From Stegostoma tigrinum (taxonomy: Eukaryota): a stretch of 64,000 nucleotides of DNA. Shown here piece after piece: positions 1 through 64,000 of the stretch. The stretch's first letter is position 1, and each line of letters starts with the position of its first letter. Made by a program: the position numbers and the translations under genes. The notes under the pieces were generated by a model, which worked only from the letters and a program-made list of their open reading frames with translations, did no database searches and had not been told where the DNA came from. The DNA is taken from assembly GCF_030684315.1 (NCBI RefSeq), contig NC_081396.1, positions 4,774,001 through 4,838,000 of the forward strand, in the 5' to 3' direction.

Positions 1-77
1 GTTCGACAGAGCAGTCTACACATGCCAGGTCGAACATGAAGGGCACAGTCAAAGTCACAACATCACCGGACCTCAGG
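1..77 (+). CDS. IgNAR: IgNAR constant domain C3, 3' end of exon (partial)
   Basis: Translates FDRAVYTCQVEHEGHSQSHNITGPQ, with the C1-set YxCxVxH motif, and ends at a phase-1 donor CAGG|GTAAGA. Resembles the end of shark IgNAR C3. Confidence 0.9.
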
Positions 78-399
78 GTAAGAGATGCATTCCGACAGAA
101 ATGATACTAATTGTGACCGCTGATGCAAAACAAAACACTTAATTTATCAAGCGGTGTGAAAAGCATGAAACAAGTTCGAATTGAGATCATGCAGTGTGTA
201 ACTCAATTCATTGTGAGTTTTACGGAAGCATTGTTCATAATTCAAATCAGAGAAAGGTGCTTCCCTCTATATTGACAACATATGAGAGTTTACGAGATTC
301 ATTTGTTGTTTGACAATACTTGGAGAGGGAGTGGAAATGCAGAATCCATTGCTGGTAACGGCCTCAAGGATAAGGAGATTGTGGGGAGGGGAGCCATCG

Positions 400-765
400 A
401 GAAGTGATCTCATTGAAACTTAGGAAACACTGACAGACCGAGACAGGGTGTATGTGGAGAAGCTGTTTTCACGAATATGTTGACTAGGACCCGACGACAA
501 ACCCTCAGCCATAGGGAGGACCATATAGAGCGGAACCAAAGAGGATAATCTTTGCCCAGGAAGTGATGAATCCATGGATATCTCTACCCCAGGGAGCTGT
601 GGAGGTAAAGTCATTGAAATCATTTAAGATAGGGGTAGATTGGCTGGTGCTCAGTACCGGGAGAAGGCGGGACAATGGGTTTGAGAAACACATCAGCCAT
701 GATCGAATGACACAGCAGACTTGATTGAACCTTCTGATTCTGCTCCGAAATCTTTCGGTTTTGTG
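400..765 (+). mobile_element. Degraded CR1-type LINE 3' fragment in the C3-C4 intron
   Basis: Diverged match to the 3' end of the CR1 copies at 14.3-14.7 kb and 26.8-27.2 kb (gaagctgttt...actaggac...gctgtggagg...tcattt aag...gtagat). Confidence 0.6.
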
Positions 766-2009
766 GTCGGAAGATGACTTCGTAATATGTGGTGTAAATA
801 ATATTTGAAAATAAAACATAATGTGTTTGGTACTTTGTTCCAAGATCAGGAATTACCCGTTGACCTTGAGCATTGGGCTACAATTTTATGCGTGTTATGG
901 GGCTCTTTACCTTCAATCATGGCACCAAAACAGAGATCAAGTGAGAATAAAATTTGATTAACAGAGATAAACTTGATCTCATCGAGCCGACTTTAGACGA
1001 TTTCTGCCATTAATTGATGTGGCAGCACGATAAATTCTGGTGGGAATGCCGGAAATAAAATGAATTATCTAAGCAGTAGAGCGACAATAAGTTAGCCTGG
1101 ATTCAGGATGGATATGTTTAAGCAGTGAGCTGTGGGTGTATGAAAATTACCAGTGCAAATATCACGTGAGTTTGCACCGTAATAGAAACTCTCCCTCTTG
1201 ATTTTTTTTTTGTTCTGTGAAGACATTTAAAATTGCAGTTAGATGAATAAATTGGAACTAGAGCCCATTCATTATCTCAGTGAATAACGCATGGTGGAGG
1301 GAAGGCTTGAGGGGACACGGGTCCTCCTCTATTTCCGCTGTTGAATTCTGTGTCTCGTTTTCAGGTCAACTGCAACTTTGCACAATGAGGAATAATATTT
1401 CATGAGGTACTTTAGAAACGATCTCACACCAATAATGCAACTTATTTTCCATCGTGTTAAACTACATTGAGCAGCATTTCCGTGAAAGTTCACCACTCGT
1501 AAAACATAGGAAAATATCCATAATTACGAAACGAATAAGAGAATGACTACTTTTGATTACAGGTTTACTGAAATTGTTATTTTTCTCCGCACTCACCAAG
1601 ACCAGCAAAATTTACACACATGCCTCATGAAAGTAAAAATGAATTCATTATATTGATTGGAGATTAGTTCAAAAATATCAATAGTTGGCCTTATGTGATG
1701 GAAGAACCGTGAAAGGAAATAACTCCATGAGTTAAATCATGGTACCATTGATTCTTATTTTTCACACACGATTCACTTGTTTCAAAGCTTGTTTGCTTTG
1801 GTAATAATTATACAGGAAATTTTATAGGTAATCAACAATGTTTTCACAAGTCAAAATATATAGACAACACTAAATATCGTTGCAGGAATAGTTGGAAGTT
1901 GACCTCTCAAAAGTGTTTTTCTATGCATTGTGAGTCAATAGACTGAACACTGATGTTTTATTACTCAAGAAGCATTTCTTCATTGATTCTGATTTCTGCT
2001 CCATTGTAG

Positions 2010-2315
2010 TTTCAGAGTGCCATGATTACACAGCTAAAATACTACCGCCACCAGTTGAACAGGTCTTACTGGAGGCCACGGTGACATTAACCTGCGTTGT
2101 GTCCAATCTTCATTTTGAAGCCAACTTCACCTGGATACACGACAAGAAGACTCTGAAATCAGAACTTGTTGACCAGTCCGGAGAGCATTCCGAAGGTGTG
2201 ATCAGCAATTTAGATATTTCTACTGAAGCCTGGCTGAGTGGGGATACATTTGAATGCGTAGTGAACAATCAGTATCTACCGACTCCACTGAGAGACTCCA
2301 TCCACAAGGAGAAAT
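2010..2315 (+). CDS. IgNAR: IgNAR C4 exon
   Basis: Acceptor ttgtag|, open frame (V)[32 protein letters not shown]...W...[28 protein letters not shown], phase-1 donor AAAT|[22 protein letters not shown] is characteristic of IgNAR C4. Confidence 0.95.
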
Positions 2316-2767
2316 GTGAGTTAAGAAATGAATGCACAAAGCATTTATAATTTAGATCCAGTTTCATCGATGGTCTGTATTGATTGGTATTAACGTAGCT
2401 CCCTTGATGGCATTGATGATACATTTCCTGACAAGAAAGATAAATAAAGAATGAGGGAAAAATAAAAACTCGATTAACGGATATTCTGTCGTGATTATAT
2501 TAAAAATGGGAAGCGAACTGGAGTTTTGTGATATAAACTCCAGTAATGACAAATGTATAAAATTTCCGAGTTCTGGGCTAATGGCATGCAGATGACATTT
2601 GAACTTTTTTTTGTAATGAATAGAACGGATACTATTCTGCTCCTTTTCAAAAAATGAAAGTGAATAAATCCCAAATTAAACATGGAATCGATGAATATTG
2701 GGTAAAATTCCAATCCTGTTTCCTAAAGATTTAAACGTAATTCCTTTTTTGTTCAAACATTTTGTAG

Positions 2768-3159
2768 TAATAAATCCTCTGGAGCCATCGGTGTCGATCC
2801 TCCTGCCAACGACAGAAGAAGTCTCCGCACAGAGATTTCTTTCCCTCACCTGTTTAGTGAGAGGCTTCAGGCCGCGAGAGATCTTTGTCAAGTGGACAAC
2901 AAATGACAAGCCAATTAATCCCAGTAACTACAAGAACACCGCGGTGACGGCAGAGAGCGACAACACTTCATTCTTTTTGTACAGCCTATTAACAATTGCA
3001 GCGGAGGAGTGGGCCAGCGGTGCTTCTTACTCCTGTGTGGTGGGACATGAAGCGATTCCATTGAAGATCATCAACAGAACGGTTGATAAAACCAGCGGTA
3101 AACCGAGTTTTGTGAATATTTCGCTTGCACTGATGGACCCCATCAATTCATGCCAATGA
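2768..3159 (+). CDS. IgNAR: IgNAR C5 exon plus secretory tailpiece
   Basis: Acceptor tttgtag|; [13 protein letters not shown]...[16 protein letters not shown]...[51 protein letters not shown]. The tailpiece has the NxS glycan site and a penultimate Cys. An internal donor AGCG|GTAAAC after 3097 serves the membrane form. Confidence 0.97.
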
Positions 3160-3185
3160 AATTTTGAGGTTACAGTAAAGAATTA

Positions 3186-3200
3186 AATAAAAGTAATAAA
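3186..3200 (+). promoter_or_regulatory. Tandem AATAAA polyadenylation signals of secreted IgNAR mRNA
   Basis: AATAAA at 3186-3191 and 3195-3200, 27-41 nt after the secretory stop, followed by a GT/T-rich tract. Confidence 0.85.
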
Positions 3201-4329
3201 GTGTTTTCTTTCATCAAATTGTCATTTAAATAGACAATCGTTTAATTTATGGTATTTCCCACTTTTCATAATATTCCGCCCTTCCAGTAAAAGTCGATAG
3301 TTAGCAAGACTCGGACTCGTGTCTTGTGCAGTTAATGCTCCTTGCTCAGACCAGTCCTTGGTCAGTGACAGACAAAAGCTCAATCATTACACGATTCGGC
3401 AAAGCACCTTCCCCATCTTAAATGTTACTGCGACAAAATTTGACAAAGTCTATTCCATCACAAATGAGCATCACGGATTTTGATCTTGGTTTCCCTGATT
3501 CCACAATCGCCCATGTCTTGAAAATTCATGCCAGCTTTTAAATGCCCCATTGTACCCGCTTGGAGTATACCCTTTCGTGGCATTTCAAACAATGTTTGAT
3601 TGTGGCACACCAAGAAGGAAGTATTGCTTTGGTTCCCAATCATATTGAGTTCAGAGTAACTTGAATTTCTCCTTTTATCGGTGCTATGCCAGGGATCTCA
3701 CACCAGTGCATCAGTTAACAGAATGCATTTTCAAGTCCATACCAAACAGAAGAGAAAGAAATGTCGTTATGTCGAACATCGGGAGAAGCGGGTAGAATGA
3801 TTAATGGATGATATGCGGACTCCTCTTGCCTAGAGTTCTCGTTATATGCCCTCTGTAATGTGATTTGTAGATGACAGGAATCGTCAGCTCATTGCTTACT
3901 GGCCAGTGATTCAAATTTTCCATGCAATATAATTCATTTGAAGCGTATTCTATTCCCTTGATCCCGTTAATCATCTGTTAACATTGTTTCTGCGTCATCC
4001 AAACCAAACTGGCATTGTTCCAGTTTATTTTCAACAGTTCTGACTCAAATTCCTGGAACCCGTGGGATCAGTTCTGGGATACAAACACGGGACATCATTA
4101 TCTTTCACTTGCTGTGGACATATTTTACATACAATTTTCTCAGAAATGTAATTCTCCATCTCTAGAATGGTCGGAATTTGATCTGATGAATTTCATTTCA
4201 GAGACAGAAATTCTGTCTTTGCTACAAAAGTTATTCACGTAGCGCTTATCTGTTCACAACAGTGACAAATGTTCCCTTCACCATCAGGGGCAGAGCTAAT
4301 CATTGGCAATTGATGATAGTTACAAAACA

Positions 4330-5600
4330 GTAAAAAAAACACAGTCCGGTAGAAGAGCAGAAACAAACACAAATGCTCACAAACGCTCTCACGACACAGA
4401 TATACAAGCTCTCACCAAAAGGGGCGTAATTATGTACAAACATAACTACGCATACACATAAGTTGTCACACATACATACATATAGAAAGGCATATTTCAA
4501 TTTAATGTATAAGCTGTCACATAAACTCTGACAAAAAGACAAGTGCATTGAAAGCAACACACCCAAATAAACATGGTTCACCATGAAAAATCATGAAAAA
4601 CATAGACACAAATTAGCACACAAATGCTCTTTAATGCATATCCATTTATAACCATGATACGCACAGATATGCATGTGTAAACACACACATACAATATCCA
4701 AGATGTATCCTCCCATGTAGCCACTCACACACACAGACATATGAGTGCAGAGACAAACTTTAATTTCATCATTATCCCACTTGCAGAAATATAGACATCT
4801 GAGGGAAGAGGCAGCTTAGTTACTTATTTTACAAAACACTTTAATGAACACAACAGGACGGCCACGCATGAACACAATTTCTGAGTCTCACAGGCAGACA
4901 CGGAAGTGCATTGATCAATGCACGGTGGGGTATTTGCAATAAAGGTGAAAAGCACAATATCAAGAAACATTCACACCTAATAGCACAAAAAAATCATATC
5001 AGGAGATGGTTTAGAATGCATTGACATGCAAATAATAACATCACATAAATATAAACATTAATCAATACATGAAGTTACATACGAACATAACATGTTTATG
5101 GAGCACAAACATGAAAATAATTTCAATCTGGCAGACTCTACAATCGATACATAAACACACATTTTCAATAGCACGATACAAAAAAACCACAACGTCATTA
5201 AAAATATGGTAGGTATCAAAAAATGAAGTAGCATATTAACATAGTGTTGATTACACGTTGTGAAATGAATACAATTTACCGACAAAAGCACAAAGATGTT
5301 AATGAGCATACCGGCACCCAAGCAACATGAATATGCTTGCCCATGCATAATCTCCAAAGAGAATACGTGTGAAGGAAGAGACACTGATAACCACATACCC
5401 AAACAATAAAGGGAAAAAAAATACACACCAAGCTGCAGACAGAAAGATAACTAAGGGAGAGTTCACAAAATAAAAAAAACTTAGCGTGGACAGATAATGC
5501 AAACAAATATATGAAACAATGATCGTACTCTAGATCCAATTTATATTCATGATTTGTCGAGCAATTAATAACACATAAAAATGAAAGATCAGTAGTCACA
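4330..5600. repeat. Degenerate CA/A-rich low-complexity tract in the secretory-to-TM intron
   Basis: Strong A/C excess on the + strand with many ACACA/CATA runs. The Cys/Val/Phe-rich minus-strand ORFs here are compositional artefacts. Confidence 0.6.
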
Positions 5601-5986
5601 TTTGAACTCATATTCACTGATGAGCACAATTTTCAACTGAACAGCTGCCACTGCCTATATTGGAAATGCAATGCTATAATTAATATAATCGTTCCTAATC
5701 AGTGAAATGACAACAGAGATTATATTCTCCATTAATATTTTAAATAATGAAATGCGTCAAAATGTTCAGACATGGCTAAGAATGGAAGAACATGTCCAAA
5801 TGGTTTTCGCAAGTCATTGCTGGCAAGAAATAACACTACAATAGGTGGAGATCAAAAGTCAAATTTGAGAATTACCTGAGAGCTTGAAGAAGGTGTAACA
5901 GTTCCCAATGACAATATTTGGAGAAAGATATATCAGACTGGATCAATGAACAACCTCAACTCGTTGTCTTGCCTTTATATTCATAG

Positions 5987-6114
5987 ACTCAAGAGATCAT
6001 AATTGGATTGAAGACTCTGAGGATGATAACGGCAACATGTGGACAACTGCTTCTACATTCATTACCTTGTTCTTCCTGAGCATTTTCTACAGTGCTGCTG
6101 TCACACTGGTCAAG
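5987..6114 (+). CDS. IgNAR: IgNAR transmembrane exon (TM1)
   Basis: Acceptor tcatag|; (D)SRDHNWIEDSEDDNGNMWTTASTFITLFFLSIFYSAAVTLVK; donor AAG|GTAAGA. Acidic spacer plus the conserved antigen-receptor TM motif WTTASTFIxLFxLSxFYSxxVTL. Phase 1 matches the C5 internal donor. Confidence 0.95.
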
Positions 6115-6253
6115 GTAAGACAAATGAAATCATTCGCACCTCAAACAGGCCATTGTGCTTTGTGAAATCTGGTTGTGTGTCAATAAATTAAATTTAAAAC
6201 CTGAATGCCCTGAGCATAAATATTTACATCTTTACCTTATCACTCTTTTTCAG

Positions 6254-6262
6254 GTCACGTGA
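6254..6262 (+). CDS. IgNAR: IgNAR cytoplasmic exon (TM2): GTC ACG TGA = V-T-stop
   Basis: Strong acceptor ctctttttcag| after a 139-nt intron from TM1; phase 0; gives tail K-V-T. Confidence 0.85.
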   Translation, partial: VT

Positions 6263-6749
6263 ATGAATTTTGCACCCTGTAGAATTTCCTCATCTGTTCA
6301 TCCAGGCCACTGAACTGCAAATGTACCATCAGTCATGTTGTTGAAAGTAGCAGTGACATAAATTCAGTTTATGAGTCTGTAAATGAGAAAATCATTGTTG
6401 GGTTTTCAATTTCCCTTGCTTGATAACGTCAAGACAATTAGTGTTCAATAATTTGTAGCTTCCGAATAGGTGAAGTCAATTTGTGTTGTTGTTGTTGCTA
6501 TTCCTTATTCAGAATTGTTGTTCGTCTTTTATGTTGCGCCTGTATTTTTTTTTCTGATGACTGTCACTGATGAGAATGAAATTCAGAGCTCAGATGGTAT
6601 GTGTCATTGACTGAATGTGGCATCAAATCATTATGTTCACTTTTGGTAATTTTAACACAAATATTTCAACAAAAATGCTGTCTGAATCAGGAAATATACC
6701 GAGACTGAATATGTACAAACCTTGAGTTTGCTTTATTCTTTCTTCAAAG

Positions 6750-7216
6750 GCCATCAGGAATGACAGTTGAACAATGGTCGTGATTTTTATAATGACTGGG
6801 CAAATAGGTGTGACCTGTGTGCATAACAGGATGCAACAATGGACTGTTTGCGCTGAAATCAATCTGCCTCTGGATTATGCCATAAGACAGATCGAGAGAA
6901 AAATGGGTTTACATTCATGGGCTGCAAGATGGAGAAGCTGAAGATGGAGAATTTTCCCAAGTTTTAACGTCCCGCCCCGATTCCAGTCAAATGCTTCAGG
7001 GTTATATCTGATTGTGTTTCCTGTCATCATTAGGTTCAAGTTTCTCCATCTTGTGGCCCATTTTTCACTCGATCTGTCGAATGACAAAATCCAGATACAG
7101 AATGATGACAGCACAAGCAGGCCATTGTTGTATCCTGTTATGCACACAGGTCACACCCGTTTGTCCAGGCATCATAAAAATCACAGCCGTTGTTCTATTG
7201 CGAACCTGCTGAAGGC
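6750..7216. repeat. Imperfect inverted repeat (arms ~6750-6947 and ~7035-7216)
   Basis: 6807-6832 (ggtgtgacctgtgtgcataacaggat) is the exact reverse complement of 7132-7157, and similarity extends over ~180 nt. ORFs 6623..6862(-) and 7012..7212(+) share HCCILLCTQVTP. Confidence 0.92.
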
Positions 7217-7410
7217 AGGCAATGGAGTTAGGAAGTTTACTCTGTTCTGACTAAAAGCACAAAACCTCCAGGATCGGTAGACCTTGAGTTACTCACAGAT
7301 AAATTTCCACCTAACATGCCCAATTAAACGTTCATCAGCCAGGGATATCACATTCAGTCGCGAATACAGACTCATTGAGACCTGTCAGACCCATGACAGA
7401 ATTCGGTACC

Positions 7411-7416
7411 AATAAA
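7411..7416 (+). promoter_or_regulatory. Candidate poly(A) signal for membrane IgNAR mRNA
   Basis: First AATAAA I find downstream of the TM2 stop (an ATTAAA lies at 7323-7328). Confidence 0.45.
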
Positions 7417-8339
7417 ATGAACCATTCTCAGCATCTGAAACCTGTCCATTCTGGACACACTGAAGCTTCCTCTGCTAGTCAGATTTTATTTATTCTGGGG
7501 GCTACTCAAGTCATATGAATCCCTTGTGATAACAGCTGTTTCAAAACACCAACCAATTAAAATGATCCTTGGCCAAATCTGATAAATTGGTCAGCCTGGA
7601 GCACCAAAAAACTACGTACATATGTCAGGTATTTTCTTTATTTTCTCAATTTACCATTTAATACTTAAACGTGAATGTTATACCTCAACAAGAGACTGAT
7701 GATCAACTTAAATGCATGCAACCATTACACATGTGAAAATTCACAAAATTAAAATGAATTGCACGCTAAATTAAATTGGGCACACACGGAGAATCTTCCA
7801 AAGTATTGGAGCAAGAGTCGCATTCTTTCACCACTGCTGGAATTCTTCAACGGGCAAAGTGTCTGAAAGAAACACACAGGCAGATTTACAGTGTGGAAAT
7901 CTAAACGACAACAGAAATTGATAGTGTACAAGACATTACGTTCATACTGACTATAGAGGCAGTGCTGTTAAATGTGCGAGATGCTCAGACAAATTTCTGT
8001 GCCTACTCTGTGACAGACACCGAAATTAATCTCGATCCATCACAACATTTCTTTCGAAGCATCTCGCCAGGGTCGTATTTTTTGGAATGTCCCGAATAAT
8101 CCCGAGGTCACAGCACAGTTTACAGGAAATTTAATCGATTGAACCACTCGCTACTTTAAAATGAGCTTCATTTTATCTAATTTTGAGTTGTTTCAATTGT
8201 CAATTATATTTGACCAGCGTCTGAAAGTTTTCAAATCCTTCCTCAGTGGAAGTAATTTCTCACTATCCAATTCTACTAAAACCATCAGGATTTTAAGAAA
8301 ATCAGCCATATTGAAAATTGCTGTTCAACAGAGGAGAAC

Positions 8340-8482
8340 AGTCCTGACTTTGCAATATCGGTGAGGTGCATCATCCGAGGAAACGTGCTGTGATATTGAC
8401 ATGCCGCTGTCTCCAGACTTCGTATTCATCAAAAAAAAATGTCCTCTGAAACTGGACGCAGTTTTCCAGGTGAGCTGAGCGA
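8340..8482 (-). pseudogene. V-set Ig domain relic (D-F strands)
   Basis: Within ORF 8325..8651: SFRGHFFLMNTKSGDSGMSISQHVSSDDAPHRYCKVRT, resembling V-set FRGR....xxGDxSxxIxxVxxxDxxxYxCxV; Asp sits 6 residues before Cys. Confidence 0.45.
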
Positions 8483-8559
8483 CTGTTTTATTTAAGTTTA
8501 TCGTAATTCTTTTCACTTTTACCTCCAACAGTATTAATGAAGAAATGTATTTTCTGCAC

Positions 8560-9030
8560 TTCCCCCCACATGTCATGGCACATTCCTTGATTTGTGCACA
8601 TAGCCAGGGAGGATCCTCAGCAGATCGGATGGCTGGGAGACTCTTTCCCACACGCTGAATGTTGAATGGCTTCTCCCCAGTATCAGATCACTGCTGTGTA
8701 ATGAATTTACAAGACTGCCTGAATATCCTTCCACAGGTATGGCAGCAGAATTGTTTCTCTTCATTATGAGATGGAACGTATGACAGGGGGATGATGGGCT
8801 TAAAAAAATTCCTTCCCACACATGAAGCTAGTCAATGACTACACCCACATAGAGCTGTGCTGATGTTTTCCCAGAAAGGAAAGAATTGAATTCTGCAGTG
8901 CCCACATATCCATGGATATTCTGTGGTGCTGGTCTCCTTATGAATGTGGTCATGCTTTGTAAGCCTGGGTGGATAATTAAATACTCTGCCACAATTCTGA
9001 CATCGCCACAGTTTCTTCATTTTGGTCGTG
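8560..9030 (-). pseudogene. C2H2 zinc-finger gene remnant
   Basis: KLWRCQNCGRVFNYPPRLTKHDHIH, YPWICGHC and TGEKPF...GK...SQPSDLLR fragments broken by stops and frameshifts. Confidence 0.75.
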
Positions 9031-9384
9031 TTCTCTTGTGTCTGCAGTTTGAATGATCAGTTGAAGTCTCATATACACACAGAACACTTAGTTTTGTGTC
9101 AATGTGAATATTGCACTTGTTGTAATATCACCAATTAAAACCCTTCCCATATTCAGTGAGGTTGAAAACTGTCACAAAAATGCATATGTGCCTCAGAGAA
9201 TTTGCAGTCACATTGATTTTTGAACTGTTAGAACACAGACAGGGCAGGCAAATATTTCACATATCATATTTAGAGATCAATTACAGTCAGATCCAGATAA
9301 TTCAGGCGATTGACAAATTTTAGTGCATTGTTTTGTTTGCATTTCCCATCTGAAACTTGCAACACTCTGAAATGAGTTTACCAA

Positions 9385-9598
9385 AGACAACAATATAATG
9401 CTGTGGCTGGAAGAACACAGCAGGCCAGGCAGCATCTGAGGAGCACAAAAGCTGTCGTTTCAGGCGTAGAATGAAGGATCTGGGCCCGAAACGTCAGCTT
9501 TTGGGCTCCTAAAATGCTGTTTGGCCTGCTGTGTTCATCCAGGTCCACAATTTGTTATCGCGGATTCTGCAGCAACTGCAGTTCCCATTATGTCTTGA
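9385..9598. mobile_element. Penelope-derived short palindromic (hairpin) element
   Basis: gctggaagaacacagcaggccaggcagcatc...aaaagctg / cagcttttgggctcc...ggcctgctgtgttcatccag inverted arms; same sequence as the 3' terminus of the Penelope copy at 10.9 kb. Confidence 0.8.
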
Positions 9599-10527
9599 AA
9601 TAAGACTAGTTTTTTTTCGGTTGACATCCAAACTCATTCTAATCATTTCTTTCCTCAAATCTTAGTGTTTTCCCATCATATACCATGGTGTTTTTTAATC
9701 AATTCCATCCCCTATTCCCAATTCCTCCACCTCCGTCACATCTTCTCCCAGGATGAGGCATTCCACTCCCGCACATCCCAGATGTTCACATTCTACAAGG
9801 ACGCAAAACTCCCCCCACAGTGGTCGAGAACGGCCTTGACTGCGTCTCCCGCATTTCCCGCAACACATCCCTCACACCCCGCCCCCGCCACAACCGCCGC
9901 AAGAGGATCCCCCTCGTTCTCACAGACAACGCCACCAACCTCCGGATACAACGCATCATCCTCTGGCACTTCCGTCATCTACAATCCGAACCCACCACCC
10001 AGGCCATTTTTCCATCCCCACTCTTGTCTGCCTTCCGGAGAGACCACTCTCTCCGTGACTCCCTTGTCCACCTCACACTCCCCTCCAATCCCACCACGCC
10101 CGGCACCTTCCCCTCCAACCGCAGGAAGTGCTACACTTGCCCCCACACCTCCTCCCTCACCCCCACCCCAGGCCCCAAGATGACCTTCCATATTAAGCAG
10201 ATGTTCACCTACACATCTGCTAATGTGTTATACTGTACCTATTGTACCCGGTGTGGCTTCCTCTACATTGGGGAAGCCAAGAAGAGGCTTGGGAGCCACT
10301 TTGCAGAACACCTCCGCTCATTTCTCAATAAATAACTGCACCTCCCAGTCGCGAACCATTTTAACTCCCCCTCCCATTCCTCAGACGACATGTCCACCAT
10401 GGGCCTCCTGCAGTGCCACAATGATGCCACCCGAAGGGTGCAAGAACAGCAACTCATATTCCGCTTGGGAACTCTGCAGCCCAATGGTATCAGTGTGGAC
10501 TTCACAGGCTTCAAAATCTCCCCTTCC

Positions 10528-10640
10528 CCCACTGCATCCCTAAACCAGCCCAGTTCTTCCCCTCTCCCCACTGCATCACAAAACCAGCCCAGCTCGTCCC
10601 CCCCACCCACTGCATCCCAAAACCAGCCCAGCCTGTCTCT
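10528..10640 (+). repeat. 39-bp tandem repeat x3 inside the Penelope element
   Basis: cccactgcatc...aaaccagcccag units start at 10528, 10567 and 10606. Confidence 0.9.
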
Positions 10641-10880
10641 GCTACCCTAACCTGTTCTTCCTCTCACCCACCCCTTCCTCCCACGTCAGGCCGCACCTCA
10701 ATTTCCTACCTACTACCACATCCTGACTCCTTGACCTGTCCGTCTTCACCAGATTGACCGACCTGTCGCCTCCCTACCTCCCTACCTGTACTCTCCTCTC
10801 CACCTATCTTCTTTTCTCTCCATCTTCGGTCCGCCTCCCCCTCTCTCCCTATTTATTCCAGAACCCTCTACCCATCCCCC

Positions 10881-10914
10881 TCTCTGATGAAGGGTCTAGG
10901 CCCGAAACGTCAGC
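10881..10914 (+). ncRNA. Minimal type-I hammerhead ribozyme motif in Penelope pLTR
   Basis: CTGATGA-agggtctaggccc-GAAAC-GTC: both conserved core boxes, a stem II hairpin and the palindromic ACGT stem III typical of PLE hammerheads. Stem I is only ~2 bp. Confidence 0.65.
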
Positions 10915-13039
10915 TTTTCTGCTCCTGAGATGCTGCTTGGCCTGCTGTGCTCATCCAGTTCCACACTTTGTTACTATGGTTTCAGTTCCCCAGCTTGTGG
11001 ACACACGGAAAAGTAACTCAATAAGCAAATGATTTTCTTGTCAGTTGACTGACATCTGAATTGTCTCTTCTCCAGCTCTACAAACGGACACATTCAAATG
11101 GCTCAATTTACAGAATTTTTTTTTTGTCTGTATGCCCCTCTCACTCCCTGTTCCTATTTTCACAGCACATAGTCTAAACTCAGAGTCAGTGTCTCAGATT
11201 GCTGTTAGGAAACTCTCACTGTTGCACCAGCTGTCACAAAGTCATCATGCTGTCAGGGAAATGACATTTGACGTTGTTCTCAAACAAGATAGCTGCCAGT
11301 TAGCCCCGTGGGCGATACCCGTGACCTGAGACCCACTTATTCTGGTGCATTCGCCTCAAATAAGTGTTTTCAGTCCTACTTTCTTTGACAGCGGAATCTT
11401 GTCATTCAGGCCCACCGAGCTCGCCGGGATATTACTGAAACTTCCCGCTCACCTGATAATGTCATTCCTCCCCAAAATTCGGACGCATGATCTGCAACCC
11501 GCTGCGCATAGTCCAGGTCACTGTGGGGCTTGGATGATGGATGGCAGCACCATGCCAAGACGAAAACCACAGAGGGAAGAGGGCTGAGAGTCAGAGGCTC
11601 TTTTGAACCCAATCGTGTGCATGAAGGGTGAAGCTCAGTCTGTGTATCGTTCATTGATTGCAATTTTGCCTCATTTGGAGACCTAATTTGCCTGACACTC
11701 CACGATAAAATTGGATCTTTCTGTTGGTGGATTTAGAAAGATGAATGCTGGTAGGGATGAAGCTAGCATTTCGACAAATGTTATTAAAATGAGGGAACAC
11801 AGCGGAATAATTTACGAAGAATTGGATTGCTGCCTAAAAGAAATAAGCACACAGATAACAGTGTTACATCATTCCAACAGAAATCAAAAATTCAGAAGCA
11901 AAAATTGGACAAACTGTCGTGTCAGCGAGCTGCAGACACAAGATCGATGAAGTGGGGATTTTCGTTCTGATTTCAAGTGCTGCGGACCAAAGAGCTTTTG
12001 CGCAATTAGTTTTACCTTAATTAGCACTGATATATTTTATCAGTGTAAACTTGTTGAAAACAATTAAAACAATTGATGTTTTGTGCGTTGTCACTGATAG
12101 AATATAAAGGGAGTGTTTTTCCATCTAGTTTAACTTTCCAGCAGAGGAGTGGAGTGGCATAATCTTCAAACGTCAGATCTGAAGAACATGGTTTAATGGT
12201 TTAGACCTGCTCACTTTAACAATGCGGGCATGAATAGATTTTTTTTCAAATTAAAACGAAAATAAACGAACTGGGATTCTACTTATCTGTCAGAAATAAT
12301 CCATTAACAAACTTCCCAGCACAGCGGAGAGACCATTCAGTGCTGTGCTGTATTTGAGACATTGCGAAATGGAACACAGTCAGTGCCAGTCGAGGAAAAA
12401 TAATTGATAAGGTGAATAAGAATTAAATCGTTAATACCAGTGTTTAACTTTGCACGAGTGCTGACTGTGCCAGCTACAGAATGTATACTATGAGAAGTGA
12501 ATATTTTATTGTCGACATCAACTAATGGAACAAGCTGCCGTTGTATGTTGTTTGTCTATTTCAACGCCAAATGGTCGTGATCATTGGTAAAATCAATTAT
12601 TGAACGGTCAGATAGAAACATGGAGGTCAATTATATCCAAATCATCACACCACCTCCCCCGCCACACCCCAACCAACAGTCCAAAATCAAGAGAGACATA
12701 TATCATTTTGAACAAAAATAGAGTACAATGTCAATCTCACATTCAACATGTTATTGGAAAAAGCGATCACAGATGATTAGTGCAATTTAACACACTGTTC
12801 TTCTATTATCTCTGCTATATCTTTTTGTCTGAATTCAATAAAATGATTCTTTTCTTTTCTTTGTTCTCTGGTCGTGTTTCATCGCTTTCGAAATTGCCAT
12901 GCCGTCAGTGAACAGTTAATGCCAAATTGAAATATTTGAAATTTCTCTCTTACAAGCTGCTGTTAATGTCAGTCCGGAAACTGTGTTAAATTTCTATAAT
13001 ATTGAGCCATTCGTTGTTCACTTCAGATCGCAGATTATG

Positions 13040-13270
13040 TGCAACAGTCATTATCCATTCAACATCCTGGCTTAGAAATATATCACCATCCTTCATTGTT
13101 GTAGGGTTTTAATCCTGGAAATCTCTCTTGAATGGCATTGAGGGACGAACTGCAACATTTGTCCACCAGCTGTCAAAGAAGGCAGATAGCACCATCATCC
13201 AAAGGTGCAATGAGAGACAGGCAATAGATGCTGACTCTGCCAGCTGCATCCACCTTCCAAGAATTCATTG
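13040..13270 (+). mobile_element. 3' tail of a non-LTR retroelement (diverged; related copies at ~32250-32400 - and ~36620-36880 +)
   Basis: tcctggaa...caaagaaggcag...caccatc...caaagg...ggcaatagatgctg motif shared among the copies. Confidence 0.55.
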
Positions 13271-13321
13271 AAAAAAATAAATAATCAATGATGACAGAGA
13301 ATGGACAGAAGTTGCGCAGAA

Positions 13322-14705
13322 AAATAGGGAAATGCCTGGCAATTACAGACCAGTAAGTCTCACGTCTGTCGTCTGCAAGGTGTTAGAAAGAATTCTGAGG
13401 GATAGCATTTATGACCATCTGGAAGAGCATGCCTTGATTAAATGCAGTCAACACGGCTTTGTGAGGGGCAGGTTATGCCTCACAAACCTTATCGAGTTCT
13501 TTCAGGATGTGACTAGAAAGGTTGATGAGGGTCGAGCTGTGGATGTGGTGTATATGGACTTCAGTAAGGCATTTGATAAGTTTCCCCATGGTAGGCTCAT
13601 TCAGAAGGTCAGGAGGAATGAGATACAGGGGAACTTAGCTGTCTGGATACAGGACTGGATGACCAACAGAAGGCAGCGAGTGGTAGTAGAAGGAAAATAT
13701 TCTGCCTGGAAGTCAGTGGTGAGTGGGGTTCCACAGGGCTCTGTCCTTGGGCCTCTGCTGTATGTAATTTTTATTAATGACTTGGATGAGGGCATTGAAG
13801 GATGGGTCAGCAAGATTGCAGACGACACAAATGTTGGACATGTCGTTGACAGTATAGAGGGCTGTTGTAGGCTGCAGCGGGACATTGACAGGATGCAGAG
13901 ATGGGCTTAGAGGTGGCAGATGGAGTTCAACCTGGATCAGTGCGAGGTGATGCATTTTGGAAGGTCGAATTTGAAAGCTGAGTACAGGATTAAGGATAGG
14001 ATTCTTGGCAGTGTGGAGGAACAGAGGGATCTTGATGTGCAGATACACAAATCCCTTAAAATGGCCACCCAAGTGGACAGGGTTGTTAAGAACGCATATG
14101 GTGTTTTGGCTTTCATTAACAGGGGGATTGAGTTTAAGAGTCGTGAGATCTTGTTGCAGCTCTATAAAACTTTGGTTAGACCGCACTTGGAATACTGCAT
14201 CCAGTTCTGGTCGCCCTATTATAGGAAAGATGTAGATGCTTTGGAGAGGTTTCAGATAGGTTTACCAGGATGCTGCCTGGACTGGAGGACTTATCTTATG
14301 AAGAGAGATTGACTGAGCTCGGACTTTTTTCATTGGAGAAAAGGAGGAGGAGAGGGGACCGAATTGAGGTATACAAGATAATGACAGGCATAGATAGAGA
14401 TGATAGCCAGAGACTATTTCCCAGGGCAGAAACGGCTACCACGAAGGGTCATAGTTTTAAGCTGGTTGGGGGAAAGTATAGAGGGGATGTCAGAGGCAGG
14501 TTCTTTACACAGAGAGTTGTGAGAGTATGGAATGCGTTGCCAGCTGCAGTTGTGGAAGCAAGGTCATTGGGGTCATTTAAGAGACTACTGGACATGCATA
14601 TGGTCACAGAAATTTGAGGGTGCATACATGAGGATCAATGGTCGGCACAACATCGTGGGCTGAAGGGCCGGTTCTGTGCTGTACTGTTCTATGTTCGATG
14701 TTCTA
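13322..14705 (+). mobile_element. CR1 LINE, 5'-truncated reverse transcriptase and 3' UTR, relatively young
   Basis: PGNYRPVSLTSVVCKVLE, QHGF, YMDFSKAFDK, GVPQGSVLGPLL, ADDT, LYKTLVRPHLEYC; few stops or frameshifts; ttctatgttc tandem tail. Confidence 0.97.
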
Positions 14706-17049
14706 AAACGAAATTTTGGCAGAATCATCAGGACTCTAGGGATATGTCTCATTTGGATCAGTGACGAGTGGGGAGACAGGGAAAGTGTCATTCCCACAGT
14801 GACGGGATGTTTGAATAGTTACCATCATGGAGTTTAAGAGCACTGAATTAACTGTCATATGCATTGGAGCCACAGTTGTGAATACTGGTTTCGGAGCATT
14901 GTGATATGTTTATTTAATATGGAAAACAGAGATAATGTGAGTGAGTAAAGCTGGAAGAAGAACAATCGTCTTGTCGAATCAGAGAGCTGTAAGACGTCGA
15001 TTTGCAAGTAAATAATTTTGTCTGTTTTCCGATTATAGAGGTAGAGAGGGAAAAACATTAAAACGTATGAATAGAGGGACAGATACAAAAAAACAAGACA
15101 GGGACGAAGTGAGAGAGAGAGAGGAACAGTACTTAATTTATTTCCTCAATAGTAGATGAGATGAATTTGTTCAGAAATTTTGAAACCTTCAGGAAGTTAA
15201 AGTTCTGCTGTGGCAGAGACTGATATTAATGCATCAAAAACATTCAGATTAGAAAGACTTAACATTCCAGAATTTAACAGAGCAGAACAGAAAATATGGA
15301 AGAAGTATGTGGTCATTTCGGACTTCGAGACGGATCTTCCATTCCATAATGGTCCAAAATGAAACTTTCCAACAATTTTCATTTGCCTCAGTGATATTGC
15401 AGTCAACTACAGTGACCCGTCGAAATTGGAAAAAAAATACTTTGCAAAGTATAAACGTTTCCACTTTCAATCTACAGAATGTTAGAGCACAAAAGGAGAT
15501 CACTGTGCCTGTTGTACCTTCGCCAGGTCCCGATAAGAATGAATGAGCTACCTCTATCGCCCACTGAAATCATCACTTTCAAAAGTATCCCCATTTCTCT
15601 TTCTTATTGAACCTCCAAAGGAATCTGACTCCCCGAAACACTCACGACAGCATATTCCAAATCTTAACAACTCTCTGAGTTAAAAAAACCCTCGTTCTCA
15701 TGCTGACAATTTTGCAACTATGAGCCATGATTGCTCAACTACTCTCCTCAGAGTTTGAGAGCAATGCATCTGTCAACGTATTTTCTCTATTCAGTAATTC
15801 ATTTGGGCAAAAAAACCGATGAACATGTGTTTCTTTTTTTGTAATGTAGCTGCTTAAAGTTCTATATCATTTGATTCTGAAAACTCGTGGCCATTTCTAT
15901 TCGAATCGCAAAGGAGGAGAAGAGCTTTTTTTTAAGCGGAATCAGAAGCGTTTTTTTCCTTTCACTCACTCTCTTTTCCTCATAATTTTTGCACTTCCTC
16001 ACTTTGTCTATTTCTCTCCGTCTCTTTCTGGGTGTCAAATGTTCTCTTTCAGAAAACTGTATTAATCCTTGCAGGGATTGTACTGCCGATTCATGTCTTA
16101 CAGAATTTTGCTGCCCCTGTCATCCTCAGTATTTATAATTGCTTTCTTTTATCCTGTTTTTTTTTCCGGACATTACTGAATGTTGTATGATTAAAGGTGT
16201 CTTTCAGCATCGGTTGACCTATTACTTTTGATGCAATTGCAGGCTAGAAACTGGCGTTTTCAAATTCCAGTGAAACCAGGACTGAAATGCACTCTTCATG
16301 AATCGATTTACTCCCAAAACGGTTATAATCCAATCAGTGACAATTTGTACATGCAGTCTGCACAACTTGTTTCATTGTGAATATTCGGCTCAAAACAGTC
16401 TTGCTAATCTGTACATTTTACAGATTTAACCGTAAGAAACAATCTGATGCCAGACATATTGAAGATAATCTGCTCCGAACTCTTTATGTTCTCTGCCCTT
16501 CTCCTTCAGAGTTACAGTTGATTGCATGCGATAGCAACTCACTTTTATTTGACAAGACCAGAGGACATCATGTCAGCAACTGTCTTTGGACAGTGCTCAG
16601 GGAATGAGAATGCATTCTTTCTCCAAGCACGAAAAAGCTGTTGCAGTTTGCTGAAATAAACCAGAATAAGCATGCATTTCAATTTAGATTAAGAAAACAA
16701 AGCGTTTTAGATGAGGAAGTCTTTTTTTTAATTGCCTTCCTCTGCACTTCTCCGAAGCGTTGAGCATGCATTTCCTACGCTTGTTCAATAATTTCATTCA
16801 AACAATCAGATTTAGGACGAAATGCTTTAATATATGTTAAGAGTTGGAGCAGAGCGTACAATGTCAGCCGCCTTCATGCCATCATTTAGCAACATAATTG
16901 CTAATATATTTATGTTTCAAGTTCCACAAACTCATTTACTAGTAACAGCTTTTGTTTTGTGTCACTTAGATTTACTAAAGACTTTTGCATGGGTTTCAGA
17001 GTGATCTTGCCATTTGCGTACGTAGTTAGCTTAATTGCAGAAAATGGAA

Positions 17050-18097
17050 TAAATGGGAGATGTTTTATTTCGGACTCGAGGTTTGTGAATGGCAGTGTTC
17101 CACAGCGGTTGGTTTCGGGTCTTCTTCTGGTTGTCATTTATATAAATGATTTGTATGAGAAATATAGGAGGCACAGTTGGTAAGTTTGTGGATGACATCA
17201 AATTTGTTGTTTTTGTGGATTGTGAAGAAGACTTTCGAATATCACAAAGGGAGCTTGGTCAAATGGATCAATGAGCTGAAAATGACAGATAGATTTCAGT
17301 CCATATGTATGTGAGGAATCGTGTTTCGTTAAAGCAAACAAGGACATAGCTTATACAATTAATGGTCGGACAATACAGGGGAGAAATCTCAATATAGGGA
17401 AGAAAGCATGGAAATAGACCCCCCGGCCCAACCAATCCAGTGACGAGGCACGTAATTCGTGAAAGTTTGTGTCACATGCACAGGATAGTTTAAAAAGGCG
17501 TTTGGCACACTTGCCTTCATTATTTAATCCTTTGAACATAGGGTTTGAGATGTTGTACAGGACATTGGTGAGCCCCCTTCTTGAAAAGGGTCTCCAGTTC
17601 TCGTCACCCAGTGATAAGAGGATGTTATGAAGCTGGCGAGGCTTCAGAAAAGATTTATCAGGATGTTGCCGGGTGTAGATTTTTTAAATTATTATTCTTC
17701 ACTGGAGCAGACGAGGTTGAAAGGTGCCATGATAGAAGCTCATAAGATAATGAGAGGCATAGGCAGAGTCTTTGGCAGTTCTCTTTTCCAAAAGAATTGG
17801 AATTTTGAGACGTGGCAGCACATTTTCAAAGTGAGACGGGAGATCTTCAAAAAACCGAAGCTTTTTTCATACATGAGCTTGTTCTCATGTGGAATGAAAT
17901 TCCAGATAAAGTGGTGAATGAGGATACAATTACAACGCTTAAAATACATTTGGATGGGAATGAAAACAAGAAAGTTTCGAAGAGATATGGTCCAGGAGCA
18001 GGAAGGTGGGACTCGTTCAGCTTAAAATTATTTATGACATGGATTGGCTGGGCTGGAGGGTCTATTTCCATGCTTTATGGCTTTACTAATCTATGAG
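17050..18097 (+). mobile_element. Degraded CR1 LINE RT/3' end
   Basis: VPQRLVSGLLLVVIYINDL, VDDIK, LQKRFIRMLPG, WNEIPDKVV fragments. Confidence 0.85.
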
Positions 18098-20309
18098 TCG
18101 CCAGAGCACAAAAACATCTGCCTACCTACTTCTTTAAGCATTTAATGTTCCTTATTCCACTGTCTTCTGAATCAATGTTCCAAACGTGAAAAACTACCTT
18201 GCCTCACTGCTGCAGCAATAGCTGCCAATTTGAAAACCATTATCCATATTTGTGGATTGATGAAGCAGACAAAATGTGTTTTCTGTGCAACCCTTATCAA
18301 GAGCATTCTGAAATGTGCAAACTTTAATCAAGTCACTGCTCATTTGTATCAGCTTCAATCCAACCTATCTTGCTCAGACACTCCACTTTGTTAAGGTCAA
18401 AATCTCTCCTGAAGCATTTATACTTACATCCTATGTTAAAGCTGAAAGCAAAGCTCCGCATAGTTTGTGTGTCATAGCATCATCAATGCCCTCTGGAATT
18501 AAAGCACGTCATTGTTACCTTTATGTTCAACTCACCTGGCAACAAAAATTAGCATCTCATTTGTCTTCTTGACAGCTATCTGTGCCAGAATACTAACTGT
18601 TTATGATTCGTGCACATGAACAATTAAATTCTTCTAAAACTACGCATTTTGCAGTTGTTCTCCGTTTTGTAACTTCCGGGTGTTTTCAAATCTTATATTG
18701 TTGCACATTTTGCTGTTGTCTGCAAACTGAACTACAATGCCTCCGTCCAACTCACCAACGTCATTTATTCACATTTTCAATATTTGAGCATCCAACAAAG
18801 TCAGATGCAGCTCGTCACATCATTCCAACTGGGAATAAAATGCCCCTTGATGATATGCTCTATTTTCCCCCGTCAACCAATCTTGTATTCAACATAGTAT
18901 CTATTCTCAACTGCAAAAGCTTTAATATGATTTACCACGAAATACTTGCCAATAACCTCTGAATGTCGAAGTGCAGTAGCCTTTAGGTTTTCCTTTTCTT
19001 CACTATTCATGTTGTTTCTTCATGAAGTCCAACAAATTGGTTAAACATCATGTCCCCTTGAAGAAGCCACGTTGAATCTTCCCAAGCACTACGGATATTG
19101 TCCAAGTGTTCAGTAAGAACAAAATGGAGAAATGCAGGTGCTGGACATCTGAATCAGATTCAAAGATTAAAGGAGAAACTTAGCATGCCTGGCTGAATTT
19201 GTGGGGAGAAAGCAGAATTAACAATTCAAGTCAAGTGACTCTTCAGAAAACTGAGCTTTGAGAAAGAATAAATAGACTGGAATTTTTAACACCGCTTTCC
19301 ACCAACAAATTCACAAAAACAGTGTCAAACTTATTGTTATTGATGTTGTCAGGACATCAGATTAAGACCTGCTTAATTTTCAGTAAGTGATATCAAATTG
19401 TAGTCAGTTCAAACTGTCAACATTTTTCTTCTGGATGAAATGTAGATTTTAGAGGTGCAGACATATTATTTGAATGCTTTAGCAGCAGCGTTGTTTGTTC
19501 TGTCTGTGTAATGGGTAATTTCCATGGTTAGTTCGGCATTTGTAGTTTAAAAGAGTGTTTAATGGGTCGAGGAATAAATTTGCAAAACATAATCAAGCGT
19601 TTGACAAATATTGGAGCTGGATTGCAGCACACTTGGCAATGTGTATAATTCTGGTCTCCTTTCTTCAGAAAATGCAGGAATGTAAAGCACAACATCAGAA
19701 AGGTTTTGCAGGTGTGACCAGAATTGAGAGATTATAACCCACAGAAAGAAATATGTAGACTTGTGTTCCTTTCTCTACTAATGAGAAGACTAACAGTTAA
19801 CTAGACTGATGTCTTTACAATGGTAATAAGATCTTATGTTGCGGACACAGAGGAGAACGTTGCACTTGAGGAAGATACCAGAACTATAAATTTTTAAAAA
19901 CCAGTGGCACACAACACTCGAATGAAGATTTCAGTGGAAAAATTGTTTCGCCTTAGAACAGGAAAAATATTAATCTTAATGCAACACTGATGATTTGAAT
20001 TGAAGAACAAAGATGTGTTTTAAAGCAAACCATGTAAACAGTGGAGGGAGACAATGATGGAAGTTTTTGCGAGTAAAATTGAGGAAGAAGTAGGAAGGAT
20101 GTTTGTGGTCATTTCAGACACAGGCATGAGCCACTTGATACAAACGAACTTTGTCTGTTCTAACTTCCACCTATTTTGGATAACATCAAGAATTTCTGAA
20201 TTGACTTTACTTTGCTCGAACGTTTAAGTCACTGAATTTGGCTGCGTTCACCTTGTGATCCACAGCTGAGTGATATGGTTTCTGTAGATCTGTAGGATTC
20301 CTTGTTCAT

Positions 20310-20680
20310 ACAGATGGAGCTGTGCCACTGACGATGGTTATTATTTGTTCTGATACCAACAGTACCTCAGCAGACAGCCCGAGTTCGCAGTCTGAATGTT
20401 CAAGTGCTGCGATACTGAAACGAAATGGCTTTCATGAAAATCCGCTTTTCTTATGTCGTCCAGCACTCGGACAAGTTATAACAATTGACAGTCCCACAGC
20501 ACCTGTTGTCTGACTCCACAGTCTATGACTGTTTAATAAGTGTGACCATGATTGGACTGAGTGAAAGCCTTGTACATTAGCCAGCTGAGGTTTCTGGGTC
20601 ATATCTACTGCCTGTTGATGGCGACAATAACCACAGGCCATACGCTGAAGATGCAGCAGATGATCGTGAGGGAAAAGTCC
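20310..20680 (-). pseudogene. Relic of a germline-joined V-J type IgSF domain with adjacent hydrophobic leader-like stretch
   Basis: One frame with one internal stop: AVDMTQKPQLANVQGFHSVQSWSHLLNSHRLWSQ...GRHKKSGFS*KPFRFSIAALEHSDCELGLSAEVLLVSEQIITIVSGTAPSV. Both expected Cys codons are one substitution from Cys (TGG, TCT), and IVSGTAPSV is three substitutions from FGSGTALSV. Confidence 0.45.
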
Positions 20681-21600
20681 CTGAAGACAACTCAGACAAA
20701 GAGCATTTAAAGTTGGACACAATGAATATCAATTCTTATTATTACATTGGAAACGAGGAGTGAAATGGTTGTTGTTTGTTTCGGAATCTTTCCAAACTTT
20801 CCTTTCATTTTGGTTGAGAAATCAGACTCTGCAACCTGGCCATCACGAGCTGTAACCAGGTAGCACAGATTTTTGAGGGTGAAAACATTAATTTCGATGC
20901 GAAATTCCAGAAAGTCTCATGGACAATAGACTGCCAGGTGAAGGAATTTCCAATAACTGCAGTAACCTGATTAAACAACGCTCAAAGTTAAGGGTGCACA
21001 TGGTAAAGACACTGAATTTATTGCATAACAAGGTAAAATAGACAAGTTTTCAGTATATGACGCGATGATAATGTTCAATGATATAAATGGTGATAATCTT
21101 AAAGGATTAGCTTGGGAGTTCCTTCGAAAACCTCGTCAGAAAACCGACTAAATATTAAAATCTATCGGAGGGCTTTTACAAATCTGAATTTTAAGTATTT
21201 GCTTTATTTAAGTGTTACTCATCCCACACCGCTGTCTTGTTTCAGTCAAAATGAACGACTGGAAGACAATGCCCACAGATATTTTGGAAGCCAGTCTTTC
21301 TGAAAAGATTAATTTGTAATTTGGCATAAATTTCCTCATCAGATGTTTGAATGATGTTTGCAATGCACCGACATAAATGGAGCAAATGCAACCTTCTTCA
21401 ATCAGCACCTATTAATCTCTGTTGTTGAATGTTCGATTTTATCTCAATTCAGACCTTAACAAGAAAACGTTCAAGAAGTCCTGGTTTCTGTACAGGTCAC
21501 ACGGCCTGTGCATGTCCCACTGTCCACTCCACTTACTTTCTTTTCCCAATGACAAAATGTTTTCTTTCGTCCAAGATTTCTCTGGGTCCTGCAACAGTAT

Positions 21601-22004
21601 ATCTCAGTCAACAGAAATACACAACGCTGTCAGACCGCTGCAGCTCACTCATAGTGGAACTGTCCAGAAATAGCAAAAATCAAGCAACAATGTCAACATT
21701 CTGACAACATTCCCATATTTCGGGATGTAGAATCTTAAGTCTGGCGACATTCCGGAGTCCTGAAGGTACAATTGCAAGTAATATGTACAGCCTCTTGTCA
21801 AACAAATGAAATAAATCGCTAGTGCATTACCTTAAAACTGTACCACTGCAACTGGCTCCAGTGAAATCGAATCTGCACAATTAATGCCGACAGAAATATC
21901 GAAAGAAAATGTCATTAAAATGACTATGATACCCAATGTAACCACATGATGGCTTACATTGACATATGGAGAAAGAAAACCAAAGTGAAGATTGCAATAG
22001 CCAT
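21601..22004 (-). pseudogene. TCR V alpha/delta-like pseudosegment (leader-like exon 21958-22004, V exon 21601-21887)
   Basis: Leader-like MAIAIFTLVFFLHMS followed by GTAAG and a 70-nt intron with a mutated acceptor; then GINCADSISLEPVAVVQF*GNALAIYFICLTRGCTYYLQLYLQDSGMSPDLRFYIPKYG.../..MSELQRSDSVVYFC*LR; degenerate heptamer TACTGTT. Confidence 0.7.
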
Positions 22005-22684
22005 ACTACCAAGATATATGCAATTTAAATCACCATAACTTGCAAGTCACGAGAGTTACAGGAGTGAGGAAAGAGCAAATCTCAAGAGCCAACATGTTTG
22101 CAGAATGTATGGTTGGTTTCAAAAATAAATCTAATTGAATTTAAATTGTTTCAGCAAAGAGTCAACAATGTGTCTTATCACGTCTCTGTACCCATTGGGT
22201 TAGTTTCGGGCCGAGTCACCATGTTTCAAACCATCAGCTTTTATCTTCCCTCTTCTCCAACCAATGACATCAAAGTGCTGGTCAGTTGAACTCCGCGTGG
22301 GAGCTTGAGGAGATCGCTTGACCCATCAAACCGACTCGAACATGAATAAACTCGTGTTTGACCGAATTCAATTCAGGCAGAATCATTGTATCATTTCAAT
22401 GTTTCAAGATTCATTCATCTGTCAACAGTGGCTTAAAATATAATCAAAGCCACGGCAATAAGCACTTTCTGAACCCAATAAAGCCGAAAGGAGCATTTTT
22501 TGTCTTCAACGGAGATAAGTTGTATACATCAGTTCGTGATTAATGTTGTTGTTGGACCTCCTCCATTAGGTGCAATGCTCACTGATCATGTGCAATTCGC
22601 ACAGCAATGTGCTGAAGTGCCAATGTGAGACCCTATTGTAAACTGTCCTCAACAGACAGCAGCTGGGACACAGAGACCTGAAAT

Positions 22685-22723
22685 AGTTATTGTACGATGG
22701 TTTAACTCATTCCCATCACAGTG
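22685..22723 (-). promoter_or_regulatory. Recombination signal sequence, 23-bp spacer
   Basis: Minus strand directly after YYCVIWS: CACTGTG + atgggaatgagttaaaccatcgt (23 nt) + ACAATAACT (7/9 to ACAAAAACC). Confidence 0.88.
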
Positions 22724-23177
22724 AGACCAGATTACACAGTAATAGTCAGTGGTGACATCAGCATCTCCGAGATGTTCAATTGATACAATCTGTTTATCGG
22801 TTGGAGGGTATCAGAAAAGCATGCCTCAGAGAAATCTGCCCTAACTTCAGCAGAAGGTCCTGAGTGTCTCCAGACTTTAAATTCAGGCTGTCTGCCTGGG
22901 TACGGACGGCGCCAGTTTAAGGAATCAGCATAATCAGAGTCGGTGCAGTTTCAAGTGACATCTTCTCCATCTGTCTTTGTGGTTGTTGAGTAACAGAAGC
23001 TCCATCGCTCAGTCCTGGAACACAACGTTATAGAAAGACAGTGATTAAATATTACATTGAACTGAATTGCAGGTGGGAGTACACGGCACTACGAAAACAA
23101 ACTGGGGATTGAAAGGAGAAAAAAGCCCATTACGTGCACCAGGCCTGTGTCGGGGTGAGTATTACAACTACAAACAT
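22724..23177 (-). pseudogene. TCR V alpha/delta-like pseudosegment (V exon 22724-23014, possible leader 23134-23177)
   Basis: Acceptor gtgttccag|; GLSDGASVTQQPQ/TDGEDVT*NCTDSDYADSLNWRRPYPGRQPEFKVWRHSGPSAEVRADFSEACFSDTLQPINRLYQLNISEMLMS/TDYYCVIWS then a 23-RSS. Both Cys and the Trp are retained; two frameshifts and a stop. Confidence 0.85.
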
Positions 23178-23511
23178 CCTGTCTACATCAGCCTTTAATT
23201 TGATTAACAAATCTCCCATTTCCCTTTCTCCCATGCACGTTTGTCTTGTCTCATTTTAATTTGCTATTTGTTATTCACTCCAAATGGTCACGGCCATGAC
23301 AACCACATTTTACTTGATCTCTTGATGAATGAAATTCTCCAAAAAACCTTCATGGATCATTCGATGGGAAACAATGTGTTCATTTAAATTTATCGACGTG
23401 GATTTTTTCTCAGGGAGGATAGGGTTCTCTTTTCCCAGAACCGAAGATATGTCACCATTGAAATGTCACCAGTCTAGTTCCTCGTTCGGCTTCTCGCCAG
23501 CTCAGAAACTC

Positions 23512-23741
23512 GGGGGTTCAATATGACTGGCTTTATGAACAGCAGATATGAAATGGTAAACTGTGAAAGCTAGCCTGATCTGTCAGACCAAATTCACACG
23601 TTGATGTTCACAATGAATTAATTGTTCTTAAATCCGTTTATAGTAAACTACAACAGGTATTTCATTGAATTTCAAATGACGCTACCTCCTGCTGAAGCAC
23701 ATGCTGCTATTGGCGCGATTGGAGAGAGTACAGACATTCTA
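23512..23741. repeat. ~230-bp duplicated block, copy 1 (CTCF-like motif at 23681-23695)
   Basis: Aligns with 24309-24528 (ggggttcaatatga...cagcagatatgaaatg.taaactgtga...acaggtattt.attgaatttcaaatga). Confidence 0.85.
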
Positions 23742-24049
23742 GGAACGATTGCATGGTGACTGAACAATTTCTAAATAGAGAGGGAGTAGGTTGAAAAGTT
23801 GTTAGTTGATTTCTGTAGTTTGATAATGTGTAGATTTTATAATGAGTTAGTTGTTATGAGATCTGCAGTTGTAAATAATAAATTTAGAGTAACTGTCATG
23901 TTTTTCGGAAGTGAATGTGGCTTGAACAAAGTATCCTGACATTGAAGTTGTTAAAATGAAGAATTGTATTAATGTTGAATAACATCCGAAGTCTCCATAG
24001 ATTGGTTCATTGTTGAACATCGTCAGCAGGTGAACTCCAACAGCCTACT

Positions 24050-24305
24050 GTTCGTTTCTGCACCAGATTCTGACATAAGATGTGCAGCAGTGAATGGAAC
24101 AAGGACTGAGCCAAGAATTAAACCCAATGTTATTCTTTGAATAGTTTCCATCTTCGAGCTGGATGGTCTTAAGCGAATCAGCTCACGTTGCCCTGGTATC
24201 AGTACCGAATATTCCCTTTACAATATCTGTGCAATGACCTTTGACCTCCCTACAGGTGACGTAATGTGGAGAATAGGCCAACAGTGCGGTGATAACTGTT
24301 CACAC
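24050..24305 (-). pseudogene. Possible V-J-TM IgSF relic (3' part)
   Basis: TVITALLAYSPHYVTCREV...GIFGTDTRAT (FGxGT-like), followed in a shifted frame by the hydrophobic RITLGLILGSVLVPFTAAHL. Confidence 0.3.
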
Positions 24306-24308
24306 TCA

Positions 24309-24528
24309 GGGGTTTAATATGAATAGCTTTATGCGCAGCAGATATGAAATGATAAACTGTGACAGCTGTATTGTTCTGAAAAACCAAAATCTCATGTTAA
24401 TATTTACAACGAATTAATTATTCATAAACGCATTTATAATAAAATAAGACAGGTATTTTATTGAATTTCAAATGAGGCTGCCACCTGTGGGAGCATCGGC
24501 TGCGACTGAAGAGAGTGCTGACCTTCTA
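24309..24528. repeat. ~220-bp duplicated block, copy 2 (CTCF-like motif at 24477-24491)
   Basis: Direct diverged repeat of 23512-23741; the minus strand reads CCCACAGGTGGCAGC. Confidence 0.85.
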
Positions 24529-25499
24529 CTAAGTGTTTACTGGGAACGAGAAGAAATCTGTTCTTAAGGACAAAACTTTCCTATAGAAAATATCCACCTA
24601 AATTAAAATCTCTGCAAGTTACACCTTCTTTCATTGCATTTTCTGAGTTTATGATCACGGAGGTCAGGAATATTGTCTTCTATCAATATGTTTGAGTGTT
24701 TGGAGAAGTGTTTGGTCAGATTTTGACACTTCACTCGATGTAAACCTGTTGCAATGCAGGGGCATGTGCATGCCCTTTGTCTGTTCAGTCTAACATGTCA
24801 GAATCCTGCCATTGTTCTGTATTTCCTTCTACAGGAGGAACAAGCGCTAAATCTTAGAATGCAATGGTAAAAATGTAATAATGTTTCCCTGCTTCAAAGA
24901 AATAGTATGGATCACAATGCAGTCTTGTAAACGAAAGGATACTTGCTTGTTTCTACATCAGAGGTAGCACAGGACAGAAAATGATTGAGACTCAGGGAGA
25001 AAAATTAAGGGGTGTCAGCAGACAAAAAGCTGATTTATGTACAGGGAAGTAAAAAAAATTGAAAGGTAGTCGGGAAAAGATGAGGAGATTAATCATATTA
25101 ACATGGAGGGAATCAGTTGACGAGCAATTGAGAGAAACACATGAAGTGTCAGGGAGCCATGGAAACTGACAACGACGGAGAAGCAACGAAAAACACTGTG
25201 CATGAATAGGAGAGGGGGAAAGGGTGAGTCACAAGGGACATACTGAGAGAAACGTTGATTGAAATGTCAACATGAATTTCAGGAAACGCAATAAAATAAA
25301 ATGTAACATGGAAGTTGTGTCAATTCTGAGAGAAATTAGAATTTCTCTTGTAGACATAACAAGAGTGATCCTGTGTTCACATCAAGAAATCATGAATGTC
25401 AGCGTTTTACTACAATTCGGGATCGATCTGGGATCGATCTGCTTCTACTTCATACAAGTTATTGGACAATTCGAATGGACAGATGATGAAATCACAGAA

Positions 25500-25629
25500 N
25501 NNNNNNNNNNNNNNNNNNNNNNNNNNNNNNNNNNNNNNNNNNNNNNNNNNNNNNNNNNNNNNNNNNNNNNNNNNNNNNNNNNNNNNNNNNNNNNNNNNNN
25601 NNNNNNNNNNNNNNNNNNNNNNNNNNNNN
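25500..25629. other. Assembly gap (N run)
   Basis: 130 consecutive N. Confidence 1.
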
Positions 25630-26774
25630 TGCACATTGAAACTTTTTTTTCTGTTTAGCCGAAGTTTTCTGTGTCAATCTTCATTTCAAGGCTGTTGTGG
25701 GAGGTGGAAGATCTTTTTCTCTCTTGCACATTAACGAAGCATATGGTATATTCTGACACTTCCTGTGATTTAATGGTCACCACTTCAGCTTCGATTCCTC
25801 GTGATTGCAGACTGACTAAAATCAAATTTGCATGTTGCTACGGGCAGACTTTAAATCATGATGAATACCCAAATTTTCCTGAATGAATGGCTTGGGTGCT
25901 TGATCACAATGTTACAGAATTCATAACCGATGGCGGGAATGTGCAAACACAATGTCAGAGCTATGTATTTTGAGGATAAGAGACACGTGATCGTTTATTT
26001 CTGCAAATACATTGAATTCTCAAATAATCGACAGATTTTGTTGCCTGTTTATGTGAACTATTCTTATCATCACTGTTCCTCGCATAATACATTTTAAGCA
26101 GATGAACGTATGTTCCAGGATTTCTTATCAACTTCAGCTTGAATCATCTTCATTCATTTTTTTTCTCTCAGCATTTCAAAAGCATTTAGCGTATGCATTC
26201 AAACTAATGTAAATCCACAGTGATTGCCACAAGTTGACATGTTCACACACGTAAAGAAGATCGACAAAATTCTGTTTAAAATATGTCCTAAATACCGTGG
26301 GACTTCAGTGAGTTCATATCGATGTGAAGCTTTCCCTCGTGTTGAGTGGATTGTTTCTTTTGTGTCAATTGTAACTGCTCGCATGACCTGACTTTGGCAT
26401 CGAAAACTGGGAGATTAGTGCAAGAAACTGAAAATTGATAAACTGGAAAGGATTGTCAGTGCCTCATAGATTGAGGTTAGAACAGAATTATCGAGAAACT
26501 TTCTGATTCCAAGTAAACAGCATGTTTGGTTAATAGCTTGTTCTGAGTATTGAAAAATGCTACTGCTTTTGATATTTTTTTTCCCACTGATTGTCATGTT
26601 GGAATGTACTAGATACAGATTCATAAACATTCAGTGTGAGATGCCTTATACACTCCGGGCAAAGGACAAGTGCACATGGAATTCTGGGTCATGCACGATC
26701 ACAAGGCGAAGTGTCAGCTCCCGTTATAACCAAAACAAATGGTGAAGAACAGTAAGCTGCGACATTTCGTGTGA

Positions 26775-27220
26775 TGAACGGCTAAGGATCCTGGGATTGT
26801 ACTCATTCGCGTTTGGAAGGATGAGGGGAGATCTAATAGAAACTCACAAGATAATGTATGGTTTAGAACGGGTGGACGCTAGGAAGTTGTTTCCGTTAAG
26901 CGGGGAGACTAGGACTCGTGGGCACAGCCTTAAAATTAGAGGGGGTAAATTTTAAACAGAAATGACGTGGCATTTCTTCAGCCAGAGAGTGGTGGGCTTG
27001 TGGAATTCATTGCCATGGAGTGCAGTGGAGGCCGTGCCGTTGGATGCCTTCAAGGCAGAGATCGACAAATTCTTGATCTCAGAAGGAATCAAGGGCTACG
27101 GGGAGAGTGCAGGGAAGTGGAGTTGAAATGCCCATCAGCCATGATTTAAATGGTGGAGTGGACTTGATGGGCCGAATGGCCTTACATCCACTCCTATGTC
27201 TTATAGTATTATGGTCTTAT
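26775..27220 (+). mobile_element. CR1 LINE 3' fragment
   Basis: ERLRILGLYS...RMRGDLIETHKIM...TRTRGHSLK...FFSQRVVGLWNSLP; cttatagtattatggtcttat tail. Confidence 0.9.
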
Positions 27221-27830
27221 CTCATAAACTCATTAATGCTGCTGCGATCTGTCATGGAACATTCCTTTCGATATTCTGTATCTTGCTTGAAACTTTTTAA
27301 AGCGACGTTAAAACTCGGGGGCATCCTTGGCATCTCATCTTAAAAGCAGTTTCTACTGATTAATAATCAAAGGCACCACATAATGATCAGCTCTCAAACC
27401 TCATCTACCATTTCGCAGGAAGATTTATTTTCTCCACGCGCCCCTTTGTGTAGACAACATTTTGTTGAACCCGAAATCCAGGTTCTTGTTTTCTTTTGCT
27501 CTGATGAAATGAATGTGCATAGGATTAGCTTTTTAGTATGTGATTTTTGAGATGTATTTTCGCCACCAAAAGTGATGGCAACTCCTCCATTTGTGGTGGA
27601 ATGTTTATACTACTTTTGACCAACTTTTGGAAAATCAGTCTGTTCCACTCGAGGCAACAGCACTTCACAGAAGATGAGCTGCCTTGTAAAAGCATCCTCC
27701 TTGGAGAAACACCTCATTTTCTTCTATTTGTTTCTCCTGACACACAATATCCAAATTCCACTCAGCTGAAGAACTGGATTAATTAATTTGCTTCAGCCAT
27801 GTCGTTCACTGAAGGAAATATGCCTTCACT

Positions 27831-28027
27831 GCAAGATAACAAAGTGTGAAGCTGGAAGAACACAGCAGGCCAAGCAGCATCTCAGGAGCACAAAAGCTGA
27901 CGATGAAGGCTCTAGGCCCGAAACGTCAGCTTTTGTGCTCCTGAGATGCTGCTTGGCCTGCTGTGTTCATCCAGCTTCACACTTTGTTATCTTGGATTCT
28001 CCAGCATCTGCAGTTCCCATTATCACT
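27831..28027. mobile_element. Penelope-derived near-perfect hairpin element
   Basis: ~70-nt arms caagataacaaagtgtgaagctgg...aaaagctgacg / cgtcagctttt...ccagcttcacactttgttatcttg with a ~21-nt loop containing part of the hammerhead core. Confidence 0.9.
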
Positions 28028-30235
28028 GCCTTCACTGCAGGTGTGTTTTGCACATGAGTCCAGACGCACAGCCGCGCAGTTGATACAGATTTGCTTTGTG
28101 ATATGGCATCGCAGCGACTCAGTTAAAATTGTGTTTGTTAACAAACCTTGCTCTTGTCCATGATTTCAACATCCATGAAGAAACAAGTAAATTCATAATT
28201 TGAGTAATTTGCCCGCCAAAAATCTCAGCAGTGAAATCTATCGCAGTTATTTTTTTCGGGTAAGCTGCAAATACTCAACAGTGACATGTAATCTTTTTGT
28301 TTGTTTCCAAACTAATTGTTGTTTATTTTACGATGTAAGTATTTTCTATCCTTTTTTCGTATATTTACGTTATACTTTTATTCCCTTGCTTCTTCGTTAC
28401 TTTGTTGTGTTTTTGATTATTCCTCTTTTTCTCCCTTTATGTTCTGTTGGAAATTTTTACAGAATTTTGTTGGGCAGACTTCATTTTTCAGGAGAATAAA
28501 TGTTTTTAACAACAGCAACAATTTTCCAAGCATAAAATGCGATTCACTCAAGGTTAAATGTTTCACAAAATTTCTCCGACAATATGACCTCGCTGTGAAT
28601 TGAAATGCGAACTTACTAGTTCTTCCAAGTTCTCAAACAGATTGCCTCAGTCTTTTTTTTACCATCTCTTACGCATAACATAGTCGTGATTTTGATCCAT
28701 TCTCAGAGAATGTGTGGTCTGGCTCGTTGTATCAGTTATTAATTGATCATCGTGGCGTCGACAGTTCTGCTGTCAGTGGCCACACTGGTGTAATATTCAT
28801 CGGTGTAATTTAAATGCCGTTCAGTTTCCTGTCAATCACACCGATGTGCTGTCTCTGTTTTGTCTTGGCCTCCATCGCTGAAGACAGTCTCCCTGGTTAA
28901 CAGTTGATTTCACCTTTGACCAACACGTGCCCATTTCTGGTCAGACCTGAAAATAAAATATTGCACTTTGAAAGCAGCATCACGTTCATGTCCGCACACA
29001 CACTAACATCGAAATTGTACTGTTATATTCTATATATGAACCCTGGAATAAACATTTTAGCATGTGGTTCTGCAGAGTAAAACTGATGTTAGATTTGATA
29101 CCTGAATAGGCTGCCTATGATTGCATCTATATCATTTTAATCCCTTCTGTCCCATTGATTTTGATCTTACTGACCAATGTATTTCCGTTGCATATATTTC
29201 AGTGATACAGAAATTATCCGAAAGACTCCAGCACCACAACAATAACGAGTGTCAACCTGTTCCAGAGGCTGAGAAGCCGAGAAAGTGCATTATTCCACTC
29301 TTATGATCTCGTTAATTTTAACCTGCTCCTTTTTTTAACAATCAAGATGCTCTCACCTCCCTGTCTTGTGCTTCCACTTCTCCTGTGAGAACGGAAAGGG
29401 GAGCTGTTTCTTTTTTTAAGTCAATGGAAAGCGCCAATGCTGGGCCGTACTATTTGTTTGAAAATATACTCGCACAATTTGAGCAATAAGTTTGGCTTTT
29501 TGTGCAACTGTTTCTGACTTTCAGAATATAACGCCTGCACTCAGGCATACCTTCATAAAAAGACTTATTGATGCTCCATACAATAGACGCAGAGTCCAGC
29601 CAAACATCAGACTAAGGATGGGTATTTGATGAACGAGATAGATGGATCCACACCTCGATATTTTAAACAAAATTTGATATTGCAATATATTTATTCAACT
29701 TCAATTTGAATTTTACTCGTCAGCTATTTATTCAGGTCCCAGTATGGCCACGGTTTCAACTTCAACATTAATTTATTTAACAAAAACAAAGGAATTCCGA
29801 TTTTTATCGATATCCTACATTGATCAAAAGTAGGAAAACATTTTTCTTTCAGTGTAAGTTATGAAAACAATTTCAATCCAACTCTAGAGAAAGAAATCCC
29901 TATGTTACTCTTGTATGACGGGAGCTCAAGCTCATTCAGAAGGAAAAAAATGGACCTCAGTCTCATTCAAAGAGATTACATTTCTAATCGTGCCAGACTG
30001 CTGCAGAACTGGCTACCAGAATTGGATTGTAGGATAAGGACCCGAATGATGCAGTTTACATTTTTGAATTTGAATTGACGCCTCTGGTTTAAAGTTCAGA
30101 TGCGCAACATTTGTTTCCACATGGTGAGCGACCTGGATAGAGGAGAAACAAAATCACGAAGTGGTAAATGGCACGAGGTTTGCACGGAGGGCGATGAATA
30201 TATTATGTATTTCCCACTGTTTAAAAGAAGCAATG

Positions 30236-31098
30236 TCAGTGACGGTGGAGCACAGCAGAAGGCTCCTCACTTCCTCTCAAAAACTTTTCTGGGTCACCAC
30301 ATAGATGCAGATGCTGTGGTAGGATTTGAATATTAGGGACATGCTCGTCATCTCTGAAAGAATGCACTGTGGCTATTGAAATCCACACCACTGAAATAGA
30401 ATCTGTCCGTAGAGGAAATGCACAAAACATGTGGTCTACTGAAGGAGGAAGCTGAGCGAAACAATGAAGAGGAGGACAATTGACTTCTTGCTGATTGACG
30501 TCTCCAGGGCTTTTTGTTTACTTTATCACAGAGCCTCCTTCGGTCTTGGCTGGCTGCAATGTTGTGTCTGGCGGTCAGGACATTGAGAAGCAGAATGAAA
30601 TGGTATCAGGCAATGGAATAAAGATATATTCCAGCTAATGGTCAGCCTGCCAGGCGAGTGAGTTGTAAAATGTAGACCTGATGCCACAGAATGAAGGCAC
30701 ACCATCCAGTATACGCATGGGCTGGTAGCTGAATTCCAACAATGTTCTTAATACAGATCAGCAGACAAACTATTCCTAGGGCCAGAAGTGCAATTTGCTC
30801 AGGCCAGTATCTGTTCTTCAGGCTCTGGAAGCAGATGGCCACAAAATGTACACTGATAAAGACCACAATCCACCAGTTTGAGCAATCCTGGGAGGCAAAG
30901 GCCAGGACATTATTGAACTTGAAAGAGGGAGTTGTTACAGGACACACTCATGAAAGTTGCTCCCAACGATCTGGCTGATAATGATGACAGGGATGTTGAC
31001 AAGGAAATCAGGCACTGCAATCACCATCAGATAGTAGCTAATGAAAAACGAAATGCCACTCCGTCCTGGGGTTAAGATCATAATCGCCAACATACTGA
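30236..31098 (-). pseudogene. GPR139-like (shark-expanded rhodopsin-class GPCR) pseudogene, main exon
   Basis: Acceptor cacaaag|; (V)SMLAIMILTPGRSGISFFISYYLMVIAVPDFLV, DCSNWWIVVFISVHFVAICFQSLKNRY, LNVLTARHNIAASQDRRRL, KKSIVLLFIVSLSFLL and CIYVVTQKSF match the family motifs in order. Multiple stops and frameshifts. Confidence 0.85.
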
Positions 31099-33219
31099 CT
31101 TTGTGAAAAATATTACTCAGTAGCCATCAGTAAAAAAACAAAAAAATCCTCTTCCAAATTTGATTGAAACCTTCTTGATTCCTCCCCTAGTCACATCCTA
31201 ACTCTGATTATTATGAAGCACAGATAATTTCTCACCTTCCAATGTTGGATGAAGGAATTGTCATGGAGTCTTTGCATTCAGTGTCTGAAATAAATTCGGC
31301 TCTCTGGCAACTGAGTCAAATCCGTGATAAACTGTGACATGTACCCCGATCTTAAAAAAAAATTGTGTCCAGTCCTGTACTCGTATCAAGACCCATTCTG
31401 CTCACATCCTCTCTTAGCTGATCGGAAGTTACTTCTTGCCTGGCAATCTCTGGGTTTCAATAATCACTTCCATTGAATTTCCAAATAAGCTGATTGTCCT
31501 GAAATTCCTGTCCTTAATCATTGTTCAATGATCACCGATTTCGGGGATCTGTTTTTTTTTTAACATTCCTGATATTACCTGTTCCAAAGGTGCCGGTTAT
31601 GCCCTGAGATATCGATGTCCTGATGCCTTTAATTTCACTCCTTCATGGCTCAGCATTCCCTAATTTCTTCAGGATTCTTCTATTGTCATAACTCGTTGAT
31701 CAAACTTTGAATCAAATACCTCTTGATATTTTTTCTTTATGAAATTTCTTGATCTTCCTGCTCTGAAATATCCACACGATGTGAAATGCAAAGACTGAAC
31801 AAGAAGACAGAACTGGCACAGGTAGAAATTAGCAATAAAATGCAATATGAACACACAAACTAAATGTACAAATGACACATTCAGCAAGTCAACTTTTATT
31901 TACTCGTGCTCCAGCTCGCTCATAGTGAAAAGGATGTCCAATACTCTTGTACCCGTTGACCATCGTTCCCTGATTAGATCAGGTTTACAACCTCCATCAG
32001 GGAGCTCATGTTCTACAAGGCCCATGACCTGGCTTCGTTACAGTCATTACTCCCCAATCTAATCTTACCTCTTTTTTCTTTGCATCAGGGGACACAACCA
32101 CAGCCTAGACAACCATTCCTCCGAGTTGTCACGTTCCAGTCCAGTCAAATATCCTCTCACCAATGCAGTCACATATTTCCAATGAATATGTCTGTATGGA
32201 TATGAGATGACACATCTCCATGGCAGATAGTGCTTGACCACAATGTGTGGCAAGGCAGCATCACTGATTGGGCCAGCATTTATTGCCCACCTCAGGTTTC
32301 CATCGAGAAGGTGGTGATAAGCTGCTTTCCTGAACTGCTGAAGTCCCTCTGCACTCGGTAGACCAACGATGCCCTGAGGCAGGGAATTCCAGCATTTTAA
32401 CCCTTTGGAAGTATTGCTGAGATTGAGTACACCTGCATACTTTCTGTTATAGAATGATTAGTCTGAAGACAGGATTTGAGTGCTGGCCTCATGAATGACA
32501 TACATACATCGGCTTTTTTTTCTGTCTCACATCAATGGACTGCTTGTTTAAGGCGCAGCGATTGTCAGTGTTCCAATGAATCTCTGGAAAATTGAAACCA
32601 AAGGAGCTACTCTCTGAAAATCAGTTTTTAAAATCTGTGAATGGATTGGAACTTTTTTGGCAAGGGTGTCTCTTGTAATTTCGTCAACTTGATTTCTTCT
32701 GTCTTTGCTCATAATGATTTCTTTAACTTCTACGTTTTGTCAAGCAATTGGCAACTCATTATTTTCAGAGATGTTTTTGTTTTCTACAACGAGAAAATTA
32801 TTGCATTGACAGGTTGCCATCTGAACACAAAGTGAACTTGTGCGAGACCATGCTCACTCAAGATGCAGAAAGCTCATCTTGTGTACTTCTGTTCTGGATT
32901 GATGGACAGAGAATTTAGAAAGTCTTCTTACAGGGGAGTGAAGGGGATGACGAACACATTGAAAACTCAAACCAAGGGAAATACTTGTCTCCTCGAAAGT
33001 TCTGTCAGTTCCTGACGCTCATGACCTTTGCGATACAATTTTCTGGGGAATTAAACGATTTGACAACTGAGAGATTTTTTCTGATTTCCCCCAAGAATAT
33101 GGATCCAGCCAGAGTGCTTAAAATTGAAGGCAGTGAAATTGTTTTTAGAGTTTAGAATTATTAAGCTTTAGTTTGCAATTTGAAGCCTTTGTTCTACTCT
33201 CTTCCTCCATGTTTCTGAA

Positions 33220-33610
33220 GCTGGTGAGGCTCCTTTACTGTGACAGAAAGAATTCAACACATCATCTAAAGTCACTGTGCACCAAAAATTTACAATTTGG
33301 AACAGACTGTTAAATGCAGTGTTTGGTCATCACACTTCAGAATACACAAGCTAGTTCAATCTGATGACAGACGTTTTAATTGTTCAATTTGCAGGAATTG
33401 CTTTAAAAGTTCTCAAGAAGTGATGACGTATCAATGTGTTCACACTGAGGAGAGACAGTTCAGAAGCTCTTACTATGGGACTCGGTCCAAGAATTCAACT
33501 CAACTCACCAGCGAAATCACACTGTGGAGTGGCCGTTCACCTGCACTGAGTGTGCAAAAGGATTCACCTTGAAAGTCCACCTGCTGACTCACCAGCGAGT
33601 TTACATGTAA
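33220..33610 (+). pseudogene. C2H2 zinc-finger gene remnant
   Basis: [39 protein letters not shown] and, after a frameshift, [34 protein letters not shown]. Confidence 0.85.
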
Positions 33611-34269
33611 CGACAGGAGTTGGTCTTTGCTGTTCGTTGCATCCAGAATTGAACATTGTTCATTGTTTAATAAACTCCAGCTCAATTTTAGCTGTTAATA
33701 TTGTGTATAAAACTAAATTACACCAGCTTTGTATGTGAGCACAGCTCTGGAAATGATTTTATAATCTCTCACACATTTGTTCTGAGTGAGCTAGTTTGGA
33801 AGTGCTGACATTCTCCCCATTTCTTCCATCCTCATCAGCAACATCAAGTGGGTGGAGATTATGGAGCTACTTTCTCACTGAATTTGAGAAAATATGCTTG
33901 GCTGTTTCTGCTGCCTCCCTTCCTGCCACTACCACCCTGGGTAAAAAACATTCCTCCACAATTCCTCCCTGTCTGAACCCTGAAGTCTCACCTTTCTCCA
34001 GATTCTCCCTGACAAAACTCATTGTGCCTGTGAGAACCACCATGTCGTCCCTTAACTCTAGTCCCACTAATCTGATGACCATTCAAGTTCTCTGTGTTTA
34101 CCATTCTTGTTGAAGATTGTCTCTTATTCTCTCTCTCCCTCACCTTGAAATCAACAGCATCACCGACCCTAGAATTCCCCTTCACCATAATGGCTGAACG
34201 AATTACCACACAATCCCCCAACTTCGTTCTTTAAACTTGATGTTCCCGAGTATCATGAAATACTTACAC

Positions 34270-34572
34270 ATTAGAAATAAACCATTCAGCCCATTGAGTC
34301 TGCAACAACCCAAAGAAAGCTGCATCCAAAATCATTCCATCCCAGTCGCCCCTCTTGGGATTTTACAGGGTCAACCAACCTAACTTTCACATAATAAGGA
34401 TTTAATTTTTTTTAGCAATGTCAATCCACGTAAACTGCAGATTTTCGATTATGTGGAAACAAGCACAGTCACAGGGAGATATCCAAACTCCACAAAGACC
34501 ATCGCCCAAATTTGGAATCAAGCCGGGATCCTTGGCATTCTGAAGCAGCCGTACTAAACAATGAGCCACTCT
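34270..34572 (-). mobile_element. tRNA-derived shark SINE (HE1-like), diverged
   Basis: Minus strand gtggctcattgtttag (A-box-like)...ggcttgattcc (B-box-like)...gtggagtttg...ctccctgtg with a CR1-like tail. Confidence 0.7.
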
Positions 34573-37002
34573 GGATTATTCCTTCACGCCTAATATTTCA
34601 GCTTACAACTCTGTTACATCATCTGGAAGTACTGTTTTCTCATCTACACTGACTACACCAAGCTCCACCTCAATACCATCAATCTCCCTTCCTTCATTGT
34701 CACTAAACAATCTGACTGATTATCCCACATCCAGTCTTAGAGGAGAGGAAACATAATCCAATTAAAAACTGCTGAGATCAAAGTCACTGTCTTGGATTGT
34801 CATTACAAAAATATGATTCTCAATTGACTCACTCTCTCCTTGGAACTATGACACTTAAACACATGGTTCACAATCTCTGGCACATACTCAGTCACAAGAT
34901 GACCTTCTGACCATGTGTGATTCAAACAGCAGTCCCAGATATTTCAATTCTGTGATGTTGTCCATTGCTATTTGAACACAGTTCATGTGCAGTTGAAACC
35001 CACATCGAAGCCAGTGTTAGCTTCTGGCTTGATCTTTGCTTTGCATTTCTGGCTAGCGTCTCACCTGGCTGCATGGGATCATTCAAAAACCTGTTTGCCG
35101 TGTGTTATTCCATACCCAGTCCTCCACCCACCATCCCTGTGATTTGATATTTCTGAAATTTATCTGGGGACACTTTTCAAACTGAAGGTGTGATGTAAAA
35201 TAATTAAAAGTGAAATCAGATTGTAACAGACTGTAAAGAATGGTATAACAATAAATACCCAGGTGAGTGAGTTGGATCACATGACCCTGAATTACAGAAG
35301 AGATCTGAGTGACAGAATGGCTTCCTCCTGTAACCATATTCCACTGAAACTTTGGTTCCAAACACAAAGGACCAAGCCCCTTAAAGAATGCAAAGTTGCC
35401 CTGACTGTCACTGCTCATTTTGGCACGTTCACCCTTCGATTTCCACTGATTCCAGCTGCAAATGATATTCACAAAGCTCAACACTAAATCTTGTGTTTCG
35501 GTTCCTTTCCACTTCCTGGAGCAGAGTGATTTCCTCAGTGTGTTTGGGAAACTGAAAGCTCACCACGAGAAGTTTGTTGGATTATTCCACCTTCCCATTC
35601 TCAGTTAATGCTGGGAGATTGAAGCTGATATTCGCGTGGACATGAACTGATCTGAGGCATCAGCAATTCAAGACTTATCCCAGCTTCATGGAAATCAGAA
35701 AACTTTGTACAGAAGAATGGAAAACTTGAAAAGAACACCGGAACCATGTCGGATTTGAATCTGCAATCTGCTGACCTGTCACCTGCGCCATCATCGCTTG
35801 CAATAGTACCCGACAAATATCCAGCTTATACCTACTGCGGAGTTGTGGTGTGATCGGGAAAAGGAGCATTCACAAGGTGAGAAAGAAGCAAGCGTAATAA
35901 TTGAATGGTCCCCATGTTGTAAAGTGGTGACTATCACTGGCAAAGGAAACACATTTGTCACAGTCGTCAGTTGTCTGCTTCAGTGTCGACTCTCTCTGCG
36001 AGAAATTTCGATCATTTTATTCAAAGTAACTTTGCGATTTTATGACTCACCCCCGTGAATCTATTTTCACATTTTGAGCCATGGCCTGTTCCAGGTGAGG
36101 CCCCAAACAAATTCAACGACAAACTTTTGGTTCTTTCTCGACTGGGATCTGGAATGAGACAATTGCATGACGCCTTTGATGGTGCTACTCTTCAATGTAG
36201 CTCAGCACCTCAGAGCAGATCCCTGTTATCATCAGCTTGTTTTGAACCTTGCTAAAGTATGTTTGCCGAACATCAGATTTTCACAACTCCTCATTCTTCA
36301 CAGTGAAATAAAGTGTGATCATATGAACAGGTTCAAAAATTAGAGAGAGGCACTCTATACTGCTGACGTTGGCTTTGACATAATAAATAGACACAAGTGT
36401 GTGTAGAATTTAGTTTGCAAGGGTTCGTCTCAGCATCACAGATGTTAACTGGCTACGACTCATCGTTTACATCACCCATGTCTGGACACAACTCCAAGTC
36501 AAGAAATGAAGATTTATTGCAAATTATCTGAATGAAAATTAATCCCTCATGACAAACAGAACACTGATCCAGAATCTGCTCGAATCAGTCCAATGAGAGT
36601 TTGTTTCCATCCCGAAGGACAATGACAGTAAACATACGGGAAACTATCATCCATCAATCCCCTCAAAGCACTCACCACTTCGAGTTTGAATACATTACTG
36701 TTACTTCACAGCCGCTCGGTCTAAAACCTTAAACATCGTACCTAGTAGCATCAATGTTGCACCTACGGGCCAACGAATTCAATGGTTCAAGAAAGTCACT
36801 GGTCCCCTCCATATCTAGGTTAAATAGGCATTGGCAATAAATGCTATCCCTTTGAGTGACGTCCATATCCAAGATTTAATTTTCAGAAGTTGGACTTACT
36901 AATCAGAGACTTGCAATTACAACATGTCCCAAGTCAAAGCGAGGGAGTGAAAAAAAAAGTGAAAATCAATGATGACTGGGAGGGACGGAGTAAGAAGAGA
37001 AT

Positions 37003-37392
37003 ATGGAGCTGATGGTGCAAGGTTCAGTGTTGGTGCTCATTGCGGCTCACATTTCACTCCCGGTCAATTCACCACAATGACGCTGATCCTCTTCTGATGT
37101 CTCACTTTGCATATTAACACAGTTTATGGTCGTGGATAGAATGAACATATCCCCTTCTTACCGTTAGTTTTCAGATGAATATATCAGTTTTAAACGACTT
37201 CCAGAGGAGATTGACTACTTCTGTGCATTTTCGTTGGATAATATTCACCTGAGAACTTCCCGCAAAAGCAAGAGTTTTGAAATTCTTGGTGAGCAAAATG
37301 GAAGCAAAAAAAAATACACTGCACTACTGTGAGCTAGTTGTTAACAAAGAGGGCAAACGGTTGGATCCAGGCCAAGAGTATTGTGGTGTAGT
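37003..37392 (+). pseudogene. Possible V-set IgSF relic with leader-like exon
   Basis: MELMVQGSVLVLIAAHISL, then SFKRLPEEIDYF...HLRTSRKSKSFEIL/VSKMEAKKNTLHYCELVVNKEGKRLDPG; heavily decayed. Confidence 0.25.
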
Positions 37393-40300
37393 TGATTAAA
37401 GCCTTTCCTGAGGAAACAGAAAATCCTGGGTTCAAGCACCCTTCAGTATGTATACCTTAAATTAATGATTCCTTGCGCAAGCTTCTTTCAACTGCCCTGT
37501 GTTGAGCCAATTTCGTGATGTGAAACCAGACACCTATAGACTAAATGTGTTTCCTGTGTTTGAATTAAACCTGTTTTTAGTCTCACTCCTATCGCTTGGA
37601 TTTGACCCCTTTCAAATGTTCCTCATTACTTAGCGAACCATAACAATTGATTGATTTTTTGCTCAGTTTCACAAACCCTATGCTCATATTTATAACTCAT
37701 TCATTGCCTTTTTGATAGGAATAACGAGGAAAGTCAAGATAAAATGCAGAGTGAATGAGGAATTTAATGGTAATGGCACACAGTACGACCTTATCAACCA
37801 ATTTCTCTGCCGTCATCATTCACTATTTTGCATCAGCACAAAGATGTCATTGTACATTTTGCAACTGTTGAGGCTTGTTTTCTTTTCTGATGGTAATCAA
37901 TTGCAATTACAATTGGCAAGATTCACAGTTCATTGAGGTCGTAATGTCTCTTCACATCAGTCCAAAGCAACAGGCATGTTATCTGGAGAATGTGAAACTA
38001 ATTCTCAACCACTCCTGGCAGGGGGAGAAAACCTCTCAATCTATTCATAAATTTCCTTCTTAGGAAGGAATAAAAATGGAACGTGACAGAGAAGGACGCC
38101 AACGCTGAGAGAATCAAACATCTCGCGTTAGATACAGCAAGACCAAGAGTCACAAAGCGAGACATGTGAGGTATGCCCTGGAAGGAACAATTCTACATTC
38201 GACATGCTTGTACAGTGACTGAAAGAAAACCATTCAAGCAAAGTATTTCACCACGCCAGGGCAAAGGGAGGAACATTAGAGCCTTCTGTTCAGTCTGTAA
38301 AATTGAGTGTTGCAATCTGATGAGAGAGAAAGTTTGAATTAAAAATTGTTGATTCCACAGACGAATTTGATTTATTTTCCCTCCACAATTTTAAAATACG
38401 GATGCATAACTCTCCTAATTGTGAAAAAGACGCACTCAATCCAAAATATTAACTCCGTTTTCTAGGCACAGATGTTGCCAGACGTGGTGAGTTTCTTCAA
38501 AATATTCTGTTTTTGCTTCAGATTTCCAGCATTTGCTGTTCTTTGTTTTGTATTAATCTGTATAAAGTATAGGATGACAAATATTCTTCTGACGTCTCTG
38601 CAGCTTATTTCCTGTATTTGAAATTAGTCATAAATTGTATCTTTCTGTTAAGTTAGCAGAATCCTGACCTCTAGACCTCTCAAGATCATTTTTACCACAT
38701 ATCCATACCTCCATTTCATCACGTTTTTTAGCATGGAAAAAGAACTTCAGCTCATTCTGTTCTTGCCAGTCATCAAACATCCATCTGTTCTACTCCCAGT
38801 TTTCAGCACTTGGCCTGTAGCTTTGTATACACTGACGTTTCAAGCGTTCATCACAATGATGTTTTCCCTGTTACACTTTCATCTGGAACGACACAACAAA
38901 TGCGACTGGATTTTCAGATGGTCAGAGTGTGTTCAATTCCCCTTGGGAAACTGATCCTCATTTCACTCATGGAGGTAGACATACAAACATAGTCTTCGAG
39001 AATGACAGGGGCCTCAGGATAAGACCAGCTCCCGGCACTTCACATCATCCCTGTATGGCAGGATAGATTATTCAAGCATTTAAAAGTCAGGCAGAACAAT
39101 TGCCCTACTCAATGGAGACATGTTATGTAAGGGCAGGGAGGTTATTTTGGAGCTGCATGGAACTATTTTTAGATCAGGCATTGAAGCTCATTCCCATCAG
39201 AAACTACTCGGTTGGCCACTTGAAATGTCGTATTCTTGAATGAGATGGATAGTTCCCTTGGAAATGGGGCCAATGTAGATGTAGTGTCGTTATGGCTGTG
39301 TAGGCTCATTGGGCAGGAGGGTCCCTTCTGTACTGATGATTATATGATTAAATGTATAGTGCCCAGTTATGTTCAACTTTGCAGACTTACAACTCGAATG
39401 GGCTCGAATGTGTTTAACAGAGCTGTCGTGTTATATTAAGCACCCAACAGATGAAACGGATTGTTCAAATTAAATATTCTTGGAATGTGCAAGTTGCTGG
39501 AAAAAAACCCCATTCACAATTCTCCCGTGACACCCACCCCATCTCCGGCTATGCCTTGACCTGCACGCTGGTGGAATCTACGCTCACGTTCTGAACTAAG
39601 CTGTGCTTGAAGTTCATTGCCACTCTGTGCCGCATCCCCAGCACTGCCGATAACTCCAGGTACATATCAGCATTCTTAAACTTTACATTATTTCGTTCTC
39701 CCACAGTCCCGTGAGTGAAAGTAACTGCAGATGTTTAGCTGCTCCACACTGCTATGGTATTTTGCTGGAAATGAAGCTACTCATATTGCTAAAGTGCACA
39801 CCAACTTCAGTGGGTGATCACTGGGAGATGTAATGGGAGAAAGCATTTGGCACTTAACCACAGGACATTTTCTTTTGTCTTCAGAGATGAAGGAATGCTG
39901 CACATGCTCTATGCCTGTCTGCTCCTGTTCGTGCCCTGTAAACAAAAGAAGAGTCATCACAGATCAAGATGTCCTTCTGCTTGTCGCCCGCACTCAATTG
40001 AACTGGAAGCATCAACTGGCATGATTCGTCTCAAACACGGAGCTCAATATTATTCTCCACAGCGATGTTTGACCTTGTCAGATGAGTCACGGCACTGATC
40101 TAATTAATGTATTCAACAAGTAGATTTGTGGTGCTATAACATCTCTTCTCACCTCTGATATTAACATTCATTCCTGCGCAGTATGGCCAGCCTGAAACAT
40201 CAGTACCTATGAACGACCCAGACAAACAGATGGAAGCAGGTATGAGTGGGCCTAACCAAATCGTATTCTCTCTTTTCCATTAAATGATATTTTATTGTTT

Positions 40301-42534
40301 CATTGATGCTACTCATGTCAGTCCACAGCTCCTAACTGAAGGCCACCACAAACAGAAAGGTCGTATGTTCACAAGATTATCACAATCACAATGTCATATG
40401 CGCCAGGAATTGAAAAAAAACTGAAGGAGAGAGTCCGATAAGTCCTCTTCACCATCTTGTTCACCTGTCCTACTGATGTCACCATTCACCCCAACATCAT
40501 TTTTTTTAACCGGTCTCAGTACCCTCTCATTGTGTAATAAAAATGGATGGCATCACACTTTTCTAACTGAACTCATTTTTTTACTCTTAGCTCACTCATC
40601 CAAAACATTGTTGACTTCTTGAAGTCAGCCGGCATCGTCTTCGTTGTCAATTGCCCAGTCAAATTTGTGTTGTTTCCATATTTTGCAATCATGTTTCTCT
40701 TGTTAATTTCAACATTAGTAATGAATAATGTGAAGAGCAAGGCTCCAAACTGGGCCCTTTGGAGCACTACTCCAATAAATCTAGTCAGTTATCAGCCATG
40801 ATGAAAAGTAATTATCGTGTCACTCTTGCATTTTTATTTCAAGCATTCATTTACAATGGGAAAATCAAACATAAGCGGGGTCCAATAACCATGGATTTGG
40901 ATTTTGAAAGTAAGTAATCCTGACATTTGTATAACAAATCTTTTCATAACCTTTGGACCAGGGAATCACGTTCAAACTGATAAATTCTTTTTAGAACTGG
41001 ATTCATTCTTGTAATTCGGAAAATCTACAAACCTTCACAAACAGCAGGTCCAGAATGACAATGACAGAGGCTCTTTGGCAAAACTGTGACATGGGCTGAT
41101 ACATATTCAGCTGAGGGGGCAGAGGGCCCTTTAGTCTCTGATCCAAGGGACTCCAACTCTCTCAGTTCTCTGCTGGTCTGCACTGTGTGGTCATGCTTTG
41201 CGATAGGATTTTGATGTGCAAAGGGTTTGATTTAGACGTTGAATGTATGTAGTTTGAAATGGCAATTATTTTTGATTCTCAATTTCCAAAGTTGCCCAGG
41301 AACTGGTGTATCAGGCATCAGACTGTGATTCCAGATTGCAAATATAATATTTAACTCCAGCATCTACAAGAAATAGCTGAAATCAGATTCCAGTCCGTGA
41401 CGAGCTGGAGCATTGAAACCCTACATCACAGAGCTGTGGTGGTGTTGATTGAAGGTTGGTTCAGCCACACTATCAAATGGAGAGTTCTGACATCAAATAA
41501 ACGTGTTTCGGGTACATCAAAAGTATGTTAGTTGCGATTTGGCATTCTGCATGCTAAGGTTCCTAAAACCAAGCAACTAACGATGCGACAAAAAATCCAC
41601 TTCAAGAATGCTGCAGAATAATACAAAGACCCTGCATACGGACTGTACATGGGAGAGGATCCCGAGTGGCTGAGAGAAACGGTAATTTATACAATGGTTT
41701 AACATGAACCATGAGGATGATCAGATATCAGACTGAAGCGCCAAAACTGAAGTAAATAACTAATAACTGACATTCTGTAGCATTTGTTGGTAGAAACAGC
41801 CTCTTAAGAATCGGCCTCTTCAGGAATCGTAAAAGTTCCTTTGCATGAAGTCAAGCAATCTGAGCATTTGAGTACTTTCCATCGACCTGAGCATGGTTTT
41901 GGCCTCTGAAAATGAAATTGGCCTCCATAAAATATAATGTTCTTCAAGTGGCCGCAGAAATAGAATGGACATACGGGCATATCCACACAGACTGAATGAC
42001 CATCATACATGGAACAAAACGATATCTCGTGCTAAGAATGAGCAATAACCACACTTCAGGCTACAATGGAGTTTCCATGTCATCGAAACTTGAGAGATCA
42101 TGCCTCTTCGTTATCTTTCAGGTGGGGTAATGAATGATATTTTGAGGGAAATAGGAAAGCACTAATTATCGCCACATTTTTCTCTGAGAAATTTCATCGC
42201 AAAAGAGATGAACAAAGATACATGAACAGGAATTGACACATTTATCTCAACGGTGACAATGATATTGTACTAATTAACCTTGCCCATTTTCACTGATTTG
42301 CTTTGTAAAATTTTGTTACACCAGCCGAAGGCGATCATGTGGATTTGCTTCGTAAAATTTGGTTACACCATCCGAAGGCGATCATATGGAAAAACAACAA
42401 AATTGCTTTCTCTGCCGATGGTATTCAGAGACCTGTTGTTGATATTTTGATGGTAGAATCAATGGCTGTGCTTCTCCAGTCGATGGAAGTGAAGACTGAT
42501 AATCGATAATTCAATGAACATATTCAGACCTCTT

Positions 42535-43885
42535 ATAGAACATAGAACAGAGAAAAGTACAGAACAGTACAGGTCCTTCGAACCATGATGTGGTGCTGAA
42601 ATTTGGCCCTCATTCTAATATCTATAAAACCTCCACCTCTACCTGATACTGTCATCCAAATACCTTACTAATAGATGCTTAAATGCCCCGAGTGAGGCCG
42701 AATCCACTACCTTCTCTGGCGATGCATTCCACGCCCCTACCACTCTCTGAATAAAGAACTTGCCTCTGACGTCGCCCCTATATCTACCTCCATTCACTAT
42801 AAACCTATGCCCCCTCGTAATAGCCACCTCCACCCTTGGAAAAAGTCCCTGGCTGTCGACTTTATCTCTGCCTCTGAACATCCTGTGCATCTCTGCCAAT
42901 CAGCTCTCATCTTTCGTCGTTCGAAAGAGAAAAATCCTAGCTCTCTCAAACTTTCCTTGTGAGATCTCCCCTCCATTTCAGGCAACATCTTGGTACATCT
43001 GCTTTACATTTTTCGATCGCTTCCACATCTTTCTGTTCTGAGGGGACCAGAACTGGACACAATACTCCAAATGTAGCCGAACCAGGCTTTTGTGTAGCTG
43101 GAGCATTTCTTCATGGCTCTTGAAACGAATCCCTCTCTGAATGAAAGCTAACACGCCATATGTATTTTTTTAACAGCTATAACCACCTGGCTGGCAGCTT
43201 TCAGGGAACTGTGGGCATGAACCCCAAGATCCCTCTGCTCCTCCACACTGACAAAGAATATTTACATTAACCCTGTTCGTCGTCCCAAAATGAATCAACT
43301 CACATTTTTTCAGGGTTAAACTCCATCAAGCACTTCTCACCTAAGCTCTGCACTCAGTCAATGCCCCTTTGTAACCGAGAATAGCCTTCCACGCTGTCCA
43401 CAATGTGCCCCATTTTTTTATCATCCACGATGTTGTTACTCCACACTTCCACTCCTTCATCCAAATCATTTGCAAAAATCACAAATAGGAGAGGACCCAG
43501 GGAAGATCCTTGTGGTACACAACTTATAACGAAGCACCTTTTTGAATATTTTTCCGTCCACTACCACTCTTTGTCTTCTAAGGGTCAGCCAATTCTGAAT
43601 CCAATCTGCCACATGTCCCCCTATCCCATCCCCCCATAACGTCTGCATGAGCCTACCATGAGAACATGATCCAACGCCTTACTTTAATACATGTATATCA
43701 CATCCATTGCTCGATCTTCACCCACGTGCTTGATGACCTCTTGAAATCATTCAATAAGGTTTGTGAGGCTTGATCTACCCAACACAAATCCACAATGACT
43801 ATCATGTATCAAACTGTGCTTTTCCAAGTGATCAAAAATCCTGTCTCTCAAAGCCCTTTCTACTAATTTGCCCACCACTGGTATT
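42535..43885 (-). mobile_element. CR1 LINE RT/3' end
   Basis: Reverse-strand GLFPRVEVAITRGHRF..RYRGDVRGKFFIQRVVGAWNA and WIQNWLTLRRQRVVVDG; (atagaac)n tail at 42535. Confidence 0.93.
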
Positions 43886-44189
43886 ATGACGCTATGTTGG
43901 AAACTATGAGACTTGATTCTGCGTTTTCATGGTTAGGTCACTATCACTGAAACATAACAGCATTACATATTGTTGGAAAACATGACATAAAGTCGGAATA
44001 TCCTCAACTATGACTCGCACATGGACTTTAGATGCAGAATGGAGGAAAGCAATGAAAAGGAAAAGAAGACACTGAAGGCAGAAATGTATTCCGAGGTAGA
44101 AATATTTATAAAGAACGTCAGAGAATACTCTGAAGATAATAAAGAGGAAAAAAAACTCGACAAATTTAATTTTCACATGAAGTGACAAA

Positions 44190-46160
44190 GTCACAACAGC
44201 AATGCCATTCATGAAGAAGAATTCATCGACTGCGTGTGGAATAGATTCCTTGAACTACAAGTTATGGATCCAGCCGAGGATCTTAATCTGTTCGATCTGA
44301 TAATGTGCAACGAAACAGGCATAATAAATGATGGCAGACTCAAAGATTTGATTGCAACAACAAAACTTAACACTCAGTTTGAGAGACAGAATCTATACAT
44401 TGGAAACAATCTTGTACAAGAGTACTTTCAAGGAAATGAGGGCAGAGCTTGCTGGACTGGTCTTGGAAACGAGCTTAGCAGAAAAGATATATGAAGAATA
44501 ACAGCAGACGTTTAAGAAAAATATTTCATAGTTCACAGCAAAGATATAACCCAGTGAGAAGAAAGGATTGTAGGAAAGAGACAAGTTATTGTGGATCAGG
44601 AGGGAAGTTAAAACAGCAACAAATTAAATTCTAAAAAAACATGAAACGTGTTAAGTATTATTGGCAAGAAGAGTATTCAGCAATTTTAAAGAACTATCAA
44701 ACGGCAAACAGAAATTAATAATGCAGGAGAGGTAATTTTTTAAGCAAAATTACAGTTAATGTTAAAAGGAACGGCAGATGCTTCCTTAGATGGACAGAAA
44801 GGAAAAGAAAGGCCAACTTGAACAAAGGCCCCTCTTCAGTGAAGAGATAATGGGAACTGCAGATGCTGGAGATTCCAAGATAATAAAATGTGAGGCTGGA
44901 TGAACACAGCAGGCCAAGCAGCATCTCAGGAGCACAAAAGCTACAGAGAAGTTCAGTGAAGTTGGGAAAGGACATTTGGGAACCAAAATGAGGCTGACGA
45001 GTTTTATAAATAGTGTGCATATGCATTCACAGCAACATTCCAAAAATACTAAACACAGAAGGAGCAAAAAAATGATGAAGAATGCGATACAACAAGTTTC
45101 ACTGGGAAAAAGAGCAGAGAACTTAATAGGACTAAATATGATTAAGTGTACGACAACTAATCAGATCCAGTCGAGGATAGAAAAATAAATAACAACAGAA
45201 GTGTTAAATGCACTGGTTTTAACTTTCCAATGAACATTAAATTTCGGAAAAGACCCAGATTATCTCATAACAACTTTATTTATTTAAAAAAATGGAAAGC
45301 ACAATAAAAGGTGACTGGGGCCATTTTGTTCAACAGCACTGACTGGATAAATGGTGTTGTCTACCATAAAGAAGACAACAACAGAGCGTTTTTAAAGTAC
45401 ATGGCATAATCAAGAGGACTGAAAATAGCTTTATGTAAGTGAAATCTTGCCGGATAAATTACGTGGGATCATTTGAGAGCATAAAAATACAAAATAAGGA
45501 GGGACCACTACTCGTAACATGCTGAGGTATTCGAAGGCATTGTACAAGGCGCCACATGAAAGAAAACTTAATCAGAAAAGAGGTCGTGGTTTTGGAGTTA
45601 GTATATTCACGTGGACAGGGGATTGGCGAAATCAAAGTAGAAAGACTTTTGGATGAAGAGTTTTGTTTGACAAGATGTCAGCCTTTTAGTAATGTAGCAT
45701 CACACGAATCAGTGTAGAGTGCACAAATATTTGAAATAAACAATAATGACTCAGACGAGAAAAGTCAATGCACTGTCAATAAGTTTGCAAACGAAACAAA
45801 ACAAAAAGCAGAAAAGTCCAAGATTGAGTACAACACCAAAAGTTTGCTGAGGGATACAGACTGGACGAGAAAGTCAGCAAAAAAAGAACTTGGCATATTA
45901 ATGCAAAGTTAATGAAGTAATTAAGAATAGATGGAAAAAGTAAGATTATGCAGTTCGGTAGCAAAGATAGAGCAACTGAATATGATATAAATGTTTAAAA
46001 ATCATTTCAGAAATCAACATAAGAGATTTGGGAGTCCCATTCCTTGAATCACAAAAAAATTCTAACTTTTAATTTCGCTATAAATAAGGAAGGCAAACTT
46101 GGTGTTGTGCTTTATTTCATATCTAATGTAATATGGGAGTAGGAGCAGAAGGCGTGAACA
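44190..46160 (+). mobile_element. Old, highly degraded CR1-like LINE interrupted by a Penelope terminus (44845-44944)
   Basis: Residual endonuclease/RT-like fragments (FLELQVMDP..DLIMCNETGIIND; tcaataagtttgca; atgcagttcggtag). 44845-44944 is the reverse complement of the pLTR end. Confidence 0.55.
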
Positions 46161-46169
46161 CATGATTGT

Positions 46170-46820
46170 GTGGCTGATGATGTCTTTCAGGGGACAAGAT
46201 TCATCTTTAAGGACCATTGGTTGACTGTCTCCGCAAACTGGTTTGTTGTTGCGCAGATGTTTCGTAATCATGCTTAGTAGCATCCTCAGCCTATGATGAA
46301 GCGTTGGTGTGTTTTGCCACCTGGCTTTTAAGCTCTGAGGACCATTGCTATGGGTTTCCAACACTTGCGTATTTCAATCCGTAATTGAATGTAAATGGGT
46401 CGAGTTCAATGTTTTTATTAATAGCCTGCTTCATGGAGCGCCCTCATCTCGATCCATGTGGACAAGGAGACCCACAATGTCAACTCGGCCAACACCAAGA
46501 TGTTTGGAAAGGCTTGGCAGAGACAAGCATGAGAATTCCTGGAAGCATGGCACGACATGAAACAGGCTATGAATAAACACATTGAATTCGACCCCATATA
46601 CATTCCACTCAGGATGAAACCCGGAAATGAGGCAATCCTTTGCAAGGGACCCGAGAGTTTAACAACCAGGCGGGAAAACACAACGACACTTCATCAGAAG
46701 CTGCACTGAGGATTTAACCAAGTACAGTAATGAAACGACTGCAAAACAAGAAAACAGCGACGCGAGCCAACCAACCTCAACACCCACAACCCGAGACACA
46801 AATCTGCTCCAAAACTTTAG
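46170..46820 (+). mobile_element. Second Penelope-family remnant with inverted terminal copy
   Basis: LISIHVDKETHNVNSANTKMFGKAWQRQA*EFLEAWH...NKHIEFDPIYIPLR (GIY-YIG C-terminus). Hammerhead-like cores at 46702-46743 (+) and 46251-46291 (-). Confidence 0.8.
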
Positions 46821-47284
46821 AGTTTATGAGGATATATACAAAACATTCTCGATTCAGGGGAAATCATCCCCTTCGATTTAATTTTCAACATTCGAAAGGA
46901 TATGCAATAAAGATTAATTGTAGTCTATAAGTGCATTACAATGAGCCATCAAACAACCTCTAGACATCATAAACTCTGGTGACTTACAATGAAAAGTCAT
47001 TTCTACACTATCACAGTAAAGCCTCACAGCCTCGATACTTGATCGATTAGATCCAGTTCAATGACTCCTCCATTGGTTCCCCTCAATCACTTCCAGATTG
47101 CTGGATACTCAAAGAAAAAACTTTGATCCAGTGACTCAAATATCGCAAGATAGAAAGACGTCAGTTTGACTGAGAGGATATGCTAGTCATGTATGAATTC
47201 ATGTTATTGAGGATATCATATTCTGATGGTAGAAAGACGAAACATGTCATCACATTATAAAAAATAATGTCGGCTAGTAAAACA

Positions 47285-48625
47285 GAGGGGAAGAAAGAAA
47301 GAGAGAAAGACAAAGACAGAGACAGAACCATTGGCTGTGCCAACATATCTTGCAAGTCGAGGTACATATTTTTGCTAAACCTGAAAATAGTTATCACTCT
47401 GATTGTCCACTCATAAAAAAAGGTTTTAAAACGCATTCACATAAATTAGTGCTCGAAACGTGTGCTGTTTGTGGGAAAAGATACACTGTGTTTTTGTTGT
47501 TCTGTGATCTATTTTGAGAGTTCCATTTCTGTTTCATTACATAAACGCTTCATTGGCTTCAAAGATGAATTGATGCGAAAGGCAGATGGTCAAGGCTATG
47601 TATTTATTTGTTTCAAATCAAAACAAGTTTATTTTAAGAATGTTGGCAGCTATCAGAGTTGAACACAGATTTCTTGACATTAATTGAAACAGATGTTATT
47701 TACTTCCAAAAGATAATTTTAAAAGTCAAATTCAGGTTAAGAATTCAGTAATGGAAGTCTGCAGCCACTGCCAGTGAAACGTTTCTGTATAACTGGATTT
47801 ACTTCAACATCCTGTTCATTGTCCTTTAATACGTTTTGACCACGATGTATCCAAGAAATCAACATAGCTCAAAGTTTGCTTCAGAATTTTTATTTGAAAA
47901 AAGGTTGAAACGACATTATGAGCTGGCACAGTAATTTAAATTAATTTATATTGTTTACTGAGTTTCAGTCACGCTCATATTTTGTTGTATTATTCTATAG
48001 AATGTTGATGTTGGTGCCTCAGCAACATTTTGTCATTATCCCAGTGTCGCCCATTCAGCAGGTTGTCACTGCGGCTCCAGAAGGCAGTCAATTAAATTGC
48101 TCTGTGTCTGGAGACAATGAAGGCCAGGTCAAGTACAGCCTGCAGATTTCATTTCCAGTGGGCATGAGCAAAACATCTGTTTTTGTATTTTTGATTGACT
48201 TGGAATTACAACTCCGACAAGTAAAACCAGGAGAACTGCAAATGCTGTAAACCAGGAGCAAAAGCAAAGTTGCTGGAAAAGCCCACAGGGCAGGCAGCAT
48301 CTCTGAAGGGAAAACACAGAGTTAATGCTTCGGGTCTTCAGAATGCTTAAGAACTGAGGAACGGTCACCGGAACCGAAATGTTAGCTCTGTTTATTTTTT
48401 TTTCTTTTTTTGCCCTTCACAGATGCTGCCCTACCTGATGGGCTTTACCAGCAATTTTGTTTTTCGAATTCCAACTCCTGTCCCCTAACCATTAACTGGA
48501 GTTTAGAAGCACTGGCCCAGTGGTATTTCCACAGCCAAACTAAATTTGCCATTGCAGTCAGCACGTACAGAAAGCTGTCACAGGTAGAAGAGCAATAAAA
48601 GTGACACTCTAAGTCAGGAATAAAT
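47285..48625. repeat. Segmental duplication copy A (partner 57245-58450)
   Basis: Shared colinear anchors gtttcaaatcaaaac.agtttattttaagaatgttg, caacatagctcaaa, cattatccca..gtcgcccattcag, tccagaaggcagtcaatta and ctggagtttagaagcactgg. Confidence 0.88.
48256..48465. mobile_element. Penelope-derived hairpin inserted in duplication copy A
   Basis: Arms ttgctggaaaagccc.cagggcaggcagcatctctgaaggg / cccttcacagatgctgccctacctgatgggctttaccagcaa; CTGAGGA..GAAA core at 48354-48384. Absent from copy B. Confidence 0.8.
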
Positions 48626-48769
48626 TTTGGAATCGATTACTGATGAAAATTCTCGCTGTTTGCAGGAATATCACAGGAGATTTTTCATACAGTCACTGGT
48701 CTAAAATCGATATCTGATTCTCTCTCTGCAGAACCTCACTCGCCTACTCATGTTTCCAGCGTTTATCAT

Positions 48770-49032
48770 AAAATATTAGAATCCCCACAGTCTGGAAACA
48801 GGCTGTTCCCACAAGTCCATACTGACCCTGACAGCATGTATCCCAGACCCATCCCCGATAACCCACCCAATCTACTCATGCATGAACACTGCGGGCAAAT
48901 TAGCATGACCAATTCACCAAGCCTGCTTATCTTTGGACTGTGGGAGGAAACCAGATCACCCTGGGAAGACGCACGCAATCGCGATGAGGGTGGAATCAAA
49001 ATGAGCCAGCACTGCTCATCACTGAGACACCA
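48770..49032 (-). mobile_element. HE1-like SINE, diverged and internally deleted
   Basis: gggcaaattagcatgaccaattcacc...ctttggactgtgggaggaaacc body and acagtctggaaacaggc tail. Confidence 0.7.
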
Positions 49033-49639
49033 TCTATTCTGGCATTGTCTTCCATTTCCTTTCCCCACCACACTTCTCACGTTTTGAATACTTGGTTGAA
49101 ATTTGAAAAACTTTCGCTCCATGTCCCAAAATGTAATCATCACTGACGGTTTTGAAATGCTGCCGACTTGCATAACTAATTATCGTTTATCTTTCTAAAG
49201 AAGCTTTGATACAAATGATGGGCTTCTCAGTCAGGTTCAGGACAGGAAAGCAACAGGTGGCGTATTGTGGAACAGGTTGGGCATGCCAGGTATAAAGAAC
49301 AGACCTGCCCCTCTGAAGGATAACACTGAATCATGTAGGTGCTTCAAATCTTCAGAAAGCCTTTGGTTGTTGGTAATTAGGTTAGTATTCCATTTGGGAT
49401 TATTTAAGTAATTGAAGCAGCAATGGCATAGTATGATTCTGGGACTTTACTTGAAACTTTTTGAATCCTTACCAAGTATTCACTATGCTTCCTTCTGCAC
49501 AGTATGGAATGTTTTGACAGATTAAAGAACTATAATGAGGTTGACTTCCAGAACACGGGTGTCGTCATTTCCTCCGTCTCGTTGGACTTAAAAAGATCGC
49601 ATTGAGCTGTCTTTCTGAAATGCGGGATCCAAAATGTCT

Positions 49640-52085
49640 GCGAAAGAGACTTCCAGAATTTTGACCCAGTTACTGTGATGAATAACTTATACTTTTCCAA
49701 GTGATAGTGGCAAGTGACTTGAACAGGAGCTTGAAAATTTTGCTAATCCAATATATCTGCTGCTGCTGTCCTGCAAGATGGAGGTGTGGGACATTAGTAA
49801 TATGCTGTCTATGAGTATTAATGAATTAAAGAAATATATCTTATATATAGTATACACTGCAGCCACCCAGTGTAATATTTGGACGTACTGGATGCTTGTG
49901 GATGTACTGTCAAAAAAGAGTGCAGCTTTGCCCTGTATGATGTCAATCTTCTTCAGGGTAATTGACACCACACCCTTTCAGACAGGTTTGGAGGCATGAC
50001 ATTACAACCTTTGCTTCTGCCTTCTGGACGACGGATGTTTAATGATGCCACAGGGATGAGCTACTCGCCGCTGGATCCCTAGCTGCTGGCCTGGTATTGA
50101 CACCACTGCGTTAATTTCAGGTTCCGTTTTTAGTAAATGATAACTCCCAGCGTACTGACAGTGAAGAGTTCAGTGATGTTAACAACAGTGAACGGAAAGG
50201 GGCCAGTCGTGCGATGCTCTTTCGTTGTTGATATTAATTGTCTAGCAACTTTCTGGTGTCAATGTTACTTGAACATTCTCGTCTCAAGTCTGGATAGGGT
50301 GTAGACCTTGTTACAAGCTAATATGGACTGCCTTCATGTATGAGGAGTCATGACTAAAGCTGAGTATTGTGCCATCATTGGTATCCATTTCATGTCTGAT
50401 CGCACAATAGAGGAGAGGTCACTGATGAAACACTGATGACAATTGAACTTAAAACACTCCTTTCAGGAACCTGGACAGACATGTCCCGGAACTGAGTTGA
50501 CTGACCTCCAACAACAACACCATTTTCGTGTGTGTGTGAGCTATGCTTTAAGGCTGCGGACAGTTTGTCACCTGATACCCATAAATTCCCATTTTGGCTC
50601 ACTCAATGCTGCACTCTGCCAAATGCTACCATGACGTCAAGGGCTATCATTCTCCCCTCACTTGTTGAACTCAATTCTTTGTTCATGTTTCAACCAAAAG
50701 TGTAATTCTGTCAGCAGCTAGGTTGGCCTTGAATAACGCAGAGTATGTTTCACTGAGCAGGTTATTGATGAATAGTGCTGCTTGAATGCACCGCTGATGG
50801 CAGCTTCCAAAACTTATCTGATGCTTGAGAATAGACTGATTGGGCAGTAATTCGCCAGTTTGGACTATCCTACGTTCTGGTCGATTTTCGACACTGTTGG
50901 TTAAATATGAAATCTTTGGATGCACTGGAAGAGCTTGGCTTGCGGAGTGACAGCTTGGGAGCACATGCCATCAGTATTATTGCTCGAATTTTGTCAGGTC
51001 TCAGAAATTTTACAGTCTCTGGTGTCCCCAGACATTTGTTCATATCACGAGAACAGAATCGATCTAACTGAAAAAAAGTGATTTCTCTAATGTGACCACT
51101 GGAGGAGGCCTAGATGGATCAATAGCTTGACACTTGTGGCTCATTATTGCGTTCGATTATTCAGCTTTGGCGTTTGCACAGATGTGCTGGGTTCTTCCAT
51201 CCTTGAAGATGGTAGTATCCTGTGGAACTTCCTCCTCCGATGAGTTGTTCTGTTGTCCCCCTCCATTCATGACTTGATGTGGCAGCACTGCTGAGTTTAG
51301 ATCTGATCCGGTATTATTTTGTAAATTCACTGAGCTCTGTCCATCACGTGCTTCCTATGCTGTTTGACATGATAATAGTTCCTCAGTGGTAGCTTCACCA
51401 GGTTGAAGTCGCTTCTCCACTGCTGTTCCAGGGATAGCATCCTGCACTTTCCATTAAACCAGGGCTGCTTCCCTCTCTTGGCCATAATTTACGAGAGGGG
51501 AATATGCAGAACAACAGCATTGTTCATTGTGTTGGAGAATAATTCTGATTGTGTTGATGGTCAAAGCAACTTATTTCTGCCAGGTGTTGTATGACTTCAA
51601 ATATCCCATTTAGAATGCCAATAGTGCCAAACTACGCAATGGAGAGTATTCTCAATTTGAAGTGAGATTTCGTCCCCACAGTGGTCGTCTGATGATCATT
51701 TTTGTTTGATCTTGCCATAGACAGATGCATCTGCAGCTGGACAATTGGGAATGAAGAGCTCAAATATGCATTTTCTCTCTTGTTTGTTCCCCCATCAGCT
51801 GCTGCAGACTCAATCTAACAGCAATATCCAACAGGACCCAAGCAACTCGATGAGCAGTGTTGCCATGCCTTGTGGTAGGCATTGAAGATCCTCTCCCCTA
51901 ATACATTCTACATCCTTGCCACACTCAGTACTGACCCCAAATGTTGTTCAATGTGGAGGAGTTCTTATTCATCAACTGAGGGAAGATGACCCTTGGCCTT
52001 CATAAAGTGCTTCCTTTGTCTATGTTTAAATTGAATTCATGAAACTTCATGTTTCCAGAATCAACGCTGAGGGCTCGTTGGAGTT
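49640..52085 (-). mobile_element. Degraded non-LTR retrotransposon (RT; not the CR1 family above)
   Basis: VPERSVLSSIVIS (VPQGSVLGP-like) and IDIIQGKAA...AAVYTIYKI; same family as 58465-60330. Confidence 0.75.
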
Positions 52086-52214
52086 AAACATGGCTAAATC
52101 ATCAGGCTGTACCTTGCAAAATATGTGAGAAAGTTATAGGAAGGATATTATCAGGATGGAGTGTGCACAGGAAAGATTTATTTACATGGAAGGTTTTCCT
52201 CATCGGTCGAGGCT

Positions 52215-54050
52215 GAATCGAGACAGAGAGACGAACATGGAAACAGACTCTTCCAACGAATTCGTCTGTGTCGACCAGATGTTCAAAATTAATCTAATCT
52301 CATTTGGTTCCCATCCCTGTAAATCTTTCTAATTTGCATAACTTTCCAGGTGCTTTTCTAAGAATTTTACTTGCACCAGCCGCTATCATTTCCACTGGAG
52401 GTTCATTCCATAAAATCACCATCCTTCCCGTGAAATCTATGCCCCTTTCGTCTCTTCCATATAATTTTTCTTCCAAATTAAACCTATGCCCGCTACTTTG
52501 TTTCTCCACTATACTGGAAAAAATATACTTTGAAGGTTTACCTTATCCATGGCAGTCACGATTTAATATATTTCCACAATGTCAACTCAGCCTCCAATAC
52601 TCCAGGGAAAATGGTGCCAGTGTGTTCGAAATCTCGCTATCACTCTCACTCTCCAATCATGGCAAAAGAACTTGTAAATATTCTCCAAAAAAAATCAATT
52701 CAATGACATCTTTCCTCAGGCAGGGAGGCAGAAATGAATGCATTTTCCAAAAGTGGCTGAAACAATGTCCGGTGCAACTACACAACTGTAACATGACATC
52801 CCATTTCCCATCGTCAGTGCACTGACCAGTAAAGGCAAGCACACTAAACGCCTTCTTCACTCTCCTGTCTTACAAGTTATTCTACTTTTGTCAAAGTACG
52901 AATCTGCACTCCAAGGTCAGTTTGTTCCGCAGCACACCCTCGGATCTTTAGTAGATGAATTCTGCCCTCGCTTGACCTATCAAAACGCAGCACCACACAT
53001 ATATCTAAATTTGCTCAATCTGTCACTTGTTTGCCTTTTTGTCTCATGTGAACATGATTTGGTCTTTCTCTGAGGAAACCGTTTTGGTTGTCAATTTCAT
53101 GATGAATTTTGGTGTCTTCCAGATACTTACGAAAATTATGCCTGCTCTATTCACATTCAAATCATTTCTGTAAATGACGAGAAATCAATAGATCCATCAC
53201 CAATCCTAGCAGCACACCACTGGTTATAGGCCTCCAGTCTGAAAAGCAACACTCCATTACCATCCATACTCTCCTATCTTCCAGCCACTTCCAGTTAGTT
53301 TACCCTCTATTTCGTGAGTTCTAAACTTGTAAAACAATCTACCATGCAAAACCTTGTCGAAAACCTTACGACCATGGTTTGGTTTGTTCAGTTCTCTTCC
53401 GCACATCTTCAAAACTTTCAATCAATTTAATGAGAAACGAACTCCCGTTCACTCAGCTGTACTTACAATTCAAATCAATTCCTGCCTTTCCAAAAACATG
53501 TAAATCGTTGCATTCAGAATACCCTCCATAACCTTCCTCACCACTGATGTAAGTCTCGCCAGCCTGTGGATCTCTGACTTTTTCAGACCATGTTTCTTAA
53601 ATAATGTCATCACGGTAGCCAACTTCCAGTCTCGTGCCTCCTTGGCTGCAGTTATTGATGATGCAACTATCTCAACAAGGGGCCCAGCAATTACTTCCCC
53701 AGTTACTCAATAATTTCTAGGCCTCACCCGATGGACTCCGGGAGACGTATCCACCTTAAAGCTTCTTAAGACGTACAGCACGTCCTCTGTAGCATGGACA
53801 TTGTTCAAGGTATAACTATTCATTTCTGGAAGATCCTGAGATGATATAACCTTCTCCAACGTATACACTGACGCAAAATCCTCGTTTAGTTTTTGATCCA
53901 TCACCTGCTGTGTCGCGTGTAGATGGTCTTGCTGACCTTTAAGGGGTCCTGTTCTCTCCCTTGTTACTCTTTTGACTTTAATACATTTGTAGGATAACTT
54001 TAGGTTCTCCATAATTGTTTTTGCCACAGACATCTCATGTTCTTGAAGCG
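52215..54050 (-). mobile_element. Degraded CR1 LINE
   Basis: IKVKRVTRERTGPLKGQQDHL...LNEDFASVYTLE...KVDTSPG and GHRFNL...FTGRMVILWNEPP. Confidence 0.85.
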
Positions 54051-54089
54051 AAGAGTTTATGGGATGGGCAGAATAGGCTGACACTTTTA

Positions 54090-55900
54090 TCCTTTGATCA
54101 CATACGTTTGAGTGGTGATCTTATCGAAGTTTTGTTTTTAAATCATGACAGATATAGATAGAGTGAATAGCAGGAATTTTTCCCTGTGGTTAGGGTGTTT
54201 CATGACGCGTGGTATATTTTTAATGTGAGAGGGGAAAGAGCTATGAAGGGCAGGATGGCTTTTATTTTATCCAGATTGTTTCGTTTGTGGAATGAAGTTC
54301 CAGAAGAAGTTGTCAATATGAGCCCAGTTACTGCATTTAGAAATAACAGTTGGAGAACGGGAGTAAGAAAAGTTTGGAGGGATAAGGCCCACGTGCAGGC
54401 ATGGGTGACTGGTTTAGTTTGCACTTTTGGTAGGCATGGATTTGTTGGACCGTCGACTTTGTTTGCTTGGTGCCTGACAATTCAATTCCGTGAGTGTCAG
54501 TTGGGGTTTAATTTATTAAATGTGAGCTGTTGCATTTTAGTCAGGCACAGACGGTTCGGACTTAAATAGATAATGGAAGAGCCCTCATGAGTGTTGCTGA
54601 ACAAAGAAACCAGGCGTGCAGGAGCATAGTTCCCTGAAATTTGAGTCACAGGTAGAGAGGGTGGTGAAAAACACATTTGCTCCGTTTGGCTTCATTGGTC
54701 ATAATTTTGAATATTGGAGTTGGGATGTTATGTTGTCACTTTATGGGATATTCGTGAGACCACTTTTGGAATACTGTACACAATTATAGTCGCCTATTGA
54801 TCAGAAGTATCTTGTTAAACTTGAGAAGGTGAAGAAAAATATTTGTCAGGATGATGCCAGAATTGGAGTGTTCTCGTTATAAGTAGGGGCTGAATAGGCT
54901 GGGGTTTTCTTTCCCCCACACCACTGGAGGCTGAGCTGGCGTTATTGAGCGGCAATACCATGAGGAGCACTGACAGACTGAATAATCAAGAACATATTTC
55001 AGGGATGGGTGAAAAACAAAACTGCACAATTTGCAGTTAAGGCGACAGGGGAAATGTTTCAATATGACCTGAGAGTGTGATGTTTTTTTTCACGAGGTGG
55101 GCGTTGTGTTTGTGGAATAGGCTGCCAGATGAAATGGTGCAGGCATTTACAATCACAATATATAAAAAACATCTAGATAGGTATATCACTGAGAAGAGTT
55201 TACAGGCCAAATGCTGCCAAATGGAAGTAGGCCAAATTTGGCTGTCTGTTTGGCACAGATGAGTTGGAAAGAAGAGTTTTGTTTTCTTAATGTATTGTTC
55301 TATGAATCCATAAGTTTTGTTAAAACTATGCAATCACTAGTCATACAATGGCTGGAATACTGTGAATTGTTCCAAGCCTCGTATCGAAGGGAAGATACAC
55401 TGGAAATCGAGATGATCTGTATTAAGTTCAGTAGGCTGATCCTGAGGATAGATGGTCTATTTTGCGAGTGGAGATTGTATATTTTTGACCTGCCGTCATT
55501 GAAATATAGTATATTGAATAGTCACATTTTGAAGCAGATGTTGTTTTTCAGGTATTTGTTAGTTTAACCGCAGAAATGTTTCCACTTGGGGGAGATTTCA
55601 CGAGCAAAATTTATATTCTCTGAATTAAAGGGCAAAATTTTGAGGCAGAAGAGAAATTCTTCTCACAGAATGCAATGAATCTGTCGAATTCTTTACCACG
55701 GAAGACTGTCGAGATTGGTTCCTTAAGCATTTTCAAGGGTGCAATGGGCAGATTTTTAATTCGGAATGAATCAATGCTTATGAGATTAAAATTGACAAAT
55801 GGACGTGAGGGTGATCAATTTACCCGTTATGTCGTTGAATGGATGAACAAATTCCATTGGAAGAGTGCTTCCTTCTGATTCCAGTTCTTTTAACAATATA
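54090..55900 (+). mobile_element. Stack of several degraded CR1 3' fragments
   Basis: Repeated LWNEVPEEVV, LWNRLPDEMV and NLSNSLPRKTVE termini, plus VRPLLEYC-like motifs. Confidence 0.75.
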
Positions 55901-56381
55901 ATTAACATTGGCTTTGAATTACTGACTTCCAAATTATTATAGGCCTCATTAATGCTTCCCCTCAATTGCAAGTTTTCCAAGAATAGCGCAGGCGCTTCAA
56001 TTTCTTCTCCTCATTAACAAAAAAGGCAAGTCTTCATACCATCATCCATAGATCTCCACTTAAAAACAGGTTAAAACAACGTTTATACTATCGTATCAAA
56101 CACACCGTTGTCATTTGGATTGTGGAAGTTACACACATTACACATATCATACATTTTCTACCTCTACACACACAACATAAATCTGGATGGCAAAATTTCA
56201 ATTTCGGAAATTTTTCCCATTTTATTCTGGTATGAATCATTCCTTAATCACGAAGGTTATAGTGGGAGACAAAATCCCCTTTGCATGACTGCATCTGACA
56301 CTTTCAGTCATTGCACAGCTCGCACTATATTCTGAATAAATCTCCCATTACATTGTTCAAACCAAAACAGCATTGTCAAAT

Positions 56382-56612
56382 GCTGAGACAGGAGGAACCG
56401 CAGATGCTGGAGAGTCTAAGATGGAAAGGTGTAGAGCTGGATCAACACCGCAGGCCAAGCAGCATCACAGGAGCAGGAAAGATGATGTTTCAGGCCTAGA
56501 CCCTTCTTCAGAAAGTGAATAAGTGTCTAGACCCGAAACGTCAGTGTTCCTGCTCCTCTGATGCTGCTTTGTCTGCCGTGTTCATCCAGCTCTACACCTT
56601 GGAATGCCAAAT
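56382..56612. mobile_element. Penelope-derived hairpin element
   Basis: aaggtgtagagctggat...gcagcatcacaggagcaggaa / ttcctgctcctctgatgctgc...atccagctctacacctt inverted arms; central gacccgaaacgtcag. Confidence 0.82.
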
Positions 56613-57110
56613 GCAGTAGGTTTCAGATGCTGAAGAGATCTGCGTCCTCCAAGTTTCGATAAAAAAATGACCACACTCTCAGCACATGTACAATATCGAA
56701 GCAGAGTAAATTGTCCTCTTCACTTTAATACCCAAAATTCCACAAACTTCATTAAAGATTAATTACAGACTGAATGCGCATGACGCAGCGCAAGCAACCG
56801 TTCTTCAGCCATGAGTACTACCTGTGAGAAACAATGAAGAGCCCGTTCAAAGCAATAACAGCAAATCCTCACGGCGACGATACAAGTCAGTGTTCATGCT
56901 GGTTAAAGACTCTTCCATCAGTTATCGTCAAGCACTTCTAGATCACTGAATACTCAGAGATACATTTTCGAGAAAATCTTGCTCTACGGTTCAAATGTCT
57001 TTGGAAAGAAACACATTAGTTGGAGAAAACGAGATGTAATTTGGACGTTGACTTCAAGTGATGGAGGAAAACGTTTTCCAATCGGTGGAGAGAGAATACA
57101 TTTTGTCTCT

Positions 57111-57242
57111 NNNNNNNNNNNNNNNNNNNNNNNNNNNNNNNNNNNNNNNNNNNNNNNNNNNNNNNNNNNNNNNNNNNNNNNNNNNNNNNNNNNNNNNNNN
57201 NNNNNNNNNNNNNNNNNNNNNNNNNNNNNNNNNNNNNNNNNN
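57111..57242. other. Assembly gap (N run)
   Basis: 132 consecutive N flanked by CT/GA-rich sequence. Confidence 1.
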
Positions 57243-57244
57243 CG

Positions 57245-58450
57245 GAGGGGAAGAGACAACGAGAAAGAGACAGAAAAAGAAATCTTGGCTGTGTCAAATT
57301 ACCTCGCAATTAGTTTTCTATGCATAATATTAGATATCACTCTGGTTCTATAACCTTGTAACTTAACGTTTAAAAAGTCTGAAAATCATTGACTATTGGA
57401 ATCCTTTGAGTAATTTGCATTTTTGCCACTACATTTCTTCTGTGTTTATGGATGAAAATAAATTGTGTTTTTGCTCTTCTATAATGTATTCTGAGAGACC
57501 TATATCTGTCCTTTTTGCATAAATTCTCCGTTGGTTCCAAAAGAGAGTTAATGGCGACAAAACCAGACGACCGAGGTTATTTATTGATTAGTTTCAAATC
57601 AAAACGAGTTTATTTTAAGAATGTTGTCAGATCGCAGAAATGAATACCAATGTTCTGAAAATCAATTGTAACAGACGTTATTTATTTCCGAAATATAATC
57701 ACAAATTGATAGTTTAATTTAGATTATGATTTTAAGTCATGGAAATTCTGCAGTCACTGTAAATGGCACATTTCTCTCCAACTAGATTTAGTCTAAACGT
57801 CCAATTGATTTGTATGTTAATCCATTTTGACAAAAGCGTATCTAAGAGCTCAACATAGCTCAAAATGCGTTTTAGCATTTTCAAAAAAAGAAAAAAAAAG
57901 TCCTTGAAACAGACATCAGGAACTGCCACAGCAATTTAAATTAATTGTTATAGGTTCGTGAGTTTTAGTCACACTTGTATTGTATTTTATTCATTCATGG
58001 AATGTCGATATTGCTGGCTCGGCCAACAATGATTCATTATCCCAAGTCGCCCATTCAGTAGGTAGCCAGTGCTATTCCAGAAGGCAGTCAATTACATTAT
58101 ATTGCATAGGGAGTCACATGAATTTCAGACCAAGGAAAGTCTACAGATATCCTTCCCGAATGAACATGAACAAACCACTGCTTTTGCATTTTCGATTGAT
58201 TCCCGTTGCACGGTCATCATGAGACTTGCTTTTCCATTCCCGGTTTTCTTTGAATTAAGATTTCACGAACAAAAAAAAGGGTATTCCATATCCTGTCAAG
58301 TAAGCATCAAACTGGAGTTTAGAAGCACTGGTCCAGTGATATTACCGCGGCGATTCTGATTGCACAAATGTAGCTGGCATGCACAGCAACCTGTCACAAA
58401 CAGAAGAGAAATAAATCTGACATTTGAACTCAGAAATAAATATTGGAGTG
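57245..58450. repeat. Segmental duplication copy B (partner 47285-48625)
   Basis: Same colinear anchors as copy A, in direct orientation ~10 kb apart. Confidence 0.88.
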
Positions 58451-58464
58451 GAATTCTGGTCGGA

Positions 58465-60330
58465 GTGCCCATTTCACATCTGATCTAATGGTAGAGGGGA
58501 GATCATTAACGAAGTAGCTGAAGATAATTGGACCAGAGAAGCTACTGAAGATAATAGGGCCAAGGATACTACCTTCACGAACTCTGATAGTGACGTGCTG
58601 GAGCTGAGACGAATGACCTCCAACAACCATAACAGTCTTCCTATGTGCAAGTTCTGTCCCCAGGCAGCAGACAGTTTGTCACCTGACATGCATTGATTCT
58701 AGGGTTGACAAAGCTCACTCGATACCACACTCATTTGAATGATGCTTTGATGACAATTGTTGTCATTCGCCCCTCACTTGTGAAGCTCAGTTTTTGTTCA
58801 TCTTTTAACTAAGGCTGGTATTCAGTCAGGAGTTGAGAGGCCCTTGGATAACTCACTCATTGCGTCGCTGAACAGATTATTCCTGAGCCAGTACTGCTTT
58901 GTAGCAATGTCAAAGCCATCTTCAAACACCTTACTGATGACTAAGAGCCCATAATGAGCAGTAATTGGCTCAGCTGGGTTATTCTACTGTCTGACCAATT
59001 TTCCACAATGTCCTGTCAGTACTCGTGTTGTAGGTTCATTGGAAGTGTTTGGCGAGTAAAGGGGTAGATCTGAACACATGTAATCAGTATTGTTGACAGA
59101 ATTTTGTCATGTCCCATTACACTTGCATAATCTAACGCCTCAAATCGAATGTTAAAATCTTTGGAGAGAATCGAGTTAGCTGAAGATTAGTAACTGCAAT
59201 GTTGGTGACCACTGGAGGAAGCCAAGATGGATCATATACTTGGCATCTCCAGCTGATTATTGCTGTTAATTCTTCAACTGTTACGTTTGCTCTGATATAT
59301 TAGGCTTTTCCATCTTTGAAGGTGGGAATATCTGCGGAGGTTGCTCCTCCAATGAGATGTTTAATTGTCCTTCTCAATTCATGACTTGATGTGACACGAC
59401 AAAAGTGGTTATGTTTGATCCGTTCACTGTCAATTCGCTTAGTTTTGTCCAACGCGTGCCATTTATGCTGTTTGGCATGACAATGGTCCCTTTGTGGTAG
59501 CTTCACCAGGTTGAAACCTCTTGTCCGGTGCTGTTCCTGGGTTGGCATCCTGCACCTTCCATTACACCAGGCCTGATTTCTTCCCTTGGTTGCAATGTTT
59601 GGAAGGGGAATATGCAGAACCATGAGCACGGGACATTGTGTTGGAAAATAATTCTGACTGTGTTGATGGCAAATCACCTCATTAATGCCAGATGCTGCGT
59701 TACTTTGTCTAAGCAATTTAGCATGCTATCAGTTTCAAACAACACAAAGGACAGTGTTCTCATTGCGAAGCGGAGACTTCTTCTCCACAACAATTGTCTG
59801 GTGGTCACTCTCATTGGTATTGTCATTTTCAGATGCATCTGTAGCCAGACGATTGTGAAAGATGAATTCCACGATATAATATTCCCTCTAGTTCCCTCAG
59901 CAGCTGCTACAGACCTAGCTTCATAACTATGTCGTTCAGGACCCGACTAACTCGATCAGTAGTGCTGCTATGCCCAGTGGTGGACATAGAAACCCCCTTT
60001 CCGGAGTACATTCATCATCCTTGCCACCTTCAGCGCTTACCCCAAATAATATTCAGCATTGAGCTGTACTTATTCAACAGCCGAGGAAATTTGGCACATG
60101 ATAATCAGAAGATGCTTTCCTTTCCCATGTTTAAGGTGAAGCCATCAGATTTCATGGGTCCAGAAAGAATGTTGACGGCTATTAAAGTAAGTTCCTACCA
60201 TCTGTATATCATGGTGTTGCCACCTCTGGTGGATATGTCCTGCTGATGGAACATGGCATATTCAGGCGTGGTGATGTTTTGGTTATTGTAGCTTTACAAC
60301 GAATATATGACCAGGCTGTTGTTGCCACTT
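58465..60330 (-). mobile_element. Degraded non-LTR retrotransposon, same family as 49.6-52.1 kb
   Basis: MVVGGHSSQLQHVTIRVREGSILGPIIFSSF...VNDLPSTIRS and QAWCNGRCR...RRTIKHLIGG. Confidence 0.78.
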
Positions 60331-60479
60331 TTCTTCCCTGAGTGACATTACCAATGTTTTTTTTTCTGACAATTGATAATAATGCCATGGTCTCAGTAGA
60401 CTCTTAGGTCCAAATGTGTTTTTAAATTCCACTATTTAATGCAATTCAAAAACAGGCCCCCTGAAATTTAGCTGAATTT

Positions 60480-63400
60480 CCTGAATTAATCACAATACGT
60501 CAATCCAATATGTCTTCCTGATGAAACTGATATGCACAGCGAGTGACGACTTATCCTTTGTATTTTGCAGAGACCATCCTTGTCTTATGTATCCTCTTCA
60601 ATTCATAGTCCTGTAAGATGCTTTCCTTCACAAGTTCAGGCATAATATTCTACTTTTTCTTTGTTCTGCCATCGATAACATACCTTAGTCTAAGGCTTTC
60701 CTCCTGATTAATTGCATACCACAAGTTCTCAACTCACTTGTAAAATTAGTGATCAAAATAGCTACATCCATGACCCGATCATTAATATGCACAACAAACA
60801 GTAAATGATACAGCGCTAAAATCTTGCAATGCACCACTGAGCACAGGGTTTATTCTCAAAGTCTCCCTTCCACCTGCCATCTGCAATCAAGTAAAATTTG
60901 GAGACGATTTCCCAAATTACATTTGGTCCCGTGAGTTCTTAAATAATTTAACATGCCAGATTTTGTCAGAAACCTTGTTGATGTCAAAGCGGATTACATC
61001 TATTTTCCACCTTCAACCACACATCATGTCGCTTCCTTGGAAGATGGTATCAAATACGTAAGTGATTATGTCACTTCCATTAAAACCATTTTGAATTTTA
61101 TTGTTTAAATCTTACATTTCCAACTTTTAATGAAGGCTGTCTCTCAGATTTCGTTTCCCAAATCTTTCTGTACCACTGATACTACACCCAATAGCCGCTG
61201 ATATAGTTTCTTGGATGATCCTGACAGCAATTCTTGAGTAATATTGAATCATAATTCTAGCTGAGCATTCGTGCTTTGGTATTTACCAGTTGTACATAGA
61301 CGATTTGAATATTAATATCCTGGTGCTTATAATTCATCTTCTTGCCCAGGATGCCGGGACTCATACCTTTTGCAACTTTATGCCCGCTAAAAATGTACAT
61401 TCTTCTTCCAGCTCAATTGTAATTTTCGAAAATATCACAACATTTTTTTACTGAATTCAGAGCTCTATATTCTTCTTCGAGTCGAATAGACGAGTAACGT
61501 ACAATATCAATGTATGCCAAAATCGTCCAGCTCAACAATATTTGTCTTGTTAGTTTCTGCATTGGTGTCTTTTTTTCTCATTAAATTCTTTCTCCTAATG
61601 TACTCCTAAAGTTCCTTTTGATTTTCCCCGTATTATTGTCATTGTTTTCTTTTAACATTGCCCCATTTACATTCTTAATTCATTTTTAAACAACTTCCTC
61701 CAGCTTCTACAGTTTTCTCTGGATTCTGCTGTACTGAGCTTCATCATCTCCCATATATTTGAATTCTTCCTTTGTCTAATTCTTTACTTGCTGCCACATA
61801 TAGTAACCTTTGAAATTCTTCCTTCCAATCTTCACACTTAAGGAATATTTTGGAACTACAAACTCATTATTTTTGAATTTGAAAATCTTCCAGTGGTCTT
61901 ATATAAGTGTTCCTCTCTATTGTTGCTCTCATAACGACTTTGGCCAGGTTAAGACTTATCAGAACAAAATCGGCCTTGACCTTATTCAAAACCTTTATTT
62001 CTTGTCGACCATTGTCACTTTCCATAGATCGGTAATAGCTGATAGAATTGCATTCACTTGAAAGAAAATTCTCTCCAAATGACCGCCCTTCTATCTCTCC
62101 ATGACTGTTTCGTCATCCAGGAAACACTCCCGGCATTTTTCTGTAAAGCTATTTACTCTCAACTAATTTCTGGAATGAACCAAATAATCACTCAACCCAT
62201 CGAGAGTTAGAGATGGTTCACAAATTCTTGTTATGTCAGTGACATCTACGTCGGATGAAAACATTTCTTAAAAGCAGTTGATTTTCCAAATACACAGGCA
62301 GAACTTATCGGTATTTGGCCTTATACCATAATGTACCTTCCAGATTCCCTTTCATTTCGTAATGCAATTGGTATTAATACAGTTAACTGCAATATAAAAT
62401 ACAAAGACAGATTTAAAAACAAACGAGAGTGCCAGTTATATCTAGCTCATCACTAATGTTATCAAATACAAGTAATTGCAATCAACCCCAACTATTCGAA
62501 ACTATAATGCTGTTCAGCCATTTAGTTCACTTCCCCGAAGCTATCTAATAATCGTTCATTGTGTCGTTTGACAAGAATGGATCTGCCACAGCCTTGAAAA
62601 AAGGTATTAACAAATTCTGCACCAATGATTTTTGATCAATAGAGTTTCAAAGACTACAAGCGAGTTGATATCCATACTTCTGCGTTCAATGGGCATTTAC
62701 TGATTTCTCAACTGTGGCCAGTAATTGCAAAAGAGGTGAAGTGTTTTCCCCATTTATTATGGCTGGATGATTAACGTTCATACATGTTTGAATGAGCAAC
62801 CCAACACCTGTTCAAATTCAAGACTGTGAAAGCCAATCCTGTCCAAATAGGGCTCTTTACTAGTCTCATAAATATCCCCAAACTTTTACAAATGAAATTC
62901 CAGCATTCCTTCAATAACGATCATCCATCTACATGACTGCTGATCTGGCTTCATTCAACACATTGCACACATGTATCATGATCTTTGTATGTTTGTTTTC
63001 AACTCCATTTGCACAAAACCGTAACAGTCTGTTAGTTTTCCGAGGGCATTGTAGTTCCTGTATTCTCACATTTTACGATTTTTGCACGAGGAAATTCTGA
63101 TGCTTCTGCATCTCTGTTTCCACTTTACTCTTGCTGAAATAAAACACATTTAGACAGCATGGTCTGTTTGGTACATCTTTACCAATTCATTTAACATTAT
63201 CTGTCTACTACAACTTCCTCGTGTCCTCTTCACAGCTCACAATCCTACTTATCAATGTGTGTTCGCATTTTATCAAGCACTCTTTTCGCGCATTCAATCA
63301 AGTCATTTAGAACTATAAAGCCTTGAGGCAACATTACTGATCATTTGCCACAGGATTAATTGAATCTTGGAAATCAGAAAAGCACTAAATTATGTTTGCT

Positions 63401-63500
63401 GTTTAGTCCAAATAGGCTAGCGAATAGTTGATCTGTTCCAAGGAAACACCACTTCATTATGAACTTTTATATTCTGCAACAAACTTTGATGTGACACTTT
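60480..63500 (-). mobile_element. Very old LINE debris (CR1-like)
   Basis: Scattered reverse-strand RT signatures (gcaatgcaccact, accttgttgatgtcaaagcggattacatc, aagccttgaggcaacattact). Confidence 0.45.
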
Positions 63501-64000
63501 ATTCAATGTACTTTCAGAACACAGATGGAAAATTAGTCATTTGAACATAGCATTGTGAATACAAGAGGGTTGAAACCATTTTTAAAATTGTGTAAGAGCT
63601 TGCTTCTCCTGCAACTGATGGACAGTCTGCAGTCACAGTCACCTTATCTCATTTCAGACAGGTCGTGCTTCAAAACTTTAACAGACTTTGATCAGCAATT
63701 ATCGTATTAATTCACACATCAAGATCAGTGATAAGAAATGACCTTGTCTTGGACTCTATTTTCGTAGGTGCCTATGACTTCTAGATATCTATGTGCTGTT
63801 GCTCCTGTATGAACTGCGTAAGTTTATAAGTCAAAATTCGACAATGAACAGCAGGCATGATTTTCCCATTCCGAAGTAATATTGATTCCACCTAATACTT
63901 TCTAAGTTCTCTGGTATTATTTCCGAAATAATAGCTCCTAGCATATTGCTTGTGCCAGATCTTAAGTTAACTGAGAAGCAGTTTTCTGCTTTCTGTATCT

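Follow-up and report, generated by a model that had tools for sequence, protein, structure and literature searches.

In elasmobranchs, the IgM, IgW and IgNAR clusters are in linkage with the genes of TCR alpha/delta in an antigen receptor complex (AgRC), and some TCR alpha/delta-type V exons are found between the IgH clusters (Flajnik et al. 2025, PMC12227049). According to Table S1 of that work, compiled from the gene models of four species, the white shark has TCR V, pseudo-V and NARTCR V segments between its IgM genes, and in the catshark and the stingray TCR V segments adjoin IgM. Joins of IgM-V and IgW-V segments to TCR-delta are also known (PMC12227049, PMC5931798, PMC6795676). The shark IgM minicluster is described as having one V, two D and one J segment per cluster (PMC1845163), and the IgNAR cluster as having three D segments and five C exons (PMC8692893). 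The supporting V of NAR-TCR is defined by a CDR1 cysteine and the lack of a leader (PMC1845163).

The window analyzed here, i.e., the whole 64-kb stretch G000:C55:4774001-4838000 (base 1 is contig position 4774001), and its surroundings resemble the AgRC in the linkage of IgM, IgW and IgNAR to TCR alpha/delta and in the presence of TCR V segments among IgH clusters, but differ in that V pseudogenes are co-amplified as a fixed part of an IgM unit and share lesions, neither of which is reported in the available portions of PMC12227049. With the shark IgM minicluster (nurse shark mu chain P0005, P0006) the locus shares a VH with a 23-RSS, a first D with 12/22 and a second D with 12/12 signals, a JH with a 23-RSS, four C domains, a secretory tail and a TM region; the difference is that here the clusters form a tandem array with 18 C3+C4 sites and that TCR V remnants lie in the spacers read. 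The linkage of TCR V segments to IgH clusters was already published for other elasmobranchs in 2025, and what is new here is a matter of detail, namely the co-amplified dead V segments and the fully nested layout. No account of TCR V pseudogenes co-amplified with IgM units was found in the literature searched, which was largely without subscription journals. The nurse shark locus papers (Deiss 2019, Ott 2021) reportedly may cover such co-amplified pseudogenes.

The immunoglobulin cluster

The original prediction assigned the C exons of the window to IgNAR. This assignment was wrong: the constant region is that of IgM, and not of IgNAR. On the plus strand, the window opens with the 3′ end of the C-mu 2 exon (1-77; the whole exon is 69% identical to nurse shark P0005), followed by the C-mu 3 exon (2010-2315, 81% to P0005), the C-mu 4 exon with the secretory tail (2768-3159; 95% to nurse shark P0005, 92-94% to mu chain P0006 and 39% to C5 of the animal's own IgNAR), the transmembrane (TM) exon (5987-6114; 67% to P0009, a horn shark membrane-form C region) and a second membrane (cytoplasmic) exon with a stop (6254-6262), which was read from the sequence. 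The C-mu exons, the secretory tail and the TM exons are collinear with the mu chains P0005 and P0006 (67-95%). Upstream of the window lie a VH at C55:4757822, two D segments, a JH and then the C1 exon at 4770735; the layout is VH-D-D-JH-C1-C2-C3-C4-TM, with four C exons in all, counting C1 and the three that reach into the window. The RSS spacers expected of an IgM cluster are 23 at VH, 12/22 and 12/12 at the two D segments and 23 at JH, and the signals found (VH-23, D1 12/22, D2 12/12, JH 23) agree with this pattern. Compared with the nurse shark heavy chain P0005, the identity was 72% in VH and 74/69/81/95% in C1-C4, and with mu chain P0006 it was 66% and 76/67/80/92%, respectively. The close match to nurse and bamboo shark would point to a carpet shark. 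When the cluster was compared with the five IgNAR C exons at 8.06 Mb of the same contig, all C pairs gave 26-38%, and the last domain 39%. In addition, the V at C55:4757822 falls in the VH clade of the tree (see below) and is not a NAR-type V, and the cluster has two D segments and four C exons, as opposed to the three and five of IgNAR.

Database matches agreed with this assignment. No IgNAR-named protein was present among the 15 matches for C1 or the 33 for C4, nor was an IgW-named protein among the matches returned for these two domains. A reading of the cluster as IgW, based on motifs, was dropped, because the named best matches of C1 and C4 are mu chains. In a PDB search with C4 mu chains were frequent among the top matches, a result that is not diagnostic. 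Four separate C exons at 0.25-0.55 Mb of the contig, 50-53% identical to IgNAR C5, are likely to be IgW. Matches on contig C54 at 14.17 and 15.19 Mb were considered as IgNAR and ruled out, since both come with a VH and a mu-like C1; these regions (C54:14.16-14.18 and 15.19-15.20 Mb) hold two divergent mu-like clusters, one with a joined VDJ. In the IgM cluster that follows the one in the window (C55:4849754-4850500), the VH runs into D-like sequence without an RSS and the J is 0.7 kb away, so that this cluster is apparently partly germline-joined.

IgNAR clusters proper do exist on C55, at 2.93-2.95 and 8.05-8.07 Mb, 1.85 and 3.26 Mb from the window, and both comprise a NAR V and five C exons. 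The one at 8.05-8.07 Mb has a VNAR, a J and five C exons. The second (C55:2930204-2948353, plus strand) looks complete and lies between the arms of the TCR V array described below, 0.7-0.9 Mb from the NAR-type V at 2.04 and 2.25 Mb; its NAR V and a D are seemingly joined in the germline, with a 12-RSS at the end, the J follows ~0.7 kb on, and its five C exons are 45-65% like those of the cluster at 8.06 Mb. The idea of an IgNAR cluster among TCR genes fits this cluster at 2.93-2.95 Mb, 1.85 Mb away in the same TCR V array, better than it fits the window.

The V segments and their families

The two tandem V pseudosegments that had been read on the minus strand are present with the motifs quoted for them (V1, 23014-22724; V2, 21876-21602). 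They lie ~15.3 kb past the last membrane exon, on the strand opposite to the C exons, and no N stands between the C exons and the V segments (the N runs of the window are just 25500-25629 and 57111-57242), which bears out the predicted distance, inversion and lack of an assembly gap. Two further features of the window, V3 and V4, had been missed.

V1 (22724-23014, minus strand) is a TCR alpha/delta V pseudogene exon, ~66% identical in nucleotides to the intact gene C55:1972064 and placed in a nine-row clade with support of 100/97. Comparison with the intact paralogues shows that a 10-nt deletion near the 5′ end shifts its frame, that codon 23 is a stop and that 4 nt are missing before the YYC. 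Directly 3′ of the exon lies the 23-RSS that had been predicted for one of the segments, CACTGTG-23-ACAATAACT (22685-22723, minus strand). RSS-like matches alone are weak, the scan having returned 30 in 64 kb, and this one was taken as meaningful because it abuts the YYC and its nonamer is the same as in four of the five intact family members. Its heptamer begins with CAC in four of the six copies of V1 found on the contig and is lost in the other two, and by eye the RSS region is kept no better than the 87-93% background. Homology to the upstream region of the intact gene C55:1651494 points to a putative leader exon with a short intron at 23015-23177 (minus strand). This stretch is homologous to that of one of the three intact paralogues aligned and has no canonical phase-1 GT donor; no leader is evident within 330-520 bases upstream of two intact V1 relatives, and V1's own leader is uncertain.

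V2 (21602-21876, minus strand) is also a TCR alpha/delta V pseudogene, ~62% identical in nucleotides to the intact gene C55:2300252 (four-row clade, 99/100), and when compared with its intact paralogues it shows three stops, frameshifts and an 18-nt deletion. Its 23-RSS (21561-21599, minus strand) is decayed, with a heptamer that starts with CAC in none of the six copies. The V2 family has a leader exon, and alignment to the intact paralogues C55:5518938 and 5657738 placed a decayed leader exon and intron of V2 at 21877-22095 (minus strand), with donor and acceptor both lost. The short leader introns of the original prediction hold in part, i.e., there is upstream homology for V1 and a leader intron for V2, but the V1 donor is non-canonical and the V2 sites are decayed. 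A 12-RSS-like motif at 21510 was considered as part of a D segment and taken as chance, since no RSS was found in the homologous flank of two intact V2-family genes. The V2-family genes at C55:2300252, 5518938 and 5657738 look intact, with open frames, a leader and a 23-RSS, yet they lack the first canonical Cys and Trp.

V3 (20269-20540, plus strand) is a third TCR V pseudogene and belongs to the V1 family; it has four stops and frameshifts, groups with C55:1651494 (97/80) and ends in a degenerate RSS at ~20544-20582. Stops and frameshifts leave V1, V2 and V3 without an open frame, and all three are pseudogenes. V4 (11913-12052, minus strand) is the 3′ remnant of a very decayed TCR V, which is also present in one minus-strand IgM unit and in a seventh plus-strand unit and is collinear between the window and these other units. 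Its nhmmer E-value is 0.001 in the window and 1e-8 and 5e-6 at the orthologous places, with 0.72 as the best of the reversed control.

The family of the V segments was analyzed with a tree of 80 V domains and 101 columns, in which the outgroup labels were assigned from motifs and RSSs. The intact V were pattern picks from selected stretches of the locus, and from the 75-odd pattern matches four C domains, two non-receptor V domains and two truncated V were excluded. The supported nine-row clade holds V1 and V3, five intact V genes that lie at C55 1.65-1.97 Mb, one protein from whale shark, and P0001, and V2 falls in the supported four-row clade with the intact genes at 2.30, 5.52 and 5.66 Mb. 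The VH, the VL, the TCR beta/gamma V, the Ig-like V of the TCR region, the NAR-type V and the supporting-V clade are all separate from V1 and V2. AU tests on 30 rows, with groups set after the large tree had been inspected, rejected a grouping of either V1 or V2 with the supporting V (p 0.0005 each) and of V1 with VH (p 0.002), and weakly rejected that of V1 with NAR-type V (p 0.042). The segments are of TCR alpha/delta type, and not VNAR or VH, just as had been read from their motifs; V1 and V2 belong to conventional TCR alpha/delta V families and are not NAR-TCR supporting V. A PDB search with a V1 relative gave no diagnostic match. P0001 is a V-D-J-C-like protein whose V is an 80% identical relative of the V1 family. 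Its J matches the J at 957 kb (88%) and the start of its C matches the exon at 947 kb (57%), i.e., J-delta and C-delta (see below), and therefore the V1 family is used in delta-type chains.

Both conventional families have intact members, five V genes and a delta-type chain in the V1/V3 group and three V genes in the V2 group, whereas every copy in the window is broken. With the supporting TCR-delta V of NAR-TCR, V1 and V2 share the locus and the contig; they differ in their separate clade, in having no NAR V upstream and, in the case of V1, in lacking the CDR1 cysteine. This cysteine is absent from V1, V3 and the five intact relatives, and is present in three of the four members of the separate clade at 5.40-5.74 Mb. 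Among 16 matches to NAR-type V, none was in the window and none lay between 2.93 and 5.33 Mb.

The repeated IgM unit within the TCR alpha/delta locus

The V1-V2 pair occurs at six places on the contig, at 4.28, 4.39, 4.49, 4.60, 4.70 and 4.80 Mb, i.e., in steps of ~100 kb. All copies are on the minus strand and 86-89% identical to that of the window, and each of the six lies 20-22 kb behind a plus-strand IgM C3 exon. The spacer is common to the six units at 85-90%; in the window, the region at 16.3-24.2 kb aligns with the unit at 4.28 Mb at 88-90% and that at 16.7-23.7 kb with the unit at 4.59 Mb. Further on, at 36-39 kb, the spacer is 83-87% identical to the five sister units and 72-75% to seven minus-strand units. 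The lesions are shared as well: the frameshifting 5′ deletion of V1 was found in all six copies and the codon-23 stop in five of them. Judging from these sequences, V1 was already frameshifted and dead before the six-unit amplification. A 1.1-kb insertion splits the V1 exon just before the YYC in five copies and is absent from the window copy, which is also the most distant one (86-87% to the other five, those being 92-99.9% alike); this would fit an insertion of the element after the first duplication.

Spacers were read in parts of five plus-strand units and one minus-strand unit. V3 was present in two of the three sister units read, and the third has the end of V3 only. The minus-strand unit is collinear with positions 1-19215 of the window at 70-78%, and the homology stops just before the V3-V2-V1 block; this unit shares V4, lacks the block in the stretch read and has a V remnant of its own. 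Unit 7 (plus strand) shares V4 and has three other broken TCR V. Remnants in these three unit types suggest that TCR V segments behind IgM clusters predate the split of the unit subfamilies. Either the six-unit subfamily may have acquired the V3-V2-V1 block, or the other units may have lost it. Furthermore, C3-C4 of the window are 98% identical to those of the unit at 4.576 Mb, whereas the V flank is just 87% identical (window 1990-3200 versus 21450-22750), and therefore recent conversion or crossing-over at the C exons has mixed the units, so that a simple unit tree may mislead. Five minus-strand IgM units at C55:3430719-3898002 have an extra partial C4 copy ~15 kb downstream. The window also contains high-copy retroelement fragments at ~9400-10980 and 13280-14700, with a GIY-YIG-like frame and a LINE reverse-transcriptase-like frame, judging from their motifs.

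The C genes of TCR alpha and delta, whose position relative to the V segments had been a question of the original prediction, are on the same contig. A C-alpha candidate lies at 844.5 kb, with 70 J motifs at 848-917 kb, and C-delta lies at 947 kb, with its TM exon at 945 kb, 11 J motifs at 949-962 kb and, at 961 kb, a D flanked by a 12-RSS and a 23-RSS, all on the minus strand; the alpha and delta labels of these C and J rest on the layout and on P0001. All of these C, J and D elements are on the strand of V1 and V2, at a distance of 3.8-4.0 Mb, and the orientation of V1 and V2 towards D-delta and J-alpha is deletional. The IgM array, with 18 C3+C4 sites, extends from 2.79 to 4.87 Mb; a V-set match is found upstream of 17 of the 18 sites, and the five of these 17 that were translated are all VH. 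TCR V genes, intact ones included, flank this array at 0.97-2.30 and 5.13-5.81 Mb. The IgM cluster is inside the TCR alpha/delta V array, and not at the edge of the locus. The two alternatives offered originally, a cluster at the locus edge or co-duplicated V segments, combine here, since the cluster is surrounded by the V array and its V segments were amplified along with it; the edge itself did not stand.

NAR-type V are found on both sides, four at 1.36-2.25 Mb (three with stops) and eight at 5.33-5.78 Mb, and in the two cases read a supporting-type V follows 4-5 kb after the NAR-type V. A NAR-TCR cassette was called on this basis, i.e., a NAR-type V (top PDB matches being VNAR structures) 4-5 kb ahead of a supporting-type V. 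The eight at 5.33-5.78 Mb (plus strand) lie past the IgM array and are inverted with respect to C-delta, and their use would require an inversion of ~4.4-4.8 Mb; three of the four supporting-type V read there have the CDR1 cysteine. A pattern search found no J for the pair at 5.735 Mb. At C55:1048835-1194771, among the TCR V, there are five intact Ig-like V with a near-perfect 23-RSS that group next to VH and are presumably of the TAILV type. Beyond the IgNAR cluster at 8.05 Mb, at C55 9.10-9.18 Mb (minus strand), TCR-like V whose heptamers are unusual form a small clade.

Origin of the V remnants

The identity of the V segments and of the IgM cluster, the six-fold repeat, the shared lesions and the place inside the V array lead us to consider V1-V4, with high confidence, as non-functional TCR alpha/delta V segments carried as passengers in the tandem duplication of IgM clusters within the TCR alpha/delta V array. 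An ancestral IgM cluster would have been located among the TCR V genes of the alpha/delta locus and would then have been duplicated in tandem many times, we infer by unequal crossing-over. Each copy would have taken along the adjacent V segments in its 3′ spacer, where they would have decayed, and the V3-V2-V1 block would be the mark of one six-unit subfamily with ~100 kb per unit. The 23-RSS of V1 is plausible, and RAG might cleave it, but no resulting join would be in frame; the V segments probably do nothing productive now.

It is improbable that the V segments or the V1 RSS are kept for recombination, be it with the RSS serving as a decoy or with the TCR V being donated to IgM D1 by way of a 38-kb inversion. 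The V1 23-RSS and the 12-RSS 5′ of D1 are 38 kb apart, in a geometry that appears right for an inversional V1-D1-D2-J-C-mu join, and the CAC start of the V1 heptamer is retained in four copies out of six. However, V1 is frameshifted in 6/6 copies and its exon is split by the 1.1-kb element in 5/6, the heptamer is lost in 2/6 copies of V1 and 6/6 of V2, and by eye the RSS region is no better kept than the background. In general, TCR V placed tail to tail with IgM clusters could be, now or when intact, substrates for inversion to D1 that would give TCR-V/D/J/C-mu heavy chains, a conjecture to which we attach very little weight. With V1 dead, this idea concerns signal joints, non-productive joins and intact V in other units or species.

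The end of homology to the minus-strand IgM unit at the start of the V block would also fit an insertion or rearrangement, as if the block were a dispersed orphon brought next to IgM from outside the TCR locus. This is highly improbable, as the block is enclosed on its contig by the two arms of the TCR V array, and its flanks share only 64-75% with the flanks of the intact V loci that were read, with no recent donor seen; a rearrangement local to the locus belongs to the explanation by passenger duplication given above. The arrangement is known from one assembly, and assembly is difficult in segmental repeats; over 1.3 kb, one pair among the six copies is 99.85% identical, and short contigs of four sequencing runs (one study, at most two samples, possibly the source of the assembly) covered 30/30 bins, with no contig spanning the stretch. 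A misjoin or a falsely repeated unit has nonetheless only a slender chance of being the cause, as there is 6-14% divergence in the remaining 14 of the 15 copy pairs, the offset from C to V is found again in all six units, window 1-19215 is collinear with the minus-strand unit at 70-78%, and TCR V between IgM clusters are also listed for other sharks. Finally, the original reading, an IgNAR cluster flanked by V segments that would document how IgNAR or NAR-TCR arose, could draw on the TCR type of these segments and on a contig shared with IgNAR and NAR-type V genes, but it has practically no chance. The isotype test already refutes it (a VH, two D and four C, with a last domain 95% identical to IgM versus 39% to IgNAR), while the true IgNAR clusters are elsewhere on C55 (2.93-2.95 and 8.05-8.07 Mb) and the AU tests reject V1 and V2 with the supporting V (0.0005) and, weakly, V1 with NAR-type V (0.042).

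The IgNAR link claimed at the window is thereby removed. The cluster is IgM and the V segments are not of the supporting family, and therefore the window says nothing direct on the origin of IgNAR or NAR-TCR, contrary to what had been proposed. What is added is a map, drawn from this assembly, that places the IgM array together with one IgNAR cluster within the V array of TCR alpha/delta, with C-delta on one side and most of the NAR-TCR-type V pairs on the other. If this nested layout is true, the 'trans' joins of IgM-V to TCR-delta can be ordinary cis events, by deletion or inversion, and the distal TCR V have to bridge ~18 IgM clusters. As neutral markers, the dead V segments can in turn be used to order the expansion of the IgM clusters.
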